Of a DNA stretch of 64,000 nucleotides, positions 1-64,000 are shown one piece after another. Made by a program: the position numbers and the translations under genes. Source of the stretch: an uncultured delta proteobacterium (GTDB taxonomy: Bacteria > Desulfobacterota > Desulfobacteria > Desulfobacterales > CAVQMW01); the NCBI GenBank assembly GCA_963713755.1, contig CAVQMW010000002.1, forward strand, positions 15,637 through 79,636, read 5' to 3'. Within the stretch, counting starts at the first letter, position 1, and each line of letters begins with the position of its first letter. The notes under the pieces were generated by a model. That model was given only the letters and a program-made list of their open reading frames with translations, had not been told where the DNA came from and made no database searches.

Positions 1-309
1 GCTTTTTGAAAAAAGGGTTCAAGCAATCGGGCCTCTTGCTCGACAGACATATTCTGACGTCTGCGACCGCCGCGTTTTTTGGGGGCCACATGAGTTGTAC
101 CGCAATCTGCTCGGAACTCGGCCTGCAGACGGCAGACGGTGGCTTTAGAGCGACCAATGGCGATACCAGTAGCGACCAAATCAAGGCTAAATCGTGCGGG
201 TAAAAGAATCGCCTGTGCTTTTCTGAGGGTATGTGCGTCGTTGGCGTTTCGGATAGCTTTCTCAGATTTATCGGCAAGATATTTAGGTATGTTCGGTTTG
301 CGGGCCATA
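1..309 (-). CDS. IS630-like transposase, N-terminal helix-turn-helix portion (partial; continues beyond window start)
   Basis: Absent from the ORF track because no stop lies inside the window. A reverse-strand ATG at 309-307 opens MARKPNIPKYLADKSEKAIRNANDAHTLRKAQAILLPARFSLDLVATGIAIGRSKATVCRLQAEFRA..KKRGGRRRQNMSVEQEARLLEPFF, and the frame stays open to base 1. The HTH followed by a basic GGRRR stretch and an EQE..LL segment resembles IS630-type N-termini. The family call rests on motif memory only. Confidence 0.4.
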
Positions 310-429
310 GATAGACTATCCGAATAGGTGATGAATTATATAATACATAATTATCATTATGATTGCAAATATAAAGTTGATATGAGAAAAAGAAATACCC
401 GAAAGGCAAATGGATAAGGTAATGAGCGC

Positions 430-684
430 TCATATCAAACCGCCTTTTTTGGCGATAATTTTCAGTTGCTGTGCTATCTCGGCCAACTCGACCAGTGCAT
501 CAATTGAGAGTTTTACTTTGGATAGAACTGGCGGTGTATGCGACAGGTTGGTTTTACATAAAGGGATGCGCACCATGATATCGTTTTGATAAATCACCAA
601 GGCCTGGCGCTGACTGTTAGGCGGATGAGATACAGATATCAGGGGGAAGCGTTGACCGTAAAGAGGGTGTGCAGGATCAACCAC
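430..684 (-). CDS. small hypothetical protein, possibly DUF5372 (Y4bD/Y4pK-like)
   Basis: 84-aa ORF. The segment VDPAHPLYGQRFPL....VRIPLCKTNL resembles the HPxHPL-G-x-F ... IP-x-x-T pattern I associate with DUF5372 proteins of recombinase-bearing elements. The match is weak and memory-based. Confidence 0.3.
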   Translation of the reverse strand: MVDPAHPLYGQRFPLISVSHPPNSQRQALVIYQNDIMVRIPLCKTNLSHTPPVLSKVKLSIDALVELAEIAQQLKIIAKKGGLI

Positions 685-722
685 CTCGATCTCTGTCGGA
701 CTGTTTTCTGATGGGTTGTTGA

Positions 723-1544
723 GAGGGGTATCAAGTTGGCATATCGTTTGACACGATCCGGCACGACAAACTGCTTGGCCTGATTGCCAAGCGGGTCCAG
801 GACCCCCAGGTGCTCAAATTGATCAAACAGATCATCAAAGCCACCGGTAAAGTGGGGGTTCCCCAAGGCGGCCCGCTCAGCCCATTGGTCGCCAATATCT
901 ACCTGAACGAGGTGGACTGGGCATTTGACAGAATTCGTCGTCAAACTGCCCAAGGCCCCTATGAAGCGGTCAATTATCATCGCTTCTCAGACGATATTGT
1001 GATCACCGTAAGCGGCCACAGCAGTAAACTGGGCTGGGCTCAAAGAGCCCTACAGCGGCTTGTCGAACAGCTGGAACCCCTCGGGGTATCACTCAATCGC
1101 GATAAAACCCGGATGGTCAACACTCTTAAGGGTGAAGCCTTTGGCTTTCTGGGTTTCGACTTCCGCCGGGTACCCAAAAGGAATAAAAGTGGTCACTTCA
1201 TTCTCATGACCCCGCAAAAGAAAGCCCGCAAAGCCGTCAAGGCCAAGATTCGCGACATCATCCACAACAGTGGGGCCACACCGGCCAAAGAGGTTATGTC
1301 AAAGATCAATGCCGTTTTAACCGGCTGGGTCAACTATTTTCGGGTGGGTAACTCCAGTCGCGCATTTAGTGAAGTCCGCGACTATACAGAAATGAAAGTC
1401 CGCACCCTGTTAACCCGGCGGAAACGGCGGAAAAAGCGCAGCATAGGCTGGCGAAGGTGGAGTAACGAATACCTTTACGGTGTTTTAGGGCTTTTCTGGG
1501 ATTGGAAAATCCAACCCCTGAAAAACGTGGAAGCCTACATGTGA
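723..1544 (+). pseudogene. group II intron reverse transcriptase/maturase, N-terminally truncated
   Basis: ORF track entry 810..1544 is extended upstream in frame to 723. RT blocks 3-7 and the maturase X domain are present. No start codon and none of the early RT blocks are present. Confidence 0.8.
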
Positions 1545-1599
1545 AAGCCGACGCCACAACCTATAGTTCTCATAACCCTTACAACGAAGTTCATCGGGT

Positions 1600-1632
1600 G
1601 AGCCGCTTGAGGGAAAACCTCACGAGCGGTTC
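1600..1632 (+). ncRNA. group II intron catalytic domain V
   Basis: Reads GAGCCGCUUGAGG-GAAAA-CCUC-AC-GAGCGGUUC. It has the AGC triad, the 2-nt AC bulge, a GAAA-type loop, and terminal G-U wobbles as in the domain V consensus. It lies 56 nt after the RT stop. Confidence 0.8.
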
Positions 1633-1683
1633 TGAAGGGGAGGGGCTGGAAACGGGCAATATTGCACCGCGCCAGTCCTTTAC

Positions 1684-2005
1684 CCGCCAACGGGTTTTTC
1701 GAGATGTAAAATCTCTACTTGAAACCCGGCCGATCTACCACCAGCGCGATGAGAACATCCGGGGTCATGTGTTTTGCAGCTTTCTGGCCCTGGTCTTACG
1801 CAAGGAGCTTGAAGGCCGTCTAAACGATGCCGGTCACCTATTTGAGTGGTCCGAAATCAAACAGGATCTCGATGCGCTCCAGCGGGTCACCATTCTGGAG
1901 CAGGGTAAACGCTTTGCCATCCGCACCCAATGCCAGGGCAACTGCGGGAAGATCTTTCAGGCCGTTGGTGTTGCGCCTCCCCCGACGATCCGGGAGATCA
2001 GATAA
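1684..2005 (+). pseudogene. IS1634/IS4-group DDE transposase, C-terminal fragment (3' exon of the intron)
   Basis: In the frame of ORF 1502..2005, from about 1690 the translation reads RVFRDVKSLLETRPIYHQRDENIRGHVFCSFLALVLRKELEGRL..GKRFAIRTQ..IFQAVGV.PPPTIREI. This is the characteristic C-terminal block of IS1634-type transposases. Only about 105 aa are present. Confidence 0.6.
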
Positions 2006-2605
2006 GAATCCGACGGTCAAAATCCAAGCCCGGGTAGTGCCAACAACTAAAGACGGATTCCTATTACCTTGTTTTTATTAGACTTTTGAAATTGCACTGT
2101 CAAAGATCAGTTTGGAAGAGCTATGGTAGATTTTCAATTTTACTTTGGACTTGAGGGCTTCTATCCGCCATAGCGCATAAGAATATCGAATGGCCTTAAA
2201 TTGGGATAGCTCTCTATCCTGTTGATATTCTATTTGATTTTGTGAATTGCTCAGCAAAGGCAGGCTTTAGGCTATTATACGGAAACGGTGCGCGAAAATC
2301 GGTGATAATATTGGCAAAATAGACTCGATTTAGGCAATATTCATGAAAACGCATACTTGATCAAATGTGGATCGATAGCTGCAAAGGGTTTAACAACAGG
2401 TAGTTATGACAATCCAACCGTTATTTGCGGTCATAGCAACTTTTGATAAAAAAATGATATTAATATGCATATCAATTTTCAAATATGAACAAGCCCCCTA
2501 TCAATCCTTGGGTCTGAATTTTGGGCACATAGCGCTTGACCAGATACTCCTTTTGAGATTCACCTACGACGCAATTCCTCACATGGAAGGTGAACCCTCG
2601 AAATA

Positions 2606-2630
2606 TTAAAAAAACCGACGCTCGCTCGGG
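2606..2630 (-). terminator. possible intrinsic terminator after the tct/kinase/regulator operon
   Basis: The minus-strand RNA reads CCGAGCGAGCGUCGG followed by U7, with the A-run at 2608-2614 on the plus strand. It lies 6 nt after the regulator stop. The stem is only 4 bp, so the call is weak. Confidence 0.35.
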
Positions 2631-2635
2631 TACCA

Positions 2636-4057
2636 TCAACGATACCTTTTAAGCAGCTGATAAAGCCGTGCACGTTTCAACCCAGAAATTTCACAGGCCT
2701 TCTGAATATCATCCCCAGCGGTCTCCATGAGTTCCCGAATATAGCGTTTCTCGATCACCACAAGTGCCTGCTGCCGGTATGTTTTCCAACTTTCAAGCTG
2801 TTTGACGGGTGCCGGCCGGATTTCGTCATCCATGGGCTTTTCTGTCATGGTTAGGTCCAAGCGCTGGGCGCGGATATGATCCGGCAAGTGCTTTGGGTAT
2901 AACATGGGGCTGGCAATTTCCATGACGACTGCCCGTTCAATGGTTCCGGCCAATTCACGAACGTTTCCGGGCCAGCTGTAGTGGTGGAGCATTTCCAAGA
3001 ACTCTTCGGACATTTTTTTTGTTTCTATGCCATGCCGCGTACAGAGGCGATCCACATAATAGGCGGCGATCTCGTCTATATCCTTGCTGCGGTTTTTCAA
3101 TGCGGGCAATTCGATGACGAAGCTACCCAGACGGAATAGCAGATCCTGGCGGAATCGGCCCTCTTCGGTGCGGGTTTCTAAATCGCGATTGGTAGCTGAT
3201 ACCAGTCGGAAATTGCTTTCCATCTCTTGTTCTCCGCCTACCGGTCGGTAGCACCGCTCCTGGAGTACTCGCAGGAATTTTTTCTGAAGGTCCAGTGGCA
3301 GCTCACCCACCTCGTCCAAAAAGAGCGTTCCGCCATGGGCCTGCTGGACCAAACCCACTCTGTGACTCTCGGCGCCTGTGAACGCTCCCCTGGCATGACC
3401 GAAGAGAATGCTCTCGGCCAGGCTTTGGGGCAAAGAGGTGCAGTCGACGACAATAAATGGGTTGGATGCACGGGTGCTGTTTTGGTGAATCGCCTTGGCA
3501 AACAGCTCTTTGCCTGTACCGGTTTCCCCCCGGATCAGCACGTTGGCATCACTCTTGGCGGCATGACCCATGAGGGTGATACACATCTGCAACCTGGCGC
3601 TACTGCCCACAATCCCGCTACGGTCCACAGCGGAAGGATTGTGCAGCGCCTCTTTATGGCTGCGATACTGTAGAGCCCGCTGCAGGGAAAGTTTCAGGGT
3701 ATCGATACGGGCCGGTTTTTCTATGAAATCCCATACACCGCTCTTTAGGGCTTCCGCGGCACCGTTTTTCTCGCCAAATGCGGTAATGATGATGATCTCC
3801 GGTGGGAACGGTAGGGCCTGGATTTTGGGGATAATGTCCAGTCCGCTACCGTCGGGCAGCTTGACATCCAGAAAAACCACATCAAAATCTCCCCCGCGCA
3901 AGCATTCCAGACCATCCGAAAGGGTAAAGGCGGTTTTCGCCTTACGCCCGGATTCATTGACCATCCGGCTGAGGGTGTAGGACATCCCCTTGTCATCATC
4001 AATGATGAGGACACGTGTTTTTCCAGGGTCGTGTGTCGATCCGTTATCTTCAGCCAT
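2636..4057 (-). CDS. sigma-54-dependent response regulator (REC + AAA+ + Fis-type HTH, NtrC family)
   Basis: Shows a receiver domain (VLIIDDD..DVVFLDVKLPDGSG), Walker A GETGTGKE, a canonical GAFTGA (FGHARGAFTGA), GGTLFLDEVG, and a C-terminal HTH. It overlaps the kinase stop by 8 nt. Confidence 0.9.
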   Translation of the reverse strand: MAEDNGSTHDPGKTRVLIIDDDKGMSYTLSRMVNESGRKAKTAFTLSDGLECLRGGDFDVVFLDVKLPDGSGLDIIPKIQALPFPPEIIIITAFGEKNGAAEALKSGVWDFIEKPARIDTLKLSLQRALQYRSHKEALHNPSAVDRSGIVGSSARLQMCITLMGHAAKSDANVLIRGETGTGKELFAKAIHQNSTRASNPFIVVDCTSLPQSLAESILFGHARGAFTGAESHRVGLVQQAHGGTLFLDEVGELPLDLQKKFLRVLQERCYRPVGGEQEMESNFRLVSATNRDLETRTEEGRFRQDLLFRLGSFVIELPALKNRSKDIDEIAAYYVDRLCTRHGIETKKMSEEFLEMLHHYSWPGNVRELAGTIERAVVMEIASPMLYPKHLPDHIRAQRLDLTMTEKPMDDEIRPAPVKQLESWKTYRQQALVVIEKRYIRELMETAGDDIQKACEISGLKRARLYQLLKRYR

Positions 4058-6263
4058 CCAGAACCTCTCGGATGATTAAAGCCAGTTCATCCCGGCGAAT
4101 GGGTTTGATGAGCATTCGGGAAACATGAGCCATTTTCGCCTCCTCCTCTATCTTTTCATCTTTCAGGCCGGTATACAGGATAATGGGCAGGTGGGGACGA
4201 AATTGCCGCACCTTTTTTGCTAACCTGAGACCGGTAATATCCGGCATCATGTGGTCAGAGATAATAAGATCAAAATTATCCGGGTTTTCAGAAAACCTTT
4301 CAAGTGCTTTGATACTGCTGGTATGAGTGTCGACGGTATAACCCAGGCCGTTTAAAATCCGCTGTAAAATGTCGGCTAAAATCTCCTCATCATCAACTAG
4401 AAGAATATGTTCGGTTCCTTTGGGCAGATCGGATATCTGTTCTTGGGTTATCTGGATATCGGGATGTTCGAGTTTGGGCAGGAATACATCAAAAATAGTT
4501 CTTTCATTACAAACGCTGTCGACAAATACAGCGCCACCGTGTTTTTGGACAATACCGTGCACAACGGACAGTCCAAGCCCCGTTCCCTCGCCCACATTTT
4601 TTGTAGTGAAAAAGGGATCGAAAATTCGGTGCAGGGCTTCCTTGGAAATACCGCAACCGGTATCCCTGACAGAAAGTTTCACATACTTTCCGACTTTAAG
4701 GTTATCATGTTGAGGGATCTCCTCGGGCCTCACATCAATGTCCGTTAGCGATATCTGGAGCTCGCCGCCCCGGGTAGACATGGCTTGAGCCGAATTGGTG
4801 CAAAGGTTCATCAAAATCTGCTGGATCTGGATGGGATCGGCCAATACTACCCCGTTGCTTGTTTCGATGGAAAGCCGGATATCGACGGTTGAGGGCAGTG
4901 TGGCCCTTAAAAACTTGGTAACTTCCTTGAGAAACGGCGGCAGGATCAAAGGGAGGTATTCACTTTCACCCTGTCTGCTGAAGGTGAGAATCTGTCGGAC
5001 CAATGCTTTGGCATTGAGTCCGGCATCCAGCACTTTTTCGATATCCGCCTTGGCCGAATGCCCTTCAGGAAGATTGTTCAAAGCCAGCTCGCTGCAACCG
5101 ATGATCACTCCTAAAATATTGTTGAAATCGTGAGCGATACCGCCGGCCAGGGTACCGATGGCCTCCATTTTCTGGGCCTGCCGCAGTTTCATTTCGGTGG
5201 TTTTCCTGCGGGTGATATCCTGGACAAGACCCTCGAAATGAATCAGACGGCCCCCATGGCCATAGATGGGGCGGGCGTTGATGGATGTCCAAATGACCTG
5301 CCCGTCTTTGCGGTGCAGCTGCACCTCAAACGATTCGATAACCTTGGCTCTCTCCAGCTGCCGGATGAACGATTTTCTTTGCTGTTCATCAACATAGTGC
5401 TGTTCACCGATGTTTGTAACTTGCTGGATCAGTTGGTCAGGAGAATCATATCCGAGAATGGCCGCAAAAGCAGGGTTGGCGCTGATGATGCGGCCTTCCG
5501 GTGTGGACTGGTAGATGCCCTCCAGGGCGTTTTCAAAAATGCTTCGATATTTCTTTTCAGCCTGTTGAATGACCGTTATCTGGTCATCGATCTGTTTGCC
5601 CATGCGCTGCAGGGTTTCAACAAACGAGCGCAGTTCCACATAGGGCATCTCCTGCTTGGGAAACTTCGAATGACCGGCGTTATAAGAGGCAACGAGTTCA
5701 TCCAGTTGACGCAGCGGTTTGTTGAGCGATCGGCGCAGAAAAAGCCCGGTTAACAGGATCAGAGAGAGCAAATTGATCAGAATTATGAAGCTGAAATACC
5801 AGAATAACTGTCGCTTCCAGATATTGAAATAACCTGAGGTAAGGCTGATCTCTACCCCCCCCATGGGTTCACCGAAATAGGTCAGTTTGACCGATCGTTT
5901 AACCAGGGGGACAACATTCATCTTTTTTTCCGCCACACAGATTTTATCACGGCTGTCCACAATGGTAATCCCTGCGATAAAGTCATTCTGCATGAAGGAC
6001 CTGCCAATCACGTTTATGGTTTCGTAGTCATAATTCCAGATGGGCAGGATCAGTATCTCTTTCAGATACTGGATATATTCATCCGCTTTAGCATTCAAAT
6101 GCTCGTTCGCTTTTGATCTTGTAACGGAATAGGCAATGAAAAAGGATATGGTGGAAACAAGGAAAATAGTAAGGATCAGGCCCAGGGAGACCTCTTTTGA
6201 GATGGACCTGCGGGAGGATGATAGTCTGCCGAACAATTGAATTTTGTCCTCCCTTTGCGACAT
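4050..6263 (-). CDS. hybrid sensor histidine kinase (2 TM, HAMP, PAS, HisKA, HATPase, C-terminal REC)
   Basis: Shows the H-box GIAHDFNNILGVI, G-boxes DTGCGI and GTGLGLS, a PAS segment (SIFENALEGIYQSTPEG), and a C-terminal receiver (ILLVDDEE..ISDHMMPDITG). Confidence 0.9.
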   Translation of the reverse strand: MSQREDKIQLFGRLSSSRRSISKEVSLGLILTIFLVSTISFFIAYSVTRSKANEHLNAKADEYIQYLKEILILPIWNYDYETINVIGRSFMQNDFIAGITIVDSRDKICVAEKKMNVVPLVKRSVKLTYFGEPMGGVEISLTSGYFNIWKRQLFWYFSFIILINLLSLILLTGLFLRRSLNKPLRQLDELVASYNAGHSKFPKQEMPYVELRSFVETLQRMGKQIDDQITVIQQAEKKYRSIFENALEGIYQSTPEGRIISANPAFAAILGYDSPDQLIQQVTNIGEQHYVDEQQRKSFIRQLERAKVIESFEVQLHRKDGQVIWTSINARPIYGHGGRLIHFEGLVQDITRRKTTEMKLRQAQKMEAIGTLAGGIAHDFNNILGVIIGCSELALNNLPEGHSAKADIEKVLDAGLNAKALVRQILTFSRQGESEYLPLILPPFLKEVTKFLRATLPSTVDIRLSIETSNGVVLADPIQIQQILMNLCTNSAQAMSTRGGELQISLTDIDVRPEEIPQHDNLKVGKYVKLSVRDTGCGISKEALHRIFDPFFTTKNVGEGTGLGLSVVHGIVQKHGGAVFVDSVCNERTIFDVFLPKLEHPDIQITQEQISDLPKGTEHILLVDDEEILADILQRILNGLGYTVDTHTSSIKALERFSENPDNFDLIISDHMMPDITGLRLAKKVRQFRPHLPIILYTGLKDEKIEEEAKMAHVSRMLIKPIRRDELALIIREVLDG

Positions 6264-6295
6264 GTTACATTTTCAAAACGAAAGCTTCGGTAATA

Positions 6296-7801
6296 TTATT
6301 TCCGCAGACGGTTTTTAACATATTTTATAATTACCGGCGCTGCAAGACTGAGAAATGTGATGATCCACAATCCGATGGTGATGGGGGATCCATAAAAGGT
6401 CGAATAATCGCCATAGCTGTAAGTTAGGGCTCGTCTGAAATTGACTTCGATGAGTCCCCCCAGTACGAGTCCCAGGATAAGCGGGGCCATGGGAAAACCC
6501 GTCTTTCGCATAATAAATCCTACGATACCGAAGACAAGCATCAGGATCAGGTCAAATTCACTGCCGTTAAGGACATAGACCCCGACGATGCTCAGGATGG
6601 CGATGCACGGCATCAGAATCCAGCGGGGCACGAGTAGAATCTTGGCCAGCCATTTGACCATGGGCAGGTTAAGAACAATCAGCACCAGGTTCCCCAAAAA
6701 CATCGAGGCGGCCACTCCCCAGAACATGTCCGGCTGGTCCACCAGCATGGTGGGCCCCGGGGTGACCCCAAGGGTGATAAGGGCCGCAAGCATGACCGCC
6801 GTGGTTTCACTTCCCGGAACACCTAATACCAGCAAGGGGATGAATGAACCGACGGCTGAGGAGTTGTTCGCAGACTCGGGAGCCGCCACACCGCGCAGGT
6901 CCCCTTTACCAAAATGGCCTTTGGAACCGGCCAGTTTCTTTTCGGTAGCATAGGCGATAAAGCTGGCAATGGTGGCACCTGCGCCCGGTAAGACACCGAC
7001 CACAAAACCGCTGACGCAGCTGCGAAGGATCCCTGCCGCAGATTCCTTTAGCTCTTTGAAGGTCATCAGGACCTTGTTCACCGGTGCTACTGTTTGGGCC
7101 GTATCCTCCGTCAAATCCGATAGATAAATAAACAATTCACCGACGGCAAACACCCCGATCACAACGACGATAAAGTCGATACCATCCCCCAGTTCCTCGA
7201 TGCCGAAAATAAAGCGACGCATGCCGCCAAAGCTCAAATCGTCGATCCCTACGGTGGCAATGGCCAGCCCTAAAATGGCGGAAAACATCGCCTTGATGAA
7301 ACTGCCCGTGGAAAAGCTGGTGAGGGCGGTAAAAGCGCAGACCATCAGTACAAAATATTCGGAAGGTCCGAAATCGATAGCCAATTTGGCGAGGAGTGGC
7401 GCAAAGAAAATAAGGAGAAAGATCGACAAAACACCGCCGGAAAAGGATGCCACGGCGCTCATGGCAAGGGCGGGCCCCGCTCTTCCCTGTTTAGCGGCTT
7501 CATTGCCGTCGATACAGGTCACGGCTGAGGAAGAGGTACCGGGGACATTGAGAAGGATGGCCGAAATGGAATTTCCATATTGTGACCCGTAAAAGATCCC
7601 GCCAAAGAAGATCAATGCCGAAGATGGGGTCAATTCAAACTGCAGCACAATGGGAAACAAAATAGCGATGGCGTTAATGGGCCCGATACCGGGCAGCATA
7701 CCAATTACAGTCCCCAGGAAACACCCGATAATAACCAGAAAAGCGTTCAAACCGCTAAACGCGACAGAAAACCCCTGCATTAATAAATCAAACATAGTCA
7801 C
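6296..7801 (-). CDS. tctA: tripartite tricarboxylate transporter, large permease TctA
   Basis: 501 aa and polytopic. It has the N-terminus MFDLLMQGFSVAF and the GMLPGIGP motif typical of TctA. Confidence 0.9.
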   Translation of the reverse strand: MTMFDLLMQGFSVAFSGLNAFLVIIGCFLGTVIGMLPGIGPINAIAILFPIVLQFELTPSSALIFFGGIFYGSQYGNSISAILLNVPGTSSSAVTCIDGNEAAKQGRAGPALAMSAVASFSGGVLSIFLLIFFAPLLAKLAIDFGPSEYFVLMVCAFTALTSFSTGSFIKAMFSAILGLAIATVGIDDLSFGGMRRFIFGIEELGDGIDFIVVVIGVFAVGELFIYLSDLTEDTAQTVAPVNKVLMTFKELKESAAGILRSCVSGFVVGVLPGAGATIASFIAYATEKKLAGSKGHFGKGDLRGVAAPESANNSSAVGSFIPLLVLGVPGSETTAVMLAALITLGVTPGPTMLVDQPDMFWGVAASMFLGNLVLIVLNLPMVKWLAKILLVPRWILMPCIAILSIVGVYVLNGSEFDLILMLVFGIVGFIMRKTGFPMAPLILGLVLGGLIEVNFRRALTYSYGDYSTFYGSPITIGLWIITFLSLAAPVIIKYVKNRLRK

Positions 7802-7901
7802 CTACTTTTTAGTCAGATTGGCTTGGAGGCCAAACAAGGATTGTTTCATTAAGGCATAAGTCTTGCGGATAGCGACCATGTCAATGCATACCATTGAACG
7901 A

Positions 7902-8342
7902 CTATAAAAAGTTTAACAACCCGGCGGGTAGGTTCAATCCCAATAGTCGGTCAAAAAGAATATAAAAAATGATGGCAGTGACGATCGAGACAGGTGCAAT
8001 CCACTTCCGTTTGCCTTCAAATACCCACATGCAAATTGCCATCAGCACGCTGGCGGAAATGATGAATCCAATCTTGTGAAGAACAAAGCAGTAGACCAGA
8101 ATCGCACAAAAGGTGAGGCCAATCTTTTGAACATTTCTCCCTTTGGGCCACGAAGTCTTGTGTGGCGAGGGCCAAATGAACAGCCCGATAGAGGATACGA
8201 TCATTAAGACGGAAAGGACAAAAGGATAAAATTTCTCATTTACCGGGTTAAAATCGGCATCCAGTGAAAAAGCGGCAGCGCAGTAGATAATGCTAAAGAC
8301 CAGCATGACGATGGCATATTTTCTATCGGCTATCAGATTCAT
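7902..8342 (-). CDS. tctB: tripartite tricarboxylate transporter, small subunit TctB
   Basis: 146 aa with four hydrophobic helices. It is positioned between tctC and tctA. Confidence 0.75.
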   Translation of the reverse strand: MNLIADRKYAIVMLVFSIIYCAAAFSLDADFNPVNEKFYPFVLSVLMIVSSIGLFIWPSPHKTSWPKGRNVQKIGLTFCAILVYCFVLHKIGFIISASVLMAICMWVFEGKRKWIAPVSIVTAIIFYILFDRLLGLNLPAGLLNFL

Positions 8343-8415
8343 GATATCACCTTGTTTTAAATATAGGGCGGCTTTCAGGGTTGATTTCCTTCCAGCCGCC
8401 CGATCTACAAAATTA

Positions 8416-9408
8416 TCATTTGATGATGCCCAACTCTTTGGAGAGCTCCGCTACGTTTTCAATTTGCTTTCTGACAAAACCATCAAAGTCCTTGCCAAAG
8501 GAGGTAAACTCAGCAAGGCCGTTTTTCATTCTGAGTTCAGTCCACTCAGGTGATTCGGCCACGGCTTTGACCACTGATACCCAGTAATCATATGCTTCAT
8601 CAGAAATGCCGGCTGGGGCATAGAAGGCCCGCCAGTTACCGCCCACCACATCATAACCCTGTTCTTTTGCCGTCTTGGCATCTCCCAGCGCGGGAACACG
8701 CTTATCGGAAAGGACCGCCAGCACCCGAAGTTCTCCGGCCTGCAGTTGACCGATAATTTCAGAAGAATCGCCCGTAAATGCTGCGGCACGACCGGCGACC
8801 ACTTCAAGAAGGGCTTTTCCGCCATTATCAAACGGAATGTAGTTGATGCTCCTTAAATTTTCTATCCCGGCCTCTTTTGCGACGAGGAGGGCCTTAAGAT
8901 GGTCCCAGCCACCCCTAGAGCTTGCACCCACGATAGGGGCTTTTCTCGGGTCGGTTTTGAGTGTTTCCACCAAATCATCGAGTGTTTTGTACGGCGAGTC
9001 TTTTCCGACAACGATGACACCGTAATCCATGCCGAGCGCACCTACCCATCTGACGTCATCAGCCCTGTAATCGCCATATACCTTTTGGGCCAGCCGTGTC
9101 GCCGTGGCTGCACTTGCCGCGACAATCAGTTTTTCGTCTGTTTTCCGGGTGGTCACCACATGGGAAAACGCTTTCCCTCCACCGGAGCCGGACATGTTGA
9201 CTACCTTCATGGCGCCGTCGATTAAATCCAGTTTCTGCATTAGCTGTGCAGCGGGAACCCGGCAGGTGAAATCCCATCCTCCGCCCGCACCGGCAGGAGC
9301 CAGACATTCAGTACCCGACAGTTTTTCCTGGGTGGACAAGGCAGGATTGATGAAAACAAAACCCAATAAACCCGAAACGATTAAAAGAGTACTAAAAATT
9401 TTTCTCAT
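8416..9408 (-). CDS. tctC: tripartite tricarboxylate transporter substrate-binding protein TctC (Bug family)
   Basis: Has a signal peptide, then the blocks APAGAGGGWD and GGNWRAFYAPAGISDEAYDYW, which are typical of the Bug/TctC family. It is the first gene of the tctCBA order. Confidence 0.85.
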   Translation of the reverse strand: MRKIFSTLLIVSGLLGFVFINPALSTQEKLSGTECLAPAGAGGGWDFTCRVPAAQLMQKLDLIDGAMKVVNMSGSGGGKAFSHVVTTRKTDEKLIVAASAATATRLAQKVYGDYRADDVRWVGALGMDYGVIVVGKDSPYKTLDDLVETLKTDPRKAPIVGASSRGGWDHLKALLVAKEAGIENLRSINYIPFDNGGKALLEVVAGRAAAFTGDSSEIIGQLQAGELRVLAVLSDKRVPALGDAKTAKEQGYDVVGGNWRAFYAPAGISDEAYDYWVSVVKAVAESPEWTELRMKNGLAEFTSFGKDFDGFVRKQIENVAELSKELGIIK

Positions 9409-9524
9409 GATCTCTCCTTTCTTTTAAAACATAGTCGTTAACATTAACTTGCCTGGATTTGTTGACGGTCTCAAGCCAACAAAGGACGATAAAGGTGGAT
9501 TCTTGCCAAGCGTTGATCCTTTGT

Positions 9525-9542
9525 TCAGCGAAAAGTGTGCCA
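9525..9542 (-). promoter_or_regulatory. candidate sigma-54 (-24/-12) promoter for tctCBA-kinase-regulator
   Basis: The minus strand reads TTGGCAC-ACTTT-TCGCT against the consensus TGGCAC-N5-TTGCW. The GG and GC dinucleotides are at the correct spacing. It lies about 115 nt upstream of the tctC start, and an NtrC-type activator is encoded in the same operon. Confidence 0.5.
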
Positions 9543-9996
9543 AGGCGGTGGGTGGAAGCTCACACAAGCGGCAAGCCCGTCAATAGAGTCTGTCCGATAA
9601 GTCTAAAATGCGGTGCTGCATCTACAATATATGGTATAAATTTAGACAGACTAACTATATGTTGTATGAATCCTGACCCAATAAAATATTTTCGTATAGG
9701 CTCTACAGGCCGTTTTGGGAGGATATTAACAATAAATAGTGCGAATCGATTCTCTATTTTCCAATAAAAGTAGATGAAAGTCTGATTTTTTTGGACTGAA
9801 GTCTGGTTTTTTTAGACATGAAGAGACCCGCGTACTTATTTTTCAGATTTGCTCCAGTTGCACAGGCCCGTTACCCCGTGAACCCAAATAAAGCGAAAGC
9901 CATAAACACCAGAGAGTATCTCAGTGTCCTGCTTCTTAATGCGGTCAAAACAGTGGGGATTTACATTTCCACTTTTTTATGTGAGGATAAATTTTT

Positions 9997-10944
9997 ATGA
10001 GAACCTTCCTCTATTTTTTAACATTTCTTTTAATGGCGACTAACGCTTCCTTTGCTGGTAAATACAAAGTTGCGGTTTTCGACTTTGACGACAGACTGGA
10101 CAATGAAAAAACCACGGCCAAGTATATTGAACGGCAGCTTCAAATAGAGATAGAGTCACTTGAACTGACTCACTTTTCAGGCAAAGAAGATATATCCAAT
10201 TCGATACAGATGTTAAAAAAACTGGATTCCGAAGGTTTTGATCTAATTATTACCATCACCACTGATGCCCTAATTATCGCTAATCATGTGGTGAAGAATA
10301 CACCGACACTGTTCACTAATGTGAATAATCCTAAATATCTTGGATTTCGGACCCTTGAGGCCCCAGGGAAAAATATTTCAGGTGTCTCATATTATATCTC
10401 CGTTGAAAAGCAACTTGCCTTATATAAAAAATTAATGCCCACCCTTAAACATCTCGGGTTCATTTTTGACAGCAACAATAAGTCTAAGAAAGTAGAATTG
10501 CCAGAAGCCAGGCAGGCATGTCAGAGAATGAGGCTTAGGTACAAAATTGAGGTCGTTTCATCAGAGCCGGAACTTGCAACAGCTGCATCCAGTCTTATTC
10601 ATGACGGGGTCCAGGCCATCGCCATTGGTTCAAGCGGAATGCTTTATAACAATATTTCTCATTTCAAGGAGGTTTGCGATAAAGCCAGTGTCCCAATTTT
10701 CTCTTTTAACAAGGAGGGCACACACCTTGGGGCACTTGCATCTCTTGCCAGCGATTACGAACTGATGGTTGATAAACTCTTAATTCCAATGGCAACGTCT
10801 GTATTAAAAGAGGGGAAAAAGCCCGGTGATTTTCCCATTGCCTTTCTCAAAGAAAACCGTATTTTCATTAACATGTCACAGTCAAAAGTATTCAATATTC
10901 AAATTCCTGAGGATATCTTGGAAAAGGCTGTCATATTAAGGTGA
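9997..10944 (+). CDS. putative ABC-type substrate-binding protein (ABC_sub_bind/PF04392-like), secreted
   Basis: Has a signal peptide (FLLMATNASFAG). The repeated block layout KVAVFDF.., DLIITITTDAL, ISGVSYYISVEKQL, LGFIFDSNN and AIAIGSSGMLYN resembles the PF04392 family. The gene is AT-rich relative to its neighbours, and no permease or ATPase partner is adjacent. Confidence 0.5.
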   Translation: MRTFLYFLTFLLMATNASFAGKYKVAVFDFDDRLDNEKTTAKYIERQLQIEIESLELTHFSGKEDISNSIQMLKKLDSEGFDLIITITTDALIIANHVVKNTPTLFTNVNNPKYLGFRTLEAPGKNISGVSYYISVEKQLALYKKLMPTLKHLGFIFDSNNKSKKVELPEARQACQRMRLRYKIEVVSSEPELATAASSLIHDGVQAIAIGSSGMLYNNISHFKEVCDKASVPIFSFNKEGTHLGALASLASDYELMVDKLLIPMATSVLKEGKKPGDFPIAFLKENRIFINMSQSKVFNIQIPEDILEKAVILR

Positions 10945-11176
10945 TATCCCATAGAATTTGGAAACTGAGGAATTTCAGATAGTCATACCGAGGTCCAAAT
11001 ATCAGCCGATTGCATGTATATTGAGATTACTCCAGGAATCCTAGATCCGTCAAAATCTATGATAACATACTAAAATCACTTAGAATGTTAAATTTCAGAT
11101 TTCAACTGTAATCAGAATTATTCCTTAGCGGAAAAATCTCGCGATTTCATACCAATATCGGACCTTGATTTTTCAA

Positions 11177-12163
11177 TCAGCCGTTAATGATACTCATGCC
11201 GCGCTCGTCGTAGCGATCTCCCTTAACTTGGTCAGCAAGACGATCCAGCCTTTTCAATTCGTCATCTGCCAGAGCAATATCGTATGCACCCAGGTTGACC
11301 TTCAAATTATCGAGCTTGGACGTTCCAGGAATTGTCATGACATGGTTGCCTTGGCTGAGAACCCAAGCAAGAGCGACTTGTGCAGGTTTGCAGGATTTTG
11401 CGGATGCTAACACTTCGAGTTCTGTAACAAGCGCAACATTCGCTTCGTAGGCTTCTCCCTGGAACCGCGGAGTCAGCGTCCGAAAATCGCCTTCTCCAGG
11501 GCGAACGTCATGCTTAAATCTCCCCGATAACATGCCGCGCCCCAACGGTGAATACGCCACGAGCGTCGCACCGACCTCAAGACAGGCCGGAATCACCGAA
11601 GCCTCAATATCGCGACTGAAAATGGAGTACTCGGATTGCACAGCCGAAATCGGGTGAATCTCGGCAGCTCGGCGTATCGTGGCAGCGGCTGCCTCGGATA
11701 AGCCAATTGTCCGAACCTTTCCCTCAGTAACCAGTTCGGCCATTGCCGCAACCGTTTCCTCGATCGGGGTCGCCGGGTCCACGCGATGGAGATAATAGAG
11801 GTCAATCACGTCGGTCTGTAGTCGCTTTAGCGAGCCCTCCACCGCGCGTCGGCAATTTGCGCGTGAGCCATCGATCCCAACGGCGTTCCCGGTCTCCGGA
11901 TCACGGATCGGCCCAAACTTGGTGGCAATGAAGACTTTGTCACGACGATCATGAAATGCTTCTCCCAATAAGGTCTCATTGGCCCCTATGCCATAGAGCT
12001 CCGCCGTATCAAAATGCTGCACACCGATCTCAATGGCCTCATGGAGAAGCTCGATCGCAGTTTCCCGATCCGTTGGCGGACCATAGAATTCTGATAGCCC
12101 CATGCAGCCAAGCCCAATTGCTGGGAGACTCGTTTCTGTCTGACCGAGCATTCTGACTTTCAT
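11177..12163 (-). CDS. aldo/keto reductase
   Basis: Reads LPAIGLGCMGLSEFYG, FDTAELYG, LYYLHRVDP and IGLSEA, which are the classic AKR blocks. Confidence 0.9.
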   Translation of the reverse strand: MKVRMLGQTETSLPAIGLGCMGLSEFYGPPTDRETAIELLHEAIEIGVQHFDTAELYGIGANETLLGEAFHDRRDKVFIATKFGPIRDPETGNAVGIDGSRANCRRAVEGSLKRLQTDVIDLYYLHRVDPATPIEETVAAMAELVTEGKVRTIGLSEAAAATIRRAAEIHPISAVQSEYSIFSRDIEASVIPACLEVGATLVAYSPLGRGMLSGRFKHDVRPGEGDFRTLTPRFQGEAYEANVALVTELEVLASAKSCKPAQVALAWVLSQGNHVMTIPGTSKLDNLKVNLGAYDIALADDELKRLDRLADQVKGDRYDERGMSIING

Positions 12164-12433
12164 CGCAAATATTCCTTTCCTAAAACATTAAAAATTCCTG
12201 CGCTGCGCGAGCATACTGGCAACTGATTGGAATTCTACGCCTAAACTCGACCGTGTATAATGTATCGGGCGCCTCAAGGTCGTTGAAAGCAAGCATGTGA
12301 AAACCTCACGACCGCCCAGGTACAGGTTCGGCAATAATTCAATTTCTCTTTTGTTTTGCTTACAACTCACAGACAACGGTTACATTTAACAGCGATTTTC
12401 GCACAACGAATTGCGACATAATTGATCTTCACC

Positions 12434-13569
12434 TTAGTAGAACTCAAATCTCAAGTGTCGATCACCGAGCCAGGATATGCCCAGAGCATTTCTATCAAGC
12501 CTTGCAGCCTTGATAATTGGATTATGGGATCTTCTGGGGAATTTAACTGTAATATCTTTTTCTCGCACAATGACATCAGCTTTCATATTGATGAACTGAC
12601 GAAAGATGGTTGCCGAACGGCAATGTTCGAACCCTCTGAGTTTCTGAGACAACAGATGATAAAGTGTATGGGCAACCATGGTCATCAAAACATCAAAATG
12701 CACCTTGATCAGAATAGACGACGAAAGGGCATTGAGGCTGAAAAACTTTACTGCCTCGGCAATCCCGTTTTCAACTCGCCATCTTTGGGCATAACGCAGG
12801 ACAATGGAATCCGCAGGGCTGTCAAAATCGTTGGTCACCAAAAACGAGGGTTGCTCCCTGCCCGTGCCTTTCATCACGATCTGTCGAATCTTGGAATCGT
12901 AACTATCAAGCCTTGTCGTGGACTCGTAAAGCAGGGGTGATTTATACTTTCTTTTCGGAATATCCAGGTGAGTTTTCTTCCACTGTTTGGCGGGAATCAG
13001 TTCCACGGCTTCTAACAGTTTTTTGCCACGCCTGCGCAAGGTGATGAAATGAACACCCAAATGATTGAGGGTATTCAAGTGCTCGTATGTCGTAAGCTTA
13101 GAATCAAAGACTAGGGTGGAGTCCAGTTTGCCGTGGATCTTTTTCCAGAACGATACAAAATTAAGAACCTGCTCGGAGGCTTCGCTGCGGAGGATGTCGG
13201 CCTGGGCGTACTGAAACAACTCTGATTGGCAGTCTTGGGCAAACAAGGTCAGAGCGCCCTTGAGGCGCTTGCCTCTGGTAGGTACCCACTGGGTATCCAT
13301 GACAGACTGCTCGCCCCAATGGGGAATACTGTGAAAATCCAGATTGATGGTCTTTGACCGGTAGGCATGCTGCCGGTTCATCTCCTTAACGAAACCTTGC
13401 AGCAAGCGGTCCAGAGCGGATGTCTCCAGTCGATAGGAGTAATCGGAAATGGCCGTGCACTTGGGCAAAACATTGAGCCCGGCAAACAAGCCCATGCCTT
13501 CATCGAAGTCCCTCTGTGCCAATGAAGGTGAGACACCTACCCCTTGAATAATTAATGTAGGGCGGATAG
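12434..13569 (-). pseudogene. IS4-group DDE transposase, N-terminally truncated at the IS701-like element boundary
   Basis: ORF 12434..13522. Candidate catalytic residues lie in INLDFHSIPHWG, LVFDSKLTTY and the Y-x2-R-x3-E-x6-K signature YAQRWRVENGIAEAVK. The frame stays open upstream of the first start codon right up to base 13569, where the IS701-like IRL begins. Only about 75 aa precede the first D, so the DNA-binding N-terminus is missing. Confidence 0.65.
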
Positions 13570-15882
13570 CACTACAGCGAAATCTTTTTTATAGACTTAT
13601 ACCCCAAAAGTGTGTATGCTTTCAAATAAGCGGGTGATCGATGGGGTTGCGGCGTTATGCATAGTGCATCAGTCGGCTTGAAAGTGGCTTTTGCCGCTGT
13701 TGAGGATCTGTTCCCTGTCAATGACACCCCCATTGAGAGCATGCACCAATTCCAAAAACCAAGCGTTATGCTGCCACCGGTTCCGGCCACCGCCAATACA
13801 AATGCAATCGCCGGAAAGCTGAAAGATATTGGCCCGGCCACCGTCGAGCCGATCAGCGGTTCTGGCTGGGAGCCTTTGTGGGATCGATGGGTCAGAGAGC
13901 ATCACTATCTGGGTTATCGGAAACTTCTGGGGCATCGACTCAAGTACTTCGCTTTCCTTGAAGACCGACCGGTAGCAGCCCTGTCTTGGAGCGCGCCGGC
14001 CTTAAAACTATCCGTAAGAGACCGTTTTATCGGTTGGTCGCCGGGGCAACGAAAACAACATCTGCATCAACTGGCCGCCAACAGCCGGTTTTTAATTCCG
14101 TCTTGGGTTCGGATTGCCAATCTGGCCTCGCACGTGCTGGCTCTGAATATTGCGCGGCTTCCCGAGGATTGGTTATACCATTTCAACCATCGACTTCTTT
14201 TGCTCGAGACGTTTGTCGATAGCCGGTACTTTGAAGGTACCTGCTATAAGGCCGCTAACTGGCAACATCTTGGACATACGTATGGCAGCACGAAACAAGG
14301 AAAAGGATATCGCTATCATGGCAACCCAAAGGAGGTTTTCCTTTATGTTGTAAACCCTGATTTCAGGAGCATTATCAATTGCCGCCGACTGCCCACCCCT
14401 CTTCATCACCCTCCACCCACCCAAACCAAAGTGGAGGCGCTGGTCATGCTTTTAAAACATTGCCAATGGCATCGGCAACTGACCGCCGATTTGAATCTTG
14501 ATTCCAACGATATTGAGGCCATGGCAAAAGAGTTGGTCAACTTTCATCAACGCTTTCATGGCGCATACGGGCGCATCGAACATCACCGCCTGGGATTGGC
14601 CTATCTGTCCGGGCTCATGAGCAATGCCGAGGCCAAATCCGTGGAACCGATTGCGCTGGAGTTTCTCGACAAAAAATCTGTCCGCTCCATGCAGATGTTC
14701 ATGAAGACCTTTCGTTGGGATCATGGTGCCATGCTGCGGACCCATCAAGAGATGCTGGCCGAACTGATCGCAACCCCCGAGGGGATGATCACCATCGATG
14801 CCAGCGATTTTCCCAAAAAGGGTAAAGAATCGGTCGGCGTGGCTCGCCAGTATTGCGGCACTGTCGGAAAGGTCGAAAACTGCCAGTCTGGGGTCTTTGT
14901 CGGCTATGCCAGTGATAAGGGCTACGGTCTGCTCAACGGCCGGTTGTATATGCCGGAAAGCTGGTTTTCCAAAGAGCAGGAAAAAAGGCGCCGATTCAAC
15001 CTGGTCCCTGAAGATCTCGTTTTTGAGACCAAGCAGCAGATCGCCCTTAAATTAATCGATGATGTCAGAGCAACCGGTAATTTTCCCGTTAAATGGATCG
15101 GCGCCGACGCCGCTTTTGGCGGCGACATCGAATTTTTAAACGCTCTGCCCAAGGATCTCTTTTACTTTGCCGCGATCAAGTCCGATACTCAGGTTTTTAC
15201 CAAAAAGCCAAAAGTGGGGCTCCCGCTCTATAAAGGGCGCGGCCGTCGTCCCACCAAAATAAAGGTATTACCGGGTCAACCCAAGCCGCGAAGCGTCGCA
15301 GAAATCGCTAAGTCCGACCGTGTGTCCTTCAAGCCGGTCGTGGTTGCCGAGGGTGCCAAGGGGCCGATCATCGCCAAGGTGGCTCGCATTCGGGTCTATC
15401 TGTCTCGGGACGGATTGCCGGTCGGCGACGCAGCAATGGCTCTTGTTGAGAAAAACAACGATAGCGAAATCAAGTTCGCTATCTCCAATGCACCCAAAGA
15501 GATCTCTCTTTCCGAGATGGTTGAGGCCTCCACCATGCGTTGGCCGATCGAACAGTGCTTTCAGGAAGGCAAGGGACAGGTCGGAATGGATTGCTATGAA
15601 CATCGTTCCTGGCCCGCCTGGCATCGTCATATGGCCTATGTGTTCTTGGCCCTGCACTTTATGTTGCGGATGAGATTGCGATTTAAAAAAAACGCCTTTG
15701 CTGACAGTTTCCTTGGTTCGTAAAATACTATCGTTAGTACTTCCTCTCAGGTCTCTGAGTGTCGAGGGGGCAATGGAAATTGTTCAATATCACCTGACCC
15801 GGAATTTAACCGCTTATAAGTCGCATCGAAAAAAAAGAGTCAAGCTGGCAGAATCCTATAACATCAATCTTTCGCTGCAGTG
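13570..15882 (+). mobile_element. IS701-like insertion sequence (about 2.3 kb) with terminal inverted repeats
   Basis: The left end is CACTACAGCGAAA (13570-13582). The right end TTTCGCTGCAGTG (15870-15882) is its reverse complement with 12/13 identity. The ends enclose a single long transposase gene. The flanks ATAG and ATAC do not give a clean target duplication. Confidence 0.7.
13657..15723 (+). CDS. DUF4338 (DruA-type N-terminal domain) fused to IS701-family DDE transposase
   Basis: The N-terminal half reads WDRWVREHHYLGYRKLLGHRLKYFAF..ALSWSAPALKLSVRDRFIGWS..RKQHLHQLAANSRFLIPSWVRIANLASHVLAL..LPEDW..LLLETFVD..YFEGTCYKAANW, which is the DUF4338 pattern. The C-terminal half reads GMITIDASDFPKKGKESVGVARQYCGTVGKVENCQSGVF..WIGADAAFG..RWPIEQCFQEGKGQVGMDCYEHRSWPAWHRHM, which is the IS701 DDE pattern. 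Confidence 0.8.
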   Translation: MHSASVGLKVAFAAVEDLFPVNDTPIESMHQFQKPSVMLPPVPATANTNAIAGKLKDIGPATVEPISGSGWEPLWDRWVREHHYLGYRKLLGHRLKYFAFLEDRPVAALSWSAPALKLSVRDRFIGWSPGQRKQHLHQLAANSRFLIPSWVRIANLASHVLALNIARLPEDWLYHFNHRLLLLETFVDSRYFEGTCYKAANWQHLGHTYGSTKQGKGYRYHGNPKEVFLYVVNPDFRSIINCRRLPTPLHHPPPTQTKVEALVMLLKHCQWHRQLTADLNLDSNDIEAMAKELVNFHQRFHGAYGRIEHHRLGLAYLSGLMSNAEAKSVEPIALEFLDKKSVRSMQMFMKTFRWDHGAMLRTHQEMLAELIATPEGMITIDASDFPKKGKESVGVARQYCGTVGKVENCQSGVFVGYASDKGYGLLNGRLYMPESWFSKEQEKRRRFNLVPEDLVFETKQQIALKLIDDVRATGNFPVKWIGADAAFGGDIEFLNALPKDLFYFAAIKSDTQVFTKKPKVGLPLYKGRGRRPTKIKVLPGQPKPRSVAEIAKSDRVSFKPVVVAEGAKGPIIAKVARIRVYLSRDGLPVGDAAMALVEKNNDSEIKFAISNAPKEISLSEMVEASTMRWPIEQCFQEGKGQVGMDCYEHRSWPAWHRHMAYVFLALHFMLRMRLRFKKNAFADSFLGS

Positions 15883-15928
15883 ATACGAGATTTCACCATG
15901 AAAACCAACTCATCTGTTAAGCTGACCC

Positions 15929-16782
15929 CTATCGATACCGCCGTCCCATCACCGGAGCCTGGGGAACCTTGCCGATGGCCCAATTGACCCTGTATTGGAC
16001 ATCGCCGCTCCGTGGCGGACCGTAGACGATGCCCTGCAAATTCTTGTATTCCAGTATGGGCGTGAGAATCTGCGAGGTCCAGGAAGCCGCCCCGCGCAGA
16101 GGTCCGGATTTTAAAGCAGCGCCCAGCAAGGTGAAGTTGGCCATGCGCAGGCCATCCAGCGTGGTGCCGTCGGCCATGACAATCTTTGTATCGAGGGGAG
16201 CGGTAATCGAAAAGGTGTAATTGTCCAGGTCCGAGCTTTGATCCGGATTTATAATGGCCGACTGTAAGTCAGCGGTATCCACCGGGCCGCCAAGCTGCAT
16301 GGCACGCAACCTCCCGGGCATCCCGGTGAAACCGTTCAGCATGAATAAACCCTGGGTGCGGGGAGTTTCCACATCCGCAGGTGCCCACAATCTGACAAGT
16401 CCGCTGCCCGTTTCCCTGCTGTCCAACTCGCCCGTGCGTTTCTTCGGGTTTCGTTCCGCCACATGACCATGGCAGTCATGCCGCCGTCCCGGGGCGCAAA
16501 ACACAGCCGTCCCGGTTCCAGTCGATATGCCCTCCCGGTGATCGTGGCCTGCATTGAACCGGTTTCCAGATGATTACCGCTGGGGATTGAGTCGTGGTTG
16601 TTCCAGGAAATGCGGATAGAGATCCGGACCGGCATCTCTTCCCCGCCATCCAGCGGGCCAGTACCCACTTTTGCTTGGGATAGGGCCTGTTCGACCGGGC
16701 TGAGTACCATGAACAAAGCACTCAGAATTACACCTAGCAGCAGGCAGATGCATCGGCGTGCGGAGGTGTCTGATCCTATCAT
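15929..16782 (-). pseudogene. secreted hypothetical protein, apparently frameshifted
   Basis: ORF 16336..16782 (signal peptide CICLLLGVILSALFMVLSP) and ORF 15929..16504 overlap in different frames on the same strand. Each looks protein-like only on its own side of about 16440-16500. The start lies 1 nt after the upstream gene's stop. Confidence 0.5.
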
Positions 16783-16783
16783 T

Positions 16784-17209
16784 TCACTTCTTACACTCCC
16801 CGATTCGCCGGCCGTTCATGGTCTGGATTATTTGCATCCCTTGCATCTCTATCCGGATGGCGCCCTCGAAAGTATTGCCGTGATAGGTGATTTCACCCGC
16901 CAATTTTGAATCGCCTTCGGGGGATTTGCAGATCATGTTCCAGCTTACCGTGTCACCGTTCACACTGGTGTCGATCAGCCTGCACTCCTGATCCGGCTGG
17001 GAACTTTCTGGCACGGCATTTTCCTTGGTGATGCACTGATTATGCTTCATGGCGGGCATCTTCATACCCGGCATCTCCATTTGGGAGGTAATCTCCCAAA
17101 GGCCCTCCTGGAGGTTCGGTTCCGATCCGGCCAGGCAGTGACCATGGGCAAGAACCAACAATCCAAAAATGAAACCGGAAATAATGGCAAATTTCTGTTT
17201 TACGCGCAT
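16784..17209 (-). CDS. DUF3617-like secreted protein
   Basis: Has a signal peptide and the GLWEITSQMEMPGMKMP...C...C pattern, with cysteines spaced as in DUF3617 proteins. The call is memory-based. Confidence 0.55.
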   Translation of the reverse strand: MRVKQKFAIISGFIFGLLVLAHGHCLAGSEPNLQEGLWEITSQMEMPGMKMPAMKHNQCITKENAVPESSQPDQECRLIDTSVNGDTVSWNMICKSPEGDSKLAGEITYHGNTFEGAIRIEMQGMQIIQTMNGRRIGECKK

Positions 17210-17246
17210 GGATCTTTCTCCTTAACATTTAAGATTACCGGCAATT

Positions 17247-18197
17247 TTACTGCATTTGAATTTGAGTTGTGAATTCGGTGCTCTGTCCGGAATTCCGGTC
17301 GTGGACCACAGTTTGAACGTCGTAGATCCCCGGGGGCGCATCGGTGAGCCAATATGTCAAATCGAGGCGGAATTCGGTGTTGGGCAGGGGCGATACAATA
17401 TCAAATGTCCCAAAATCCTGCTGTCCAGCCAGAATTTCACCTTTCTGCAAAAAATAGACATCCGTCACAATGTTGATTGTGTAAGCCTCACCGACCTTTT
17501 TCAGTGTGTAGCCGTAAATCTGGGCATTGACATGGATCTTTTCGCCGGAACCGAAAATATTGTTTTCTCGGGCTATGTAGGTCTCAGTATCTTTCACAAG
17601 CCTGACATGGGTAATGGTCAAGGGCACTTCGTTCCAGATCTCCAGCATGGCCTGTTTCAGTTTTTCCAACGCCTCAAGTTTGTTGCCGCCAAGGTATGAT
17701 GCCTCCGCCGCTCTAAGCTGCGATGGAAAGCGGGCGGAAGCCGCCGAGGACGAGGTGGATTGAGATGGTTCAGGAATCGCTTTTTCCGTGTCAGGCCCCT
17801 TTCCGGCGCGCCCATCATCTTGAGTCTCTTGCCGCAGTTGAACCTTTATCTCGCCCTTGCCGTATACTCCCAGCCCGACATATCGAATTCGTTTTTCCGC
17901 CGGAAACTCCCAGGTTTTGGTCTCTCCAGGTTGCAGGGCGAACCTCAATCCTTCGATTTTCTTTCTTTCCTCTGAATAGAGGGAAATTTTTCCCTCAGAT
18001 TTTATTTTGTACCGGGAATCGCCGGTAATCGAGATGACTATACCCTCTTCAGCAGAGACAGCTTTTTCGATGCTGGTCATATCGGTTTCCCGGCCCTCGC
18101 CTTGGAGCATAAACTCGTTTGCCTCCGCTGGCACCATTGCCATACTAAGCAGTAACATGAGTATCCCAACCAGCAGGCTAAGGGTGCGCATCACCAT
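17247..18197 (-). CDS. secreted hypothetical protein
   Basis: 316 aa with a clear signal peptide (LLVGILMLLLSMAMVPAEA). It has a Ser-rich linker and no recognisable motif. Confidence 0.6.
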   Translation of the reverse strand: MVMRTLSLLVGILMLLLSMAMVPAEANEFMLQGEGRETDMTSIEKAVSAEEGIVISITGDSRYKIKSEGKISLYSEERKKIEGLRFALQPGETKTWEFPAEKRIRYVGLGVYGKGEIKVQLRQETQDDGRAGKGPDTEKAIPEPSQSTSSSAASARFPSQLRAAEASYLGGNKLEALEKLKQAMLEIWNEVPLTITHVRLVKDTETYIARENNIFGSGEKIHVNAQIYGYTLKKVGEAYTINIVTDVYFLQKGEILAGQQDFGTFDIVSPLPNTEFRLDLTYWLTDAPPGIYDVQTVVHDRNSGQSTEFTTQIQMQ

Positions 18198-18259
18198 CCT
18201 CCCCTCCTTTCTTAGTATGAAAGATTTCGAACTACTCTATAACAACAAGTTGAATGGAT

Positions 18260-20983
18260 CTAAAATGCCGCTTCTATGTTTTCTGTTTTTCCAGATTCAA
18301 TGATAACGCCCTTAAACTCTTTGGTTGTTTTATCAGTAAAGTCCTCGACTTTCACATCATAGACGCCCGGTAGCAGCCCGAAGATTGCAGCCTGATCCTT
18401 GCCGGTGTCTTTGCTGGCCAGATAGCTTTGCTCTCCCTGGGGGTAGATCCAGACATGTGTTCGAAAGGGCGCGCCGCCTTTCAAGGCGGTAACGCTCAAG
18501 GTGCCCTCTTGGGTAAACTCGGCGATCTTTTCAATCTTCTCTCCGGCCTTGATCTCCACGCCCTTGAAATTGACTTCGGGCTTATCGGGCAGGGAAAAGT
18601 CCTCGACTTTCACATCATAGACGCCCGGTAGCAGCCCGAAGATTGCAGCCTGATCCTTGCCGGTGTCTTTGCTGGCCAGATAGCTTTGCTCTCCCTGGGG
18701 GTAGATCCAGACATGTGTTCGAAAGGGCGCGCCGCCTTTCAAGGCGGTAACGCTCAAGGTGCCCTCTTTGGTAAACTCGGCGATCTTTTCAATCTTCTCT
18801 CCGGCCTTGATCTCCACGCCCTTGAAATTGACTTCGGGCTTATCGGGCAGGGAAAAGTCCTCGACTTTCACATCATAGACGCCCGGTAGCAGCCCGAAGA
18901 TTGCAGCCTGATCCTTGCCGGTGTCTTTGCTGGCCAGATAGCTTTGCTCTCCCTGGGGGTAGATCCAGACATGTGTTCGAAAGGGCGCGCCGCCTTTCAA
19001 GGCGGTAACGCTCAAGGTGCCCTCTTTGGTAAACTCGGCGATCTTTTCAATCTTCTCTCCGGCCTTGATCTCCACGCCCTTGAAATTGACTTCGGGCTTA
19101 TCGGGCAGGGAAAAGTCCTCGACTTTCACATCATAGACGCCCGGTAGCAGCCCGAAGATTGCAGCCTGATCCTTGCCGGTGTCTTTGCTGGCCAGATAGC
19201 TTTGCTCTCCCTGGGGGTAGATCCAGACATGTGTTCGAAAGGGCGCGCCGCCTTTCAAGGCGGTAACGCTCAAGGTGCCCTCTTGGGTAAACTCGGCGAT
19301 CTTTTCAATCTTCTCTCCGGCCTTGATCTCCACGCCCTTGAAATTGACTTCGGGCTTATCGGGCAGGGAAAAGTCCTCGACTTTCACATCATAGACGCCC
19401 GGTAGCAGCCCGAAGATTGCAGCCTGATCCTTGCCGGTGTCTTTGCTGGCCAGATAGCTTTGCTCTCCCTGGGGGTAGATCCAGACATGTGTTCGAAAGG
19501 GCGCGCCGCCTTTCAAGGCGGTAACGCTCAAGGTGCCCTCTTGGGTAAACTCGGCGATCTTTTCAATCTTCTCTCCGGCCTTGATCTCCACGCCCTTGAA
19601 ATTGACTTCGGGCTTATCGGGCAGGGAAAAGTCCTCGACTTTCACATCATAGACGCCCGGTAGCAGCCCGAAGATTGCAGCCTGATCCTTGCCGGTGTCT
19701 TTGCTGGCCAGATAGCTTTGCTCTCCCTGGGGGTAGATCCAGACATGTGTTCGAAAGGGCGCGCCGCCTTTCAAGGCGGTAACGCTCAAGGTGCCCTCTT
19801 GGGTAAACTCGGCGATCTTTTCAATCTTCTCTCCGGCCTTGATCTCCACGCCCTTGAAATTGACTTCGGGCTTATCGGGCAGGGAAAGGTCCACAACCTG
19901 GATGTCGTAAAACCCAGGCAGCAGAATAAAGGCAGCCGGTTGATCTGCGTTTGTGTCGCCGTAGGCCAGCCGATCGGTTTCCCCCTGGCGAAACACCGTG
20001 ACCCGGGCGTTTACCGGCTCCCCATTTTTTAAGGCAACTACCTCCAGAGCGCTTGCTGAAAATTCCGCCGATTTGACCACGGTCTGCCCGGTCTCGATTT
20101 CTAAATCCGTAAAAGTGACAGTGGGCCGATCCGGTACTCCGCTATCGGTCACTTGAACCGTGTACACACCCGGTTTGAGCCGCAGAGTCGCCGGCTGATT
20201 CATGTTCGTCGATGTGGTCCCCTGGGTGATCCTCTCTCCGCTATCCTGCGCGCGGATAATGATATCGGCGGCAATGGGCTTGCCGTTGCGCAAGGCGCTG
20301 ACCTCAAGAAAGCCCAGGGTTTGGGTTTCCTTGACCACCTTCTTGGCCGCCAAGCGAAATTCCCCGGCATTTTTGGCCGTGTAATACATCCCGCCGCCGG
20401 CCTCGGCAATGCACTCAAGCTGGCTACGCTCCTCATCGGTGACATCAAACCCGATGACATGCATGACAAATTTGACGCCGCTCTGCCTGAGCTCTTTGAC
20501 CAGGGTACAGGGGTCGCCCTCACAGGTCTCCTTGCCGTCGGAAACCAGAATAATCGTGGTTTCATCCTCCAGGGCCTTGAGTTTTTCGGCCGTGATTTGA
20601 ATGGAGTGGGTAATGGGTGTTTTGCCCTTGGGATTGAGAGCCTTGATCTTTGTAATCAACAGTTCTTTATCAAATGCGCCCAAGGGAACCAATTGTTCCA
20701 CATCCTGGCAATCGCCCTTGCGCCGGTGTCCATAGGCCACCAGGCCCACCTGGGTATCCGAGGGCAGTTCGTGGATAAGGTCGGTTAAGACCTCCTTGGC
20801 GATCACGATTTTGGCCGTTCCCTCGACCTGGCCCCACATGCTGCCCGAGGCATCCAGAATAAAGACCAGATTGTTCTGGCTTGCTTGGGCTTTCGGAATT
20901 GCGGCAAAACACAGCAGAACAAATGTTAGAATGCAAAAAATCCTTAAGCATTCACCGGTTCGACTCCTGTTGTTGGTTTTCAT
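18260..20983 (-). CDS. secreted von Willebrand factor A domain protein with about 9 tandem beta-sandwich (PEGA/CarboxypepD_reg-like) repeats
   Basis: Has a signal peptide, then a vWA MIDAS motif (LVFILDASGSMWG .. ILVSDGKETC). Two or three diverged repeats follow, then six near-identical 86-aa repeats (..LPGVYDVKVEDFSLPDKPEVNFKGVEIKAGEKIEKIAEF..). Confidence 0.85.
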   Translation of the reverse strand: MKTNNRSRTGECLRIFCILTFVLLCFAAIPKAQASQNNLVFILDASGSMWGQVEGTAKIVIAKEVLTDLIHELPSDTQVGLVAYGHRRKGDCQDVEQLVPLGAFDKELLITKIKALNPKGKTPITHSIQITAEKLKALEDETTIILVSDGKETCEGDPCTLVKELRQSGVKFVMHVIGFDVTDEERSQLECIAEAGGGMYYTAKNAGEFRLAAKKVVKETQTLGFLEVSALRNGKPIAADIIIRAQDSGERITQGTTSTNMNQPATLRLKPGVYTVQVTDSGVPDRPTVTFTDLEIETGQTVVKSAEFSASALEVVALKNGEPVNARVTVFRQGETDRLAYGDTNADQPAAFILLPGFYDIQVVDLSLPDKPEVNFKGVEIKAGEKIEKIAEFTQEGTLSVTALKGGAPFRTHVWIYPQGEQSYLASKDTGKDQAAIFGLLPGVYDVKVEDFSLPDKPEVNFKGVEIKAGEKIEKIAEFTQEGTLSVTALKGGAPFRTHVWIYPQGEQSYLASKDTGKDQAAIFGLLPGVYDVKVEDFSLPDKPEVNFKGVEIKAGEKIEKIAEFTQEGTLSVTALKGGAPFRTHVWIYPQGEQSYLASKDTGKDQAAIFGLLPGVYDVKVEDFSLPDKPEVNFKGVEIKAGEKIEKIAEFTKEGTLSVTALKGGAPFRTHVWIYPQGEQSYLASKDTGKDQAAIFGLLPGVYDVKVEDFSLPDKPEVNFKGVEIKAGEKIEKIAEFTKEGTLSVTALKGGAPFRTHVWIYPQGEQSYLASKDTGKDQAAIFGLLPGVYDVKVEDFSLPDKPEVNFKGVEIKAGEKIEKIAEFTQEGTLSVTALKGGAPFRTHVWIYPQGEQSYLASKDTGKDQAAIFGLLPGVYDVKVEDFTDKTTKEFKGVIIESGKTENIEAAF
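18338..19888. repeat. tandem repeat, 258-bp unit x 6.0, near-identical
   Basis: The GTCCTCGACTTTCACATCATAGACGCCCGG register recurs at 18341, 18599, 18857, 19115, 19373 and 19631. The six mirror-strand 67-aa ORFs, at 18428, 18686, 18944, 19202, 19460 and 19718, are identical over their aligned 67 aa except for one L/F difference. That difference corresponds to Q/K in the real protein. Confidence 0.95.
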
Positions 20984-21504
20984 GACACACCTCTGAAGGA
21001 AAACAGTGATAGGAAAAGCACTTAGAGATCGATCGAGACTTCTCTAAAAATTTCGAAAACGGTGTGAATTGGGGGTGCAGGTTTAACTATCCAAGAGATC
21101 AGCTTTTGCGCTGCTTTCAGCGTAAGAGTGAAATCAACGGCAGGTGAGATGGAAATTTGAGGGGATAAGCAGACACTATGCAACACATATTTTCCTATTT
21201 CTCTATGCTCAAAAAAACAAGAAATTGTCAATGTATTTGGTGAATTCTGCCACAATGTGGGCCTAAGAAACACTCGGTGCTATATTCTGGAGAGCTATTT
21301 AAAACCCCACCAATCTTGCCGCGTCTCATGAGCCTGAAATTATCGCTATGCATTCGTCTCCGTATGGGGTGTAGTTGCAATCTGGCTACTCTTGTTGCCG
21401 CCTGATAATTCAACCACCTCAGGGCGGAGATTGCAGCGGGCTACGAAACATAGTAATACCCTCACGATATTGGATGAATCCGAATTGCAAATGGGAGGAT
21501 CGGC

Positions 21505-22155
21505 ATGTTTAATCCGGAAAAGCTGTTAGGCGGCCTGTTGGGGCAAAGTTCGGGGGTTTCCCGGGGTTGGGGCACCAAGGCCACGGTAGGACTGGGCCTG
21601 CTGGGCGTGGCCATGGAGGCCGCGGAACATTTCATGAACAAATCCCAGGCAGCGGCAGGCCCGGGCGCTCCCCCGCCCCCACCCCCGGGCGCTGGAGCCC
21701 CTCCGCCGATCCCTCAATCCGTTGCACCCGGGGGTGCGCCTCCTCCGCCTCCCGGCGCTGCATCCCCGTCGCCGTCCGTTGCCGGGGAACCGGCGCTCCA
21801 AGCCCGGGATGCGGTGCTCTTGATCCGGGCCATGATTGCCGCGGCCCATGCTGACGGCCACATGGACGCCCAGGAGCGGGAGACCATTCTGGGTAAGCTG
21901 GAGAAATTGAATTTGAGCGCCGAAGAGCGGGGATTCATCGGCAACGAGCTTTTGTCGCCCGCCTCCCTGGAGAGCATTGTCAGTCAGGCCGGCACCCCCG
22001 AGATGGCCCGGCAGGTCTATGCCGTATCCCTGATGGCTATCACCGTGGACAGCGAAGCCGAACGCCGGTATCTGGAGCTGTTGGCCCAAAAGCTGGGATT
22101 AGCTCCGGAGCAGGCCGCGGAGATTCAACGCAAGCTGGGACAACCGCCCCAATGA
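21505..22155 (+). CDS. DUF533/TerB-like (tellurite-resistance TerB fold) protein with Pro-rich linker
   Basis: The N-terminus reads LLGGLLGQ. It is followed by a poly-Pro/Ala linker. The C-terminus reads LLIRAMIAAAHADGHMDAQERETIL..MARQVYAVSLMAITVDSEAERRYLELLAQKLGL, which is typical of DUF533/YebE-like proteins. Confidence 0.7.
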   Translation: MFNPEKLLGGLLGQSSGVSRGWGTKATVGLGLLGVAMEAAEHFMNKSQAAAGPGAPPPPPPGAGAPPPIPQSVAPGGAPPPPPGAASPSPSVAGEPALQARDAVLLIRAMIAAAHADGHMDAQERETILGKLEKLNLSAEERGFIGNELLSPASLESIVSQAGTPEMARQVYAVSLMAITVDSEAERRYLELLAQKLGLAPEQAAEIQRKLGQPPQ

Positions 22156-22266
22156 TTCATTCGGCAGCCTGCCGTCTTGATCTTCGCAAAATTCAAATCA
22201 TCTTAAGCCGCAAAGAATGGCAAAGTTTATTCGGTAATTATCGATATTTGGATAAGGAGTCGCCCC

Positions 22267-23253
22267 ATGAGTCAGTGGTATATCAGTTACGACGGAAATC
22301 AGATCGGACCCTTGAGCACCTCCGAGGCCATGGCCCAGGCTGCCCAAAACCCCAATGGCCATGCCTGGCGGGAAGGGTTCGCCCAATGGCTGCCTATTGG
22401 TCAGGTGGCGGAGTTGGGACCGGGCGCTAAGCCGGTTGCGGCGCCGCCCCCCATGGCCGCCCGGGGCGCGGATGAAATCGACTTTAAGATCATGGGCGCC
22501 GAGATGCAGTTCGTGGAGGTGGAGCTTGATCCGGGCGAGAGCGCCGTGGCCGAGGCGGGCGCCATGATGTACAAGGACAGCAGCATTGAGATGGAGACCA
22601 TTTTCGGCGACGGCTCTCCCTCCAGTGGCGGCGGCGGTTTCATGGACAAACTAATGGGTGCCGGCAAGCGGGTGCTCACCGGCGAGAGCCTATTTATGAC
22701 CGTCTTCACCCACACCGGCCAGGGCAAGGCCCACGTGGCTTTCGGCGCGCCCTACCCGGGTAATATTATTCCCGTGACCCTCACCCATGTCGGCGGCCAG
22801 CTGATCTGCCAGAAAGACAGCTTCCTGTGTGCCGCCAAGGGCGTCTCTATCGGCGTTTACCTGCAGCGCAAGATCCTCACCGGGCTTTTCGGCGGCGAGG
22901 GCTTTATCATGCAGAAGCTGGAGGGTGACGGAATCTGTTTTCTGCACGCCGGGGGAACCGTGGTGGAGCGCCAAATGGAGGCCGGCGAAGTCCTGCACGT
23001 CGATACCGGTTGCGTGGTTGCCTTTGAACCGTCGGTGAAGTTCGATATCCAACAGGCCGGGGGCATCAAAACCAGCCTCTTCGGCGGCGAGGGGCTTTTC
23101 TTTGCGGTGCTGCAAGGCCCGGGCCGGGTTTGGCTTCAATCCCTGCCCTTCTCCCGCTTGGCCGGCCGCATGCTGGCGGCCCGCCGTCCCGGAGGCGCCA
23201 AGGGCGAGGGCTCCATACTCGGCCCCTTGGGGGATCTGCTGGACGGGCGCTAA
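22267..23253 (+). CDS. GYF_2 domain + TIGR00266/AIM24 family protein
   Basis: The N-terminal WYISYDGNQIGPLS...GHAWREGFAQWLPI is the GYF_2 (DUF4339) pattern. The remainder (EMQFVEVELDPGESAVAEAGAMMY..FGGEGFIMQKLEGDG..FGGEGLFFAVLQGPGRVWLQSLP) is the AIM24/DUF124 pattern. Confidence 0.75.
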   Translation: MSQWYISYDGNQIGPLSTSEAMAQAAQNPNGHAWREGFAQWLPIGQVAELGPGAKPVAAPPPMAARGADEIDFKIMGAEMQFVEVELDPGESAVAEAGAMMYKDSSIEMETIFGDGSPSSGGGGFMDKLMGAGKRVLTGESLFMTVFTHTGQGKAHVAFGAPYPGNIIPVTLTHVGGQLICQKDSFLCAAKGVSIGVYLQRKILTGLFGGEGFIMQKLEGDGICFLHAGGTVVERQMEAGEVLHVDTGCVVAFEPSVKFDIQQAGGIKTSLFGGEGLFFAVLQGPGRVWLQSLPFSRLAGRMLAARRPGGAKGEGSILGPLGDLLDGR

Positions 23254-23409
23254 TTGCCATTGTAGGTGAAACCGGCAGGATTGAGTGTTCCGGATAAAAG
23301 GTTTATTATGCAGCGGCGGTTTTTTACCTGTCCGCCCAGGCCACCGCTTAAACTCCACGGATTCAGGCCCGTGCCGGGTGGGGAAATACATAAGCATTGA
23401 AGGATTGGA

Positions 23410-24258
23410 ATGAAGGATATTTACTTTAACGATGGCCGCTATGTCCCGGAAGATGAGTGCTTGATCTCCGTCAATGACCTGGTGGTTTTACGGGGTTACG
23501 GGGTGTTTGATTTTCTGGTCACTTACAACGGCTGCCCCTTTCACCTGGAGGAGCATGTGGCGCGGCTGGAGAATTCGGCCCGCCATGTACGCCTGAAGCT
23601 CAACTACTCCCTGGATGAGATCATGGAGATCGTGGCTCAGACCGTCAGACGCAACCCCCATCACCAGGAGTCAATGATCCGGATCATCCACACCGGGGGC
23701 ATCAGTGCCAACGGGGTCACCCCCGAGGGTAATGGCATTCTGCTGGTTATGGTGAGCCCCAAGAATCACTGGCCGGCCGAGTGGTACCGCGACGGGGCCA
23801 AGGTGGTAACCAACCGCATCGAACGGGTGCTGCCCGATGCCAAGAGCACCAACTACCTGTCGGCGGTGTATGCCATGGAGGCGGCCCACGCCCAGGGGGC
23901 CATCGAATCGATCTATGTGGATCGAAACCAGCGGGTATTGGAAGGCACCACCAGCAATATCTTCTTCTTCAAAAACGGACGCTTGATTACCGGCGACCAG
24001 GATATTCTGCCCGGCGTGACCCGCAAAGTGGTGCTGGAGCTTCTTCAGGATCGGTTCGAGCTCGATCTGCGGGATGTGCAAATGGAGGAGATCAAGGCCA
24101 TGGATGAGGTGTTTATCACCTCTTCCACCAAAGAGGTGGTGCCCATTGTCCAGGTGGACCGGGCCACCGTGGGAAGTGGCCGCCCTGGTCCCCTGACCCG
24201 CAAGGTGATGGAGATCTTCCACGGCTACACCGCCCAGTACGGCCAGGGAACGGCCTAA
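23410..24258 (+). CDS. class IV (fold type IV) aminotransferase, D-amino-acid or branched-chain type
   Basis: Reads RGYGVFDF, a PLP-lysine context PDAKSTNYLSAV, EGTTSNIFFFKNG and ILPGVTR. The stop TAA abuts the ATG of alr. Confidence 0.85.
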   Translation: MKDIYFNDGRYVPEDECLISVNDLVVLRGYGVFDFLVTYNGCPFHLEEHVARLENSARHVRLKLNYSLDEIMEIVAQTVRRNPHHQESMIRIIHTGGISANGVTPEGNGILLVMVSPKNHWPAEWYRDGAKVVTNRIERVLPDAKSTNYLSAVYAMEAAHAQGAIESIYVDRNQRVLEGTTSNIFFFKNGRLITGDQDILPGVTRKVVLELLQDRFELDLRDVQMEEIKAMDEVFITSSTKEVVPIVQVDRATVGSGRPGPLTRKVMEIFHGYTAQYGQGTA

Positions 24259-25425
24259 ATGGCCCCGGCAGAGGCGGTAACCTGGGCGGAAGTCGATCTG
24301 CAAGCGCTGGCCCACAATGTCCGCGAACTGAGACGAGTCGCCAATCCCCAGGCGGCGCTGATGGCCGTGGTCAAGGCCAATGGTTACGGCCACGGGGCCC
24401 TGGAAGTCGCCCGAGTGGCCCTGGCCCAGGGGGCGCGTTATTTGGCCGTGGCCCGTTTTGATGAGGCCTTCAATCTGCGTAAGGCCGGGATCGAGGCTCC
24501 GCTCCTGCTCTTTGGCGCAACCTTGCCCGACCAGGTGGATTACCTCTGCCGCCACGATATCCGCGCCGCGGTGAACTCCCTGGCGGGGGCGCGGCAGCTT
24601 TCCGTCGCGGCCGCGGCCCGTAACCGGACTCTAAAGGTTCACCTCAAGATCGACACCGGCATGGGCCGCCTGGGGCTTTGGGCCGAGGGGCTGGCCGGTA
24701 CGCCGGGCAACGATTCCTCCGAGGGCGCTTCAATGGAAACCATTGGGACCATTGCCGTCCTGCCCGGATTGGAGCTAGAGGGTATTTTCACCCATTTTGC
24801 CAATGCCGACTCCCGGAACACGGCTCACACCCGGGGGCAGTTTGCGCTCTTCGAGCAATTGCTCGCCCAACTGGCCGCCCACGGCATTCAGATTTCGCTG
24901 CGCCACGCGGCCAATAGCGCGGCCCTGCTGGCCATGCCCGAGACCCATCTTAATCTGGTGCGCCCCGGCATCGCCCTCTACGGCTTGTGGCCTTCCGAAG
25001 AGATGAAGCGCCACTCCATAGATCTGCGGCCGGCCCTGACCCTCAAATCCACGGTGATCCAGGTCAAGTCGGTGGATCGCGGTTTTGCCGTGAGCTACGG
25101 CAGCACCCACGTCACTTCCCGCCCCACGCGCATCGCCACCATCCCCATCGGATATGCCGACGGCTACAGCCGGCGATTATCCGCCCAGGGGCATATGTTG
25201 GTGCGCGGGGTGCGCGCCCCCATTTTAGGGCGGGTCTGCATGGACCTGACCCTCATCGATGTGGGCCGCATTCCCGATGTCTCACCCGGAGATGAGGTGG
25301 TGCTGATCGGTCGCCAGGGCGCGGAAGAGATCAGCGCCGATGAGATCGCCCGCCGCCTGGCAACCATCAACTACGAAGTGGTCTCCGCTCTGACGGCCCG
25401 GATACCCCGGGTTTACCGCAATTAG
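24259..25425 (+). CDS. alr: alanine racemase
   Basis: Has the PLP-lysine motif AVVKANGYGHG, plus THFANAD, RPGIALYG, SYG and GRVCMD blocks. Confidence 0.9.
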   Translation: MAPAEAVTWAEVDLQALAHNVRELRRVANPQAALMAVVKANGYGHGALEVARVALAQGARYLAVARFDEAFNLRKAGIEAPLLLFGATLPDQVDYLCRHDIRAAVNSLAGARQLSVAAAARNRTLKVHLKIDTGMGRLGLWAEGLAGTPGNDSSEGASMETIGTIAVLPGLELEGIFTHFANADSRNTAHTRGQFALFEQLLAQLAAHGIQISLRHAANSAALLAMPETHLNLVRPGIALYGLWPSEEMKRHSIDLRPALTLKSTVIQVKSVDRGFAVSYGSTHVTSRPTRIATIPIGYADGYSRRLSAQGHMLVRGVRAPILGRVCMDLTLIDVGRIPDVSPGDEVVLIGRQGAEEISADEIARRLATINYEVVSALTARIPRVYRN

Positions 25426-25432
25426 GCCGCTA

Positions 25433-26677
25433 ATGACCCTGCAATCCAACCATCCTGGGATCGATTGGCAGGCGGGCAGTTGGCAGGCCGCAGATCCGGC
25501 CCCATCCGCCGCCGAGATCGTGATCGCAGGAGATTGGGCGCCCATCCGTCGCTTTGCCCCGCTCATGGACCAAACTCCGACGGCGGTGTACGGGGATCTG
25601 CTGCCGGAACTGCGGGCAGGCGACCTGCGGATTGTCAACCTGGAGTGCCCCTTGAGCACTGCCGGCGCACCCCTGGTCAAAAGCGGAACCGTTCTCAGGG
25701 GCGACCCCGGCCAGGTGCGGGGGTTGACGACGGTGCCCTTCGAGGTGGCGGCCCTGGCCAACAACCACAGCTTCGATTACGGCAGTCAGGCCTTCCGCCA
25801 GACCCGCGAGCTGCTCCATGAACATCGCATTAGAACCGTGGGCGCCGGAATGAACGCCGCCGAAGCCGCAGAACCCCTCATCGTCAGCGTCAATAGACTG
25901 AAAATCGGGATTATCAATTTCAGTGAAGGCGAGGACCTCACCGCGGCCGAAGGGGAGCGGCCGGGGGTCATGGGCTGGGCGATTGAGCGCCTGGCGGCCA
26001 TCATCCAAAAACTGCGCGCCAAGGTTCAGGGCGTGGTGGTGATCTGCCATGGCGGCCTGGAGTATCTCCCCTTTCCGCCGCCCTATGTGGCCGCGGCCCT
26101 GCAGCGCCTGGCGGATGCCGGGGCCGACCTGATCATCGGCCACCATCCCCATGTTCCCCAGGGCATCGAGATCCACGGCGGGGTGCCCATCTGCTACAGT
26201 TTGGGCAACTTCGTGTTCTACCAGCCCACCGATCTGCTCTTTCGCAAGCTCGGCTATCTGGTCCGCGCGGGGTTCAACTCCCGGGGCCTGGCGCGGTTGC
26301 AGGTGCTGCCCTATGAAATCGCTTCCCAAGGGCTTCGCCTGCTGAAGGATCACCCCAGGGCCTGGGCCTTCAAACAGCTCCAGGAGATCTCCGCTCCCCT
26401 GGCACGTCCGGAGGGCATCCGCCAGGCCTGGAACGGATTTTTAGCTTACAACGGCGTCGAAGGATTTCGCGGCGAGGTGGCCAAAATCATGGATCAGCTG
26501 ACCCGGGACCCGGCCAAGGGTGCCGCCATGTTCCGTAATCGGCTCACCACGCTCCAGCACCGCCACCACTGGCTGGACACCCTGACCCGCCTCATGGAGC
26601 ACAAGTTGGACGAAGCCCCCCCCTGGGCCAGAAGCTGGGCCGAGGAGTACTTTACCCGCAAGCAGTGGCCGGTGTAG
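25433..26677 (+). CDS. CapA-family (PGA_cap) metallophosphoesterase-like protein
   Basis: Reads NLECPLS, LANNHSFDYG, GHHPHVPQGIE and YSLGNFVF, which are the CapA family blocks. No N-terminal signal or TM segment is obvious. Confidence 0.8.
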   Translation: MTLQSNHPGIDWQAGSWQAADPAPSAAEIVIAGDWAPIRRFAPLMDQTPTAVYGDLLPELRAGDLRIVNLECPLSTAGAPLVKSGTVLRGDPGQVRGLTTVPFEVAALANNHSFDYGSQAFRQTRELLHEHRIRTVGAGMNAAEAAEPLIVSVNRLKIGIINFSEGEDLTAAEGERPGVMGWAIERLAAIIQKLRAKVQGVVVICHGGLEYLPFPPPYVAAALQRLADAGADLIIGHHPHVPQGIEIHGGVPICYSLGNFVFYQPTDLLFRKLGYLVRAGFNSRGLARLQVLPYEIASQGLRLLKDHPRAWAFKQLQEISAPLARPEGIRQAWNGFLAYNGVEGFRGEVAKIMDQLTRDPAKGAAMFRNRLTTLQHRHHWLDTLTRLMEHKLDEAPPWARSWAEEYFTRKQWPV

Positions 26678-26689
26678 AAATGAGCCGCC

Positions 26690-27625
26690 ATGAAGCCTGA
26701 CCTCAGTGCGCAGATCCGCAAGCGGTTGACCCAGGAATGCCTGACCGTACTCATCGCCGACTCGGGCTTGGGGGGGCTATCGGTCTGCGCCGCCATCGCC
26801 GCGGAATTGAAGGAGCGCCCCCTTACCCCCCAGGTTTCGTTGATTTACTACAACGCCTGGCCGGACAAAAATTTCGGCTACAACCGCCTGGCGGACGATG
26901 ACGCGCGGATCGGGATATTCGAACAAGCCCTGGCCGGCATGGCGCGCTTTGCCCCAGACCTGATCCTGCTCGCCTGCAACACCCTCTCCGTGCTCTATCC
27001 CCGAACCCAATTCAGCCGGTCCACGGGGATACCGGTGGTCGATATTATCGCTTTTGGCACCGATATGATCCGGGATGCCTTGGCCTCCGATTCCCTCTCC
27101 CGGGCCTTGATTTTGGGAACCCGGACCACCATCGCGGCTCGGACCCATGTCGAGGGGCTAGCGGCCCAAGGCATAGATCCGCGGCGGCTACACGCCCAGC
27201 CGTGCCATCTGCTGGCCACAGAGATCGAAAAGGGGCCAGCAAGTTCTTCAGTAGCCGCCCTGGTGAACCAATTCATGGGCAAAGCTGTTCGGCGGATCGG
27301 TCCGTGGCCCGGGGATCTTTTCGCCGCCTTGTGCTGCACCCATTTCGGCTATATCGGGGAGCTGATTGAGGCGCACCTGACGGAGCTGTTGCCCGGGCGC
27401 GCCATCACCCTGCTCAATCCCAATGAATCTATGGCGCGATTTCTCTTCGGTCTGGACCGTGGCCGGGGTAGGGGGGCGAGCCGTGTTGCGGTTCGAGTAG
27501 TTTCCAAAATCCCTTGGGAAACCGGGCGCCTGGCGGCCATCGGATCTCTGCTGTCGCCACTCTCCCCGGAAACCGTAACGGCGTTGCAGGCCTATGAGCA
27601 GATCCCCGATCTGTTTACCTTCTGA
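26690..27625 (+). CDS. Asp/Glu racemase family protein, glutamate-racemase paralog
   Basis: Reads IADSGLGGLSV (compare MurI DSGVGGL). The two catalytic-Cys contexts are LACNTLS and CCTHFGY. At 311 aa it is longer than typical MurI. Confidence 0.7.
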   Translation: MKPDLSAQIRKRLTQECLTVLIADSGLGGLSVCAAIAAELKERPLTPQVSLIYYNAWPDKNFGYNRLADDDARIGIFEQALAGMARFAPDLILLACNTLSVLYPRTQFSRSTGIPVVDIIAFGTDMIRDALASDSLSRALILGTRTTIAARTHVEGLAAQGIDPRRLHAQPCHLLATEIEKGPASSSVAALVNQFMGKAVRRIGPWPGDLFAALCCTHFGYIGELIEAHLTELLPGRAITLLNPNESMARFLFGLDRGRGRGASRVAVRVVSKIPWETGRLAAIGSLLSPLSPETVTALQAYEQIPDLFTF

Positions 27626-27696
27626 CCCGCCGCAAGAAAGGCCGGCGGCGTGGATGGGCACGTTCGACTCACCTTCAGCGTTCAGGAGCATAGGTT

Positions 27697-28689
27697 ATGA
27701 AACGGGTGTTGATCATCACCGGAGCGGCGGGAGACGCCCAGGGCTGGGGCGATCTCGGGGTCACCGAGACCCTGCGTGATGCCCTTTTGGCTGGCGGCTA
27801 CGAGGCGCGGATTGAGTTTGTGCGCAGCCTGGATGATTTCAAGCGGGCCCTGGATACGCGCACATTCGATATTGTCTGGAGCGCCCTTTACCACATCGGT
27901 GCTGAAGCCGACATCGTGGGGCAGAATCTTGATGAAGCGGCCTGGCTGGCGGATATCCTCGACCGCCGCCGGATTCCCTATATCGGTCCCAGTGCCCGGA
28001 CCATGCGCCAGCTCATCGACAAGAGCTGGACCCACCGAATTTTAAGCAACGCGGACATCGCCGTGCCCAACCATCACGAGGTGCCGGCAGGCCAGCAACT
28101 CCCCGAAGTCGCCTTTCCGGCCTTTGTCAAACCGAGCTGCGAATCCCGTTCCGTGGGGATCAGCGATGCCAGCGTGGTCCATGACCGCAACCAACTGGCC
28201 CGCCAGGTGGCCGAGGTCCATCAGCGCTACCGCCAGCCGGCTCTCATCGAGGCCTATCTCCCCGGACCGGAGTACACCGTGCTGATGCTGGCCAACGGCT
28301 CCGGACAGGAGTTTCTCACCGGAGTGGTGGAGGTGGAGGCGTGCTATTACGGTAAATACCCCATTTTGCGGGCCGATATGCGCGGCGTGGGCATCACCCG
28401 CATCGCCATTCCCGAAACCCGGGTTCAAGAGGCGGCCGAGTTGTGCCGCCAGGCGGTGGGCGCCCTCAATTGTCTGGACCACGTGCGGGTGGATATGCGG
28501 GTGGATGGCCAGGGAAAGCTGCGCATCATCGAAGTCAACGGAATTCCGGGACTCAAACCCGGCAAGAGCTGGAGCCCCCAGATCTACTCCCTCTACCACC
28601 CCTTAGCGGAGGGCGCCCTGGCCGAGTACCGGCAACTGGTCCGGCGGATTGTGGCGTCAAGCCTGGAACGCTATGGGATCAACGGATGA
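27697..28689 (+). CDS. ATP-grasp ligase, D-alanine--D-alanine ligase-like
   Basis: Reads IPYIGPS, DKSWTHRIL, FVKPSCESRSVGIS, IEAYLPGPEYTV and RVDMRVDGQGKLRIIEVNGIPGL, matching the Ddl-family architecture. An AGGAG RBS lies upstream. Confidence 0.8.
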   Translation: MKRVLIITGAAGDAQGWGDLGVTETLRDALLAGGYEARIEFVRSLDDFKRALDTRTFDIVWSALYHIGAEADIVGQNLDEAAWLADILDRRRIPYIGPSARTMRQLIDKSWTHRILSNADIAVPNHHEVPAGQQLPEVAFPAFVKPSCESRSVGISDASVVHDRNQLARQVAEVHQRYRQPALIEAYLPGPEYTVLMLANGSGQEFLTGVVEVEACYYGKYPILRADMRGVGITRIAIPETRVQEAAELCRQAVGALNCLDHVRVDMRVDGQGKLRIIEVNGIPGLKPGKSWSPQIYSLYHPLAEGALAEYRQLVRRIVASSLERYGING

Positions 28690-29552
28690 AGATCCCCGCC
28701 TATTCCGACCTTACGGCCGATTTGGGCACCCATGAGCGGGTGGCCGGCCGCGACCCCCTGGGGGGCTTTGCCTATGACTTGGATCTCACCTACCCTGGGC
28801 TGGCCGTGGCCATCCACGCCGGACACGGGGTGCGGCCCGAGTTGCGAGGGCTTATGACCATCTCCGATCAGGCGCGCCTGGCGGAGGAGGATCCGGCCAC
28901 GGACCAGTTCATCCGGGAGTGCCCCAGCGCCCTCTGGGGGCTCGATTCCCGGGCGGAGTACGACCTGAACCGCCCCCCGGAATCGGCAATTCCGCTGACT
29001 GCCGAAATGTTCTGGGGCCTGCAGGTGTACCGGCAGCGCCCGGATGAGGCTGCAATCCGGCGCAGCCTGGAGAAATACCAGGCCTTTTACCGCTTTGTGA
29101 AAAGTCTGCTCCAGGTGCTGCTGGCGCGCCACCGAACCTGCGTGGTGTACGATATCCACGCCTACAACCTGAAGCGGCAGCGGGCCAAGGGCCATCCCGA
29201 CCCCCCGCTGTTCAACCTGGGGACCCGGCTGTTGGACCGCCGCCGCTGGCGCGGGGCCATCGAGAGATGGCTTTCGGAACTGGCGGTAATCCCCATTACG
29301 GGGACCCCGGTCAGCGTGATGGAAAACGATGTGTTCGGCGGCCAGGGGGAATTTTGCCGCCGCCTGGGCCAGTGGGATCCCAATATTTTGGTCTTGCCCA
29401 CGGAGATCGCCAAAATTTATATGGATGAAGTGAGCGGAAGGCTCTACCCTGATATAGTTGACGCCATCCGGCGGGGCCTGGCCCGGGCGGTGACCCGCCA
29501 TGGCCGCCGGTTTCAGCAGCCCCAGACACGACCCCAACCCCGGCGTCTCTAA
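28686..29552 (+). CDS. N-formylglutamate amidohydrolase (FGase, PF05013)-family amidohydrolase
   Basis: I place the start at ATG 28686, which forms an ATGA overlap with the upstream stop, not at the track's 28443. The blocks VAIHAGHG, EEDPATDQF, DSRAEYDLNRP, YQAFY, VVYDIHAYN and FNLGT follow the order of FGase family motifs (H.G / D..TD / SR...D.NR / Y..yH / D.HS / .lG). Confidence 0.5.
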   Translation: MKIPAYSDLTADLGTHERVAGRDPLGGFAYDLDLTYPGLAVAIHAGHGVRPELRGLMTISDQARLAEEDPATDQFIRECPSALWGLDSRAEYDLNRPPESAIPLTAEMFWGLQVYRQRPDEAAIRRSLEKYQAFYRFVKSLLQVLLARHRTCVVYDIHAYNLKRQRAKGHPDPPLFNLGTRLLDRRRWRGAIERWLSELAVIPITGTPVSVMENDVFGGQGEFCRRLGQWDPNILVLPTEIAKIYMDEVSGRLYPDIVDAIRRGLARAVTRHGRRFQQPQTRPQPRRL

Positions 29553-29564
29553 CGGAGGATCCCC

Positions 29565-31457
29565 ATGGGCAGTCAGTTGGATACGAATTTGATGCACGCC
29601 TACCCGGAGAAGGTGGTGGCCCTGGAAGCGGCCCTGGGCCGCTTGAAAAACGGCAGCCGCATCTTCATCGGCACCGGCTGCGGCGAGCCCCAGCATCTGA
29701 TTCACGGACTGGTCAAGGATCAGCGGCTCCAGGATATCATGATCTACCAGATGCTCGCCTTTACCCTGAACGACTATCTGCTCCAGGATGATTTTCTCAA
29801 TCGCTTTGCCCTGAAGCTCTTTTTCGTCAGCCATCCCATGCGCCGGGCGGCCTTTGAAGGCAAAATCGATTATATTCCCACTTACCTCTCCGAGATTCCC
29901 GCCTTTTTCCGAAAGGACCAAATTCGCCTGGACGCAGCCCTGGTGCAGGTGACGCCTCCGGACCGCTTTGGCTACTGCAGTCTGGGCGTCTCCGTGGATG
30001 TGACCCGGGAGGCGGTGCGCCAGGCCAAAGTGGTCATCGCCCAGGTCAACCCGCGTATGCCTCGCACCCTGGGGGACAGCTTCGTGCATGTCAAAGACCT
30101 GGATTGCCTGGTGCCCTTTGAAGAGGATCTGGTGGAGAACAACCCCGCCGGCCCCCAATCGGTGGTGGCCCAGCGCATCGCCCATTATGTTTCCGAACTG
30201 ATCGATGACGGCAGCACCCTTCAGGTGGGCTACGGGCGGTTACCCTATGCCATCCTGCAATATCTTACCGACAAGAACGATCTAGGGGTGCACACCCACA
30301 TGATCACCGACGCCTTTATTCCCCTGTTCGAAAAAGGGGTGATCACCAACCGCCGAAAGAACTTGCTCACCGATCGCGCGGTGGCCGCCTTCTGCGTAGG
30401 CTCCAAATCGACCTATGACTATCTGGACGACAATCCCTGCTTCTTTTTCGGTGCGGCGGATTTCGTCAACAATCCCGGGGTGGTGGCCCGCAATGACAAC
30501 TTTATCTCCATCAGTTCCGCTCTGGAGGTGGATCTGACCGGTCAGGTCTGCTCCGATTCCCTGGGCCGGATGTTTTTCAGCGGTACCGGCGATCAGGCCA
30601 ATTTCATCCGCGGGGCGGCCCTCTCCAAGGGCGGGCTCTCCATCATCGCCCTGCCTTCCACGGCCAAAAACGGAACCGTGTCGCGAATTGCGGCCAATTT
30701 GAGCGCCGGCGCCGGATTGGCCACCCTGCGGGCCGATGTGAACTTCGTGGTCACCGAATACGGCATCGCCCAGTTGAAAGGCAAAAGCATCTACCAGCGG
30801 GCCGTGGAGCTGGCCCAGATCGCCCATCCCGACTACCGGGCAGGCCTGATCGAGGCGGCCAAGCGCAACAACCTGATCTTTGCCGACCAGCTGCCGCCGC
30901 CCGCCGAAGATCTCATGTTCATTGAGGATTACAAGAGCCGGCTGGAGCTTGCCGGCGGCCGGGTGATGAGCGTGCGGCCCTTGCTGCCGTCGGATGAAAT
31001 CGCCTATCGCAATTTTTTCTACTCCCTGGAAAAAGAGACCATCTACCTGCGCTTTTTCCAGCACATCTCGGTCTTTTCGCGCAAGATGGCCCAGAGCCAT
31101 TGGGCCACCCTGGACTACCGCCGCAGCATTTCCCTGATCGGCCTAGTGCGCCACAAGGGAAACCAGGAGATCATGGCGATCGGGACTTATATGGGGGGCG
31201 ATGACGCCCGGGCGGAGGTGGCCTTTGTGGTACGGGAGGATTTTCAGGGGCAGGGCGTGGCCAGCTACCTGCTGGGCCAATTGGAAACCATTGCCAGGGC
31301 CAACGGTTACCAGGGCTTCTTCGCCTCGATGCTGCCCCAAAACAAAGGCATGCTGCGGGTGTTTGAAAAGCGCTATCCCCAGGCGATTTTCAAAACCAGC
31401 TCCGGTGAAACCGCAGTGGTGATGAATTTTGCCGGGTCAACAGTCCAGGAGCCGTAA
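29565..31457 (+). CDS. acetyl-CoA hydrolase/transferase family domain fused to C-terminal GNAT acetyltransferase
   Basis: The N-terminal 430 aa or so reads IFIGTGCGEPQ, LQVGYG and SALEVDLTGQVCSDS, which is the CoA-transferase pattern. The C-terminal 170 aa or so reads VRPLLPSD..YLRFF..VVREDFQGQGVASYLLGQLETIARANG, which is GNAT motif A. Confidence 0.8.
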   Translation: MGSQLDTNLMHAYPEKVVALEAALGRLKNGSRIFIGTGCGEPQHLIHGLVKDQRLQDIMIYQMLAFTLNDYLLQDDFLNRFALKLFFVSHPMRRAAFEGKIDYIPTYLSEIPAFFRKDQIRLDAALVQVTPPDRFGYCSLGVSVDVTREAVRQAKVVIAQVNPRMPRTLGDSFVHVKDLDCLVPFEEDLVENNPAGPQSVVAQRIAHYVSELIDDGSTLQVGYGRLPYAILQYLTDKNDLGVHTHMITDAFIPLFEKGVITNRRKNLLTDRAVAAFCVGSKSTYDYLDDNPCFFFGAADFVNNPGVVARNDNFISISSALEVDLTGQVCSDSLGRMFFSGTGDQANFIRGAALSKGGLSIIALPSTAKNGTVSRIAANLSAGAGLATLRADVNFVVTEYGIAQLKGKSIYQRAVELAQIAHPDYRAGLIEAAKRNNLIFADQLPPPAEDLMFIEDYKSRLELAGGRVMSVRPLLPSDEIAYRNFFYSLEKETIYLRFFQHISVFSRKMAQSHWATLDYRRSISLIGLVRHKGNQEIMAIGTYMGGDDARAEVAFVVREDFQGQGVASYLLGQLETIARANGYQGFFASMLPQNKGMLRVFEKRYPQAIFKTSSGETAVVMNFAGSTVQEP

Positions 31458-31615
31458 TGAATATAGCCGACCCCGCCATTCAGGAAGCCCTGGACACCAT
31501 TATCCATTTTATCCGCGAAACCCGCCGGATCGACCCCACGCCGGAGCAGCTGGCCGCTGCCCTGAAACGCTACTTCGTGTTAAAGGAAATCGCCGATCAC
31601 ATCGATCTGGCCTGA
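31457..31615 (+). CDS. small hypothetical protein (52 aa), translationally coupled
   Basis: Below the ORF-track size cutoff. Its ATG overlaps the upstream TAA (TAATG). It reads MNIADPAIQEALDTIIHFIRETRRIDPTPEQLAAALKRYFVLKEIADHIDLA. The stop lies 13 nt before the MFS start. Confidence 0.4.
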   Translation: MNIADPAIQEALDTIIHFIRETRRIDPTPEQLAAALKRYFVLKEIADHIDLA

Positions 31616-31628
31616 CCATGAACCGCTG

Positions 31629-32828
31629 ATGCCCAGACGCGCCTACGCCATCATCATCGCCGGGTTCTTCACGGTTTCCATCGCCTATTCCATCCGCTAC
31701 GGCTATGGCCTGCTGCTCCCCGAGATGCTGCCGTCCTGGGGAATTTCCAAAACCGAGGCCGGGATCATCTACGCGGTCTACTTCGCGGTCTACCTGGCCG
31801 GCACTCCCCTGGTGGGGGCTTTGGCCGACCGCTACGACAACCGCTTCATCTTGACCCTTTTTACCCTGATCCTGGCGGCGGGTGCGGCCCTCATGGCCCG
31901 GGCCGCTTCGGTGTGGCAGGCGACCCTCTTTTTCTCCCTGGCCGGTTTGGGCAATGCCGCCTGTTGGGTGCCGGTTGCGGCTTTGGTGCAGCGCTGGGTG
32001 CCGGCGCAGCGCAAGGGAATTGCCCTCTCGGTGGTCACCATGGGGGTGGGCTTCGGAGTACCCTTGTGGAGCCTGGTGCTGCCCCTGGTGGTGGCGCGCT
32101 TCGGGTGGCAGGCGGGCTGGCTCTGCCTGGGCGGCTTTGGGGCGGCGGTGGCCCTGCTCAATGGGATCCTGGTGCGCAATTCCCCGGCCCAAGAGCGATC
32201 CGTGCTCCTCTCGGAGCCAAATCCACTCCCCTCCCAGACCCCCTATCTCCATTTGTTCCGGGATCCCAAGCTGTGGATTGTCGGCAGCGCCTATCTTTTC
32301 GTGGGCTTCAATGTGCTGGTGCCCTTTACCTTCATGGGGGTTTACGCCCGGGAAGGGCTCCACTTTTCCTATGCGGTCTCCACCCGCTTTGTGGCCCTGA
32401 TCACCCTTTTCGGCATTGTGAGCCAACTGGTGCTGGGCGCCTGGTCCGACCGGGTGGGACGTATTCCCATCATGATGATCTGTGGCAGTTTGATGGGGCT
32501 GGGGTGCCTGGCCATGACCCTGTTTCAGGATCTTGGGGCCTTGTATGGCGCGGCCATGCTTTACGGTTTGGGCTACGGGGCGGTGTGGCCCATGTACGGA
32601 ACCGCGGCTTCGGATTTTTTCCCCAAAGGGAACACGGCCGGCGTGGTGGGGATCTGGACGGTGTTCCTGGGGCTGGGATCCATTGCCTCCCCGGTGCTGT
32701 GCGGCTATATCATCGATGTCACGGGGGGCTACCGGGGCGTATTCCTGCTGGGGCTTGCCACGGGCGCTCTGTCGGCGATTCTGCTCCTGCCCATGCTGAA
32801 AAAACCGGTTTTAATCCAACCTGAATAG
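31629..32828 (+). CDS. MFS transporter
   Basis: 399 aa with about 12 hydrophobic helices. It has an MFS-like loop motif GALADRYDNRF between TM2 and TM3. Confidence 0.85.
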   Translation: MPRRAYAIIIAGFFTVSIAYSIRYGYGLLLPEMLPSWGISKTEAGIIYAVYFAVYLAGTPLVGALADRYDNRFILTLFTLILAAGAALMARAASVWQATLFFSLAGLGNAACWVPVAALVQRWVPAQRKGIALSVVTMGVGFGVPLWSLVLPLVVARFGWQAGWLCLGGFGAAVALLNGILVRNSPAQERSVLLSEPNPLPSQTPYLHLFRDPKLWIVGSAYLFVGFNVLVPFTFMGVYAREGLHFSYAVSTRFVALITLFGIVSQLVLGAWSDRVGRIPIMMICGSLMGLGCLAMTLFQDLGALYGAAMLYGLGYGAVWPMYGTAASDFFPKGNTAGVVGIWTVFLGLGSIASPVLCGYIIDVTGGYRGVFLLGLATGALSAILLLPMLKKPVLIQPE

Positions 32829-32866
32829 GGGCCTTGGAGTTATTGTCAAGGGCCGGGGCTTGGGGG

Positions 32867-33742
32867 TTATTGGGTGCCCACAAAGAAGGCCCGGAAGCGA
32901 TCCGGCGGCCAAGTCAAAGCGCGGTCGATCTCTTGAAGCAACCGCTCCTTATCTTGAGGCAATTCCCCCGCCAAGTTTAGATAATTGGTGTAGTGATCGC
33001 TGGCCAGCAGGGTGGTGCAATCGATGCGGCCGAGCAGCAGGCGGGTTTCCGTCAACACTCCATGGGGAGAGAGCAGCTCGAAGCGGCCCTTTTCGATCTG
33101 GTGCAGCAGGAGGGTGCTGAGTTTGGGCACCAGGGTTCGCAAGCGCACAAAATCGGGGCCAATGGCGTTAATGGCCGCGGCGGTATGCCGGGCATGGTTT
33201 TCCCAGCGCTCCACGCCCCCCAAACCAAGGATCACATAGAGGCTCAGCTCGATACCGGCGGCGATAACCATTCGACCGGCGGCAATCTGCTCAGCGGCGG
33301 TGGTGCCTTTTTTCACCTGGCGCAGCACCGGGTTATCCCCGCTCTCCAAACCCACATGGATGCGGCTTAGCCCGGCCGCTTTGAGGAGTTTCAGCTCGGC
33401 CGGCCCCTTGGCTGCGATATAGGGCGAGGAGCCGTAGACCGTGATCCGTTGCAGGTTGGGAAATGTGGTCTTGGCGTAGCGGCAGATGGCGACCAGTTCC
33501 CCGGTGGGCATGGCGATGGTGTTGCCGGCGGGAAAGAACAGCGTTCGGACCCTATCGCCGTATTGCCCGCGGGCGCGGTCCAGATCCTGACAGATTTCCG
33601 CCACTGGCCGAACCCGATAGGGCGGGCCCTTTTTGTAGACCATGCAGAAAGAACACTTGTTGTGGGGGCAGCCCACCGTGGCTTGAATCAATAAGCTGTC
33701 CGCTTCGCTGGGCGGGCGGTATATGGGGCCTTCGTAGCGCAA
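32867..33742 (-). CDS. radical SAM protein (Elp3-type small radical SAM domain)
   Basis: The N-terminus reads GPIYRPPSEADSLLIQATVGCPHNKCSFC (a CX4CX2C cluster motif). This is followed by FFPAGNT and RIHVGLESG blocks. Confidence 0.8.
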   Translation of the reverse strand: MRYEGPIYRPPSEADSLLIQATVGCPHNKCSFCMVYKKGPPYRVRPVAEICQDLDRARGQYGDRVRTLFFPAGNTIAMPTGELVAICRYAKTTFPNLQRITVYGSSPYIAAKGPAELKLLKAAGLSRIHVGLESGDNPVLRQVKKGTTAAEQIAAGRMVIAAGIELSLYVILGLGGVERWENHARHTAAAINAIGPDFVRLRTLVPKLSTLLLHQIEKGRFELLSPHGVLTETRLLLGRIDCTTLLASDHYTNYLNLAGELPQDKERLLQEIDRALTWPPDRFRAFFVGTQ

Positions 33743-33825
33743 AGGTCAAACACCTGATGAAGATGAGTTTTTGCGGCACAGACTAACGAAAATAGCTCTG
33801 ATAAATGACATGGGTGATACTTATT

Positions 33826-33860
33826 CTTGAAAATCGTCATGTCAACTGACGATTTTCAAG
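33826..33860. promoter_or_regulatory. perfect 14-bp inverted repeat (candidate operator) in divergent intergenic region
   Basis: Reads CTTGAAAATCGTCA-tgtcaac-TGACGATTTTCAAG. It lies between the radical SAM gene (-) and the acyl-CoA dehydrogenase gene (+). No U-tract follows on either strand. Confidence 0.5.
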
Positions 33861-34097
33861 TCTATCCGTCTGTCTGTTTGACAAGATACAGATGTTTTGC
33901 GATGTAGGCTGACAGTCAAGCCTTTATGAACTGCAACAGGCGTTACACTTCCAAATCTCCTGGCCTGAAAGTCGGCGAATATGCGGATTTTCCTGCGGTA
34001 CTGGATTTCATGGCCGGCTGGGTCTGAGCGGATCCGATTCTGGCCACTTCGAGGTATGAACAGTAGTTGTCGATGCAGGTGAAACGGAGGAAACCAG

Positions 34098-35435
34098 ATG
34101 CTGAATTTTGCTTTAAGTCCCGAACTGAAAGAAATTCGCCAAAAGGCCCGTGAGTTTGCCCGAAAAGAGCTGCTGCCGGTGGCCTGGGTCTACGACCAGA
34201 AGGATGAACTGCCCCGGGAAATTCTCTACAAGGCCTACGAGGCTGGGCTGATCAACGGCGAAATTCCGCCGGAATTCGGGGGTGAAGGGCGGGGGGTTTT
34301 GGCCGCGGTGATGGTCACGGAAGAGCTGGCCGCGGTGTGCCCCGGCCTGGCCACCAGTATCTTGGGCAACGGTCTGGGTATGGAGCCGCTGATCATGAGC
34401 AAGAATCAAACGGCCAGGGAAAAATACCTCTCCACCATCACCCGGGATCGCAAATTTTTCGCCTTTGCCACCTCCGAGCCCACCATGGGTTCCGATGTCT
34501 CCAGCCTGCGCTGTTTGGCTCAGCCGGACGGCGACGACTACATTTTGAACGGCACCAAATACTGGATCACCAACGGCGGGATCGCCGACTACGTCACCGT
34601 ATTCGCCACCGTGGACCCCAAGGCCGCCCACCCGGGGATCTGCGCCTTTGTGGTGGAGACTGCCTGGGAGGGCGTTACGGTCGGCCGGTCGATTCCCAAG
34701 CACGGCCAGCGCACATCCAATACCGCGGCGGTCAACCTGAAAAATGTGCGCGTGCCCAAGGAGAACATGATCGCCGCACCCGGAGAGGGCTTTATGCTGG
34801 CCATGCGCACCTTTGCCCGCACCCGGCCCTCCATTGGCGCCTTTGCCGTGGGCGCGGCCCGCACGGCTATGGAATTTGCCATGGACTACGCCAAAAAACG
34901 CAAGGCCTTCGGTAGCAAGATCGCCAATTTTCAAGCCATCCAGTTTAAAATCGCCGACATGTACCAGAAGGTGGAAACCTCGCGTCTGCTGATCTGGAAG
35001 GCCGCCTGGGAGGCGGACCAGGGGCTGGACCCCAATATCAGCGCTTCCATCGCCAAGCTCTATGCCACCGAGGCGGCCTTTGAGGCGGTGGATCAGGCCC
35101 TGCAGATCATGGCCGGCTACGGCTACACGCGCTTTTTCCCGGTGGAAAAACTGTTGCGCGACACCCGGCTGTTCCGGATCTACGAGGGTACCAGCGAGGT
35201 CCAGCGCGTCATCCTGGCAGGCCACGCCATGAACAATTACACGCCCGTGATGCCCCCCATAGAAGACCTGCCCATCCCCTATGCCGGGGATTTTCCGGAT
35301 CGGGATGAAGGGGACGGTAGTGAGGTGTGGCGCTGCCGTATGTGCGGCTATGTCCATTTCGGCGACGAGCCCCCGGAGGTGTGCCCCTACTGCTTCTATC
35401 CTTCCAGTGCATTCAAGAAGATTGTACAGCAGTAA
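34098..35435 (+). CDS. acyl-CoA dehydrogenase with C-terminal rubredoxin-like Cys4 domain
   Basis: ACAD blocks are present (FATSEPTMGSDV, YWITNGG, IYEGTSEVQR). The last 45 aa or so read WRCRMCGYVHFGDEPPEVCPYCFYPSSAF, a CxxC..CxxC knuckle pair like the rubredoxin or rubrerythrin C-terminal domain. Confidence 0.85.
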   Translation: MLNFALSPELKEIRQKAREFARKELLPVAWVYDQKDELPREILYKAYEAGLINGEIPPEFGGEGRGVLAAVMVTEELAAVCPGLATSILGNGLGMEPLIMSKNQTAREKYLSTITRDRKFFAFATSEPTMGSDVSSLRCLAQPDGDDYILNGTKYWITNGGIADYVTVFATVDPKAAHPGICAFVVETAWEGVTVGRSIPKHGQRTSNTAAVNLKNVRVPKENMIAAPGEGFMLAMRTFARTRPSIGAFAVGAARTAMEFAMDYAKKRKAFGSKIANFQAIQFKIADMYQKVETSRLLIWKAAWEADQGLDPNISASIAKLYATEAAFEAVDQALQIMAGYGYTRFFPVEKLLRDTRLFRIYEGTSEVQRVILAGHAMNNYTPVMPPIEDLPIPYAGDFPDRDEGDGSEVWRCRMCGYVHFGDEPPEVCPYCFYPSSAFKKIVQQ

Positions 35436-35489
35436 ATTGAACCTCTTGCGGGTTGCGCCACCCACAGCTGACCCTGAAAGCGATCGGCC

Positions 35490-36203
35490 ATGAGCAGGGT
35501 GACGGAAGAGATTATTCTCAGATTGCGCGCTTTAGGGAGTGAGGAGATTGCGGCCCATTCCCAGCGCTTTTTCAAAACCGGCAAGGGAGAGTATGCTGAG
35601 GGGGACCTGTTTCTCGGCATTCGGGTGCCGGTGGTGCGCAAATGTATAAGAGAATTTCAGGACATCTCCCTGGAAGACACCCTCATATTGCTCAGATCCC
35701 AGTATCACGAAGCCCGGCTGCTGGCCCTGCTCCTGCTGGTCGCCAGGTATGGCAATGCCCAAACTCCGGCAGATCAAAGAAAAGTCTATCGCGCCTACCT
35801 GGACCACACTGCCTATATCAACAACTGGGATCTGGTGGACTGTTCGGCGCCCCACATTGCCGGTGCCTATCTGTTCTCCAGGAAGCGGGCGCCCCTCTAT
35901 AAGCTGGCCGGGTCCCATAGCCTCTGGGAGCGGCGGATTGCCGTGCTCTCAACCTTCTATTTTATCCGAAAATCTGACTACGCCGACACCCTGGCTATTT
36001 CCAAATTGCTGCTCCTGGACTCCGAAGACCTGATTCACAAGGCGGTAGGCTGGATGCTGCGGGAAGTGGGTAAGCGAAACCGGCAGGCCGAGGAGGATTT
36101 TTTACTTCAGCACTACAGAGCCATGCCCCGCACCATGCTGCGCTACGCCATCGAGAGGTTCCCGGAAGCCGATCGCCAGGGCTACCTGAAAGGTACCAAG
36201 TGA
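35490..36203 (+). CDS. DNA alkylation repair protein (AlkD/HEAT-like repeat family)
   Basis: Reads RFFKTGKGEYAEGDLFLGIRVPVVRK, NNWDLVD, WERRIAVL and AVGWMLRE, which are the PF08713-type blocks. Confidence 0.8.
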   Translation: MSRVTEEIILRLRALGSEEIAAHSQRFFKTGKGEYAEGDLFLGIRVPVVRKCIREFQDISLEDTLILLRSQYHEARLLALLLLVARYGNAQTPADQRKVYRAYLDHTAYINNWDLVDCSAPHIAGAYLFSRKRAPLYKLAGSHSLWERRIAVLSTFYFIRKSDYADTLAISKLLLLDSEDLIHKAVGWMLREVGKRNRQAEEDFLLQHYRAMPRTMLRYAIERFPEADRQGYLKGTK

Positions 36204-36301
36204 CGTGAGTATTTAAAATAGTACCTTGTTCATGCTATTGGGCGATCGATAGAAGCCCTTTCACCCATAATTACTATGAGTTAAGAAAGGATTTTCTGAA
36301 T

Positions 36302-36763
36302 ATGTTGAAATCGATTCTCACTCTGATTCTTTCCATGATCTCAATGGTGCTGGTGGTTAACTCAAAAGCGATAGCAGGCCCATACACAGATGATCTATCA
36401 AAGTGCATTATAAGTTCTACGACCGCAACGGACCGAGAAGATTTAATAAAATGGATGTTCTCTGCGATCTCCCTGCATCCAGTTGTTGAAGGGATGAGTT
36501 CCGTTTCGCAAGCACAAATGGACAATGCATCAAAATCAGTTGCAAAGATGTTTGAGCGGCTTATGGCCGAAGATTGCTTAAAACCAACCAAAGAAGCGAT
36601 TCAATACGAAGGCCCAAGCGCAATTGGGTCAAGTTTCAATTTTCTCGGTCAAGTTGCAGCGAAAGAAATTTTCCAACATAAAAATGTTGCAACGGCCATT
36701 TCCGACCTTGAACAGCATTTTGACGTAGAAAAGTTTAAAGAGAAAATTAAAAAAGTCGAATAG
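36302..36763 (+). CDS. secreted hypothetical protein (AT-rich gene)
   Basis: 153 aa with a signal peptide (LILSMISMVLVVNSKAIAG). No motif is recognised, and its composition is lower in GC than the flanks. Confidence 0.5.
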   Translation: MLKSILTLILSMISMVLVVNSKAIAGPYTDDLSKCIISSTTATDREDLIKWMFSAISLHPVVEGMSSVSQAQMDNASKSVAKMFERLMAEDCLKPTKEAIQYEGPSAIGSSFNFLGQVAAKEIFQHKNVATAISDLEQHFDVEKFKEKIKKVE

Positions 36764-36958
36764 AAGTAAAAGGCTAAATATACTGTTCCAGGCGCGGTGG
36801 CTGGAAGTTCAGCGTGGTTCAGCGCTAGATTTAAGAGAAGTTATCTCTATAGAAGGGTGAGAATTGCCGCTATTTCCCCTTTACCCGGGGGCACACGCTG
36901 TGGCACCATGCAATCGGTTTTTATCCACGTACACCTTTAAAGGTTTGAGGAGGGCGGT

Positions 36959-37912
36959 ATGAAGGGAACTCGGGCAATCGGCGTTTTATTGGGGATTTTG
37001 GCGGGGGTTCTTCTCTCGGGTCCGGTGGCGGCCTATGATCTGCCGGCGGTCAATCTGGGATTCACCAGCTTCATGGATGGCGCTCCGCCGGCTGGGCCGG
37101 GATTTTATTTCACCGAATACATTCAGTACTACACCGCCGACAAACTCAATGACGCCGATGGCGACGCCCTGCCCCTTCCCGAACCAGAGCTGGATCTGTG
37201 GGTCAGTTTATCCCAGTTGATCTACCTGTCCGATCAGCCCCTGCTGCTGGGCGGCAAGTGGGGCCTGGATGTGATCGTGCCCTGGGTCAGCCTCGATATC
37301 GGCTACGGCGCCGACGGCCCTTTCCCGGCGGACAACGGCAGCGGCATCGGCGATATTCTGGTGGGGCCTTTTCTCCAGTGGGACCCCATCATCCGCAACG
37401 GGCGCCCGGTGTTCATGCATCGCCTGGAACTGCAGATGCTGTTTCCCACAGGTAAGTACGATGAAGATAAGGAGTTGAATCCAGGGAGTAACTATTTCTC
37501 TTTCAATCCCTATTGGGCCGGCACCCTGTTTATCACCCCCCGGTTGACCTTCAGTGCACGGCTTCACTATCTGTGGAACGCCGAGAACGATGACCCCAAC
37601 CGGGCCTATGCCGGGGCCGATGACACCCAGGCCGGACAGGCCTTCCATGCCAATTTCGCCTCTTCTTACGAAGTGATTCCCAAAGCCCTGCGTATCGGAA
37701 TCAACGGGTACTACCTCAAACAATTGACCGAAACGGAAGTTGACGGTGAAGATCTGCCCGACAGCAAAGAAGCGCTCTTTGGCATCGGGCCCGGGGCACT
37801 GCTCAGCCTGAGCCGGGACAACCACATCTTTTTCAACGCCTATTGGGAGACCATGGCCGAAAACCGAACCGAAGGCAGCCGCTTCACCTTGCGCTGGGTT
37901 CACCATTTCTAG
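36959..37912 (+). CDS. outer-membrane transporter, MetA-pathway-of-phenol-degradation/SphA-like beta-barrel
   Basis: Has a signal peptide, then YDLPAVNLGFTSFMDGAPP.GPGFYF.EY, alternating beta-strand patterns, and a C-terminal ..RFTLRWVHHF aromatic terminus. Confidence 0.6.
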   Translation: MKGTRAIGVLLGILAGVLLSGPVAAYDLPAVNLGFTSFMDGAPPAGPGFYFTEYIQYYTADKLNDADGDALPLPEPELDLWVSLSQLIYLSDQPLLLGGKWGLDVIVPWVSLDIGYGADGPFPADNGSGIGDILVGPFLQWDPIIRNGRPVFMHRLELQMLFPTGKYDEDKELNPGSNYFSFNPYWAGTLFITPRLTFSARLHYLWNAENDDPNRAYAGADDTQAGQAFHANFASSYEVIPKALRIGINGYYLKQLTETEVDGEDLPDSKEALFGIGPGALLSLSRDNHIFFNAYWETMAENRTEGSRFTLRWVHHF

Positions 37913-37954
37913 GGCAAATTCATCCGTGGCGGGCTGCTTGGTGCGCGGGGCGCC

Positions 37955-38404
37955 TTACCCCACCGGATCGATCAAGGGACGCACATCGGTGACCTTGAAG
38001 CGGATGGCAGCCTGAATCGCCTCGGCGGCGTCATTGCCGGCCAGTTTGCGGATTTTTTCGCGGAACGAATCGAGCAGTTCACCATAGCGCTCAAAGGAGT
38101 CCACTTCCAGATAGACCCGAACCCCCTTCCACTCCTGGGGTTGGTCCCCCGGTTCCACCACCAGGAAGGTGGCCTTGGGATTTTCCTGCAGGTTGCGATA
38201 GGAGCGGTTTTCGCCGATGGCCATCACCACGGTGTCTTCGCCGATCATCCGCGGTGAGCCGAACACCGCGGCGTTGACCGTACCGTTTTTATCCGCGGTG
38301 GCCAGGGAGCCGATTCGGGTTTCCTTGTTGAACATCTTCATAACCTCTTTTCTGTCCATGGGTGCTCCTTTCTGTCTGGTTTTTCTCGTTTTCTGCGTGC
38401 TCAA
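37955..38404 (-). CDS. pyridoxamine 5'-phosphate oxidase-family (FMN-binding split barrel) protein
   Basis: The pattern RIGSLATADKNGTVNAAVFGSP..VMAIGENRSYRNLQENPKATFLV is present. The true start may be the internal ATG at 38359 (MDRKEV..). Confidence 0.7.
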   Translation of the reverse strand: MSTQKTRKTRQKGAPMDRKEVMKMFNKETRIGSLATADKNGTVNAAVFGSPRMIGEDTVVMAIGENRSYRNLQENPKATFLVVEPGDQPQEWKGVRVYLEVDSFERYGELLDSFREKIRKLAGNDAAEAIQAAIRFKVTDVRPLIDPVG

Positions 38405-38413
38405 TCCATATGC

Positions 38414-38848
38414 CTAATCGTCGGAAGGCATCTCCAGGGGCGCCACCTTCCATTTTTTGCGCAGCCAGTTGATAGCCTGCATGATGCTCTTCTGTCTCAC
38501 CAGTTTGCGCAAAACTTTCGGTTTGCCCGGAAAGGTGACCAAGGAGAGTCCTATAAATATGGTCAGCAAACCCTGGCCAGGCAACACCAGCATGGCCACT
38601 CCGGCACCAATCAATACCATGCCCAGGACGTTTTTGAACACTTGCAGGGGCCACCACCAGATGCCGTAGCTTTCGGGGTCGACCCCTTGGGCCGCACTCA
38701 GGTAATCCCTGGGCAGGCGCACCACCAGCAGGGGAACGGCAATCAGTGTGCCGCAGAATGTGAACAGCGAGAGCAGGCCCAGCCATCGCAGCAGAATCTG
38801 GTGGGTATTCAACAAAACGCTGACTTCGCTCCATTGGACCATGGGCAT
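38414..38848 (-). CDS. PGPGW-domain (PF09656-like) small membrane protein
   Basis: Has three or four TM helices and the LVLPGQGLLTIFIGLSLVTFPGK motif. Confidence 0.55.
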   Translation of the reverse strand: MPMVQWSEVSVLLNTHQILLRWLGLLSLFTFCGTLIAVPLLVVRLPRDYLSAAQGVDPESYGIWWWPLQVFKNVLGMVLIGAGVAMLVLPGQGLLTIFIGLSLVTFPGKPKVLRKLVRQKSIMQAINWLRKKWKVAPLEMPSDD

Positions 38849-39129
38849 GGAGGGGTTCCTGTGTCGGCGACCGTTGGCCGGCTGAAACGGCAGGTGAAAA
38901 CCGGGGCGCTCAATGAATCAGATTCATCCCTGTTTTCGCCAGTTGCCGCTGCAGCCATCGGGCATGTTCGCATTTAATAGAAAATCATAAGCAAAGAAAC
39001 GCTAATGTAAATTATTCGTCAAGCAGATTTTACTTGCGCCGCGGGTTTCTCTAAGGTTTAGGGGTGGCCGGTGGCCAATTTCAGGCTTGTAAATTTCAAC
39101 CTCCGGTGTTAAGAGGGGCCACCAAAAAC

Positions 39130-39223
39130 GGAGAGATGTCCGAGCTGGCTGAAGGAGCACGACTGGAAATCGTGTGTGCTGTCACAAGCGGCACCGAGGG
39201 TTCGAATCCCTCTCTCTCCGCCA
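39130..39223 (+). tRNA. tRNA-Ser (anticodon GGA), class II with long variable arm, CCA encoded
   Basis: Acceptor stem GGAGAGA/TCTCTCC. Anticodon stem CACGA/TCGTG with loop CTGGAAA. T-arm GAGGG-TTCGAAT-CCCTC. Discriminator G plus CCA. Confidence 0.9.
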
Positions 39224-39282
39224 CTCATCCGCCCGCGCTTTGCCCTTCTTTACTTCCCCCATCGGATAACGTATATTCTAAA

Positions 39283-39323
39283 TTTTCAATTTCATGGTTT
39301 TCAATTTCGGGGTTTTCAGTTTC
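39283..39323 (+). repeat. three direct repeats, 15-bp period (TTTTCARTTTC core)
   Basis: TTTTCAATTTC lies at 39283 and 39298, and TTTTCAGTTTC at 39313. They sit between tRNA-Ser and dnaX. Confidence 0.7.
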
Positions 39324-39422
39324 AAGTAAGGGTTTCATCGTTGCGGAAAGTTCCCACGGGGTGGCCCGTTATCCAATTTTGCGTTGTGTTTGACAAGCTT
39401 TGAGACGGTGAAGTGTTGATCC

Positions 39423-41147
39423 ATGGCCTACCTGGTTTTAGCGCGTAAATATCGTCCCCAGACCTTCGAGGAGGTGGTGCGCCAGGAGCATGTAACCCGC
39501 ACCCTGACCAATGCCATCGCCGCGGAGCGCGTGGCCCACGCCATTTTATTTTCCGGCCCCCGGGGGACGGGCAAAACCACCATCGCGCGCATTCTGGCCA
39601 AGGCCATGAATTGCCGGCAGGGGCCCACGGCCACGCCCTGCAACCAATGCCCCAGTTGCCGGGAGATCACCGCCGGCGGCGCGGCGGATGTCTACGAAAT
39701 CGACGGCGCCTCCAACAACAGCGTCGATCAGGTGCGGGAGCTGCGGGAAAATTTGCGCTACATGCCCGCCCGCAGCCGCTTCAAGATCTACATCATCGAC
39801 GAAGTGCACATGCTGAGCATTGCCGCATTCAACGCCCTGCTCAAAACATTGGAAGAGCCGCCGGCTCATGTGCTCTTTTTTTTCGCCACCACCGAGCCTC
39901 ACAAGATTCCGGTCACCATTCTTTCCCGCTGTCAGCGCCACGATCTCAAACGGGTCGAGTTGGAGGCTTTGACCGCTCACATGCAGTCGCTGTGCGAACG
40001 GGAAGGGCTGGATATCGATGACCCGAGCCTGATCCTGCTGGCCCGGGAGGCCGATGGCAGCGTTCGGGATTCTCTCAGTTTGCTGGATCAGATCATGGGC
40101 GCCGCCGAGGGCAAGGTGCGGGTGCCCCAGGTGCTGGAGTTGTTGGGAATTGTGGACCGCAGCCGGCTTTTTGCCCTCTCCGAGGCGCTCCTGGCGCGCA
40201 ACAGCGCCCAGGTCCTGACCCTGGTGGATGAGGTCTACCGGGCCGGTCAGGATCTGAAAAAACTGTACGACGACCTGCTGGAGCAGTTTCGCAACCTGAT
40301 TCTGGCCAAGGGCGGCGCCGGAAGCCTGAAACTGGTCGATCTGCCGGCCCACGAAATCGAGCAGCTCAAGGCCCAGGCCGAGAATGTGTCCGAGGTTCAT
40401 CTGGTACAGCTCTTCGAGCAGCTGTTTCAGCACGAAGAGAGCTTGCGCTTTGCCGCCCAGCCCAAGCTGGCCCTGGAGTGCATCTTCCTGAAACTGCTTC
40501 AGATTCCTCCGGCACTGCCGGTTGATACTCTGATCGCCGGGCTGGATAAGCTCAAAGAGACCTGGCTGACCGCGGCTCCCGGCCTACAGACCGAAGGACA
40601 TGCAGCCCCGGCGCCGGCCGAAGCGGTGCCCCCGGAAATAGCGGCGCCGGCCCCCGAACCCGGTCAATCCCCGCCCTCTGAACCCAGTCAATCACCACCC
40701 CTCAAATCCGAGATTCCCGCTTCTGAAGGGTCGGTAGCGTCGGCGCGGGGCGGAGTGGATGTCAGCCCCCAGGAGAGATGGCGCCGGGTCCAGACGGAGG
40801 TGGCCCAGTCCCACCCGGCCCTGGCGGCCAACCTGAAGCATTGCCGCTTAGGTTCGACGGATTCCCGGGAGGTGGTGATTGTGGCCGGGGGCAGCGAATT
40901 TTCGGTGAAACAGATTGAAAAAGAACGCAACCGCCAGATCCTTGAAGATGTGATCCGTAATCAATTCGGCGCCCAGGCCGCCCTGCGGATCGACGCCCGC
41001 CCGGAAAATCACCGCGCTGATCTGGAGGTGCGGCGGGAGCGCCTGGATAAATTACGCCAAGAAGCCCTGTCCAACCCGCTGGTGGCGGATGTGGTGGAGA
41101 TCTTTAACGGTCAGATTATCGATATCAAGTTACCCAAGGAGAGCTAA
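39423..41147 (+). CDS. dnaX: DNA polymerase III subunits gamma/tau
   Basis: Reads GPRGTGKTT, the zinc module CNQCPSCREI, and YIIDEVHMLS and SRCQRH blocks. Confidence 0.95.
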   Translation: MAYLVLARKYRPQTFEEVVRQEHVTRTLTNAIAAERVAHAILFSGPRGTGKTTIARILAKAMNCRQGPTATPCNQCPSCREITAGGAADVYEIDGASNNSVDQVRELRENLRYMPARSRFKIYIIDEVHMLSIAAFNALLKTLEEPPAHVLFFFATTEPHKIPVTILSRCQRHDLKRVELEALTAHMQSLCEREGLDIDDPSLILLAREADGSVRDSLSLLDQIMGAAEGKVRVPQVLELLGIVDRSRLFALSEALLARNSAQVLTLVDEVYRAGQDLKKLYDDLLEQFRNLILAKGGAGSLKLVDLPAHEIEQLKAQAENVSEVHLVQLFEQLFQHEESLRFAAQPKLALECIFLKLLQIPPALPVDTLIAGLDKLKETWLTAAPGLQTEGHAAPAPAEAVPPEIAAPAPEPGQSPPSEPSQSPPLKSEIPASEGSVASARGGVDVSPQERWRRVQTEVAQSHPALAANLKHCRLGSTDSREVVIVAGGSEFSVKQIEKERNRQILEDVIRNQFGAQAALRIDARPENHRADLEVRRERLDKLRQEALSNPLVADVVEIFNGQIIDIKLPKES

Positions 41148-41150
41148 AGA

Positions 41151-41462
41151 ATGAAAAATATGGGACAGATGATGAAACAGGCCCAGAAACTTCAGTCCAA
41201 GATGTTGAAAATGCAGGAAGAGCTGGGCAGCCGCACCGTGGAAACCTCCTCCGGGGGGGGGATGGTGCAGGTGGTGGCCAACGGCCGCCAGGAACTGGTC
41301 TCCATTTCCATCGAGCCCGATGTGGTGGACCCTGAAGACATCGAAATGCTGCAGGATCTGGTTCTGGCGGCGGTCAATGACGCCTTGCGCAAATCCCAGG
41401 AGATGGTCCAGTCCGAGATGGGCAAGCTCACCGGGGGGATGAATATTCCCGGCCTGATGTAA
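41151..41462 (+). CDS. ybaB: YbaB/EbfC nucleoid-associated protein
   Basis: 103 aa. It reads [27 protein letters not shown] and sits in the conserved position between dnaX and recR. Confidence 0.9.
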
Positions 41463-41620
41463 TGGATGGAATGGGTGCGACCGCCGGTGGCGCTTAACCT
41501 TTCACAAACCTGGTATCACCTTTCAAACGCTCATCCGCGGCGCCGCTTCTCGCCCTTGGGGTAAATTTTCGATGCCTGGGTCGATGATCACGTTCCGTGG
41601 GGGATGGGTAGTCAATTTAT

Positions 41621-42220
41621 ATGAATCAATATCCGGTTTCCGTTGTCAATTTGATCCAACACCTTGCCAAACTGCCGGGGATCGGCACCAAGACCGCCGA
41701 GCGGCTGGCCCTGCACTTGCTGCGCACCTCCAAGGACGAAGTGGCCCAGCTTGCTCGTAGCATGATTCAGGTCAAAGAGAAGGTTCAGCTTTGCTCCCGC
41801 TGTTATGGCATGAGTGATGATGACCTGTGTCGGATTTGCCGGAATCCGAACCGGGACCAGGGAGTTTTGTGTGTGGTGGAGCACCCCACGGACATGGCGG
41901 CCATTGAGAAATCGGGCGCATTTAAGGGGCTCTACCATATCCTCCAGGGCGCCTTGGCCCCCATGGACGGGATCGGTCCCGAGGATATCCGAATCGGAGA
42001 ACTAATGGCGCGGATTGCCAGCGATGATATCTGCGAGATCATCATCGCCACCGGCACCAGTGTGGAAGGGGAATCCACGGCGGCCTATCTGAGTGAGCGG
42101 CTTAAAAGTCACCCCTTGAAGGTGAGCCGCATCGCCTCGGGGGTGCCGGTGGGTGGGGATCTCAAGTATATCGATCAGATCACCCTGAAACGGGCCATGG
42201 AGTGCCGGCATGAGTTCTGA
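41621..42220 (+). CDS. recR: recombination protein RecR
   Basis: Has the HhH motif LPGIGTKTAERLALHLL, the Cys4 finger CSRCYGMSDDDLCRIC, and a Toprim block. Confidence 0.95.
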   Translation: MNQYPVSVVNLIQHLAKLPGIGTKTAERLALHLLRTSKDEVAQLARSMIQVKEKVQLCSRCYGMSDDDLCRICRNPNRDQGVLCVVEHPTDMAAIEKSGAFKGLYHILQGALAPMDGIGPEDIRIGELMARIASDDICEIIIATGTSVEGESTAAYLSERLKSHPLKVSRIASGVPVGGDLKYIDQITLKRAMECRHEF

Positions 42221-42653
42221 CCTGAAACGCAGCGGGCCCGCCCCTGATGATATCTTCCGGTGCCGCCAGTGCGGGGAGTGCTGCCGGGGGTTCGGCGGCA
42301 CGCTGGTCAATGCTGAAGAGCGCCGGGCGATTGCCGCGTTTTTGGGCATCTCGGCGGCCCGTTTTGAGGCCGACTACTGTGTGCCCTCGGGGCGGAAATG
42401 GGTGATTGCCCAGGGTGAAGATGGTTTTTGCCGCTTGTTCCGCGACAAGCTTTGCGGCATCCATCCCGTGAAACCGCGCCTGTGCCGCAGCTGGCCATTT
42501 ATTCCCGCGGTTCTGGTGGATCCGGCCAATTGGCGGGCCATGGCCGCCCAATGCCCCGGGATGGTGACCGACCTGCCCGATGATGTTCTGCGGGGGGTTG
42601 TAGCCCGGGCCATGGCCCAATGCCGGCAGAAATCTTCCCAATCAAAGCAATAG
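42210..42653 (+). CDS. YkgJ-family cysteine-cluster protein (UPF0153)
   Basis: Reads FRCRQCGECCRG ... C..F....C.I.PVKPRLCRSWPF. It overlaps the recR stop by 11 nt. Confidence 0.7.
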   Translation: MSSDLKRSGPAPDDIFRCRQCGECCRGFGGTLVNAEERRAIAAFLGISAARFEADYCVPSGRKWVIAQGEDGFCRLFRDKLCGIHPVKPRLCRSWPFIPAVLVDPANWRAMAAQCPGMVTDLPDDVLRGVVARAMAQCRQKSSQSKQ

Positions 42654-42739
42654 GTGAGAAAATCGCTCCAGCCCCGGACACAGCCCACCCCTGAACCTTT
42701 CCATATTTTCCTTAAATCTCAGAATTCCATCGGATTCCA

Positions 42740-43015
42740 TTATTTCGGCAGCTGCCAGCGATGGGGATCAATGAGCTGGTAGCCGGCATGATTCTCGCTG
42801 TCGGAAACGACCTTTTTGATCACATTGGCGGCCGCCAGCTCCGACAGAGATTCCTGCAATTGGGCGTCGGAGCTGTTCCAGACCTCCGACAGGGCGCTGG
42901 TGGTGATGGCACGGCCTTCGTCGGTCAGGGCGCAGCAGAGCAGGTAGGCGGAGATGGCCTCCTTGGAAAGCGTGCTCTGGAAGATCATCTGGTTCATGGT
43001 GGGGGGTTGGCTCAC
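42740..43015 (-). CDS. hypothetical protein (91 aa)
   Basis: An ORF with reasonable composition and no recognised motif. Confidence 0.35.
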   Translation of the reverse strand: MSQPPTMNQMIFQSTLSKEAISAYLLCCALTDEGRAITTSALSEVWNSSDAQLQESLSELAAANVIKKVVSDSENHAGYQLIDPHRWQLPK

Positions 43016-43190
43016 GAAACCCTCCTTTCTTATTTGGGTTGGCTTATTCTCGCAATGCGATCGAAAAACTCAAGATTATTTTCCGGCTGGGTTGCGGACA
43101 CATGCTGACCTAAGAATTGATGGTCGTCCACCAGGCAACAAATTTTTGTGGGCGCGAGGCAGAGATCTTTCATGCCATCAATATGAAAAA

Positions 43191-43310
43191 TCCCCCTATC
43201 TCCCTTTGAAAAGGGGGGGAACCAGCCCTGTCTCCGGGGAACTCTCCGCTGACCGCCTTTGGAAAAGCCGCCGGGGGATGACTTCTCTCCCCTTTGGAAA
43301 AGGGGGGCCG
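43191..43310. repeat. cluster of GC-rich palindromic motifs (CCTTTGRAAAAG core flanked by G/C runs)
   Basis: Cores lie at about 43203, 43256 and 43291. The first and third read TCCCTTTGAAAAGGGGGGG and TCCCCTTTGGAAAAGGGGGG. The region is non-coding. The mirror translation gives the PPF.KGE / PPFQRE type pseudo-peptide typical of such repeats. Confidence 0.45.
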
Positions 43311-43401
43311 GGGGGGATTTTGTATCCTGAAATCCCGCTGAGCGGGATGCTTGGACGCTAACAATGTGAAGTCATTTTTCAGCGAGCCCTTAGTTGACTA
43401 C

Positions 43402-43911
43402 TTATATTTTTCGGCCCTGGGGTATATCTTTAAAGCGGTCATCGGATCGGTGCCGGGCCGCCTGGCCGCCTTTATGGGTCAGCCAGCCGGTGCGGATATC
43501 GCGGGCGCCGTCCAGTTGGGGGGCATAGGGTTTGATGTCCAGCAGCGGGGTGCCGTCGAGTACATCCACATTGGCGATGATCAGCTCCGGTGGTTGGACC
43601 GCTATCAGCTCCACCACGGAAATTCCGATGGGGTTGGGCCTCCGGGGGGCGCGGGTGGCGAAAAGCCCCCGCTCCCGGGTGTCCAGAAAGGGCACAACCT
43701 TCAGATCGAAGCCCCGGGAACGGTGAAAGGCATAGATCAGAATAATATGGGAAAAGCCCTCCAGGTCGGCCAGCCCGTCGCTGTAGCAGGGCGCAAGGCA
43801 GACCTTCCCGCGCACACCCTGGGCGCCGGCGGGCTGAATGGGCATCTGGCGGATCTCCTCAAAGGGGGAGTGGATGGTGCCGATGGCGTGAAAGGTGTAC
43901 TCAGCGGGCAT
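43402..43911 (-). CDS. trmO: tRNA (t6A37) methyltransferase TrmO (TsaA/YaeB family)
   Basis: Reads IGTIHSPF, LADLEGFSHIILIY, GLFATRAPRRPNPIG and DGTPLLDIKPY. Confidence 0.85.
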   Translation of the reverse strand: MPAEYTFHAIGTIHSPFEEIRQMPIQPAGAQGVRGKVCLAPCYSDGLADLEGFSHIILIYAFHRSRGFDLKVVPFLDTRERGLFATRAPRRPNPIGISVVELIAVQPPELIIANVDVLDGTPLLDIKPYAPQLDGARDIRTGWLTHKGGQAARHRSDDRFKDIPQGRKI

Positions 43912-44070
43912 GGCCTAGTGGTCCTGTTCGTAAAAATGGTGAGCTAATGAGGACGTTTAGCTGACAAGGCGCGAAAAATAAGGAATATCGGGAATATTGC
44001 GAGTTTTCGCAACGCCGTCATCCCAGATGGATTGGCGGCCGAATTTCATCGTATTTGCGGATAGGAGCAC

Positions 44071-45204
44071 TTAGCTCTCCGATGGGGCGGAAGTAGGTTC
44101 AGCGGGCGGACGGGCCTCAACTGCTTCCTGGCGTATGGTGATGTCCCGCTTGGGATAGGGGATTTCGATGCCTTCCTGGTGAAAGCGCTCTTTGACCTGA
44201 TCGGTGATCCGGGAGATGGTATCCATGCGTTTGCGGGCCTCATCGATCCAAATCCGCAATTGCAGTTCCACGGCGCTCTCACCGAAATTGCGCACCACCA
44301 CCTTGGGCTCCGCTGTCCGGGAGGCCCAGGGGATAGCCCGCGCCACATCGAGAATGATCGTCTTGGCTTTCTGAATATCGTTGTTGTAGCCGATTCCGAA
44401 ATTGACCCGCACCCGGATGCGGTTGTTGTCGGTGGTATAATTGATGATATCCCGTTTCATGATCTCGTTATTGGGGATGATGATCACGATGTTGTCCGTG
44501 GTTTTGATCTTGGTGGCCCGGATACCGATGTCCACCACATCCCCCCAGGTGGCGCTGTTGATGGGTGCGCTCCAGACCTCGATGCGGTCGCCCACCTCAA
44601 AGGGGCGGTCGATAATCAGCAGCACCCCGGCAATCAGGTTGGAGAGGGTGTCCTTGGCCGCAAACCCGATGGCCACCCCGGCCACCCCGGCGCCGGCCAC
44701 AAAGGGCATCACGTTGATGCCCAGAATATCCAGGGCGATTATAATGGCGGTGACATAGATGATCACTCCGGCAAAGCGGTTGAGCAGATCAAAGAGGATG
44801 TCATCGATATCCGTGGCCGTGCGTGCGGCGATATTTTTTTCAAGATAGCGCAGGGCGATGATGACAAAATCATTGACCGGCCAGGCGCAGATCACCACCA
44901 GCACGGCGTAGTAAATCTGGCGCAGCAAGGGCAGATCCCAGCGGCGCAGCAGGGCGATTCCGCCGATGAGCAGCAGCACCAGCACCAAGCTTTTGCGAGC
45001 CAGCCGAAAAACCGATCTGTTCTCGCGGATAAAGGTGTAGCGCTCTCCCCGGCGCTCAAAGGCTACCAGGATGTGCCGCAGAATCAGCCAAACCAGGGTT
45101 AGGGCCAGCCCCAGCCCCAGAGCCTCGGCGGCGGCCTGCCAGTAAGGGCCATCGGTTTGGATGAGTGTCGTCAGTTTAGCGGTCCATTGGGAGCTTGGGT
45201 CCAT
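44071..45204 (-). CDS. mechanosensitive ion channel (MscS family)
   Basis: Has multiple N-terminal TM helices and the pore-proximal blocks LSNLIAGVLLIIDRPFEVGDRIEV and GDVVDIGIRATKI. Confidence 0.85.
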   Translation of the reverse strand: MDPSSQWTAKLTTLIQTDGPYWQAAAEALGLGLALTLVWLILRHILVAFERRGERYTFIRENRSVFRLARKSLVLVLLLIGGIALLRRWDLPLLRQIYYAVLVVICAWPVNDFVIIALRYLEKNIAARTATDIDDILFDLLNRFAGVIIYVTAIIIALDILGINVMPFVAGAGVAGVAIGFAAKDTLSNLIAGVLLIIDRPFEVGDRIEVWSAPINSATWGDVVDIGIRATKIKTTDNIVIIIPNNEIMKRDIINYTTDNNRIRVRVNFGIGYNNDIQKAKTIILDVARAIPWASRTAEPKVVVRNFGESAVELQLRIWIDEARKRMDTISRITDQVKERFHQEGIEIPYPKRDITIRQEAVEARPPAEPTSAPSES

Positions 45205-45267
45205 GGTTCAGCCCGCGGGGGATTCGCAATAATAAAATTTATTGGCGGATAATAGGTGCTTAGGTTT

Positions 45268-45312
45268 CACAATAACAAAAGGCGGCTGCATTTTCCATCC
45301 AATGCGGCCGCC
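45268..45312 (-). terminator. intrinsic terminator of the sdh/frd CAB operon
   Basis: The minus-strand RNA reads GGCGGCCGCA-(12-nt loop)-UGCAGCCGCC followed by UUUUGUUAUU. The stem is 10 bp with one G-U pair. It lies about 65 nt after the iron-sulfur subunit stop. Confidence 0.75.
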
Positions 45313-45375
45313 CAGTCCGGTGGGGTGCGCGGTTCAATACCCGTGCGGCGCTGGTCGGCCGCCGGAACAGCGCCC

Positions 45376-46136
45376 CTATTTGACTGCCGAAAAAAATCCG
45401 GCTTTGAAAAATTCGCGATTCAAGCGGGCGATGTTGGTGATGGAGATCTCCTTGGGGCAGGCCGCCTCGCACTCCCGTTCATTGCTGCAGTTGCCGAACC
45501 CCAGCTCATCCATTTTACGCACCATGGCGATGGCCCGACGGGCCGCTTCGGGGCGACCCTGGGGCAGCAACGCCAGGTGGGAAACCTTGGCGCTGGTAAA
45601 GAGCATGGCCGAGGCGTTGGGACAGGCCGCCACGCAGGCGCCGCAGCCGATGCACTGGGCCGCATCCATGGCCAGATCGGCATTTTCCTGGGGCACCGGG
45701 ATGGCGTTGGCGTCCTGGGCACCGCCGGTGTTGACGCTGACGTAGCCGCCGGCCTGGATGATCTGGTCCAGGGCGCCGCGATCCACGGCCAGGTCCTTGA
45801 TCACCTTGAAGGCCCGGGAGCGCCAGGGTTCCACCACTACGGTATCGCCGTTTTTAAAATGGCGCATGTGCAGCTGGCACAGGGTGGTGGCCTTTTCCGG
45901 GCCGTGGGCCTGGCCGTTGACCATGGCCCCGCACATGCCGCAAATCCCCTCCCGGCAATCGTGGTCAAAGGCGATGGGCTCCTTGCCGTCCAGGGTGAGA
46001 TTTTCGTTGATCACATCCAGCATTTCCAGGAACGACATGTCCGTGGAGATGTTGCGGGCATGGTAGGTTTCCAAGCGGCCCTTTTTTGCCCTGCCCTGCT
46101 GCCGCCAAACTTTCAGCGTAAGGTTGATGGTCTTGC

Positions 46137-46140
<4 letters not shown>
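45376..46140 (-). CDS. sdhB: succinate dehydrogenase/fumarate reductase iron-sulfur subunit
   Basis: Cluster motifs [22 protein letters not shown] and [12 protein letters not shown] are present. The direction of catalysis (sdh or frd) cannot be decided from sequence. Confidence 0.9.
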
Positions 46141-48056
<1,916 letters not shown>

Positions 48057-48062
48057 TCCTTT

Positions 48063-48704
48063 CTATGCCAAAAGCGAAATGTAGATGGGCAGAAAGCCGA
48101 ATCCGAATCCGAAGATCAGGGCCACCACCAGGCCGGCGCTCATCAGGAAGGGCATATATTTGGGATGGTTGGCACCCAGGGTCTGAAAGAGGCTCCAAAA
48201 TCCGTGGGTGACGTGCAGAGCCACCACGACCATGGCCGCAACGTAGATGAAGACATAGGCCGGATTGGCAAAGGCCTGGGCCACGATCTCGAAGATGGTG
48301 GTGTGGGTTTTATCCACAAAATGGAAGTTGAGCAGATGAAAGATCACGAACAGCAGAATAATCAAACCGGTATAAGGCATCAGCTGGGAGGCCAGGGTGC
48401 GGCCGCCGTGCTTTTTCTGCACGGCGTAGCGCTGGGGACGGGCGCTGAGGTTCTGGTAAAAAAGCAGCAGACCGGTAATCACATGGATCAAGGCAAAGGT
48501 CAGCAGGCCCAATTCGGCGGCGGTGACCAGGGGACCCAGGGCGTGGAGATGGTCGGCGTAGGCGTTGAAGGCGTCTTTGCCGCCGTAGATGGTGAGGTTG
48601 CCCGCCAAATGACCGCTCAAAAACCCGATAAACCCAAAGCCGGTAACGGCCATCAAGAGTTTCTTGCCGATGGACGACCCCAACGTATGCGTCAGCCAGT
48701 TCAT
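48063..48704 (-). CDS. sdhC: succinate dehydrogenase/fumarate reductase cytochrome b subunit (single 5-TM, type B)
   Basis: 213 aa with five hydrophobic helices and conserved His residues. The C-A-B gene order matches the Wolinella frdCAB and Bacillus sdhCAB types. Confidence 0.8.
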   Translation of the reverse strand: MNWLTHTLGSSIGKKLLMAVTGFGFIGFLSGHLAGNLTIYGGKDAFNAYADHLHALGPLVTAAELGLLTFALIHVITGLLLFYQNLSARPQRYAVQKKHGGRTLASQLMPYTGLIILLFVIFHLLNFHFVDKTHTTIFEIVAQAFANPAYVFIYVAAMVVVALHVTHGFWSLFQTLGANHPKYMPFLMSAGLVVALIFGFGFGFLPIYISLLA

Positions 48705-48784
48705 TTGACCTCCATTAGCTCTATTTTAGCCTTAATGGCCGGTTAAATTTAAACCAAAGGGACCGACCATAATAAAAACCGGTT

Positions 48785-49363
48785 TTAAGTGTCAACGAAT
48801 TTGTTGCGCCACCAGCGATCCCGGGGCGCCTTGAGCACCGCCTCGGCCAGGTTCCGGCCGGCATCGGTTTTGAGCCGGGCGTGAACATTGGGCAGCCAGG
48901 ACTCGGGGGTGGTGTAGCCGTTGGTTTTCAAGGCTTTGAGCTCAAGAATCAGCGATATCTGATCGGCATCCCGGGCCAGTTGAGCTTCCAGGGTTTGCCC
49001 GGCATTGAATTCAGTCAGCAGTGTTTCCAGATCCTCGGCAAAAGGCAGGTCCTCCAAGGCATCCGCCAGAGCTGCCGGTTCGTCGGCAGTGACATAAAAT
49101 TTTTGGACATAATTCAGATCGCCAATTCGGGCCTCGGCGATGTCGTGAGCCAGGCACATGATCACCAGCCGCCGGGAATCGGCTTCCGGGACCAGATCGG
49201 ATAAAATATAGCCGAGCATGGCCGTCATATAGCTGTGTTCGGCAACGCTTTCGCGGCCCATGCCCAAAAACTGATACCCGGTGCGGGGCACCTCTTTCAG
49301 CATGCGGGCTTCAAACAGAAAATCGGCGATGCGGGCCAGGGGGTCGGGGGCTTTATGGGTCAT
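48785..49363 (-). CDS. HD-domain phosphohydrolase (YfbR-like 5'-deoxynucleotidase family)
   Basis: Reads ESVAEHSYMTA and CLAHDIAEARIGDLNYV. I prefer the start at ATG 49363 (MTHKAP..) over the track's 49414. Confidence 0.75.
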   Translation of the reverse strand: MTHKAPDPLARIADFLFEARMLKEVPRTGYQFLGMGRESVAEHSYMTAMLGYILSDLVPEADSRRLVIMCLAHDIAEARIGDLNYVQKFYVTADEPAALADALEDLPFAEDLETLLTEFNAGQTLEAQLARDADQISLILELKALKTNGYTTPESWLPNVHARLKTDAGRNLAEAVLKAPRDRWWRNKFVDT

Positions 49364-49566
49364 AGAGGCCAAACTCCTTTGGAAAGCTGTCGAAGGTAAT
49401 GCCAATAACACCAAATTTATAGAATCATAAGGGAAACGAGCACGAGCGCATCGTTCAACATCAGGCGGCGTCGGATCCAGGAAAGTTTGGCCTGGACTCT
49501 TGGAGTAGATGCAGCCTGGGACGCTGCCACCGGGAAGGTTTCGTCTGCGCGGCGAAAAGGCCGGGA

Positions 49567-50934
49567 TTACGACGCGGAGGTTGCTCCACCGGCGCGGATT
49601 TCGGCAACATCAATGTTGAATTTGCGAATTTTGTAGTGGATGGATCGCCGGCTGATGCCCAGCAGTTCCGCGGCATCCTTCTGAACCCCGCCGGATTTTT
49701 TCAGGGCCCGGACAATAGTATCGCGCTCGGTCTCCTCCAGGGAAAGGTTGGCGGGGCCGCCCGCCGACTTGCAGTTGATAGGCTGGTCGGGCAGCTGCAG
49801 GTCCTCGGGTTTCAGGGTGTTGTCCCGGCAAAGGACCACCCCCGCCTCCAGGGCGTTTTTCAGCTCGCGCACATTCCCGGGCCAGGGATAGCGGCACATC
49901 CAGCGCAGAGTTTTGTCGGGCAGCTCGATGGAAGGGATCTTGTGCTGGCGCTCCAACTGGGCGATGAAACGGCAGGTGAGATTGGGGATATCTTCTTTGC
50001 GCTCCCTCAGGGGGGGCACATGGAGGGTCACCACTCGCAGGCGGTAATAAAGATCCTCCCGAAAGCGTCCGGCTTCGATATCTTCCACCAGATCGGTGTT
50101 GGTGGCCGATATGACCCGGCAGTCCACGGCTGTCTCCTTGAGCTCGCCGATGCGCCGTATCTTGCGCTCCTCGATAAAGCGCAGCAGGCGGGTTTGCATT
50201 TCAGGGGAAATGTTTCCGATTTCATCCAAAAACAGGGTGCCGCCGTGGGCGGCTTCGATGAGCCCTTTTTTGTCCTTGACCGCATGGGTAAAGGAGCCTT
50301 TGACGTGGCCGAAAAGCTCGCTCTCCAGCAGCCCGGCGGGCGTAGCGCCACAATCCACGGTGATCAGGGGTTCGCCCTGGCGGGTACTGCGATGGTGGAT
50401 CAAACGGGCGATGCGTTCCTTGCCCACGCCGCTTTCGCCCAGAATCAGCACGTTCACATCGGCCGCGGACACCTTGCGCACCATGTCGAAAAGCTCTTTC
50501 ATGGCCGTGCTTTTAACGGGGTCGAAATCGACCTCGGCGGACAGCGAGCTAGGCGGGCGGATCGGTTGGGGGCAGGCGTCGTCAAATAGGGCACATAGCT
50601 TCCCGATCAAATCTTTGCCGTCAAAAGGTTTGGCCAGAAAGTCCACCGCACCGGCCTTGACGGCCTCCACGGCATCGGGAATGGTTCCGTAGGCGGTGAG
50701 GAAGATCACCGGCAACTGGGGAAATTTTTTGCGTGCGGCCTCAAACAACTCCATACCGCCCATTTTCGGCATTTTCATGTCGGTGATCATCAGATCCACG
50801 TCATGATCATTGAGCCGGGCGAGGGCCTCCATCCCCCGTGTGGCGGTAATCACATTGAAACCGGCAGAGGAGAGCCGTGCCTCCAGCACCGTGAGGACGT
50901 TGGAGTCGTCATCCACGACTAATATGGTCTGCAT
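49567..50934 (-). CDS. sigma-54-type response regulator (REC + AAA+ + HTH) with variant GAFTGA loop
   Basis: Shows a receiver (ILVVDDD..ITDMKMPKMGG), Walker A GESGVGKE and GGTLFLDEIG. The sigma-54 contact motif reads GSFTHA instead of GAFTGA. A C-terminal Fis-type HTH is present. Confidence 0.85.
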   Translation of the reverse strand: MQTILVVDDDSNVLTVLEARLSSAGFNVITATRGMEALARLNDHDVDLMITDMKMPKMGGMELFEAARKKFPQLPVIFLTAYGTIPDAVEAVKAGAVDFLAKPFDGKDLIGKLCALFDDACPQPIRPPSSLSAEVDFDPVKSTAMKELFDMVRKVSAADVNVLILGESGVGKERIARLIHHRSTRQGEPLITVDCGATPAGLLESELFGHVKGSFTHAVKDKKGLIEAAHGGTLFLDEIGNISPEMQTRLLRFIEERKIRRIGELKETAVDCRVISATNTDLVEDIEAGRFREDLYYRLRVVTLHVPPLRERKEDIPNLTCRFIAQLERQHKIPSIELPDKTLRWMCRYPWPGNVRELKNALEAGVVLCRDNTLKPEDLQLPDQPINCKSAGGPANLSLEETERDTIVRALKKSGGVQKDAAELLGISRRSIHYKIRKFNIDVAEIRAGGATSAS

Positions 50935-51063
50935 TGCGCTATTGGCGGGTGAGGGTGAAATTGTTCTCTATCCTTTATATGCGGGTTCCGTTCTTCGGGT
51001 TTCGGCGCTCGAATGAAGCTTCAGATTGAGGGGCTAGCCCTCAGTCGGTGGCTATTGCACGGA

Positions 51064-51747
51064 TCATTGATTTGAAATCTCTTGTTTTTTCTGTTGGATG
51101 TTTTGATCGATGGCCTGCATGCTCTCGATTTGGTGACGCAGGGTTCGGATCTCTTCCTCCAGGTTTCGGCTATACTCCTTGAAATAGTTCAGCACCTTTA
51201 TCTCTTTTTCCATCAGGGCCAGCTTAGCTTCCAGCACTTCGGTTTGCCGGCGCTGGGCCTGGATCAGTTTCTGGGCTTGCGCGCCGGCCTCTTTCCCCGA
51301 AGCTAAAGGCGGCGAGATCAGCGTTGGCTCTTTTGGGGCCGCGTTGGCAAGCAGTTTGCCGAGCAACCGGGGGTCCTCGCCTTTCAGGGGCGGATTCTGG
51401 AGTTCGGCCCAACTGTCCCAAAGCTTGCGCGCCTCCGCGTATTCCTGGGGGGTTTGGGCCGCCACCAATTGGGTGCAGGCCAGTCCGTAAAGGGCGTGGC
51501 GTGCCAGGTCAGCATCCTGGGCGTGCTGGGTGGCGGCAAACAGCGCACGGGCCTTGGTATAGTGGCCTTTCTCGAACGCCGTGTGGGCGGCTGCCAGGTT
51601 GGCCTCTTCGCGGCGTATTTCCGCTGTCTTGCGGAAGGTTTGGTTGGGCGCCTCAACCAAGGGACAGCCACCAAGTAGACACAGGCCGACCAAAACTAAA
51701 AGCACCTTGGACCACGGTAGCCGCGAGGGCTGAGAGTATAATTGCAT
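51064..51747 (-). CDS. lipoprotein with TPR-like segment and C-terminal coiled coil
   Basis: Has the lipobox LLGGC, a helical repeat region (FEKGHYTKARALF..) and a heptad-rich tail. It is encoded between the kinase and regulator genes. Confidence 0.5.
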   Translation of the reverse strand: MQLYSQPSRLPWSKVLLVLVGLCLLGGCPLVEAPNQTFRKTAEIRREEANLAAAHTAFEKGHYTKARALFAATQHAQDADLARHALYGLACTQLVAAQTPQEYAEARKLWDSWAELQNPPLKGEDPRLLGKLLANAAPKEPTLISPPLASGKEAGAQAQKLIQAQRRQTEVLEAKLALMEKEIKVLNYFKEYSRNLEEEIRTLRHQIESMQAIDQNIQQKKQEISNQ

Positions 51748-51829
51748 ATTAAAAGGGTCTTTCCTCCCTTGAGGGGCAAGGGCGCTAATTCACTTCGCCC
51801 GCCGGGAGCTCATGGGTCGATTCTCAAGA

Positions 51830-53278
51830 TTAGTGGGCCTGGGGGATGGTAAATATAAAGGTGCTGCCCCGGCCTACGGCACTGTCCACCCAGATTTCTC
51901 CATCGTGGGCCTCGACAATAAATTTGCTGATGCTTAACCCCAATCCGGTGCCGTCCATGTGCTCACGGACCTCCTGGGCCCGATAATATTTATTGAAGAT
52001 CAGGGACTGCTCGGCCTGGGGAATCCCCGGACCGAAATCCTGAACCGAGAATTTGATGCGATGATGCACCGCCTCATTTTTCGCGCTGATTTGCACCGGT
52101 TTATGGGGCGGTGAAAATTTTATGGCATTGCCCAGCAGATTCATCACCACTTGCTGGAAATACTTTTCGTCTCCCATAATTTTGGGCAGCTTCGCAGGCA
52201 GGCGGCTCTCCAGTTCGATCTCCCCCATCTCGGCCGCCGGTTTCATGAGTTGGATGCATGTGTGGATGAGCGCGATGGGACAAATGGGGCGGGGGCGCAG
52301 TTTGATTTCCGCCGATTGGAGCCGGGAAACCTGCATCAGGTGATTTAAGAGTTCGGCGATCCGTCCGATCTCCGAACTGGCGATGGTCAAAAACCGCCGC
52401 TGCTGGGCGTTGGTCGGTCCCATCACTTCCTCGGCGATCATATTCACGGATTCGCGGATTGAAGTCAAGGGAGTTCTGATTTCATGGCTCAGCATGGCGA
52501 TAAAGTCCGCGCGCATCATTTCCTCCTCTTTGAGACGCTTGGACAGTTCGTTGAATGCGTGGGCCATTTGCCCGAATTCATCCCGCGTGCGAACTTTGAT
52601 CCGATCGTTGAAGCGCCCCTTGGAAATGGCGCGGATTCCGCGGGTCAACTCCCGCATGGGCCGTATCATGGAATAGCCCAGAAAAACGCTGCAGCCCAGG
52701 CCCGCCAGGAGCGAGATACTCAAACCCACGATCGCCTTTTGAACCGCCGCCTGACCGTGGCGGTTGAGTTCCACATTGGCCTGGATGACACTTAGTTCAT
52801 TGGCTGAACGCGCCTTTTGGAGCTGTGCGATCCAGCGGTTGATGACGGTTTCGGGGATCCAGAGGGTCTGGGTCTGGCGCATGGCTTCAGGATCCTCGGT
52901 TTTTAACCTGAAATCTTGATAGTCGGTATAGAGCTCTTCCCAGGCCTTGGGCAGGGGTGCGGTCTCCTCATCCAAGGCCATCATTTCCAGAAAGCTGAGT
53001 TTAAACTGGGTGTTGGCGGCTACAAAATAGTTCAGATACTCCTCGTCGTTGAGCAACAGGTATTTTTTTTCATTCTCCTCCATGCTCAGGAGGTTTTCCA
53101 GCATCTGTTTGGAGATGGAGGCGATCCGGTATTTTTGTTCCACAATGGAATCGGAGACCGCCACGATTTCCTGGACATCCCGCAGCAGCACGAAGACGGT
53201 GCCGCAGCAGATCAGGACCACCAGGGCATAGCCCGCCAACAGGCGGACGGTGATTCCCGAGCTGAGCTTAGTTTTCAT
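51830..53278 (-). CDS. sensor histidine kinase (2 TM, HAMP, HisKA, HATPase)
   Basis: Has the H-box MLSHEIRTPLTSI, the N-box LLGNAIKFS, and the G-boxes DFGPGI and GTGLGLSI. Confidence 0.85.
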   Translation of the reverse strand: MKTKLSSGITVRLLAGYALVVLICCGTVFVLLRDVQEIVAVSDSIVEQKYRIASISKQMLENLLSMEENEKKYLLLNDEEYLNYFVAANTQFKLSFLEMMALDEETAPLPKAWEELYTDYQDFRLKTEDPEAMRQTQTLWIPETVINRWIAQLQKARSANELSVIQANVELNRHGQAAVQKAIVGLSISLLAGLGCSVFLGYSMIRPMRELTRGIRAISKGRFNDRIKVRTRDEFGQMAHAFNELSKRLKEEEMMRADFIAMLSHEIRTPLTSIRESVNMIAEEVMGPTNAQQRRFLTIASSEIGRIAELLNHLMQVSRLQSAEIKLRPRPICPIALIHTCIQLMKPAAEMGEIELESRLPAKLPKIMGDEKYFQQVVMNLLGNAIKFSPPHKPVQISAKNEAVHHRIKFSVQDFGPGIPQAEQSLIFNKYYRAQEVREHMDGTGLGLSISKFIVEAHDGEIWVDSAVGRGSTFIFTIPQAH

Positions 53279-53561
53279 GGGACTTGCAAGTGGCCATGGG
53301 CATTATCGTTTTGTAGCCGTCCCGCCAGTGGTTTAATTGATGTGCCAATCAGAGGTACTGAATTACCAGATGGCTCTACCAGCGTCAATCGCTCCAAGAG
53401 GCTCTGCGGTGGACGATTCATAGAACCAACCCGGACAAGACGTGGGCGCTGTCTAGAATCAATATAGGCCTGGCGGGAACAGCCACGTTTCCCGTTTTCG
53501 ACCTACGGGGATTTACTTCCAGAGCCGCCATCGAGCTGCCTCATAGTACCTGGGGAAGATC

Positions 53562-53590
53562 TTGACACCCAATGGGCTATGGGATAGGGT
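53562..53590 (+). promoter_or_regulatory. candidate sigma-70 promoter upstream of tolQ
   Basis: Reads TTGACA (53562-53567), a 17-nt spacer, then TAGGGT (53585-53590). This would give a leader of about 310 nt before the tolQ ATG. Confidence 0.3.
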
Positions 53591-53906
53591 GCGGCTCCAT
53601 AACGTGACCCGATCACCCGAAATTGAGGTGCTGATCCATAAACCGCCCGAAATCTTAAGTCACCCATGTCTCTCAGCGGGCCTGTGTTTTACCCACATAC
53701 CCCTTGCCCTTGCGGCGGGGTAATTTATTAGGTGGCCCCTAATTCCTTGAATTTAATAGTGATACTTAAAACCTTAAACCCGAGTCCCGGGTGCGTCTCT
53801 CGGTTAGGCGCAGGTACCTAGCGGGGAGCTGTTTTGCCCGGGGGGTGGGTTTCAATGGTAATTCGGTGTCCAAGCTACTGATAATTCCTTATAAGGAGTG
53901 ATTCAT

Positions 53907-54623
53907 ATGGGAAACCAGGGAATCGATCTGTTCTATCTGGTACGCAGCTCCGGTCCCATGGTACTTTTCGTACTGCTCTTGCTGTTGCTCTTTTCCGTGA
54001 CCACCTGGACGATTATCGTGGTAAAATACCGCTACATTCGGCGGGTATTCCGGGAATCGGCCCATTTCATGGATTTTTTCTGGAAAAGTCGGGATCTCTC
54101 CGAAGCCTTTGCCCAAGCCAAACAAATGCGATTCAGTCCCATTGCACGGGTGTTCCGAATCGGCTACGTGGAGCTCAAGAAGGTGAGCCAGAGCGGGCAT
54201 GAAACCAAAACCCGGAACCGGTCCACGGGAGATGATGAGCCTGGCATGCGAATCCGTATGCACGGGTCGGAAAATATACAGCGGGCCATGCGGCGCGGGA
54301 TCAATACCGAAGTAACGCGAATGACGCGGATGGTTCCATTCCTGGCCACCACGGGCAACACCGCGCCGTTTATCGGTCTTTTTGGGACGGTGTGGGGAAT
54401 CATGAACTCCTTTCACCAGATTGGACAGATGGGGTCCGCCAGTCTGGCCACTGTGGCACCCGGAATTTCCGAGGCCCTCATCGCCACTGCTGCCGGGCTG
54501 GCGGCGGCAATTCCCGCGGTGATCGCCTTCAACCATTTTATGCAGAAAATCAAGGTCATCGAGACCGAGCTGCAAGGGTTTTCGTCCGATTTTCTCAATA
54601 TCGTCGAGCGGGACATCCTGTAA
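53907..54623 (+). CDS. tolQ: Tol-Pal system protein TolQ (MotA/TolQ/ExbB channel)
   Basis: Reads GLFGTVWGIMNSF and the APGISEALIATAAGL block. I chose ATG 53907 (AAGGAG RBS 8 nt upstream) over the track's GTG 53898. Confidence 0.9.
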   Translation: MGNQGIDLFYLVRSSGPMVLFVLLLLLLFSVTTWTIIVVKYRYIRRVFRESAHFMDFFWKSRDLSEAFAQAKQMRFSPIARVFRIGYVELKKVSQSGHETKTRNRSTGDDEPGMRIRMHGSENIQRAMRRGINTEVTRMTRMVPFLATTGNTAPFIGLFGTVWGIMNSFHQIGQMGSASLATVAPGISEALIATAAGLAAAIPAVIAFNHFMQKIKVIETELQGFSSDFLNIVERDIL

Positions 54624-54769
54624 GGTTTGCCTTCGCCCCAATGGTGAAGCCGACCTTGGGGAAACCATCTTGGCGGGCCTGGGGTGCGGCCCCAATCGGA
54701 ACTTTGCTGGTTGTTTTTCAAAGTTATTGTAAATAGTTAATATGAATGAGATCAACTTTTCAAAGGTTA

Positions 54770-54801
54770 GGGTCACCAACGTGATAGTCGTGACCCTTTT
54801 C
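54770..54801 (+). terminator. terminator-like hairpin in the tolQ-tolR spacer
   Basis: Reads GGGTCAC-(13 nt)-GTGACCC followed by TTTTC. It ends 16 nt before the tolR ATG. Its function as terminator or attenuator is unproven. Confidence 0.35.
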
Positions 54802-54816
54802 AACCGGGAGTAGCCC

Positions 54817-55254
54817 ATGGCCATTGGAAGCAACAGCGACCGGCTCATGTCGGACATTAATGTCACCCCCTTTGTGGATGTGATGCTGGTATTGTTGATC
54901 ATCTTTATGGTGACCGCGCCCATGATGATGCAGGGGGTGGATGTGGAGTTGCCCAAAACCACGTCGGAATCCCTGGAAACCGAGAAAGAGCCCCTGGTGT
55001 TGAGCATCGATAAGCATGGTCAGATTTTCATCAATGACATGCAGATGGGGATGGAGCAACTGGGCGAAAAGTTGACCCATATCGTGAAAAACCGCACAGA
55101 TGGCACGGTCTACCTGCGGGCCGACAAGGATATTCCCTACGGCACGGTGGTTGGCGTGATGGCGGCCATTAGAGGGGCCGGGGTGGAGAGCATCGGCATG
55201 GTCACCGATCCCAACGAAATCTCCCTTAAAAAGGAAGATAAAAAGAGCAGCTAA
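54817..55254 (+). CDS. tolR: Tol-Pal system protein TolR (ExbD/TolR)
   Basis: Reads DINVTPFVDVMLVLLIIFMV, with the conserved Asp in a single TM helix. Confidence 0.9.
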   Translation: MAIGSNSDRLMSDINVTPFVDVMLVLLIIFMVTAPMMMQGVDVELPKTTSESLETEKEPLVLSIDKHGQIFINDMQMGMEQLGEKLTHIVKNRTDGTVYLRADKDIPYGTVVGVMAAIRGAGVESIGMVTDPNEISLKKEDKKSS

Positions 55255-55255
55255 G

Positions 55256-56185
55256 ATGGAATCGGAACACACCTTCTCTGCCCATGGCCGAGAAGAAAAC
55301 CAAACCTTTGCCGTCGCCTTCGCAATCTGTCTGGCGTGCCATATACTGATATTCGTGGCGCTTGTGTTCATGCCCAACCTCAGTCCGGCGCGCAAGATCA
55401 ACCTCACCGCCATTCCGGTGCGTATGGTCTCCCTACCCTCGGATCTGCCGGCGGGCGGCCCCCCGCCCCAACCGGAAGCGCCCCCTGAACCCCCTCAGCC
55501 GCCGCCCCCGGAACCAGAACCAGTGCCTGAACCGGAACCTGAAAAGGCCGTTGAGGTTCCTCCAGAGCCGGCTGAACCCAAAAAAATTACTCCCAAGGTG
55601 GCCAAGCCGGAAGTGGTCCCTGAACCTGAGCCGGACGCGGTTTCCCTAGCACCGAAAAAACCGGTCAAAAAGAAAAATTCTCTCAAGGAAAAAACCTATG
55701 ATCAAGCTCAGGTCAAAAAAATAAAACAGAAAGCCAAGGAGCAGGCCGAGGACCAAAAAACAGCCCAGCAAAAGGCCCAGGCTCTGGCCCGCATCAAACA
55801 GGACGCCGCCAAAGCGCCTCCCCGCCCGCCCGCCGGCAATGGTCTGGGCGCCGGCGGGGGAAGCGGCGGCGTAGATCCCGGCACCCTTAAACTGATCGAA
55901 TTATACAGCCTGGAAGTGCAATCCATCATTGCCCAAAATTGGGCATTCTCCGGTCAACTGGCGCGCTTGAACCGTGATGTCAAGGCCGTGATAATCGTTA
56001 AAATCGCCCGCAACGGGAATATCGCCCGGGTCATGTGGGAAACCAAATCAGGGAACCGCCTCCTGGATGAATCGGCTGAAAAGGCCATCCGCAAATCCGA
56101 TCCCTTGCCGCCCCTGCCGCCCTCCTGGAACCGGCCCTATTTTGATCTGGCGGTGGGATTCACCCCCCAAGGACTGAGCGGATAG
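55256..56185 (+). CDS. tolA: cell envelope integrity protein TolA
   Basis: Has an N-terminal TM anchor, a Pro/Glu/Lys-rich spacer, and a C-terminal TonB/TolA-type domain. It is positioned after tolR. Confidence 0.8.
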   Translation: MESEHTFSAHGREENQTFAVAFAICLACHILIFVALVFMPNLSPARKINLTAIPVRMVSLPSDLPAGGPPPQPEAPPEPPQPPPPEPEPVPEPEPEKAVEVPPEPAEPKKITPKVAKPEVVPEPEPDAVSLAPKKPVKKKNSLKEKTYDQAQVKKIKQKAKEQAEDQKTAQQKAQALARIKQDAAKAPPRPPAGNGLGAGGGSGGVDPGTLKLIELYSLEVQSIIAQNWAFSGQLARLNRDVKAVIIVKIARNGNIARVMWETKSGNRLLDESAEKAIRKSDPLPPLPPSWNRPYFDLAVGFTPQGLSG

Positions 56186-56237
56186 GCCTTGTTCTCTCAA
56201 CTCGACCCAAAAATTTGGAGTTAGCATAGGATCACCC

Positions 56238-57575
56238 ATGAGATTTACGATTAGCTTTCAGCGGACACTCAAGGCGGGAATCATTGTCGGGCTGGCCCTC
56301 TGCATGGCCCGGATCAGTCCGGCGGCGGACTACCAGATTGATATCACCAACCCCTTTATCAACAAGATCCCCCTGGCCGTGCCGCTGTTCAAGCCCATGG
56401 CCGGCGGCGAAAACGAATCTCGTCTGGCCCAGGAGGGCGCCGATATTCTCTCCGACGGCCTGGAGTTTACCGGCTATTTTAAGCTGCTGAACCGCGCCGG
56501 ATTTTTAATCGATCCGCAAACCTACAGCATCGTATCTCCGGGGATCAACTTTCAGAACTGGACCACCGTGGGCGCCGAACTGCTGGTGACCGGGGGGATT
56601 TTGCTTCAAGGTGAAACCCTCACCATGGAACTGCGGCTCTACGACACGGTCAAGGAACAGCTGCTGGTGGGGAAACGTTATACCGGCAGTGTCCGGGAGC
56701 AGCGGGGGATGCTGCACCGCTTCTGCGATGAAGTGATTTTTGAATTGACGGGCAGCCATGGGATATTCGGTAGCCAGATCGTATTTGTCACCACCTCCAA
56801 GGCAGGGGTCAAGGACATCTACCGGGCCGATTTCGACGGACACAACCCCCAGGTACTGGTGACCAACAACCAACTCAACCTCTCGCCGAGCTGGTCATCG
56901 GATGGTAAATGGATCGCTTACACCTCCTATGCCAAGGGTAAACCCGATCTTTACATCAAGCATATTTCGGAGAAACGGGGGTATCAGGTTTTGAAGAAAG
57001 GCACTAGTATTTCTCCGGCCTGGGTTCCCAACCGGCTGGAGTTGGCGGCAAGCCTTTCCTATACTGGAGATCCCGAAATTTATCTGTTGACCGGGACTGG
57101 AAAAGTTATTAGAAGGTTGACGGAAAGTCGGGGGATTGATGTCTCGCCCAGCTGGTCTCCGGACGGTCGCCGATTCGCGTTTGTCTCCAAGCGTTCCGGC
57201 ACCCCGCAGATCTATCTTCAAGAGTCGTCTTCGGGTAGTGCCCGGCGTCTGACCTATGAAGGTAAGAACAACACCCAGCCCAGCTGGTCGCCCCGGGGAG
57301 ACAAAATCGCTTACACGGCCATCGAGGACGGTCAGATCAACATTCGGGTGATCGGTATCGATGGCAACGGGGTGCGGCAGTTAACCATCAACTCCGGGGA
57401 TAATGAATCACCCTCCTGGTCGCCGGATGGGAGCCTGTTGATCTTCAGCTCCACCCGAGAGGGGCCGTCCCGGATTTATGTGATGAATGCTTTTGGAACC
57501 GACCAGCGCCGGTTGCTGACGCTGCCGGGGAAACAGAGCGAACCGAAGTGGTCGATGCGGTTGGAAAACTTTTAG
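56238..57575 (+). CDS. tolB: Tol-Pal system beta-propeller protein TolB
   Basis: Has a signal peptide and repeated SPSWSPDG / PSWSPRGD propeller blades. Confidence 0.95.
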
Positions 57576-57619
57576 TTTTGGATTCAAATTTTAGTGCTGT
57601 TACCATAAGGAGGAAAGTG

Positions 57620-58156
57620 ATGAGGAAAAACCATTGGATCTATGTGGCCTTAGTGCTGATTATTCCCGGATTGCTGTTTACCACGGCCTGTACCAAAAAG
57701 CCGAAAACCCCCCCGGGGACCATGGAGCAGGATCAGAGCCAGCAAACGCCCGCCGATACCGGTGATCAAGTTCAAACGGGTGATCTGGACGAAGCCGCAC
57801 GGCAAAAAGAGCTGGCCCTCAACCGGTTTCTCAATGAGAATGTCCATTTTGCTTTTGACAGTTATGCCCTGGACAGCATGGCCCAGGATCTGCTGAAGCG
57901 CAAAGCCGACTGGCTGGGAGAAAACCCGGATGCTCAGATCCTCATTGAAGGACATTGTGACGAGCGCGGAACCGTTGAGTACAACCTTGCCCTGGGGGAT
58001 CGCCGGGCCGCATCCAGCAAGAATTTCCTCATCACCTTGGGTGTGGATGCCGCGCGACTCTCCACGGTCAGCTATGGGGAAGAGCGACCCCTCGATATGG
58101 GCCAAAGCGAGGAGGCTTGGGCCAAAAACCGGCGCGCCCAGTTTGTCATCCAGTAG
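57620..58156 (+). CDS. pal: peptidoglycan-associated lipoprotein Pal (OmpA-like)
   Basis: I place the start at ATG 57620, after a GGAGG RBS. The lipobox is LFTTAC. OmpA-like blocks are [20 protein letters not shown] and NRRAQFVI. Confidence 0.9.
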
Positions 58157-58218
58157 CGGACTTCCCCGTGGCGCGGGGTGCCGGAATATCGCCGGAGTTA
58201 AAAATTTGGTTAGCAAAT

Positions 58219-58254
58219 CAACAAGCGGCAGACGGTGTGCCGCTTGTTGTGTTG
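58219..58254 (+). terminator. strong hairpin after pal (possible terminator/attenuator)
   Basis: Reads CAACAAGCGGCA-gacggtg-TGCCGCTTGTTG, a 12-bp perfect stem, followed by TGTTG. The U-tract is weak. Confidence 0.45.
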
Positions 58255-58324
58255 GGGGCGAAGGACTTGTCTACTTCTTTATACAAGGTTTTGCCTCCGA
58301 CCAACGCCCATGGGATTGAGAGCT

Positions 58325-59266
58325 ATGTACACGACCATAAGCAAACCCCAAAGTAAAACCCAAAGTAAAATCGGATGGATCCTATTTGCGATTGTCCTGG
58401 GAGGCATGTTGGCCGGCTGCGCCAGCCAGGGGGACATTTACAACCTGGATGACCGGCTGGCGGCCCTGGAGCAGCACGCCCAGCGCACGGACCGCACCCT
58501 GCAGTCCGAGTTGCAGACCTATCAGGCCAATGTGTCCGACAAGGACCTGAAACAGCGCGAACAGCTGGCCGGTCTGTACGCGGGAATCGAGGGGCTCCGG
58601 GAGGAGATGCAGAATCTCACCGGGCGTGTGGAGGAGGTGGAGTATCTCTCCCGGGAAAAAGGCGAGCAGGTGGACACCGCCTTCCGCAGCCGGGAGAGCC
58701 GCATGGGCAATATCGACCGGGATCTGACTGACCTGCGCAATCGTCTGGCGCGCCTGGAACAATACTTGAACCTGGAAGCGCCGGCCCCCACTGCTGCGCC
58801 GGCCGTCACTCCGGCTCCCAGTGCCTCGCCGTCGGCGGCACCGGCCGCCCAACCTCCCGCCGGCGCGCCGGCCGCCGCACCTGCCGCGGCGCCCGTATCG
58901 GAAAATGAACTGTATCAGCGGGCTAAAAGCGCCTTTGACCAGGGGCAACACGAAGGCGCCCTGCGGGATTTCAAAGCGTTCATTCAGAGCTATCCCAAAT
59001 CAGGTAACGCCGACAACGCGCAGTTTTGGATCGGTGAGATCTATTACCGCGATCAAATGTTCGAGCAGGCCATTCTCGAATACCAAAAGGTCATCGAACA
59101 GTATCCCAAAGGCAACAAGGCCCAGGCCTCGATGCTCAAACAGGGTCTGGCTTTCTATCGGCTGGGGGATAAAGCCAATGCCCGATTGTTCCTCAACGAA
59201 CTCATCGATAAGTATCCCCAAAGCCCCGAGGCCTCCATCGCCCGGCAGAAGCTCAACAATTTCTAG
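58325..59266 (+). CDS. cpoB: Tol-Pal system protein CpoB/YbgF (coiled coil + TPR)
   Basis: I place the start at ATG 58325. The lipobox-like segment is LAGCAS. It has an N-terminal coiled coil and a C-terminal TPR (YPKSGNADNAQFWIGEIYY..YPKGNKAQASMLKQG..). Confidence 0.85.
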   Translation: MYTTISKPQSKTQSKIGWILFAIVLGGMLAGCASQGDIYNLDDRLAALEQHAQRTDRTLQSELQTYQANVSDKDLKQREQLAGLYAGIEGLREEMQNLTGRVEEVEYLSREKGEQVDTAFRSRESRMGNIDRDLTDLRNRLARLEQYLNLEAPAPTAAPAVTPAPSASPSAAPAAQPPAGAPAAAPAAAPVSENELYQRAKSAFDQGQHEGALRDFKAFIQSYPKSGNADNAQFWIGEIYYRDQMFEQAILEYQKVIEQYPKGNKAQASMLKQGLAFYRLGDKANARLFLNELIDKYPQSPEASIARQKLNNF

Positions 59267-59360
59267 AATTGAAACCCCACCCACCAGCTTTTTCGGGGGT
59301 CAGGGGTAACCCCTTGCCTTGGCCCGCGAAAGGGAACCCCCCGGCCCGACTGGGGCGTGT

Positions 59361-59888
59361 ATGAAAATCTTGGGCATCGACCCGGGCCTGGCGGCTACAG
59401 GCATCGGGATTGTCACTGGCCGCGGGTTCGATATTCAGGGGTGCTCCTACGGCAGCGTCAATACCGCCAGTGACCTTCCTCAGGCGGAGCGCCTGGCCCG
59501 TATCTACGTGCGCATTCACCAGGTGCTCCAAGATGAATCTCCCGATCTGATGATCCTCGAGGATGTCTTTTCCTTGGATAAATACCCCAAATCGGGGATT
59601 GTGCTGGGCAAGGTATGCGGGGTAATCTTGCTGGCCGGCCATCAGCAGGCGGTGCCCTTGGCGGAAATACCCGTTCGGGAGGCCAAACAGGTGCTCACCG
59701 GCAACGGCAATGCCGATAAAAAACAGGTGGAGGCGGCTGTCCGGCAGATGCTAAAGTTGAAAGATCCCATCCGGCCCTTCCACGCCTCCGATGCCCTGGC
59801 CCTGGCCATCATTGGACTTTTGCGCAACGAACTGCCCGGAGGGCGGGCACGGATTCCCTCCGGGGGCTGCAAGCGGGGGATTCCATGA
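59361..59888 (+). CDS. ruvC: crossover junction endodeoxyribonuclease RuvC
   Basis: I place the start at ATG 59361 (MKILGIDPGLAATGIGIV). It has ILEDVF and the C-terminal HASDALALAI. Confidence 0.9.
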   Translation: MKILGIDPGLAATGIGIVTGRGFDIQGCSYGSVNTASDLPQAERLARIYVRIHQVLQDESPDLMILEDVFSLDKYPKSGIVLGKVCGVILLAGHQQAVPLAEIPVREAKQVLTGNGNADKKQVEAAVRQMLKLKDPIRPFHASDALALAIIGLLRNELPGGRARIPSGGCKRGIP

Positions 59889-60502
59889 TCGGTTACCTTG
59901 AAGGCAAGTTGCTGAAAATCGAGGAAGACCGGATTTTGCTGCTGGCCGGGCCGGTGGGCTACGAGATCGTTTTGCCCGCCATGGTCATGGAGCGGGTTCG
60001 GGCCCATGGGATAGGCGACAGCTTGGCCTTGCATATCTATTACCACCAGACCGAGCGGCAGCCCAAGCCGACCCTTATCGGGTTTACCGACGAGGTGGAA
60101 AAAGAATTTTTTCAGCTTTTTCTCTCGGTAGAGGCCATCGGCCCCCTGAAAGCGGCCAAAGCCCTGGACGTACCCATTGGGGAACTGGCCCAGGCCATCG
60201 AAGCCCGGGATGCCAAGGGGCTCACCCGGCTCAAGGGGATCGGGTTCCGCACGGCCCAAAAAATCATCGCCACCCTGGAGGGGCGCGTTTCCCGATTTAC
60301 CCTGGACCAAGCACCCGAGCGCGCGCTCAGCGCCAGTGCGGCTCGGCTGGAAGCCGACGTGCTGCAGGTCCTGGTGGACCAACTTGGCTACAAGCGCGCC
60401 GAAGCCCAGCGGCTGGTGGGCAAAGCCCTGGGGGTCAACGCTGCCGTTGCCACCCCCGAAGAACTTCTGGATGAAATTTTTCGGCTGCCGGCCGGATCCT
60501 AA
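59885..60502 (+). CDS. ruvA: Holliday junction branch migration protein RuvA
   Basis: Reads MIGYLEGKL and the HhH motifs LKGIGFRTAQKI. The ATGA start overlaps the ruvC stop. Confidence 0.9.
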   Translation: MIGYLEGKLLKIEEDRILLLAGPVGYEIVLPAMVMERVRAHGIGDSLALHIYYHQTERQPKPTLIGFTDEVEKEFFQLFLSVEAIGPLKAAKALDVPIGELAQAIEARDAKGLTRLKGIGFRTAQKIIATLEGRVSRFTLDQAPERALSASAARLEADVLQVLVDQLGYKRAEAQRLVGKALGVNAAVATPEELLDEIFRLPAGS

Positions 60503-60607
60503 GTTCTTGCCGGATCATCGGCCTGCGAAACAGGGGGCTCACCCGCCCAACTGCCGGCGCCCTTAGGGCCTTGTCGTTGAACCCCGACAGAATCCAATTC
60601 TAGCGCC

Positions 60608-61648
60608 ATGAGTGACGACACCCTAAAACACTTTTCCACCCAACCGGATGTAATCTCCGCCGACCTGCAGCCTGAAGACAAGGTAACGGAGGTACAATCC
60701 CTGCGCCCCACCCGCCTGTCTGAATATATCGGCCAGCAGGATGTGGTGGAGACCCTAGAGATCGCCATCCAAGCCGCCCTGCAGCGGGATGAGCCCCTGG
60801 ATCACGTCCTGTTCCACGGCCCGCCGGGGCTAGGCAAAACCACCCTGGCCCACATCATCGCCGCCGAGCTGGGGGGCGGGTTGACCGTCACCAGCGGGCC
60901 GGCCCTGGAAAAAGGCGGCGACCTGATCGGTATTCTGACCCACCTCCAGCAGGCCGATGTACTCTTTGTGGACGAGATCCACCGCACGCCCAAGGCCGTG
61001 GAGGAGTTCCTCTATCCGGCCATGGAAGATTTCGCCGTGGACTTTGTTTTTGACAAGGGCCTGCATGCCCGCAGCCACCGCTTTCAGCTCAAGCAATTTG
61101 TGCTGGTGGGGGCCACCACCCGGGTGGGCCTGCTGTCGGCCCCTCTGCGGGACCGTTTCGGTATTTTCCGCAGCCTCGATTTTTACAGTGTCGAGCAGCT
61201 GGTGCAGATCGCCCGGCGCTCGGCCGACCTCATCGGCGTGGCCATCGATTCCCAAGGCGCTCTGGAACTGGCGCGCCGCTCCCGGGGCACCCCCCGAATT
61301 GTCAACCGTCTCCTCAAGCGGGTGCGGGATTTCGCCCAGGTGCGGGCCGATGGGGTGGTGACCCGGGCCACGGTCACCGCGGCCCTGGCCCTGGAGGGCG
61401 TGGACAACCAAGGACTGACCGATCTGGACCGCCGCTACCTGAAAACCATCATCGAGTTTTACGGCGGCGGACCGGTGGGGATCGAGGCCATTGCCGCCAC
61501 CCTCCAGGAGGAGAGCGATACCCTGGTGGATGTGGTGGAGCCCTACCTGTTGAAGGTCGGCATGCTGCTGCGCACCTCCACCGGCCGCAAAGCCCCGGAA
61601 AGCGCCTACCGGCACCTGGGCTTCCCCTTTCAAAAGACCATTTTCTGA
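60608..61648 (+). CDS. ruvB: Holliday junction branch migration DNA helicase RuvB
   Basis: Reads [30 protein letters not shown] and RGTPRI. Confidence 0.95.
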
Positions 61649-62472
61649 TGGGCGCCATCACCTTGACCACCGATTTCGGCCTTGCCGATCCCTATGTGGG
61701 GCTGGTCAAAGGGGCGATTTTGTGCGTCCATCCCGCCGTGACGATTGTGGATGTGACCCACGCCATCAATCCCCAGGACTGCGCCCAGGCCGCCCGCAGC
61801 CTGGCCTGGATCTATCCCTATTTTCCGGAAGGCACGGTTCACGCCGTGATTGTGGACCCGGGGGTGGGCAGCCGCCGCAAGATCATCGCCTTTCGCCACC
61901 AGGGCCATCTCTTTCTGGGGCCGGACAACGGTGTGTTCACCTTGCTTCTGGACCCGATTTCCCCGGACCCCATCGTTGCCGTTGACAACCCGCGCTATTT
62001 TCGTCACTCCGTGAGCCGCACCTTCCACGGACGGGATATCTTCGCCCCGGTGGCGGCGCATCTGGCCCGGGGACTCGCCCTGGATGCGCTGGGGCCCGTC
62101 CTGGATCCGGACAATTTGGTCCGTTTGGCGCTTCCCGCTCCCCGCCTGAGATCCCCGGGAGCCATTGAGGGCACCATCGTGGCTGTGGATCACTTTGGCA
62201 ATCTGATCAGTGACATCCATCTGGAGCTTCTGCCCCCATTGGAGGCCGGAACAGGAGGGAGCGGCATTGAGATCCGCTGCGCCCAAACCCGGATTTGCGG
62301 TGTCTCCCAGAGCTACGCCGCCCAGCCCCCGGGTGCGCCATTGGCCATCATCGGCAGCCGGGACACCCTGGAGATCAGCATCAACCAGGGCCATGCGGCC
62401 CACGACCTCGAAGCTAGGGCGGGAGACCCCGTGACGGTGACCTGGTCCGCAAAATCTTCCGGCCCCGGATAA
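61648..62472 (+). CDS. SAM hydrolase/SAM-dependent halogenase family protein (DUF62)
   Basis: Reads ITLTTDFGLADPYVGLVKG, DPGVGS, FHGRDIFAP and DHFGNLI. Its start overlaps the ruvB stop. Confidence 0.8.
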   Translation: MGAITLTTDFGLADPYVGLVKGAILCVHPAVTIVDVTHAINPQDCAQAARSLAWIYPYFPEGTVHAVIVDPGVGSRRKIIAFRHQGHLFLGPDNGVFTLLLDPISPDPIVAVDNPRYFRHSVSRTFHGRDIFAPVAAHLARGLALDALGPVLDPDNLVRLALPAPRLRSPGAIEGTIVAVDHFGNLISDIHLELLPPLEAGTGGSGIEIRCAQTRICGVSQSYAAQPPGAPLAIIGSRDTLEISINQGHAAHDLEARAGDPVTVTWSAKSSGPG

Positions 62473-62641
62473 AAAACCACCCCAGGGGGGCGCAAAAGCC
62501 CCCAGCTCCTCGGGTCACCGGCTTTGGGCTTTGGCGGCTATTGACAAGGGGGGCGAAATTCTGGAATGTTTGGACGCGCTGCCCCGGCAGTCAGCACAAT
62601 GCATCCGGCTATCGTGTTGGTTGCCAAATTGAGTTAATCCA

Positions 62642-63661
62642 ATGATGTTGCCTATCCCCATGTTAAAATCCTCTCACCTCACAGCCATCCAGGGCGCCTT
62701 GCAGTCGCTGATCCGGGCAGTGGTCTGCCTCTCCCTGTCCCTGACCTTCAGCTTTGCGGCACTGGCCATGGATACCCCTGCCGGCAATCTCTCTACCCCG
62801 GTGGCCTATACCCCCGCCGCCTTCACCTTGGACAGCCGGCATCAAATTCCCTCGGTGCTGCCGGTGGCCAGCCCCAATGGCGACCGGATTCACGCCCTGG
62901 TGGTGGACAAATCCCGGCAGCAGCTCTCCGTGTTTGTGCACAACGGCAGGCTCAAAGAGCTCTACCGCTTTGAGTGCTCTACCGGCCAAATCCAGGGGCG
63001 CAAAGAGCAGGAAGGGGACAAAAAAACCCCGGAAGGCATCTATTTCATCAACGATCACCATGAGAAGCAGGAACTTTCCGAAACCTACGGTACCCGCGCC
63101 TTTCCCCTAGACTATCCCAACCGTTTCGACCAGCGCAGCCACCGGTCCGGCTATGCCATATGGATCCATGGCACCAACAAGGCCCTAAAGCCGAGGGATT
63201 CCAACGGCTGCATCGTACTGGCCAATCCCGACATCGATCAACTGGCTCAGTTAATCGAGCTGGAGCGCACCCCCGTGATTGTGGTGGATCGCCTCGATTA
63301 TGTTCTGCCCCACCAGGCTTTTGTGGAGGCCGAAATGATCCGCCAGTCCCTAAGCCGCTGGCGCCGCAATCTAAGCCAAATGGATTATGAGGCAAATGTC
63401 GGTCTGTGGGCCGGTTCCCAAGACCTGTGGAGCGAGCTGTGGCAGCGCTGGCAAGACTACCGCCAGGCCCACGATCCTTTCCAGAATGGCCGGCTGCATT
63501 TTGCCAATGTGAATATATTCAGATCCCACCAGCAGGTGGTAGTGACCTTTGATTGGAATTTAAGCACCCAAAAGGCCCCCTGGCATCGCGCCCGGCTCTA
63601 CCTGAGCCATTCCCCCCAAGGGTATCGGGTTGTCGACGCCGTGGGGTTGCCCCTCTCTTGA
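62642..63661 (+). CDS. L,D-transpeptidase (YkuD domain) family protein
   Basis: Has a signal-like N-terminus, KTPEGIYFI, and the catalytic block YAIWIHGTN...DSNGCIVL (H-G ... S-x-G-C). Confidence 0.8.
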   Translation: MMLPIPMLKSSHLTAIQGALQSLIRAVVCLSLSLTFSFAALAMDTPAGNLSTPVAYTPAAFTLDSRHQIPSVLPVASPNGDRIHALVVDKSRQQLSVFVHNGRLKELYRFECSTGQIQGRKEQEGDKKTPEGIYFINDHHEKQELSETYGTRAFPLDYPNRFDQRSHRSGYAIWIHGTNKALKPRDSNGCIVLANPDIDQLAQLIELERTPVIVVDRLDYVLPHQAFVEAEMIRQSLSRWRRNLSQMDYEANVGLWAGSQDLWSELWQRWQDYRQAHDPFQNGRLHFANVNIFRSHQQVVVTFDWNLSTQKAPWHRARLYLSHSPQGYRVVDAVGLPLS

Positions 63662-63666
63662 AGCCT

Positions 63667-64000
63667 ATGAACCCCTATCGCCGCTGGTCCGTGATTCTGC
63701 TGGGAAGCCACGGGCAGATCATCCAGCTTTACCGATTTAAGATCCTGGTCTGGTTTCTGGTGATCGTCTTCATGGCCGCCCTGGCCGCGGCCGGGTTCTA
63801 CTATTACCGCTACCAAACCCAGAGCCACACCATCTCCCGAATAACCGCCCAGGTTGAAAAACTGGAGCGAAAGCTCGCCGACTACACCCGGGAGCGGGAA
63901 TCCTTTCAGGGTCGTTTGGATCAATTGGAAGAGTCCCCCGGCGCGGAAGTCGCGGAACTGGAAACGCCGGAGTTGGCGGCCGGAGAATCAGCCCCCGAAC
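63667..64000 (+). CDS. membrane-anchored coiled-coil hypothetical protein (partial; runs off window end)
   Basis: Absent from the ORF track because it has no stop. ATG 63667 opens MNPYRRWSVILLGSHGQIIQLYRFKILVWFLVIVFMAALAAAGFYYY..VEKLERKLADYTRERESFQGRLDQLEE, which is open to the window end. Confidence 0.4.
   Translation, partial: MNPYRRWSVILLGSHGQIIQLYRFKILVWFLVIVFMAALAAAGFYYYRYQTQSHTISRITAQVEKLERKLADYTRERESFQGRLDQLEESPGAEVAELETPELAAGESAPE

Follow-up and report, generated by a model that had tools for sequence, protein, structure and literature searches.

The common view of bacterial insertion sequences is that they encode only what their movement needs, and the question raised by the locus studied here is what a domain named after an anti-phage defence protein is doing at the N-terminus of one of their transposases. 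In the window, that is, the whole 64-kb stretch of DNA analysed, the open reading frame at 13657–15723 (forward strand) had been predicted to join a DruA-type DUF4338 domain to an IS701-family DDE transposase within an apparently intact element, the domain being either a DNA- or end-recognition module or a defence domain captured by the element. The fusion and the element are borne out by our analysis, which leads to another answer in respect to the domain: it resembles Mom of phage Mu more than DruA, the defence protein of its Pfam name.

The frame was found as described, a single ORF whose zero-frame product of 688 residues comprises a Mom-like domain, a linker and an IS701 transposase. The DDE transposase region, residues 295–671 (14539–15669, forward strand), is complete, matching NCBIfam transpos_IS701 (NF033540) with an E-value of 1.8e-83 and 280.8 bits (cut-off 150) over positions 3–361 of the 363 of the model, and Pfam DDE_5 (PF13546) with an E-value of 1.5e-47 on residues 304–569. 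Residues D381, D484 and E648, which are invariant in the alignment of homologues (A1), are a candidate DDE catalytic triad, assigned by motif alone. The element as a whole is an IS701-family insertion sequence of 2,313 bp at 13570–15882 (forward strand), and the predicted boundaries are correct: the left terminal inverted repeat, CACTACAGCGAAA (13570–13582, forward strand), and the right one, in reverse complement CACTGCAGCGAAA (15870–15882, reverse strand), agree at 12 of their 13 positions and are the sole such pair within the window. Both length and ends are as in related elements with target duplications, which span 2,313–2,325 bp; the homologous left end of the relatives reads (C/T)ACTACAGCGAA(A/G), and the window element shares homologous ends with multi-copy relatives.

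The apparent intactness of this copy needs some qualification. The left flank ATAG (13566–13569), a candidate copy of the target-site duplication which fits an NTAR target, matches the right flank ATAC (15883–15886) at 3 of 4 positions. Among relatives, perfect 4-bp NTAR duplications (CTAT, TTAG, TTAA, CTAA, ATAG, ATAA, CTAG) were observed in all eight copies of one genome and in 4/6 other elements. The imperfect flanks could result from a point mutation or from a rearrangement. Compared with close relatives, this copy is also missing one nucleotide between 13642 and 13643, as a result of which the upstream ATG at 13616, the start codon in some relatives, is out of frame. Being the one copy in the 64-kb window and having imperfect flanks, it may be inactive. 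A promoter scan upstream of the ORF gave nothing beyond chance. We have also considered that the element splits the neighbouring IS1380/IS4-like transposase gene, and rejected this: joining the flanks in silico gave no convincing continuation, and to the right lies the 3′ end of an unrelated gene, which stops at 15929.

The N-terminal domain extends over residues ~45–250 (13789–14406, forward strand). Its assignment to DUF4338 was confirmed, Pfam DruA/PF14236 matching residues 67–212 with an E-value of 4.3e-28 and 98.8 bits (cut-off 27). The view that no fold has been assigned to the domain is out of date, as DUF4338 has been called a GNAT domain and placed among the variable effector-type N-terminal domains of DndF (PMC10853773). 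The AF2 model of the domain (pLDDT 79.6, the core mostly >90) has a GNAT fold, and its best PDB match in Foldseek is Mom (8bv8_B), which takes ranks 1–2 with an E-value of 2.4e-7 and a TM of 0.62 on the target; the first non-Mom match has an E-value of 2.0e-5, and many acetyl-CoA enzymes rank after Mom. The top matches in the viral structure library (BFVD) are Mom-like proteins as well. In profile–profile comparison by hhalign, the domain-only alignment (A3) matched a single Mom sequence weakly, and the match became significant once a 9-sequence Mom alignment assembled from phage records was used (Prob 95.6%, E-value 1.2e-8, 155 columns). A comparison made with an alignment of full-length fusions (A2) was discarded and redone with A3, its match having fallen spuriously in the transposase part. 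The Pfam Mom model (PF25680) is matched by 13 of the 150 nearest representatives; the window protein gave no match to it at E≤0.01, and none to solved structures searched by sequence.

The relationship extends to the active site. The residues described for Mom, H58, Y59, R111, S124, D149, R151 and Y159 (PMC13219725), align to H83, Y84, R144, S158, D188, R190 and Y197 of the window protein, all seven being identical. Across the 150 representatives conservation amounts to 99% for the histidine, 88% for the tyrosine next to it, 99% for the first arginine, 97% for the serine, 80% for the aspartate (a further 12% having glutamate) and 98% for the last tyrosine, the arginine that follows the aspartate being shifted by one position in other clades. 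Of these, the first arginine of Mom (R101 in one numbering, R111 in the other) is Mom-specific and not general to GNATs (PMC7261163). Taken together, the domain adopts a GNAT fold, is homologous to phage Mu Mom and keeps its active-site residues. One part of Mom has no counterpart: where Mom carries an HTH-like insertion (~175–209), essential for momylation and a proposed DNA contact (PMC13219725), the hhalign alignment has a gap and the model a short β-hairpin region, the IS-type domain having instead a two-helix insertion of its own (RDxFIGW...NxRFLI).

The GNAT fold would also suit an ordinary acyl-CoA-dependent enzyme, which would tune transposition or host physiology by acetylating not DNA but a protein (the transposase itself, a host factor or a nucleoid factor), a small molecule or, as the TacT/AtaT toxins do, charged tRNA. 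Such an activity, which we consider unlikely, agrees with the many acetyl-CoA enzymes that follow Mom in the fold search, with the description of DUF4338 on DndF simply as a GNAT domain (PMC10853773) and with S158, the equivalent of the Mom serine said to hold the CoA pyrophosphate (PMC7261163). However, the best structural and profile matches are to Mom and not to CoA-dependent enzymes, and the Mom-specific arginine is all but invariant (99%). Furthermore, the canonical CoA loop of GNAT motif A is Q/R-x-x-G-x-G/A, and at this position the domain reads NLASHV, being in this like Mom (RNSES). Mom itself uses Gly-tRNA(Gly), not acetyl-CoA, as the glycine donor to adenine N6 in dsDNA (PMC13219725); the cofactor assignment is nevertheless not secure, because acetyl-CoA binding by Mom was reported in an earlier study (PMC7261163).

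The distribution of the domain bears on its role. The family comprises 6,111 clusters at 50% identity, and the domain of the window protein is part of a large IS-associated branch of DUF4338/PF14236, its nearest members being predominantly IS-associated. Transposases of seven families either carry the domain as a fusion or have it encoded directly upstream of them: IS701, ISAs1, IS4, IS630, ISAzo13, IS66 and IS1182-like. Direct fusions make up 55 of the 150 nearest 50%-identity representatives (27 IS701, 24 ISAs1, 2 IS4, 1 IS630 and 1 ISAzo13), and in these five families the domain always occupies the transposase N-terminus. Stand-alone domain proteins have an additional conserved N-terminal region of ~90 residues, and in 7/7 cases examined a transposase gene lies just downstream; in IS66-type elements the domain is encoded by a separate first gene, which in three elements was located within the terminal inverted repeats, and domain genes also adjoin IS1182-like transposase genes. 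The presence of the domain in at least seven IS families suggests an undescribed accessory activity of transposons, and our searches of the literature on DUF4338, on DruA and Mom, and on IS701 and GNAT found no description of the fusion or of a link to Mom.

The domain might also be a passenger with no part in the transposition reaction, acting in defence or counter-defence against phages, host restriction or other mobile elements. In favour of this, relatives are known both from Druantia type I, as DruA, and from fusions with DndF, anti-restriction is the function of Mom itself, and hhalign matched the IS-type domain to DruA (Prob 95.8%, 125 columns). This match is nevertheless confined to DruA residues 83–216, genuine DruA, taken from type I Druantia loci (L086–L088), aligning over the N-terminal half of the domain alone with the C-terminal half unaligned; the H/Y, R and S common to the IS-type domain and Mom correspond in DruA to A/A, V and G, and between DruA and Mom hhalign found no significant match (Prob 1.4%). 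No PADLOC DruA model matched the whole window protein at E≤0.01, and the N-terminal 290 residues reached 13.4 bits with PADLOC DruA1 (E-value 0.0079, 47 residues) against 708–720 bits for genuine DruA. Inspection of the neighbourhood and PADLOC found no Druantia genes near the element, no other defence genes and no notable matches; the genes around the element encode a truncated transposase, an aldo/keto reductase, transporters, a VWA protein and a DUF3617 protein, the largest ORF in the window having 907 residues. When the domain profile was run against 2.9 million viral contigs, only 5 loci were confirmed and no Druantia was found. In addition, the repeated in-frame N-terminal fusion in five families argues for action together with the transposase and against a passenger, which we regard as rather improbable, and the prediction of a captured defence domain is not sustained. 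As to the bearing of this locus on DruA, the N-terminal half is indeed shared, but the connection is weaker than supposed: DruA is without at least four of the Mom-type residues, which limits the transfer of conclusions to it. The proposed comparison of predicted structures could be carried out for the IS-type domain, with the outcome given above, but the AF2 model of genuine DruA, built from a shallow alignment (≥69% identity), was too poor for a fold search (pLDDT 50.5).

Still less probable is a non-catalytic binding module, be it for DNA or end recognition, as the original prediction had it, or as a sensor of charged tRNA or of a metabolite that gates the transposase. Its N-terminal position is where transposases usually bind DNA, and the extra ~90-residue region of the stand-alone forms could bind DNA. 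In the fusions, however, the partner transposases are essentially full-length, coverage of the family models tested being 3–361/363 for IS701, 3–387/387 for ISAzo13 and 2–297/299 for IS630, and they keep N-terminal DNA-binding parts of their own where these are identifiable (HTH_23/HTH_32 in IS630, the IS4/Tn5 DNA-binding domain, DDE_Tnp_1_assoc in ISAs1). Since each fused transposase examined is essentially full-length in comparison with its family model, nothing has been replaced in it, and because the partners span seven IS families a single end-recognition specificity is implausible. Moreover, conservation of 97–99% at residues that are catalytic in Mom, within an overall range of 80–99% for the catalytic-type residues, is unexpected for mere binding.

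Homology searches with the ORF retrieved 1,720 proteins at E≤1e-3, and the best 120 of these 1,720, drawn from several independent sources (NCBI, ENA, JGI and Logan assemblies), each combine the two Pfam domains in a single protein. The dN/dS of the N-terminal domain, 0.10–0.15, is on par with that of the transposase core, 0.07–0.12, which indicates purifying selection on the domain, and such selection is also seen across the linker. An artefact of assembly, frameshifting or gene calling, by which two separate genes would have been joined, has a vanishingly small probability and is already refuted, for although the annotation of some Desulfosarcina ovata copies divides them into a 121-aa ‘DruA’ fragment and a 443-aa transposase, the ORF in the window is single and uninterrupted, the best 120 homologues have both domains in one protein, the linker is under purifying selection, and eight identical full-length copies lie at different sites of one complete chromosome (OY970295.1). 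These eight copies with their perfect duplications, and the many copies in D. ovata, show the family of fused elements to be mobile outside the window. In cultured D. ovata the multi-copy versions of 720 residues are labelled ‘IS701 family transposase’ in RefSeq, and there are several identical 443-aa versions without the N-terminal domain; if these are real and mobile, the domain would be dispensable for transposition.

A second, independent lead comes from the 3′ end of the transposase gene. The conserved slippery run TTTAAAAAAAAC (15682–15693, forward strand), with an A8 stretch at 15685–15692, is a candidate recoding site, and a C-terminal tail follows in the +1 frame (15692–15883, forward strand), beginning with TPLLTVSLVRKILSLVLPL and ending with AYKSHRKKRVKLAESYNINLSLQ before the stop codon. 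Almost every related locus has the T3A8C run at this position, and conservation of the tail in the +1 frame reaches across phyla, with a pN/pS of 0.15–0.33 in this frame versus 0.85–3.7 in the zero frame; in an unfused IS701 relative (L046) the tail is in frame. Judging from these comparisons, the out-of-frame tail behind the A8 stretch is the norm of the family and not damage to this copy, and the conserved tail appears to be reachable only via recoding at the T3A8C run. The full-length transposase, of 741 residues, would need a change of frame at this run, in most copies of +1 (or the loss of one A), which could be accomplished by RNA-polymerase slippage or by ribosomal +1/−2 frameshifting. 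As such a change is needed, we propose that most of the product would be the 688-aa protein of the zero frame, with the tailed form made in minor amounts. The review of recoding in insertion sequences that we consulted (PMC5009743) contains no occurrence of IS701.

The explanation that accounts best for these results, to which we would give slightly less than an even chance, is an IS701-family element with a catalytically active Mom-type transferase as a DNA-marking accessory and a recoded full-length transposase. By comparison with Mom, we infer that the domain is a transposase-tethered nucleic-acid acyl or aminoacyl transferase. Its donor would probably be an aminoacyl-tRNA, as in Mom, an acyl-CoA being less likely, and its acceptor probably a DNA base, for instance at adenine N6. 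The DNA-binding part of the transposase itself would deliver the module to DNA in cis, where it would mark transposon-end or target DNA, as an accessory activity separate from end recognition or cleavage. The mark might then feed back on transposition, as Dam methylation does in IS10/IS50, or shield the DNA, this regulatory role being suggested by analogy only. A wider proposal, which we regard as doubtful, is that elements of at least seven families possess their own Mom-type enzyme, using charged tRNA to place a bulky mark on DNA for the ‘epigenetic’ control or protection of transposition, and that DruA is a diverged offshoot without the Mom-type active site.

A second and probably catalytic module has been recruited repeatedly by unrelated transposase families and is kept under selection as strong as that acting on the transposase. 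If it is indeed a Mom-type nucleic-acid modifier, a new layer of transposon biology would emerge, in which elements themselves mark DNA or protect it, and the 6,111 clusters would constitute a large new reservoir of DNA-modifying enzymes. Database labels would also need to be read anew: in RefSeq, pieces of these transposases go by the name ‘Druantia anti-phage system protein DruA’, and defence genes would be overcounted as a result.

In respect to known systems, the element fits the IS701 family (NF033540; COG ‘SRSO17 transposase’) in its DDE transposase, above cut-off over the whole model, in its single transposase gene between short terminal inverted repeats, in the 4-bp NTAR duplication of its relatives and, counting the extra domain, in its size of ~2.3 kb. 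It differs in the ~290 additional N-terminal residues with the Mom-like GNAT domain and in the tail, which here is out of frame behind T3A8C, unlike that of unfused L046. As in the IS1 and IS3 families, in which frameshifting or slippage occurs on A runs (PMC5009743), a homopolymeric A run joins two overlapping frames, and the two have been kept across long evolutionary distances; here, however, the shift would not link a DNA-binding OrfA to a catalytic OrfB but take place near the C-terminus, past the catalytic glutamate. DruA of type I Druantia (PADLOC DruA1; R. solanacearum pUW163a, P. putida pKF715A, N. watsonii pNWAT01) shares with the window domain the Pfam family PF14236 and the N-terminal half, including GxxL(K/R)Y and RDxFIGW. 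DruA is, on the other hand, a tight family of ~410-aa proteins found on long contigs and adjoining druB–E, fails to align over the ETFVD...GTCYKAANW block and has none of the Mom-type H/Y, R and S. A functional analogy is offered by IS10, IS50 and IS903, in which transposase binding is modulated, and transposition tied to replication, by the Dam adenine N6 mark at the ends; there the marking enzyme is a host methyltransferase, whereas on our hypothesis the element would bring its own, chemically different one.

The closest counterpart of the domain is phage Mu Mom (8bv8), by best structural match, by a significant profile–profile match and by identity at 7/7 proposed active-site residues. Nevertheless, sequence identity is only ~17%, the window protein falls below the Pfam Mom model, the domain has its own two-helix insertion in place of the essential HTH-like one, and Mom is a free phage late protein, not part of a transposase. 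Mom-like domains are also found in phage proteins annotated as ‘homing endonuclease’ among the BFVD matches, and in jumbo phages Mom domains are fused to restriction-endonuclease-fold domains (PMC7824862). The latter constitute a precedent for a Mom-type modification domain covalently joined to a DNA-cutting enzyme, the difference being that the partner is there a nuclease, interpreted as a restriction component, and here the DDE transposase of an insertion sequence.

The original prediction had placed a DruA-type DUF4338 domain and an IS701 transposase in one ORF, inside an IS bounded by 13-bp terminal inverted repeats, and this description holds. The ORF (13657-15723, + strand) is a single uninterrupted frame of 688 aa in which DruA/DUF4338 (PF14236, aa 67-212, Pfam 4.3e-28) is followed by DDE_5 (PF13546, aa 304-569, Pfam 1.5e-47), and the NCBIfam IS701 transposase model matches aa 295-671 (1.8e-83), covering model positions 3-361 of 363. 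Such near-full coverage denotes a complete transposase, the first ~290 residues being an addition and not a replacement. The left repeat, CACTACAGCGAAA (13570-13582), has its inverted copy at 15870-15882, with 12 of 13 positions matching, and this sole such pair within the window delimits an element of 2,313 bp. The copy is slightly worn: one repeat position is mismatched, the flanks read ATAG versus ATAC, and, by comparison with close relatives, one nucleotide is missing between 13642 and 13643, which shifts the upstream ATG at 13616 (MLSNKRVID...), the start in some relatives, into a different frame from the main ORF; 13657, where the ORF is annotated to begin, may be a secondary start. The neighbouring genes encode a truncated IS1380/IS4-like transposase, an aldo/keto reductase, Tct and ABC transport proteins, a VWA protein and a DUF3617 protein. 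The first of these (12434-13522, - strand) is a DDE transposase from a different family that has lost its N-terminal part. It lies 48 nt from the left IS end and weakly matches IS1380, IS4 and IS701_3, at model positions ~211-417 only; its missing part was sought past the IS and not found.

We have modelled aa 1-290 with AlphaFold2 on 76 sequences (mean pLDDT 79.6, residues ~45-250 mostly >90). Among solved structures, both chains of Mom, the GNAT-fold DNA-modifying enzyme of phage Mu, rank first (8bv8_B, E 2.4e-7, TM 0.62 on the target, 17% identity), followed from E 2.0e-5 by ordinary GNAT acetyltransferases, and Mom-like proteins are also the top matches in the viral structure library. Phage proteins 400-700 aa long that carry the label 'endonuclease-like' or 'homing endonuclease' are numerous among the matches of this fold model (m39fc6dbf6f3c) in that library, BFVD; they contain a Mom-like region, a further instance of this fold joined to mobile-DNA nucleases. 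The profile of the IS-type domain, the transposon-associated DUF4338 branch, matches a small Mom family alignment of nine phage records (Prob 95.6%, E 1.2e-8, 155 columns); of the domain's 150 nearest representatives, 13 match the Pfam Mom model PF25680, and the window protein itself does not. The proposed active site of Mom comprises H58, Y59, R111, S124, D149, R151 and Y159, of which R111, S124 and R151 are essential (Silva et al., PMC13219725), and the window counterparts are, in order, H83, Y84, R144, S158, D188, R190 and Y197. Karambelkar et al. (PMC7261163) number the same Mom residues R101, S114, D139 and Y149, and found R101 kept in Mom homologues but not across GNATs generally. In the best 150 representatives at 50% identity these positions hold H (99%), Y (88%), R (99%), S (97%), D (80%, with E in a further 12%) and Y (98%), the arginine following the aspartate lying one residue further on in most clades (70%). 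The dN/dS of the domain against five relatives is 0.10-0.15, similarly low to that of the transposase core (0.07-0.12). The domain is thus homologous to Mom, with an active site that is conserved and under purifying selection; DUF4338 itself has been named once as a GNAT domain (PMC10853773). A CoA-dependent acetyltransferase, with a protein, a small molecule or tRNA as substrate, would fit the ordinary GNAT enzymes in the structural ranking, but with both Mom chains placed before them and the Mom-type residues retained we consider it unlikely.

The suggestion that an IS had captured a defence domain fares less well. In the PADLOC DruA models the window protein scores only 13.4 bits, across 47 residues, versus 708-720 bits for DruA (and 2,300 bits for one DruE) at the genuine loci, three true type I Druantia operons found by relaxed tblastn on plasmids of Ralstonia solanacearum UW163, Pseudomonas putida KF715 and Nitrosococcus watsonii. 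The IS-type profile matches genuine DruA at Prob 95.8%, limited to DruA residues 83-216; there, DruA carries A110/A111, V177 and G190 at Mom-type positions, the ETFVD...GTCYKAANW block of the IS-type domain has no alignment to DruA, and DruA shows no significant match to the Mom profile (Prob 1.4%). In addition, DruA is a tight family of ~410 aa, found on long contigs and with proteobacterial named members, and no Druantia genes were seen near the window element. The weak model match, the differing residues and the lack of Druantia neighbours indicate that the label 'DruA-type' is taken from a broad Pfam family, and that the domain in the window is of a different branch with a Mom-like active site. 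A defence or counter-defence passenger, for which the shared family would speak, is accordingly a rather improbable reading. In the protein clusters of P0025 and P0321, RefSeq applies 'Druantia anti-phage system protein DruA' to a 121-aa piece from the N-terminus of this transposase family and, on a 3-kb contig, to a 298-aa protein of the IS-associated stand-alone family that shares 50% identity with the stand-alone protein P0142; the Pfam family name is spreading onto proteins that are not Druantia components. On P. putida pKF715A (L087:9066-12966) a canonical three-gene IS66 (tnpA, tnpB, transposase) lies immediately upstream of genuine druA, which may be coincidence, and is notable given the pairing of DUF4338 genes of the IS type with IS66 transposases.

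An exhaustive HMMER search with aa 1-270 against 1.84 billion cluster representatives yielded 6,111 clusters at E<=1e-3, of which 420 reach E<=1e-30. In 55 of the best 150 representatives the domain is fused directly to the N-terminus of a transposase: 27 IS701 (DDE_5), 24 ISAs1 (DDE_Tnp_1_assoc; NCBIfam ISAs1 177-238 bits), two IS4/Tn5-type, one IS630 (199 bits) and one ISAzo13 (497 bits). Stand-alone DUF4338 forms of ~295 aa occur on short contigs, which is the behaviour of repeats, with 7,426 matches for one such form, and in all seven cases inspected a transposase gene in the same orientation (five IS66-type, two distant IS1182-like) follows directly downstream. Three IS66-type elements have the two genes enclosed by long terminal inverted repeats (in L062, 69 nt at 96%). 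Elements with a ~295-aa DUF4338 gene followed by an IS66-type DDE transposase gene within terminal inverted repeats span L062:138-2577, L078:192-2745, L079:507-3547 and the whole of L074 and L076, with no gene called upstream of the DUF4338 gene; L074 and L076 each hold two different such elements in tandem. Aligned over the domain, the stand-alone forms show ~90 extra conserved N-terminal residues (IRGRxI...GRxxIS...CxxxxWxQPNGxxKDxACRExLLxLExxGLIxLPP), absent from the window protein and covered by no Pfam model, which may be a DNA-binding domain. The domain therefore recurs across IS families, and since each fused transposase tested covers essentially the whole of its family model, including its own DNA-binding part where identifiable, the module is a portable transposase accessory and not the end recogniser that had been proposed. 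A non-catalytic binding or sensing module seems quite improbable in view of the conserved active site.

The fusion is conserved and mobile. Searching 5.8 billion proteins gave 1,720 homologues of the window protein, and in every one of the best 120 (589-755 aa; from NCBI, ENA, JGI and Logan assemblies) the two Pfam domains share a single chain, so that an artefactual fusion can be dismissed. The top homologues are named 'IS701 family transposase' in RefSeq, and cultured Desulfosarcina ovata has many 720-aa copies in its complete genomes. Several identical 443-aa 'IS701 family transposase' entries of this species (P0393, P0401, P0402) lack the N-terminal domain and share a 90% cluster with the 720-aa form; they are either disrupted copies or domain-less elements still spreading. 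With one genome scanned per species, 52 loci came up, spread over many phyla. One complete Thermodesulfovibrionales chromosome carries eight identical copies of ~2.3 kb, with ends TACTACAGCGAAG... and ...CTTCGCTGTAGTA, each flanked by a perfect 4-bp duplication (CTAT, TTAG, TTAA, TTAG, TTAA, CTAA, ATAG, TTAA); in nearer relatives of the window copy the duplications are ATAA, TTAA, CTAA and CTAG. The fused protein thus belongs to active elements inserting at NTAR sites.

A candidate recoding region (15682-15883) lies near the 3' end of the gene. About 25 codons past the WPAWHRH motif, the window copy and nearly all relatives have TTTAAAAAAAAC (a T3A8C run), past which the zero frame is unconserved and then stops (15721-15723 in the window), whereas reading in +1 gives a tail that is conserved across phyla, KKTPxLTxPxxRxLxxxVLP...YHxxRNxxAYxSHRKK. 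Across 35 non-redundant loci the tail is in +1 in 26, in -1 in three, in frame in four and not recognisable in two; the in-frame loci include one with an A7 run, one with a compensating indel, and L046, an unfused relative whose match to the query starts at the transposase part. Tail-region pN/pS is 0.15-0.33 in the +1 frame versus 0.85-3.7 in the zero frame, so purifying selection acts on the +1 tail and not on the zero-frame extension, and the eight recently active copies all have A8 with the tail out of frame. This is the pattern of programmed recoding, by putative transcriptional slippage or +1/-2 ribosomal frameshifting, which would give a 741-aa product. The term IS701 has zero occurrences in a major recoding review (PMC5009743). 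The bare fusion is not new, being visible in public annotation; in literature on DUF4338, DruA and Mom, and IS701 and GNAT we found no description of the fusion, its IS-family spread, the Mom-type active site or the recoding site.

Taken together, our reading is that the Mom-like domain would be catalytically active and would act on nucleic acid, most likely through aminoacyl/acyl transfer to a DNA base, as does Mom, whose donor and acceptor are Gly-tRNA(Gly) and adenine N6 (PMC13219725). In Microbacterium phage MenE (L071:195-928) a tRNA-Gly(CCC) gene adjoins a Mom-like acetyltransferase gene, which fits this use of Gly-tRNA(Gly). The domain would act at or near transposon or target DNA, via the transposase tether or the ~90-residue region of the stand-alone forms. 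We hold this whole reading, an active Mom-like domain marking transposon or target DNA, only tentatively, at a little under even confidence; nearly all of the doubt sits in these conditional steps and not in the observed ones, the domain architecture being established. Its most economical purpose might be a self-written mark modulating transposase binding or shielding DNA. Dam control of IS10/IS50 provides an analogy for such a mark, and the Mom-nuclease fusions of jumbo phages a second one (PMC7824862). Two structural differences separate the domain from Mom: Mom has an HTH-like insertion essential for momylation, whereas the IS-type domain lacks it and has its own two-helix insertion with the family signature RDxFIGW...NxRFLI.

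What the first reader, a model, noticed from the sequence alone, without database searches (positions are those of the whole stretch)
23410..32828. Ten-gene co-directional operon coupling D-amino-acid supply to a Ddl-like ATP-grasp ligase, FGase-type amidohydrolase, CapA and a CoA-transferase/GNAT fusion: candidate undescribed D-amino-acid peptide system
Seen in sequence: ten genes lie on one strand with almost no spacing.
- The stop TAA at 24256-24258 abuts the ATG at 24259.
- Other gaps are 7, 12, 71, 12 and 13 nt.
- There is an ATGA overlap at 28686-28689 and a TAATG overlap at 31455-31459.
- The gene order is: class IV aminotransferase, alanine racemase, CapA-like, Glu-racemase paralog, Ddl-like ATP-grasp, FGase-family amidohydrolase, acetyl-CoA hydrolase/transferase fused to GNAT, a 52-aa ORF, and an MFS transporter.

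Established knowledge:
- Alr, MurI-type racemases and fold-type-IV aminotransferases make and interconvert D-Ala and D-Glu.
- Ddl-family ATP-grasp enzymes ligate D-amino acids.
- CapA belongs to the CapBCA poly-gamma-glutamate machinery.
- GNAT plus ATP-grasp is the logic of the Ngg enzyme, which makes the dipeptide osmolyte NAGGN.

Inference: the enzymes that normally feed peptidoglycan are duplicated or co-opted here into a dedicated module. The module would ligate D-amino acids (ATP-grasp), N-acylate the product (GNAT charged via the CoA-transferase domain), trim or recycle it (FGase-like and CapA-like hydrolases) and export it (MFS). I do not recognise this combination as a described pathway.
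Basis: partly seen in the sequence, partly recalled or inferred. Interest (0 to 1): 0.75.

Follow-up and report, generated by a model that had tools for sequence, protein, structure and literature searches.

The report
Conserved D-glutamate ligase gene module
A tight operon in a sulfate-reducer genome contains a conserved, uncharacterised six-enzyme set (two racemases, a D-amino-acid transaminase, a Ddl-like ligase, a CapA-like enzyme and an amidohydrolase) that most likely makes and trims a small D-glutamate-containing peptide; the acyltransferase fusion and the transporter next to it are local add-ons.

Summary
The sequence observation holds, with one miscount. There are nine (not ten) co-directional ORFs at 23410-32828, with exactly the gaps and overlaps described, and every predicted Pfam family is found.

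Conservation splits the operon.
- g3 (CapA-like), g4 (MurI-like racemase) and g5 (Ddl-fold ATP-grasp) co-occur in 43 of 43 related loci with full flanks.
- g1 (fold-IV aminotransferase) and g2 (alanine racemase) are each present in 26 of 43, and g6 (FGase) in 20 of 43.
- Gene order is shuffled in other phyla, so g1-g6 form a functional module.
- g7 (CoA-transferase/GNAT) is present in 1 of 43 and occurs elsewhere in unrelated contexts. g8 has no homologue. g9 (MFS) is present in 0 of 43.

g5 is not a D-Ala-D-Ala ligase. It keeps the ATP/Mg residues, but DdlB Ser150 and Tyr216 are arginines and it scores far below the Ddl cut-offs. Distant g5 homologues sit beside bona fide glutamate racemases, including on an archaeal-looking contig.

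My reading is a soluble D-glutamate module: D-Glu supply, ATP-dependent ligation, CapA/MslH-type processing and FGase-type hydrolysis. The product is unknown and I found no publication describing it.

The parts
23281..23309 (+). sigma-70-like promoter match about 100 nt upstream of g1 (weak evidence only)
   Evidence: TTGAGT-17-TATTAT, 9/12 matches. Five such sites were found in the region against 3.1 expected, so this is not significant on its own.
23410..24258 (+). g1: fold-type IV aminotransferase, D-amino-acid-transaminase-like (accessory, 26/43 loci)
   Evidence: PF01063 at 164.9 bits. 31% identity to Bacillus D-AAT 1DAA, with catalytic Lys aligned (DAKSTN against DIKSLN) and EGTTSN against EGSSSN. 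It has FDFLVTY where archaeal BCATs have FEGIRAY. It scores below the NCBIfam D-AAT and BCAT cut-offs.
24259..25425 (+). g2: alanine racemase (accessory, 26/43 loci)
   Evidence: TIGR00492 at 389.3 bits against a cut-off of 168; PF01168 with PF00842.
25433..26677 (+). g3: soluble CapA/PGA_cap-family metalloenzyme (core, 43/43)
   Evidence: PF09587 at 196 bits. The only solved relatives are the MslH epimerase structures. The MslH residues E44, N87, H88, D91, H259 and H295 align with identical residues; the D11 counterpart (D34 of 'AGDWAP') is inferred from the motif; H261 is Gly in g3. No hydrophobic anchor.
26690..27625 (+). g4: divergent MurI-type racemase (core, 43/43)
   Evidence: PF01177 at 31.9 bits; TIGR00067 at 41 against a cut-off of 146.65. 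The DSG, ACNT and CTH motifs, including both catalytic Cys, are conserved. The 'PYG' region is replaced by an insertion.
27697..28689 (+). g5: Ddl-fold ATP-grasp ligase, not a D-Ala-D-Ala ligase (core)
   Evidence: PF07478 at 69 bits. Ddl NCBIfam models give 88 against a cut-off of 243. The AF2 model (pLDDT 89.6) matches Ddl structures at TM 0.73-0.75 and about 22% identity. ATP/Mg residues are kept. DdlB S150 becomes R151 and Y216 becomes R225. The N-terminal domain is not alignable by profile.
28686..29552 (+). g6: FGase-family metal amidohydrolase (accessory, 20/43)
   Evidence: PF05013 at 65.4 bits. The AF2 model (pLDDT 91.9) matches N-formylglutamate amidohydrolase 2q7s at TM 0.68-0.72, then M14 carboxypeptidases distantly. 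Family members from other lineages lie inside the same module.
29565..31457 (+). g7: acetyl-CoA hydrolase/transferase fused to GNAT; co-transcribed here but not part of the conserved module
   Evidence: PF02550, PF13336 and PF00583. Present in 1/43 loci. Homologues at 65-84% identity are abundant and sit in unrelated contexts.
31457..31615 (+). g8: 52-aa ORF of doubtful reality
   Evidence: No Pfam or NCBIfam hit. No tblastn match with E below 0.6 in 80 related loci.
31629..32828 (+). g9: MFS transporter (lactate / oxalate-formate-like); local add-on
   Evidence: PF07690 at 188 bits; the best NCBIfam hits are SfMCT and the OFA family, both below cut-off. Present in 0/43 related loci.

Best explanation
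Genes g1-g6 form a self-contained, cytosolic D-glutamate peptide module. g7-g9 are lineage-specific passengers in the same transcript.

Proposed steps, with their basis:
1. D-Glu supply. g4, a MurI-type two-cysteine racemase, makes D-Glu directly. Where present, g2 (alanine racemase) plus g1 (D-amino-acid transaminase) make it indirectly: L-Ala to D-Ala, then D-Ala + 2-oxoglutarate to D-Glu + pyruvate. The enzyme families are shown; the substrates are inferred.
2. Ligation. g5, a Ddl-fold ATP-grasp enzyme with intact ATP/Mg/acyl-phosphate residues but two arginines in place of DdlB Ser150 and Tyr216, ligates D-Glu to a second amino acid or to a growing glutamyl chain. The fold and residues are shown; the substrates are inferred.
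3. Processing. g3, a soluble CapA/PGA_cap metalloenzyme that keeps the MslH catalytic residues, acts on the residue of that product that carries the carboxylate, most likely by epimerisation. This is inferred from the only characterised family member.
4. Trimming. g6, an FGase-type amidohydrolase, cleaves an N-acyl-glutamate-type bond to trim or recycle the product (inferred).

The product is unknown. A short D-Glu-containing di- or oligopeptide is the most economical guess.
For: Synteny:
- g3, g4 and g5 are present in 43/43 loci that have at least 5.5 kb on both flanks. g1 and g2 are each in 26/43 and g6 in 20/43.
- The order is permuted (g5-g6-g1-g2-g3-g4) in Spirochaetota, Leptospirales and other contigs, and g4-g5-g3 occurs elsewhere.
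- Flanking genes differ from locus to locus, and no transporter or regulator is conserved across loci.

Glutamate theme:
- g4 keeps the MurI motifs DSG, CNT and CTH.
- Distant g5 homologues lie next to proteins that pass the glutamate racemase equivalog model (235 and 265 bits against a cut-off of 146.65) in two very different contexts, one on an archaeal-looking contig.
- The g6 fold is that of N-formylglutamate amidohydrolase. g3 belongs to the poly-gamma-glutamate CapA family.
- Sixteen loci add alanine dehydrogenase and a HisC-like aminotransferase upstream, which fits feeding L-Ala into the indirect D-Glu route.

Ligase:
- The catalytic residues K109, K145, E185, E192, R264, D266, E279 and N281 are conserved. 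R151 is invariant and R225 nearly invariant, replacing DdlB S150 and Y216.

Location:
- g1-g8 have no membrane segment.

Precedent:
- The epimerase precedent for PF09587 and its residues comes from PMC10406935 and PMC8179263.
Against: - No substrate was tested. D-Glu is inferred from family resemblance and neighbours.
- g4 scores far below the MurI cut-off and has lost the PYG motif, so it may act on a different or derivatised amino acid.
- Having g4 together with g1 and g2 is redundant if all three only make D-Glu.
- A ligase and a hydrolase in one operon could instead indicate a cycle or a salvage route.
- The sixteen loci carry a HutC/PhnF-type GntR regulator and alanine dehydrogenase, which is a catabolic flavour.
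- Three loci have g5 without g3 and g4 nearby.
- The CapA family has only one characterised member, so 'epimerase' is a weak inference. H261 of MslH is not conserved in g3.
Confidence: 0.45

Rival explanations
1. ATP-driven stereoinversion cycle. g5 attaches an amino acid (Glu) as the C-terminal residue of a dipeptide or N-acyl compound. g3 epimerises that residue. g6 hydrolyses one stereoisomer. The net result is an irreversible L-to-D or D-to-L conversion. This would be analogous in logic, but not homologous, to the N-succinyl-amino-acid racemase pathway and the N-acetyl-D-glutamate (DgcN/DgcA) pathway; both of these are recalled from my own knowledge and were not checked here.
For: - The characterised enzymes of the three families (Ddl, MslH, FGase) act at a residue with a free alpha-carboxylate: MslH epimerises a C-terminal residue whose carboxylate sits at the metal site, FGase has the fold of an N-acyl-glutamate amidohydrolase, and Ddl-type ligases leave a free C-terminal carboxylate.
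- The module is self-contained, with no transporter.
Against: - g6 is missing from more than half of the loci, so the cycle would often be open.
- A free-amino-acid racemase (g4) is always present, which makes an ATP-costly inversion hard to justify.
Confidence: 0.15
2. Salvage or catabolism of D-amino-acid peptides, such as peptidoglycan stem-peptide fragments from sediment necromass. g6 and g3 would open or epimerise D-Glu peptides. g4, g1 and g2 (plus alanine dehydrogenase in some loci) would funnel D-Glu and D-Ala into 2-oxoglutarate and pyruvate.
For: - Sixteen loci place a HutC/PhnF-type GntR regulator, alanine dehydrogenase and a second aminotransferase in the same operon.
- A few loci adjoin a TRAP transporter and an ADP-forming acyl-CoA synthetase.
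- D-AAT, Alr and Ald together form a complete D-Glu deamination route.
Against: - The ATP-consuming ligase is the most conserved gene, and it has no role in a hydrolytic salvage route.
- No transporter or regulator is conserved across lineages.
- A distant homologue pair sits in a biosynthetic-looking cluster.
Confidence: 0.2
3. One reading: all nine genes form one pathway that ligates D-amino acids, N-acylates the product through the CoA-transferase/GNAT fusion, and exports it through the MFS protein.
For: - In this window g7-g9 follow g6 with gaps of 12 nt, a 1-nt overlap and 13 nt, and no terminator-like site lies between them.
- g7 follows g5 directly in L028, and a 34-35% identical fusion lies 3-4 kb away on the opposite strand in four Desulfobacter-type loci.
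Against: - g7 is in 1/43 loci and g9 in 0/43; g8 has no homologue.
- Close homologues of g7 are found in unrelated neighbourhoods.
- The nearest relative has an SDR gene after g6.
Confidence: 0.1
4. These are simply the housekeeping alr, murI and ddl genes that supply peptidoglycan precursors.
For: - g2 passes the alanine racemase equivalog model.
- No other alr, murI or ddl is visible in the 64-kb window.
Against: - g5 and g4 score far below the Ddl and MurI cut-offs.
- The Ddl substrate residues are changed.
- Two MAGs carry two copies of the module on separate contigs (L040 and L072; L054 and L067).
- Many loci lack alr.
- A homologous ligase-racemase pair occurs on an archaeal-looking contig.
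Confidence: 0.03

Closest known systems
Poly-gamma-glutamate toolkit of Bacillus (PgsB/CapB ligase, PgsC, PgsA/CapA, RacE/Glr racemase, indirect D-Glu route via Alr and D-AAT, PGA hydrolases). The pathway details are from my own knowledge; the proposal that CapA is an epimerase is from PMC8179263.
   Same: - A CapA-family protein, a glutamate-type racemase, Alr with D-AAT, an ATP-dependent amide ligase and a glutamyl amidohydrolase occur together.
- Every part has a glutamate connection.
   Different: - The ligase is a Ddl-fold ATP-grasp enzyme, not a Mur-ligase-type PgsB.
- There is no PgsC or PgsE.
- The CapA-like protein has no membrane anchor, so the system is cytosolic.
- The hydrolase belongs to the FGase family.
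D-alanine-D-alanine ligase (Ddl) and VanA-type ligases
   Same: - Three-domain Ddl fold (TM 0.73-0.75).
- Conserved ATP, Mg and acyl-phosphate residues.
   Different: - About 22% identity.
- NCBIfam score of 88 against a cut-off of 243.
- DdlB S150 is Arg and Y216 is Arg.
- The N-terminal domain is unalignable by profile.
- An 8-residue insertion follows Gly285 in the MAFFT alignment; hhalign closes most of this gap.
- There is no mur/fts context.
MslH, lasso-peptide C-terminal Trp epimerase (PF09587; PDB 8GQ9)
   Same: - Same family.
- The His/Asp dyads and most metal ligands are conserved in g3.
   Different: - NCBIfam MslH model gives 71 against a cut-off of 700.
- H261 is Gly in g3.
- There is no lasso-peptide precursor or RRE partner.
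- The substrate here would be a small peptide.
Racemase plus ATP-grasp D-amino-acid ligase pairs, such as the Enterococcus faecium aspartate racemase with D-aspartate ligase Aslfm (from my own knowledge, not tested here)
   Same: A PF01177 racemase encoded next to an ATP-grasp ligase that uses its D-product. The same pairing recurs for distant g5 homologues.
   Different: - That system decorates peptidoglycan precursors with D-Asp.
- Here the racemase is MurI-like, a CapA-like enzyme is always present, and one homologous pair is on an archaeal-looking contig.
   Same: A GNAT and an ATP-grasp ligase lie in one operon in this window.
   Different: - They are not fused.
- The GNAT is fused to a CoA-transferase and is not co-conserved with the ligase (1/43).
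- There is no AsnO-type amidotransferase.

Membership tests
D-alanine-D-alanine ligase (EC 6.3.2.4) | Ddl three-domain ATP-grasp fold with ATP/Mg/acyl-phosphate residues (DdlB K97, K144, E180, E187, R255, D257, E270, N272) | tested here: met
   Foldseek TM 0.73-0.75 to Ddl structures. All listed residues are conserved.
D-alanine-D-alanine ligase (EC 6.3.2.4) | D-Ala-binding triad Glu15/Ser150/Tyr216, and a score above the curated Ddl models | tested here: not met
   S150 becomes invariant R151 and Y216 becomes R225 in two independent alignments. Glu15 cannot be mapped because the N-terminal domain is not aligned by hhalign. The best Ddl model gives 88 bits against a cut-off of 243.
Glutamate racemase MurI | Two catalytic cysteines in CNT and CTH motifs plus the N-terminal DSG motif | tested here: met
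   DSGLGG, ACNT and CCTH are conserved across 69 family members.
Glutamate racemase MurI | Score above the TIGR00067 equivalog cut-off; canonical 'DTARxPYG' substrate loop | tested here: not met
   41 bits against a cut-off of 146.65. The loop is replaced by 'NAWPDKNFGYNRL...'.
CapA/PgsA of the poly-gamma-glutamate synthase | PF09587 domain | tested here: met
   196 bits against a gathering score of 27.
CapA/PgsA of the poly-gamma-glutamate synthase | Membrane anchor, and adjacent capB/pgsB and capC/pgsC genes | tested here: not met
   No hydrophobic segment. No such neighbours appear in the annotated window ORFs or among the recurrent gene families of the 80 loci.
MslH-type peptide epimerase | Catalytic dyads His88/Asp91 and His295/Asp11; metal ligands Glu44, Asn87, His259 and His261 | tested here: inconclusive
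   Seven of the eight residues have counterparts in g3. Six align identically, the D11 counterpart is inferred from the AGDW motif, and H261 is Gly. The NCBIfam MslH model gives 71 against a cut-off of 700. These residues are also typical of the whole PF09587 family, so they do not prove epimerase activity.
N-formylglutamate amidohydrolase (HutG) | PF05013 domain and FGase fold | tested here: met
   65.4 bits against a gathering score of 28.9. TM 0.68-0.72 to 2q7s.
N-formylglutamate amidohydrolase (HutG) | Histidine-utilisation (hut) gene context, or a curated HutG model hit | tested here: not met
   No NCBIfam hit. The neighbours are the module genes, not hut genes.
D-amino-acid aminotransferase | Catalytic Lys145, the EGSSSN-type loop, and a Y/F-E/D-x-x-x-x-Y strand instead of the BCAT FEGIRAY | tested here: met
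   Alignment to 1DAA at 31% identity, and comparison with BCAT structures.
D-amino-acid aminotransferase | Arg98/His100 carboxylate trap; score above TIGR01121 | tested here: not met
   These positions align to E/N or to gaps. The score is 158.8 against a cut-off of 277.45.
Alanine racemase | Score above the TIGR00492 equivalog cut-off, with both Alr domains | tested here: met
   389.3 against a cut-off of 168; PF01168 with PF00842.
Ngg / NAGGN synthase | GNAT and ATP-grasp in one polypeptide, conserved together | tested here: not met
   They are separate proteins, and g7 is present in 1/43 related loci.
Housekeeping peptidoglycan precursor genes | These being the sole alr, murI and ddl copies in the genome | not testable with these tools
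   Only 64 kb of this MAG and about 21-kb pieces of the other genomes could be read.

The most novel reading that the evidence does not exclude
The module is a soluble, PgsB-independent route to D-glutamyl peptides or oligomers. In it a CapA-family enzyme works as a small-peptide epimerase on the product of a Ddl-fold D-glutamate ligase. This would give the first biochemical setting for cytosolic CapA homologues, and a previously unknown D-glutamate metabolite in anaerobic sediment bacteria, with a related ligase-racemase pair in archaea.
Probability: 0.2. Interest if true: 0.75.

Novelty: new variant of a known kind. Interest (0 to 1): 0.55.

Why it matters
D-amino acids outside peptidoglycan are poorly mapped in anaerobes.
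- **Distribution:** a six-enzyme module is conserved in at least 45 species-level genomes of Desulfobacterales, Syntrophales, Desulfomonilia, Spirochaetota, Lentisphaerae and Verrucomicrobiota. This implies an unrecognised D-glutamate metabolite or polymer.
- **CapA family:** it offers a tractable soluble system for finding out what CapA-family proteins do. Their role in poly-gamma-glutamate synthesis is still unproven.
- **Ligase family:** it defines a Ddl-like ligase family with a re-tooled substrate pocket.
- **Experimental access:** a cultured carrier exists, Desulfosarcina alkanivorans PL12 (locus L011).

Tried and rejected
- **Riboswitch or other RNA leader upstream of g1:** none found in an Rfam scan of the window at gathering thresholds.
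- **g8 as a small carrier protein or precursor peptide:** no homologue in 80 loci, and the ORF at the equivalent position in L028 is unrelated.
- **g7 as a module component:** rejected after looking at three homologue neighbourhoods and the nearest relative.
- **Conserved transporter or regulator:** clustering of all ORFs in 80 loci showed only lineage-restricted neighbours, namely GntR/transaldolase-like/Ald/HisC-like, ETF, TRAP, ferritin, ThrRS and CbiZ.
- **Archaeal-type locus L088:** its two unknown ORFs are not divergent CapA or FGase proteins.
- **Literature:** eight searches found no description of this gene combination, and one on PgsBCA structure also found nothing.
- **PghP-like relationship of g6:** this was recalled from memory and was not seen among the top 50 Foldseek hits, so it is not claimed.
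- **P0035 look-up** (Desulfosarcina alkanivorans): it returned nothing.

Full report
**Observation.** The window comes from a Desulfobacterales MAG: the deposited proteins P0001, P0121 and P0241 are identical to g5, g7 and g6 and carry that name. Nine + strand ORFs fill 23410-32828. All junctions are as stated: the 24258/24259 abutment; gaps of 7, 12, 71, 12 and 13 nt; the ATGA overlap at 28686-28689; and a one-base overlap at 31457. Every predicted Pfam family is found. Neighbours on both sides are unrelated: AIM24 and DUF533 upstream, and downstream a convergent radical-SAM gene followed by an acyl-CoA dehydrogenase. The rest of the window is ordinary chromosome, with dnaX, ruvB, tolB, two-component systems and transposases. 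A weak sigma-70-like site lies about 100 nt upstream of g1, and no convincing internal terminator was found.

**What is conserved.** I aligned 22 homologues of g5 (A1) and used the alignment to fetch 80 loci from one-genome-per-species contigs. I then mapped all nine proteins onto them by tblastn and clustered all ORFs.
- Among the 43 loci with at least 5.5 kb on both sides of g5, g3, g4 and g5 are present in 43.
- g1 is in 26, g2 in 26, g6 in 20, g7 in 1 and g9 in 0. g8 has no homologue anywhere.
- The order is usually g1-g2-g3-g4-g5-(g6). It becomes g5-g6-g1-g2-g3-g4 in Spirochaetota and Leptospirales contigs and in two further contigs found through g6, and g4-g5-g3 in three loci.
- Shuffled order with retained membership across Desulfobacterales, Syntrophales, Desulfomonilia, Spirochaetota, Lentisphaerae and Verrucomicrobiota argues for functional coupling of g1-g6.
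- Three loci outside the strict set have g5 without g3 and g4 nearby.
- Flanking genes differ from lineage to lineage (ferritin, ThrRS, CbiZ, ETF, TRAP). No transporter or regulator is conserved across lineages.
- One subgroup of 16 loci adds an upstream GntR (HutC/PhnF-like), a transaldolase-like protein, alanine dehydrogenase and a HisC-like aminotransferase.

**g7-g9 are passengers.**
- The CoA-transferase/GNAT fusion has thousands of relatives, and the best 120 are 65-84% identical with the same architecture.
- Three of these homologues that I looked up sit in unrelated neighbourhoods with no module genes.
- In the nearest relative of the window (g5 72% identical), g6 is followed by a short-chain dehydrogenase.
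- The fusion does follow g5 in L028, and a 34-35% identical version lies 3-4 kb away on the other strand in four loci. A loose link therefore cannot be excluded, but it is not a conserved step.

**The individual enzymes.**
- **g2** passes the alanine racemase equivalog model, 389 against a cut-off of 168.
- **g1** is a fold-IV aminotransferase. It aligns to Bacillus D-AAT (1DAA) at 31% identity, with the catalytic lysine and an EGTTSN loop (D-AAT has EGSSSN). It has FDFLVTY where its best-scoring BCAT structures have FEGIRAY. It lacks the Arg98/His100 carboxylate trap. I call it D-AAT-like and non-canonical.
- **g4** keeps the DSG, CNT and CTH motifs of MurI with both catalytic cysteines. It scores only 41 bits against a cut-off of 146.65, and an insertion replaces the PYG loop.
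- **g5** has a confident model (pLDDT 89.6) that superposes on Ddl structures over its full length, at TM 0.73-0.75 and about 22% identity. Alignments by MAFFT and by hhalign to E. coli DdlB (sequence verified against 2DLN) agree on two points. The ATP/Mg/acyl-phosphate residues are kept, and Ser150 and Tyr216 of the D-Ala-binding triad are replaced by Arg151 (invariant) and Arg225 (nearly invariant). The N-terminal domain, which carries a family-specific GDAQGWGD motif, cannot be aligned by profile, so Glu15 cannot be mapped. It scores 88 bits against a Ddl cut-off of 243. It is a Ddl-fold ligase with a re-tooled, more basic pocket.
- **g5 family size.** A profile search of 1.84 billion representatives found roughly 30 hits scoring above about 225 bits. 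Most of the complete ones align from the N-terminal domain onward. Scores then fall to proteins, many of them about twice as long, that match mainly from profile position about 80 onward.
- **g3** is a PF09587 protein without a membrane anchor. Its only solved relatives are the MslH epimerase structures. The MslH catalytic dyads and three of the four metal ligands have counterparts in g3, but these residues are general to the family.
- **g6** has a confident model (pLDDT 91.9) that matches N-formylglutamate amidohydrolase structures at TM 0.68-0.72, and then only distantly M14 carboxypeptidases.

**Why D-glutamate.** Two divergent g5 homologues (299 and 391 bits to the family profile) are encoded next to racemases that pass the glutamate racemase equivalog model, at 235 and 265 bits against a cut-off of 146.65.
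- One pair is on a contig with Thy1, a wyosine-synthesis radical-SAM gene and an archaeal-type CCA enzyme. Its four-gene operon has a second weak ATP-grasp gene and no CapA.
- The other pair is inside a biosynthetic-looking cluster with a LysA-like decarboxylase, PhzF, two adenylating enzymes and LuxI/LuxR.

So the old, portable unit is 'glutamate racemase plus this ligase'. Several other points support glutamate:
- The g4 motifs are MurI-like.
- Two arginines have been gained in the g5 pocket.
- g6 has the FGase fold.
- g3 belongs to the CapA family.
- Alr plus D-AAT form the classical indirect route to D-Glu (established knowledge).

Taken together, every part of the module has a glutamate connection. 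D-Ala is then more likely an amino-donor intermediate than a building block; this last point is inference.

**Mechanism proposed.**
1. D-Glu is supplied by g4, with or without g2 and g1.
2. g5 ligates it through an acyl-phosphate.
3. g3 processes the carboxylate-bearing residue, with epimerisation favoured on the MslH precedent (PMC10406935, PMC8179263).
4. g6 optionally hydrolyses or trims the product.

All of these proteins are soluble. Only the enzyme families, folds, residues and synteny are shown. The substrates, the linkage and the product are inferred. The catabolic reading draws real support from the GntR/Ald subgroup. It cannot, however, explain why the ATP-consuming ligase is the most conserved gene.

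**Comparison with known systems.** The closest analogue in logic is the poly-gamma-glutamate toolkit: CapA, a Glu racemase, Alr with D-AAT, an amide ligase and a hydrolase. Here the ligase is an ATP-grasp enzyme instead of PgsB, and there are no membrane parts. The closest analogue in architecture is the racemase plus ATP-grasp D-amino-acid ligase pair known from enterococcal D-Asp cross-bridge synthesis (my own knowledge). It is not a member of the Ddl, MurI-equivalog, HutG or Ngg families by their curated criteria; see the membership table.

**Limits.**
- No paper in the searchable library describes this combination, but subscription-only literature was not covered.
- The count of 43 loci includes closely related Desulfobacterales. 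The cross-phylum cases are fewer, about 8 loci.

**Verdict.** Interest is moderate to fairly high. In novelty it is a new variant of known kinds of enzyme cassettes rather than a categorically new system.

Noticed in passing
L088:7952-11651 (contig logan:ERR13319652_115260): An archaeal-looking contig (Thy1, wyosine radical-SAM, archaeal CCA enzyme) carries an overlapping four-gene operon: a weak ATP-grasp-like gene (350 aa), a Ddl-like g5 homologue (349 aa), a bona fide glutamate racemase (286 aa) and an unknown 257-aa protein. A D-Glu ligase system in an organism that probably lacks murein is unexplained.
   Followed up: partly
L090:4895-16589 (JGI 3300085377 Ga0679466_0002236): A g5 homologue and a glutamate racemase are embedded in a natural-product-like cluster. 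It contains a radical-SAM gene, a TylF methyltransferase, a LysA-like decarboxylase, a cupin, PhzF, two AMP-binding enzymes, an 83-aa ORF and an amidohydrolase. A LuxI/LuxR pair lies upstream.
   Followed up: partly
L002:614-4959 and 15 other loci (for example L003, L010, L012): A subgroup of modules is preceded, in the same operon, by a HutC/PhnF-type GntR regulator, a divergent transaldolase-like protein (103 bits against a cut-off of 367), alanine dehydrogenase and a HisC-like aminotransferase. The role of the transaldolase-like gene is unexplained.
   Followed up: partly
window 29565-31457; L082, L083, L084: The acetyl-CoA hydrolase/transferase-GNAT fusion is a highly conserved (65-84% identity) protein family, named mostly from Desulfobacterales relatives, found in varied contexts. 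In two of the three neighbourhoods examined it sits next to a universal stress protein. Its GNAT domain weakly resembles mycobacterial Pat. It is possibly a lineage-specific protein acyltransferase.
   Followed up: partly
window 1598-1688 (+): Rfam group II intron match (43.5 bits against a gathering score of 40), overlapped by ORF 1502-2005 and just downstream of ORF 810-1544, both on the + strand.
   Followed up: no
window 12434-15723: Two divergent transposase-type ORFs. One is a DDE_Tnp_1 gene on the - strand. The other is a 688-aa + strand protein that combines a DruA-like N-terminal region with a DDE_5 endonuclease domain.
   Followed up: no
window 1-16000 versus 22000-36000: A marked G+C step: 45-51% in the first 16 kb (TctA/TctC transporter, transposases) against 59-64% across the module and its neighbours.
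   Followed up: no
window 34098-35435 (+): An acyl-CoA dehydrogenase with a C-terminal rubredoxin-like (RUBY_RBDX) domain. A 450-aa antisense ORF with no family hit shadows it.
   Followed up: no
L070:6123-7112, L060:2066-3055, L039:8808-11893: Exceptions to the conserved triad. g5 homologues (55-58% identity) stand alone, or with only g1 and g6, in unrelated contexts. One is next to an integrase-GntR remnant.
   Followed up: partly
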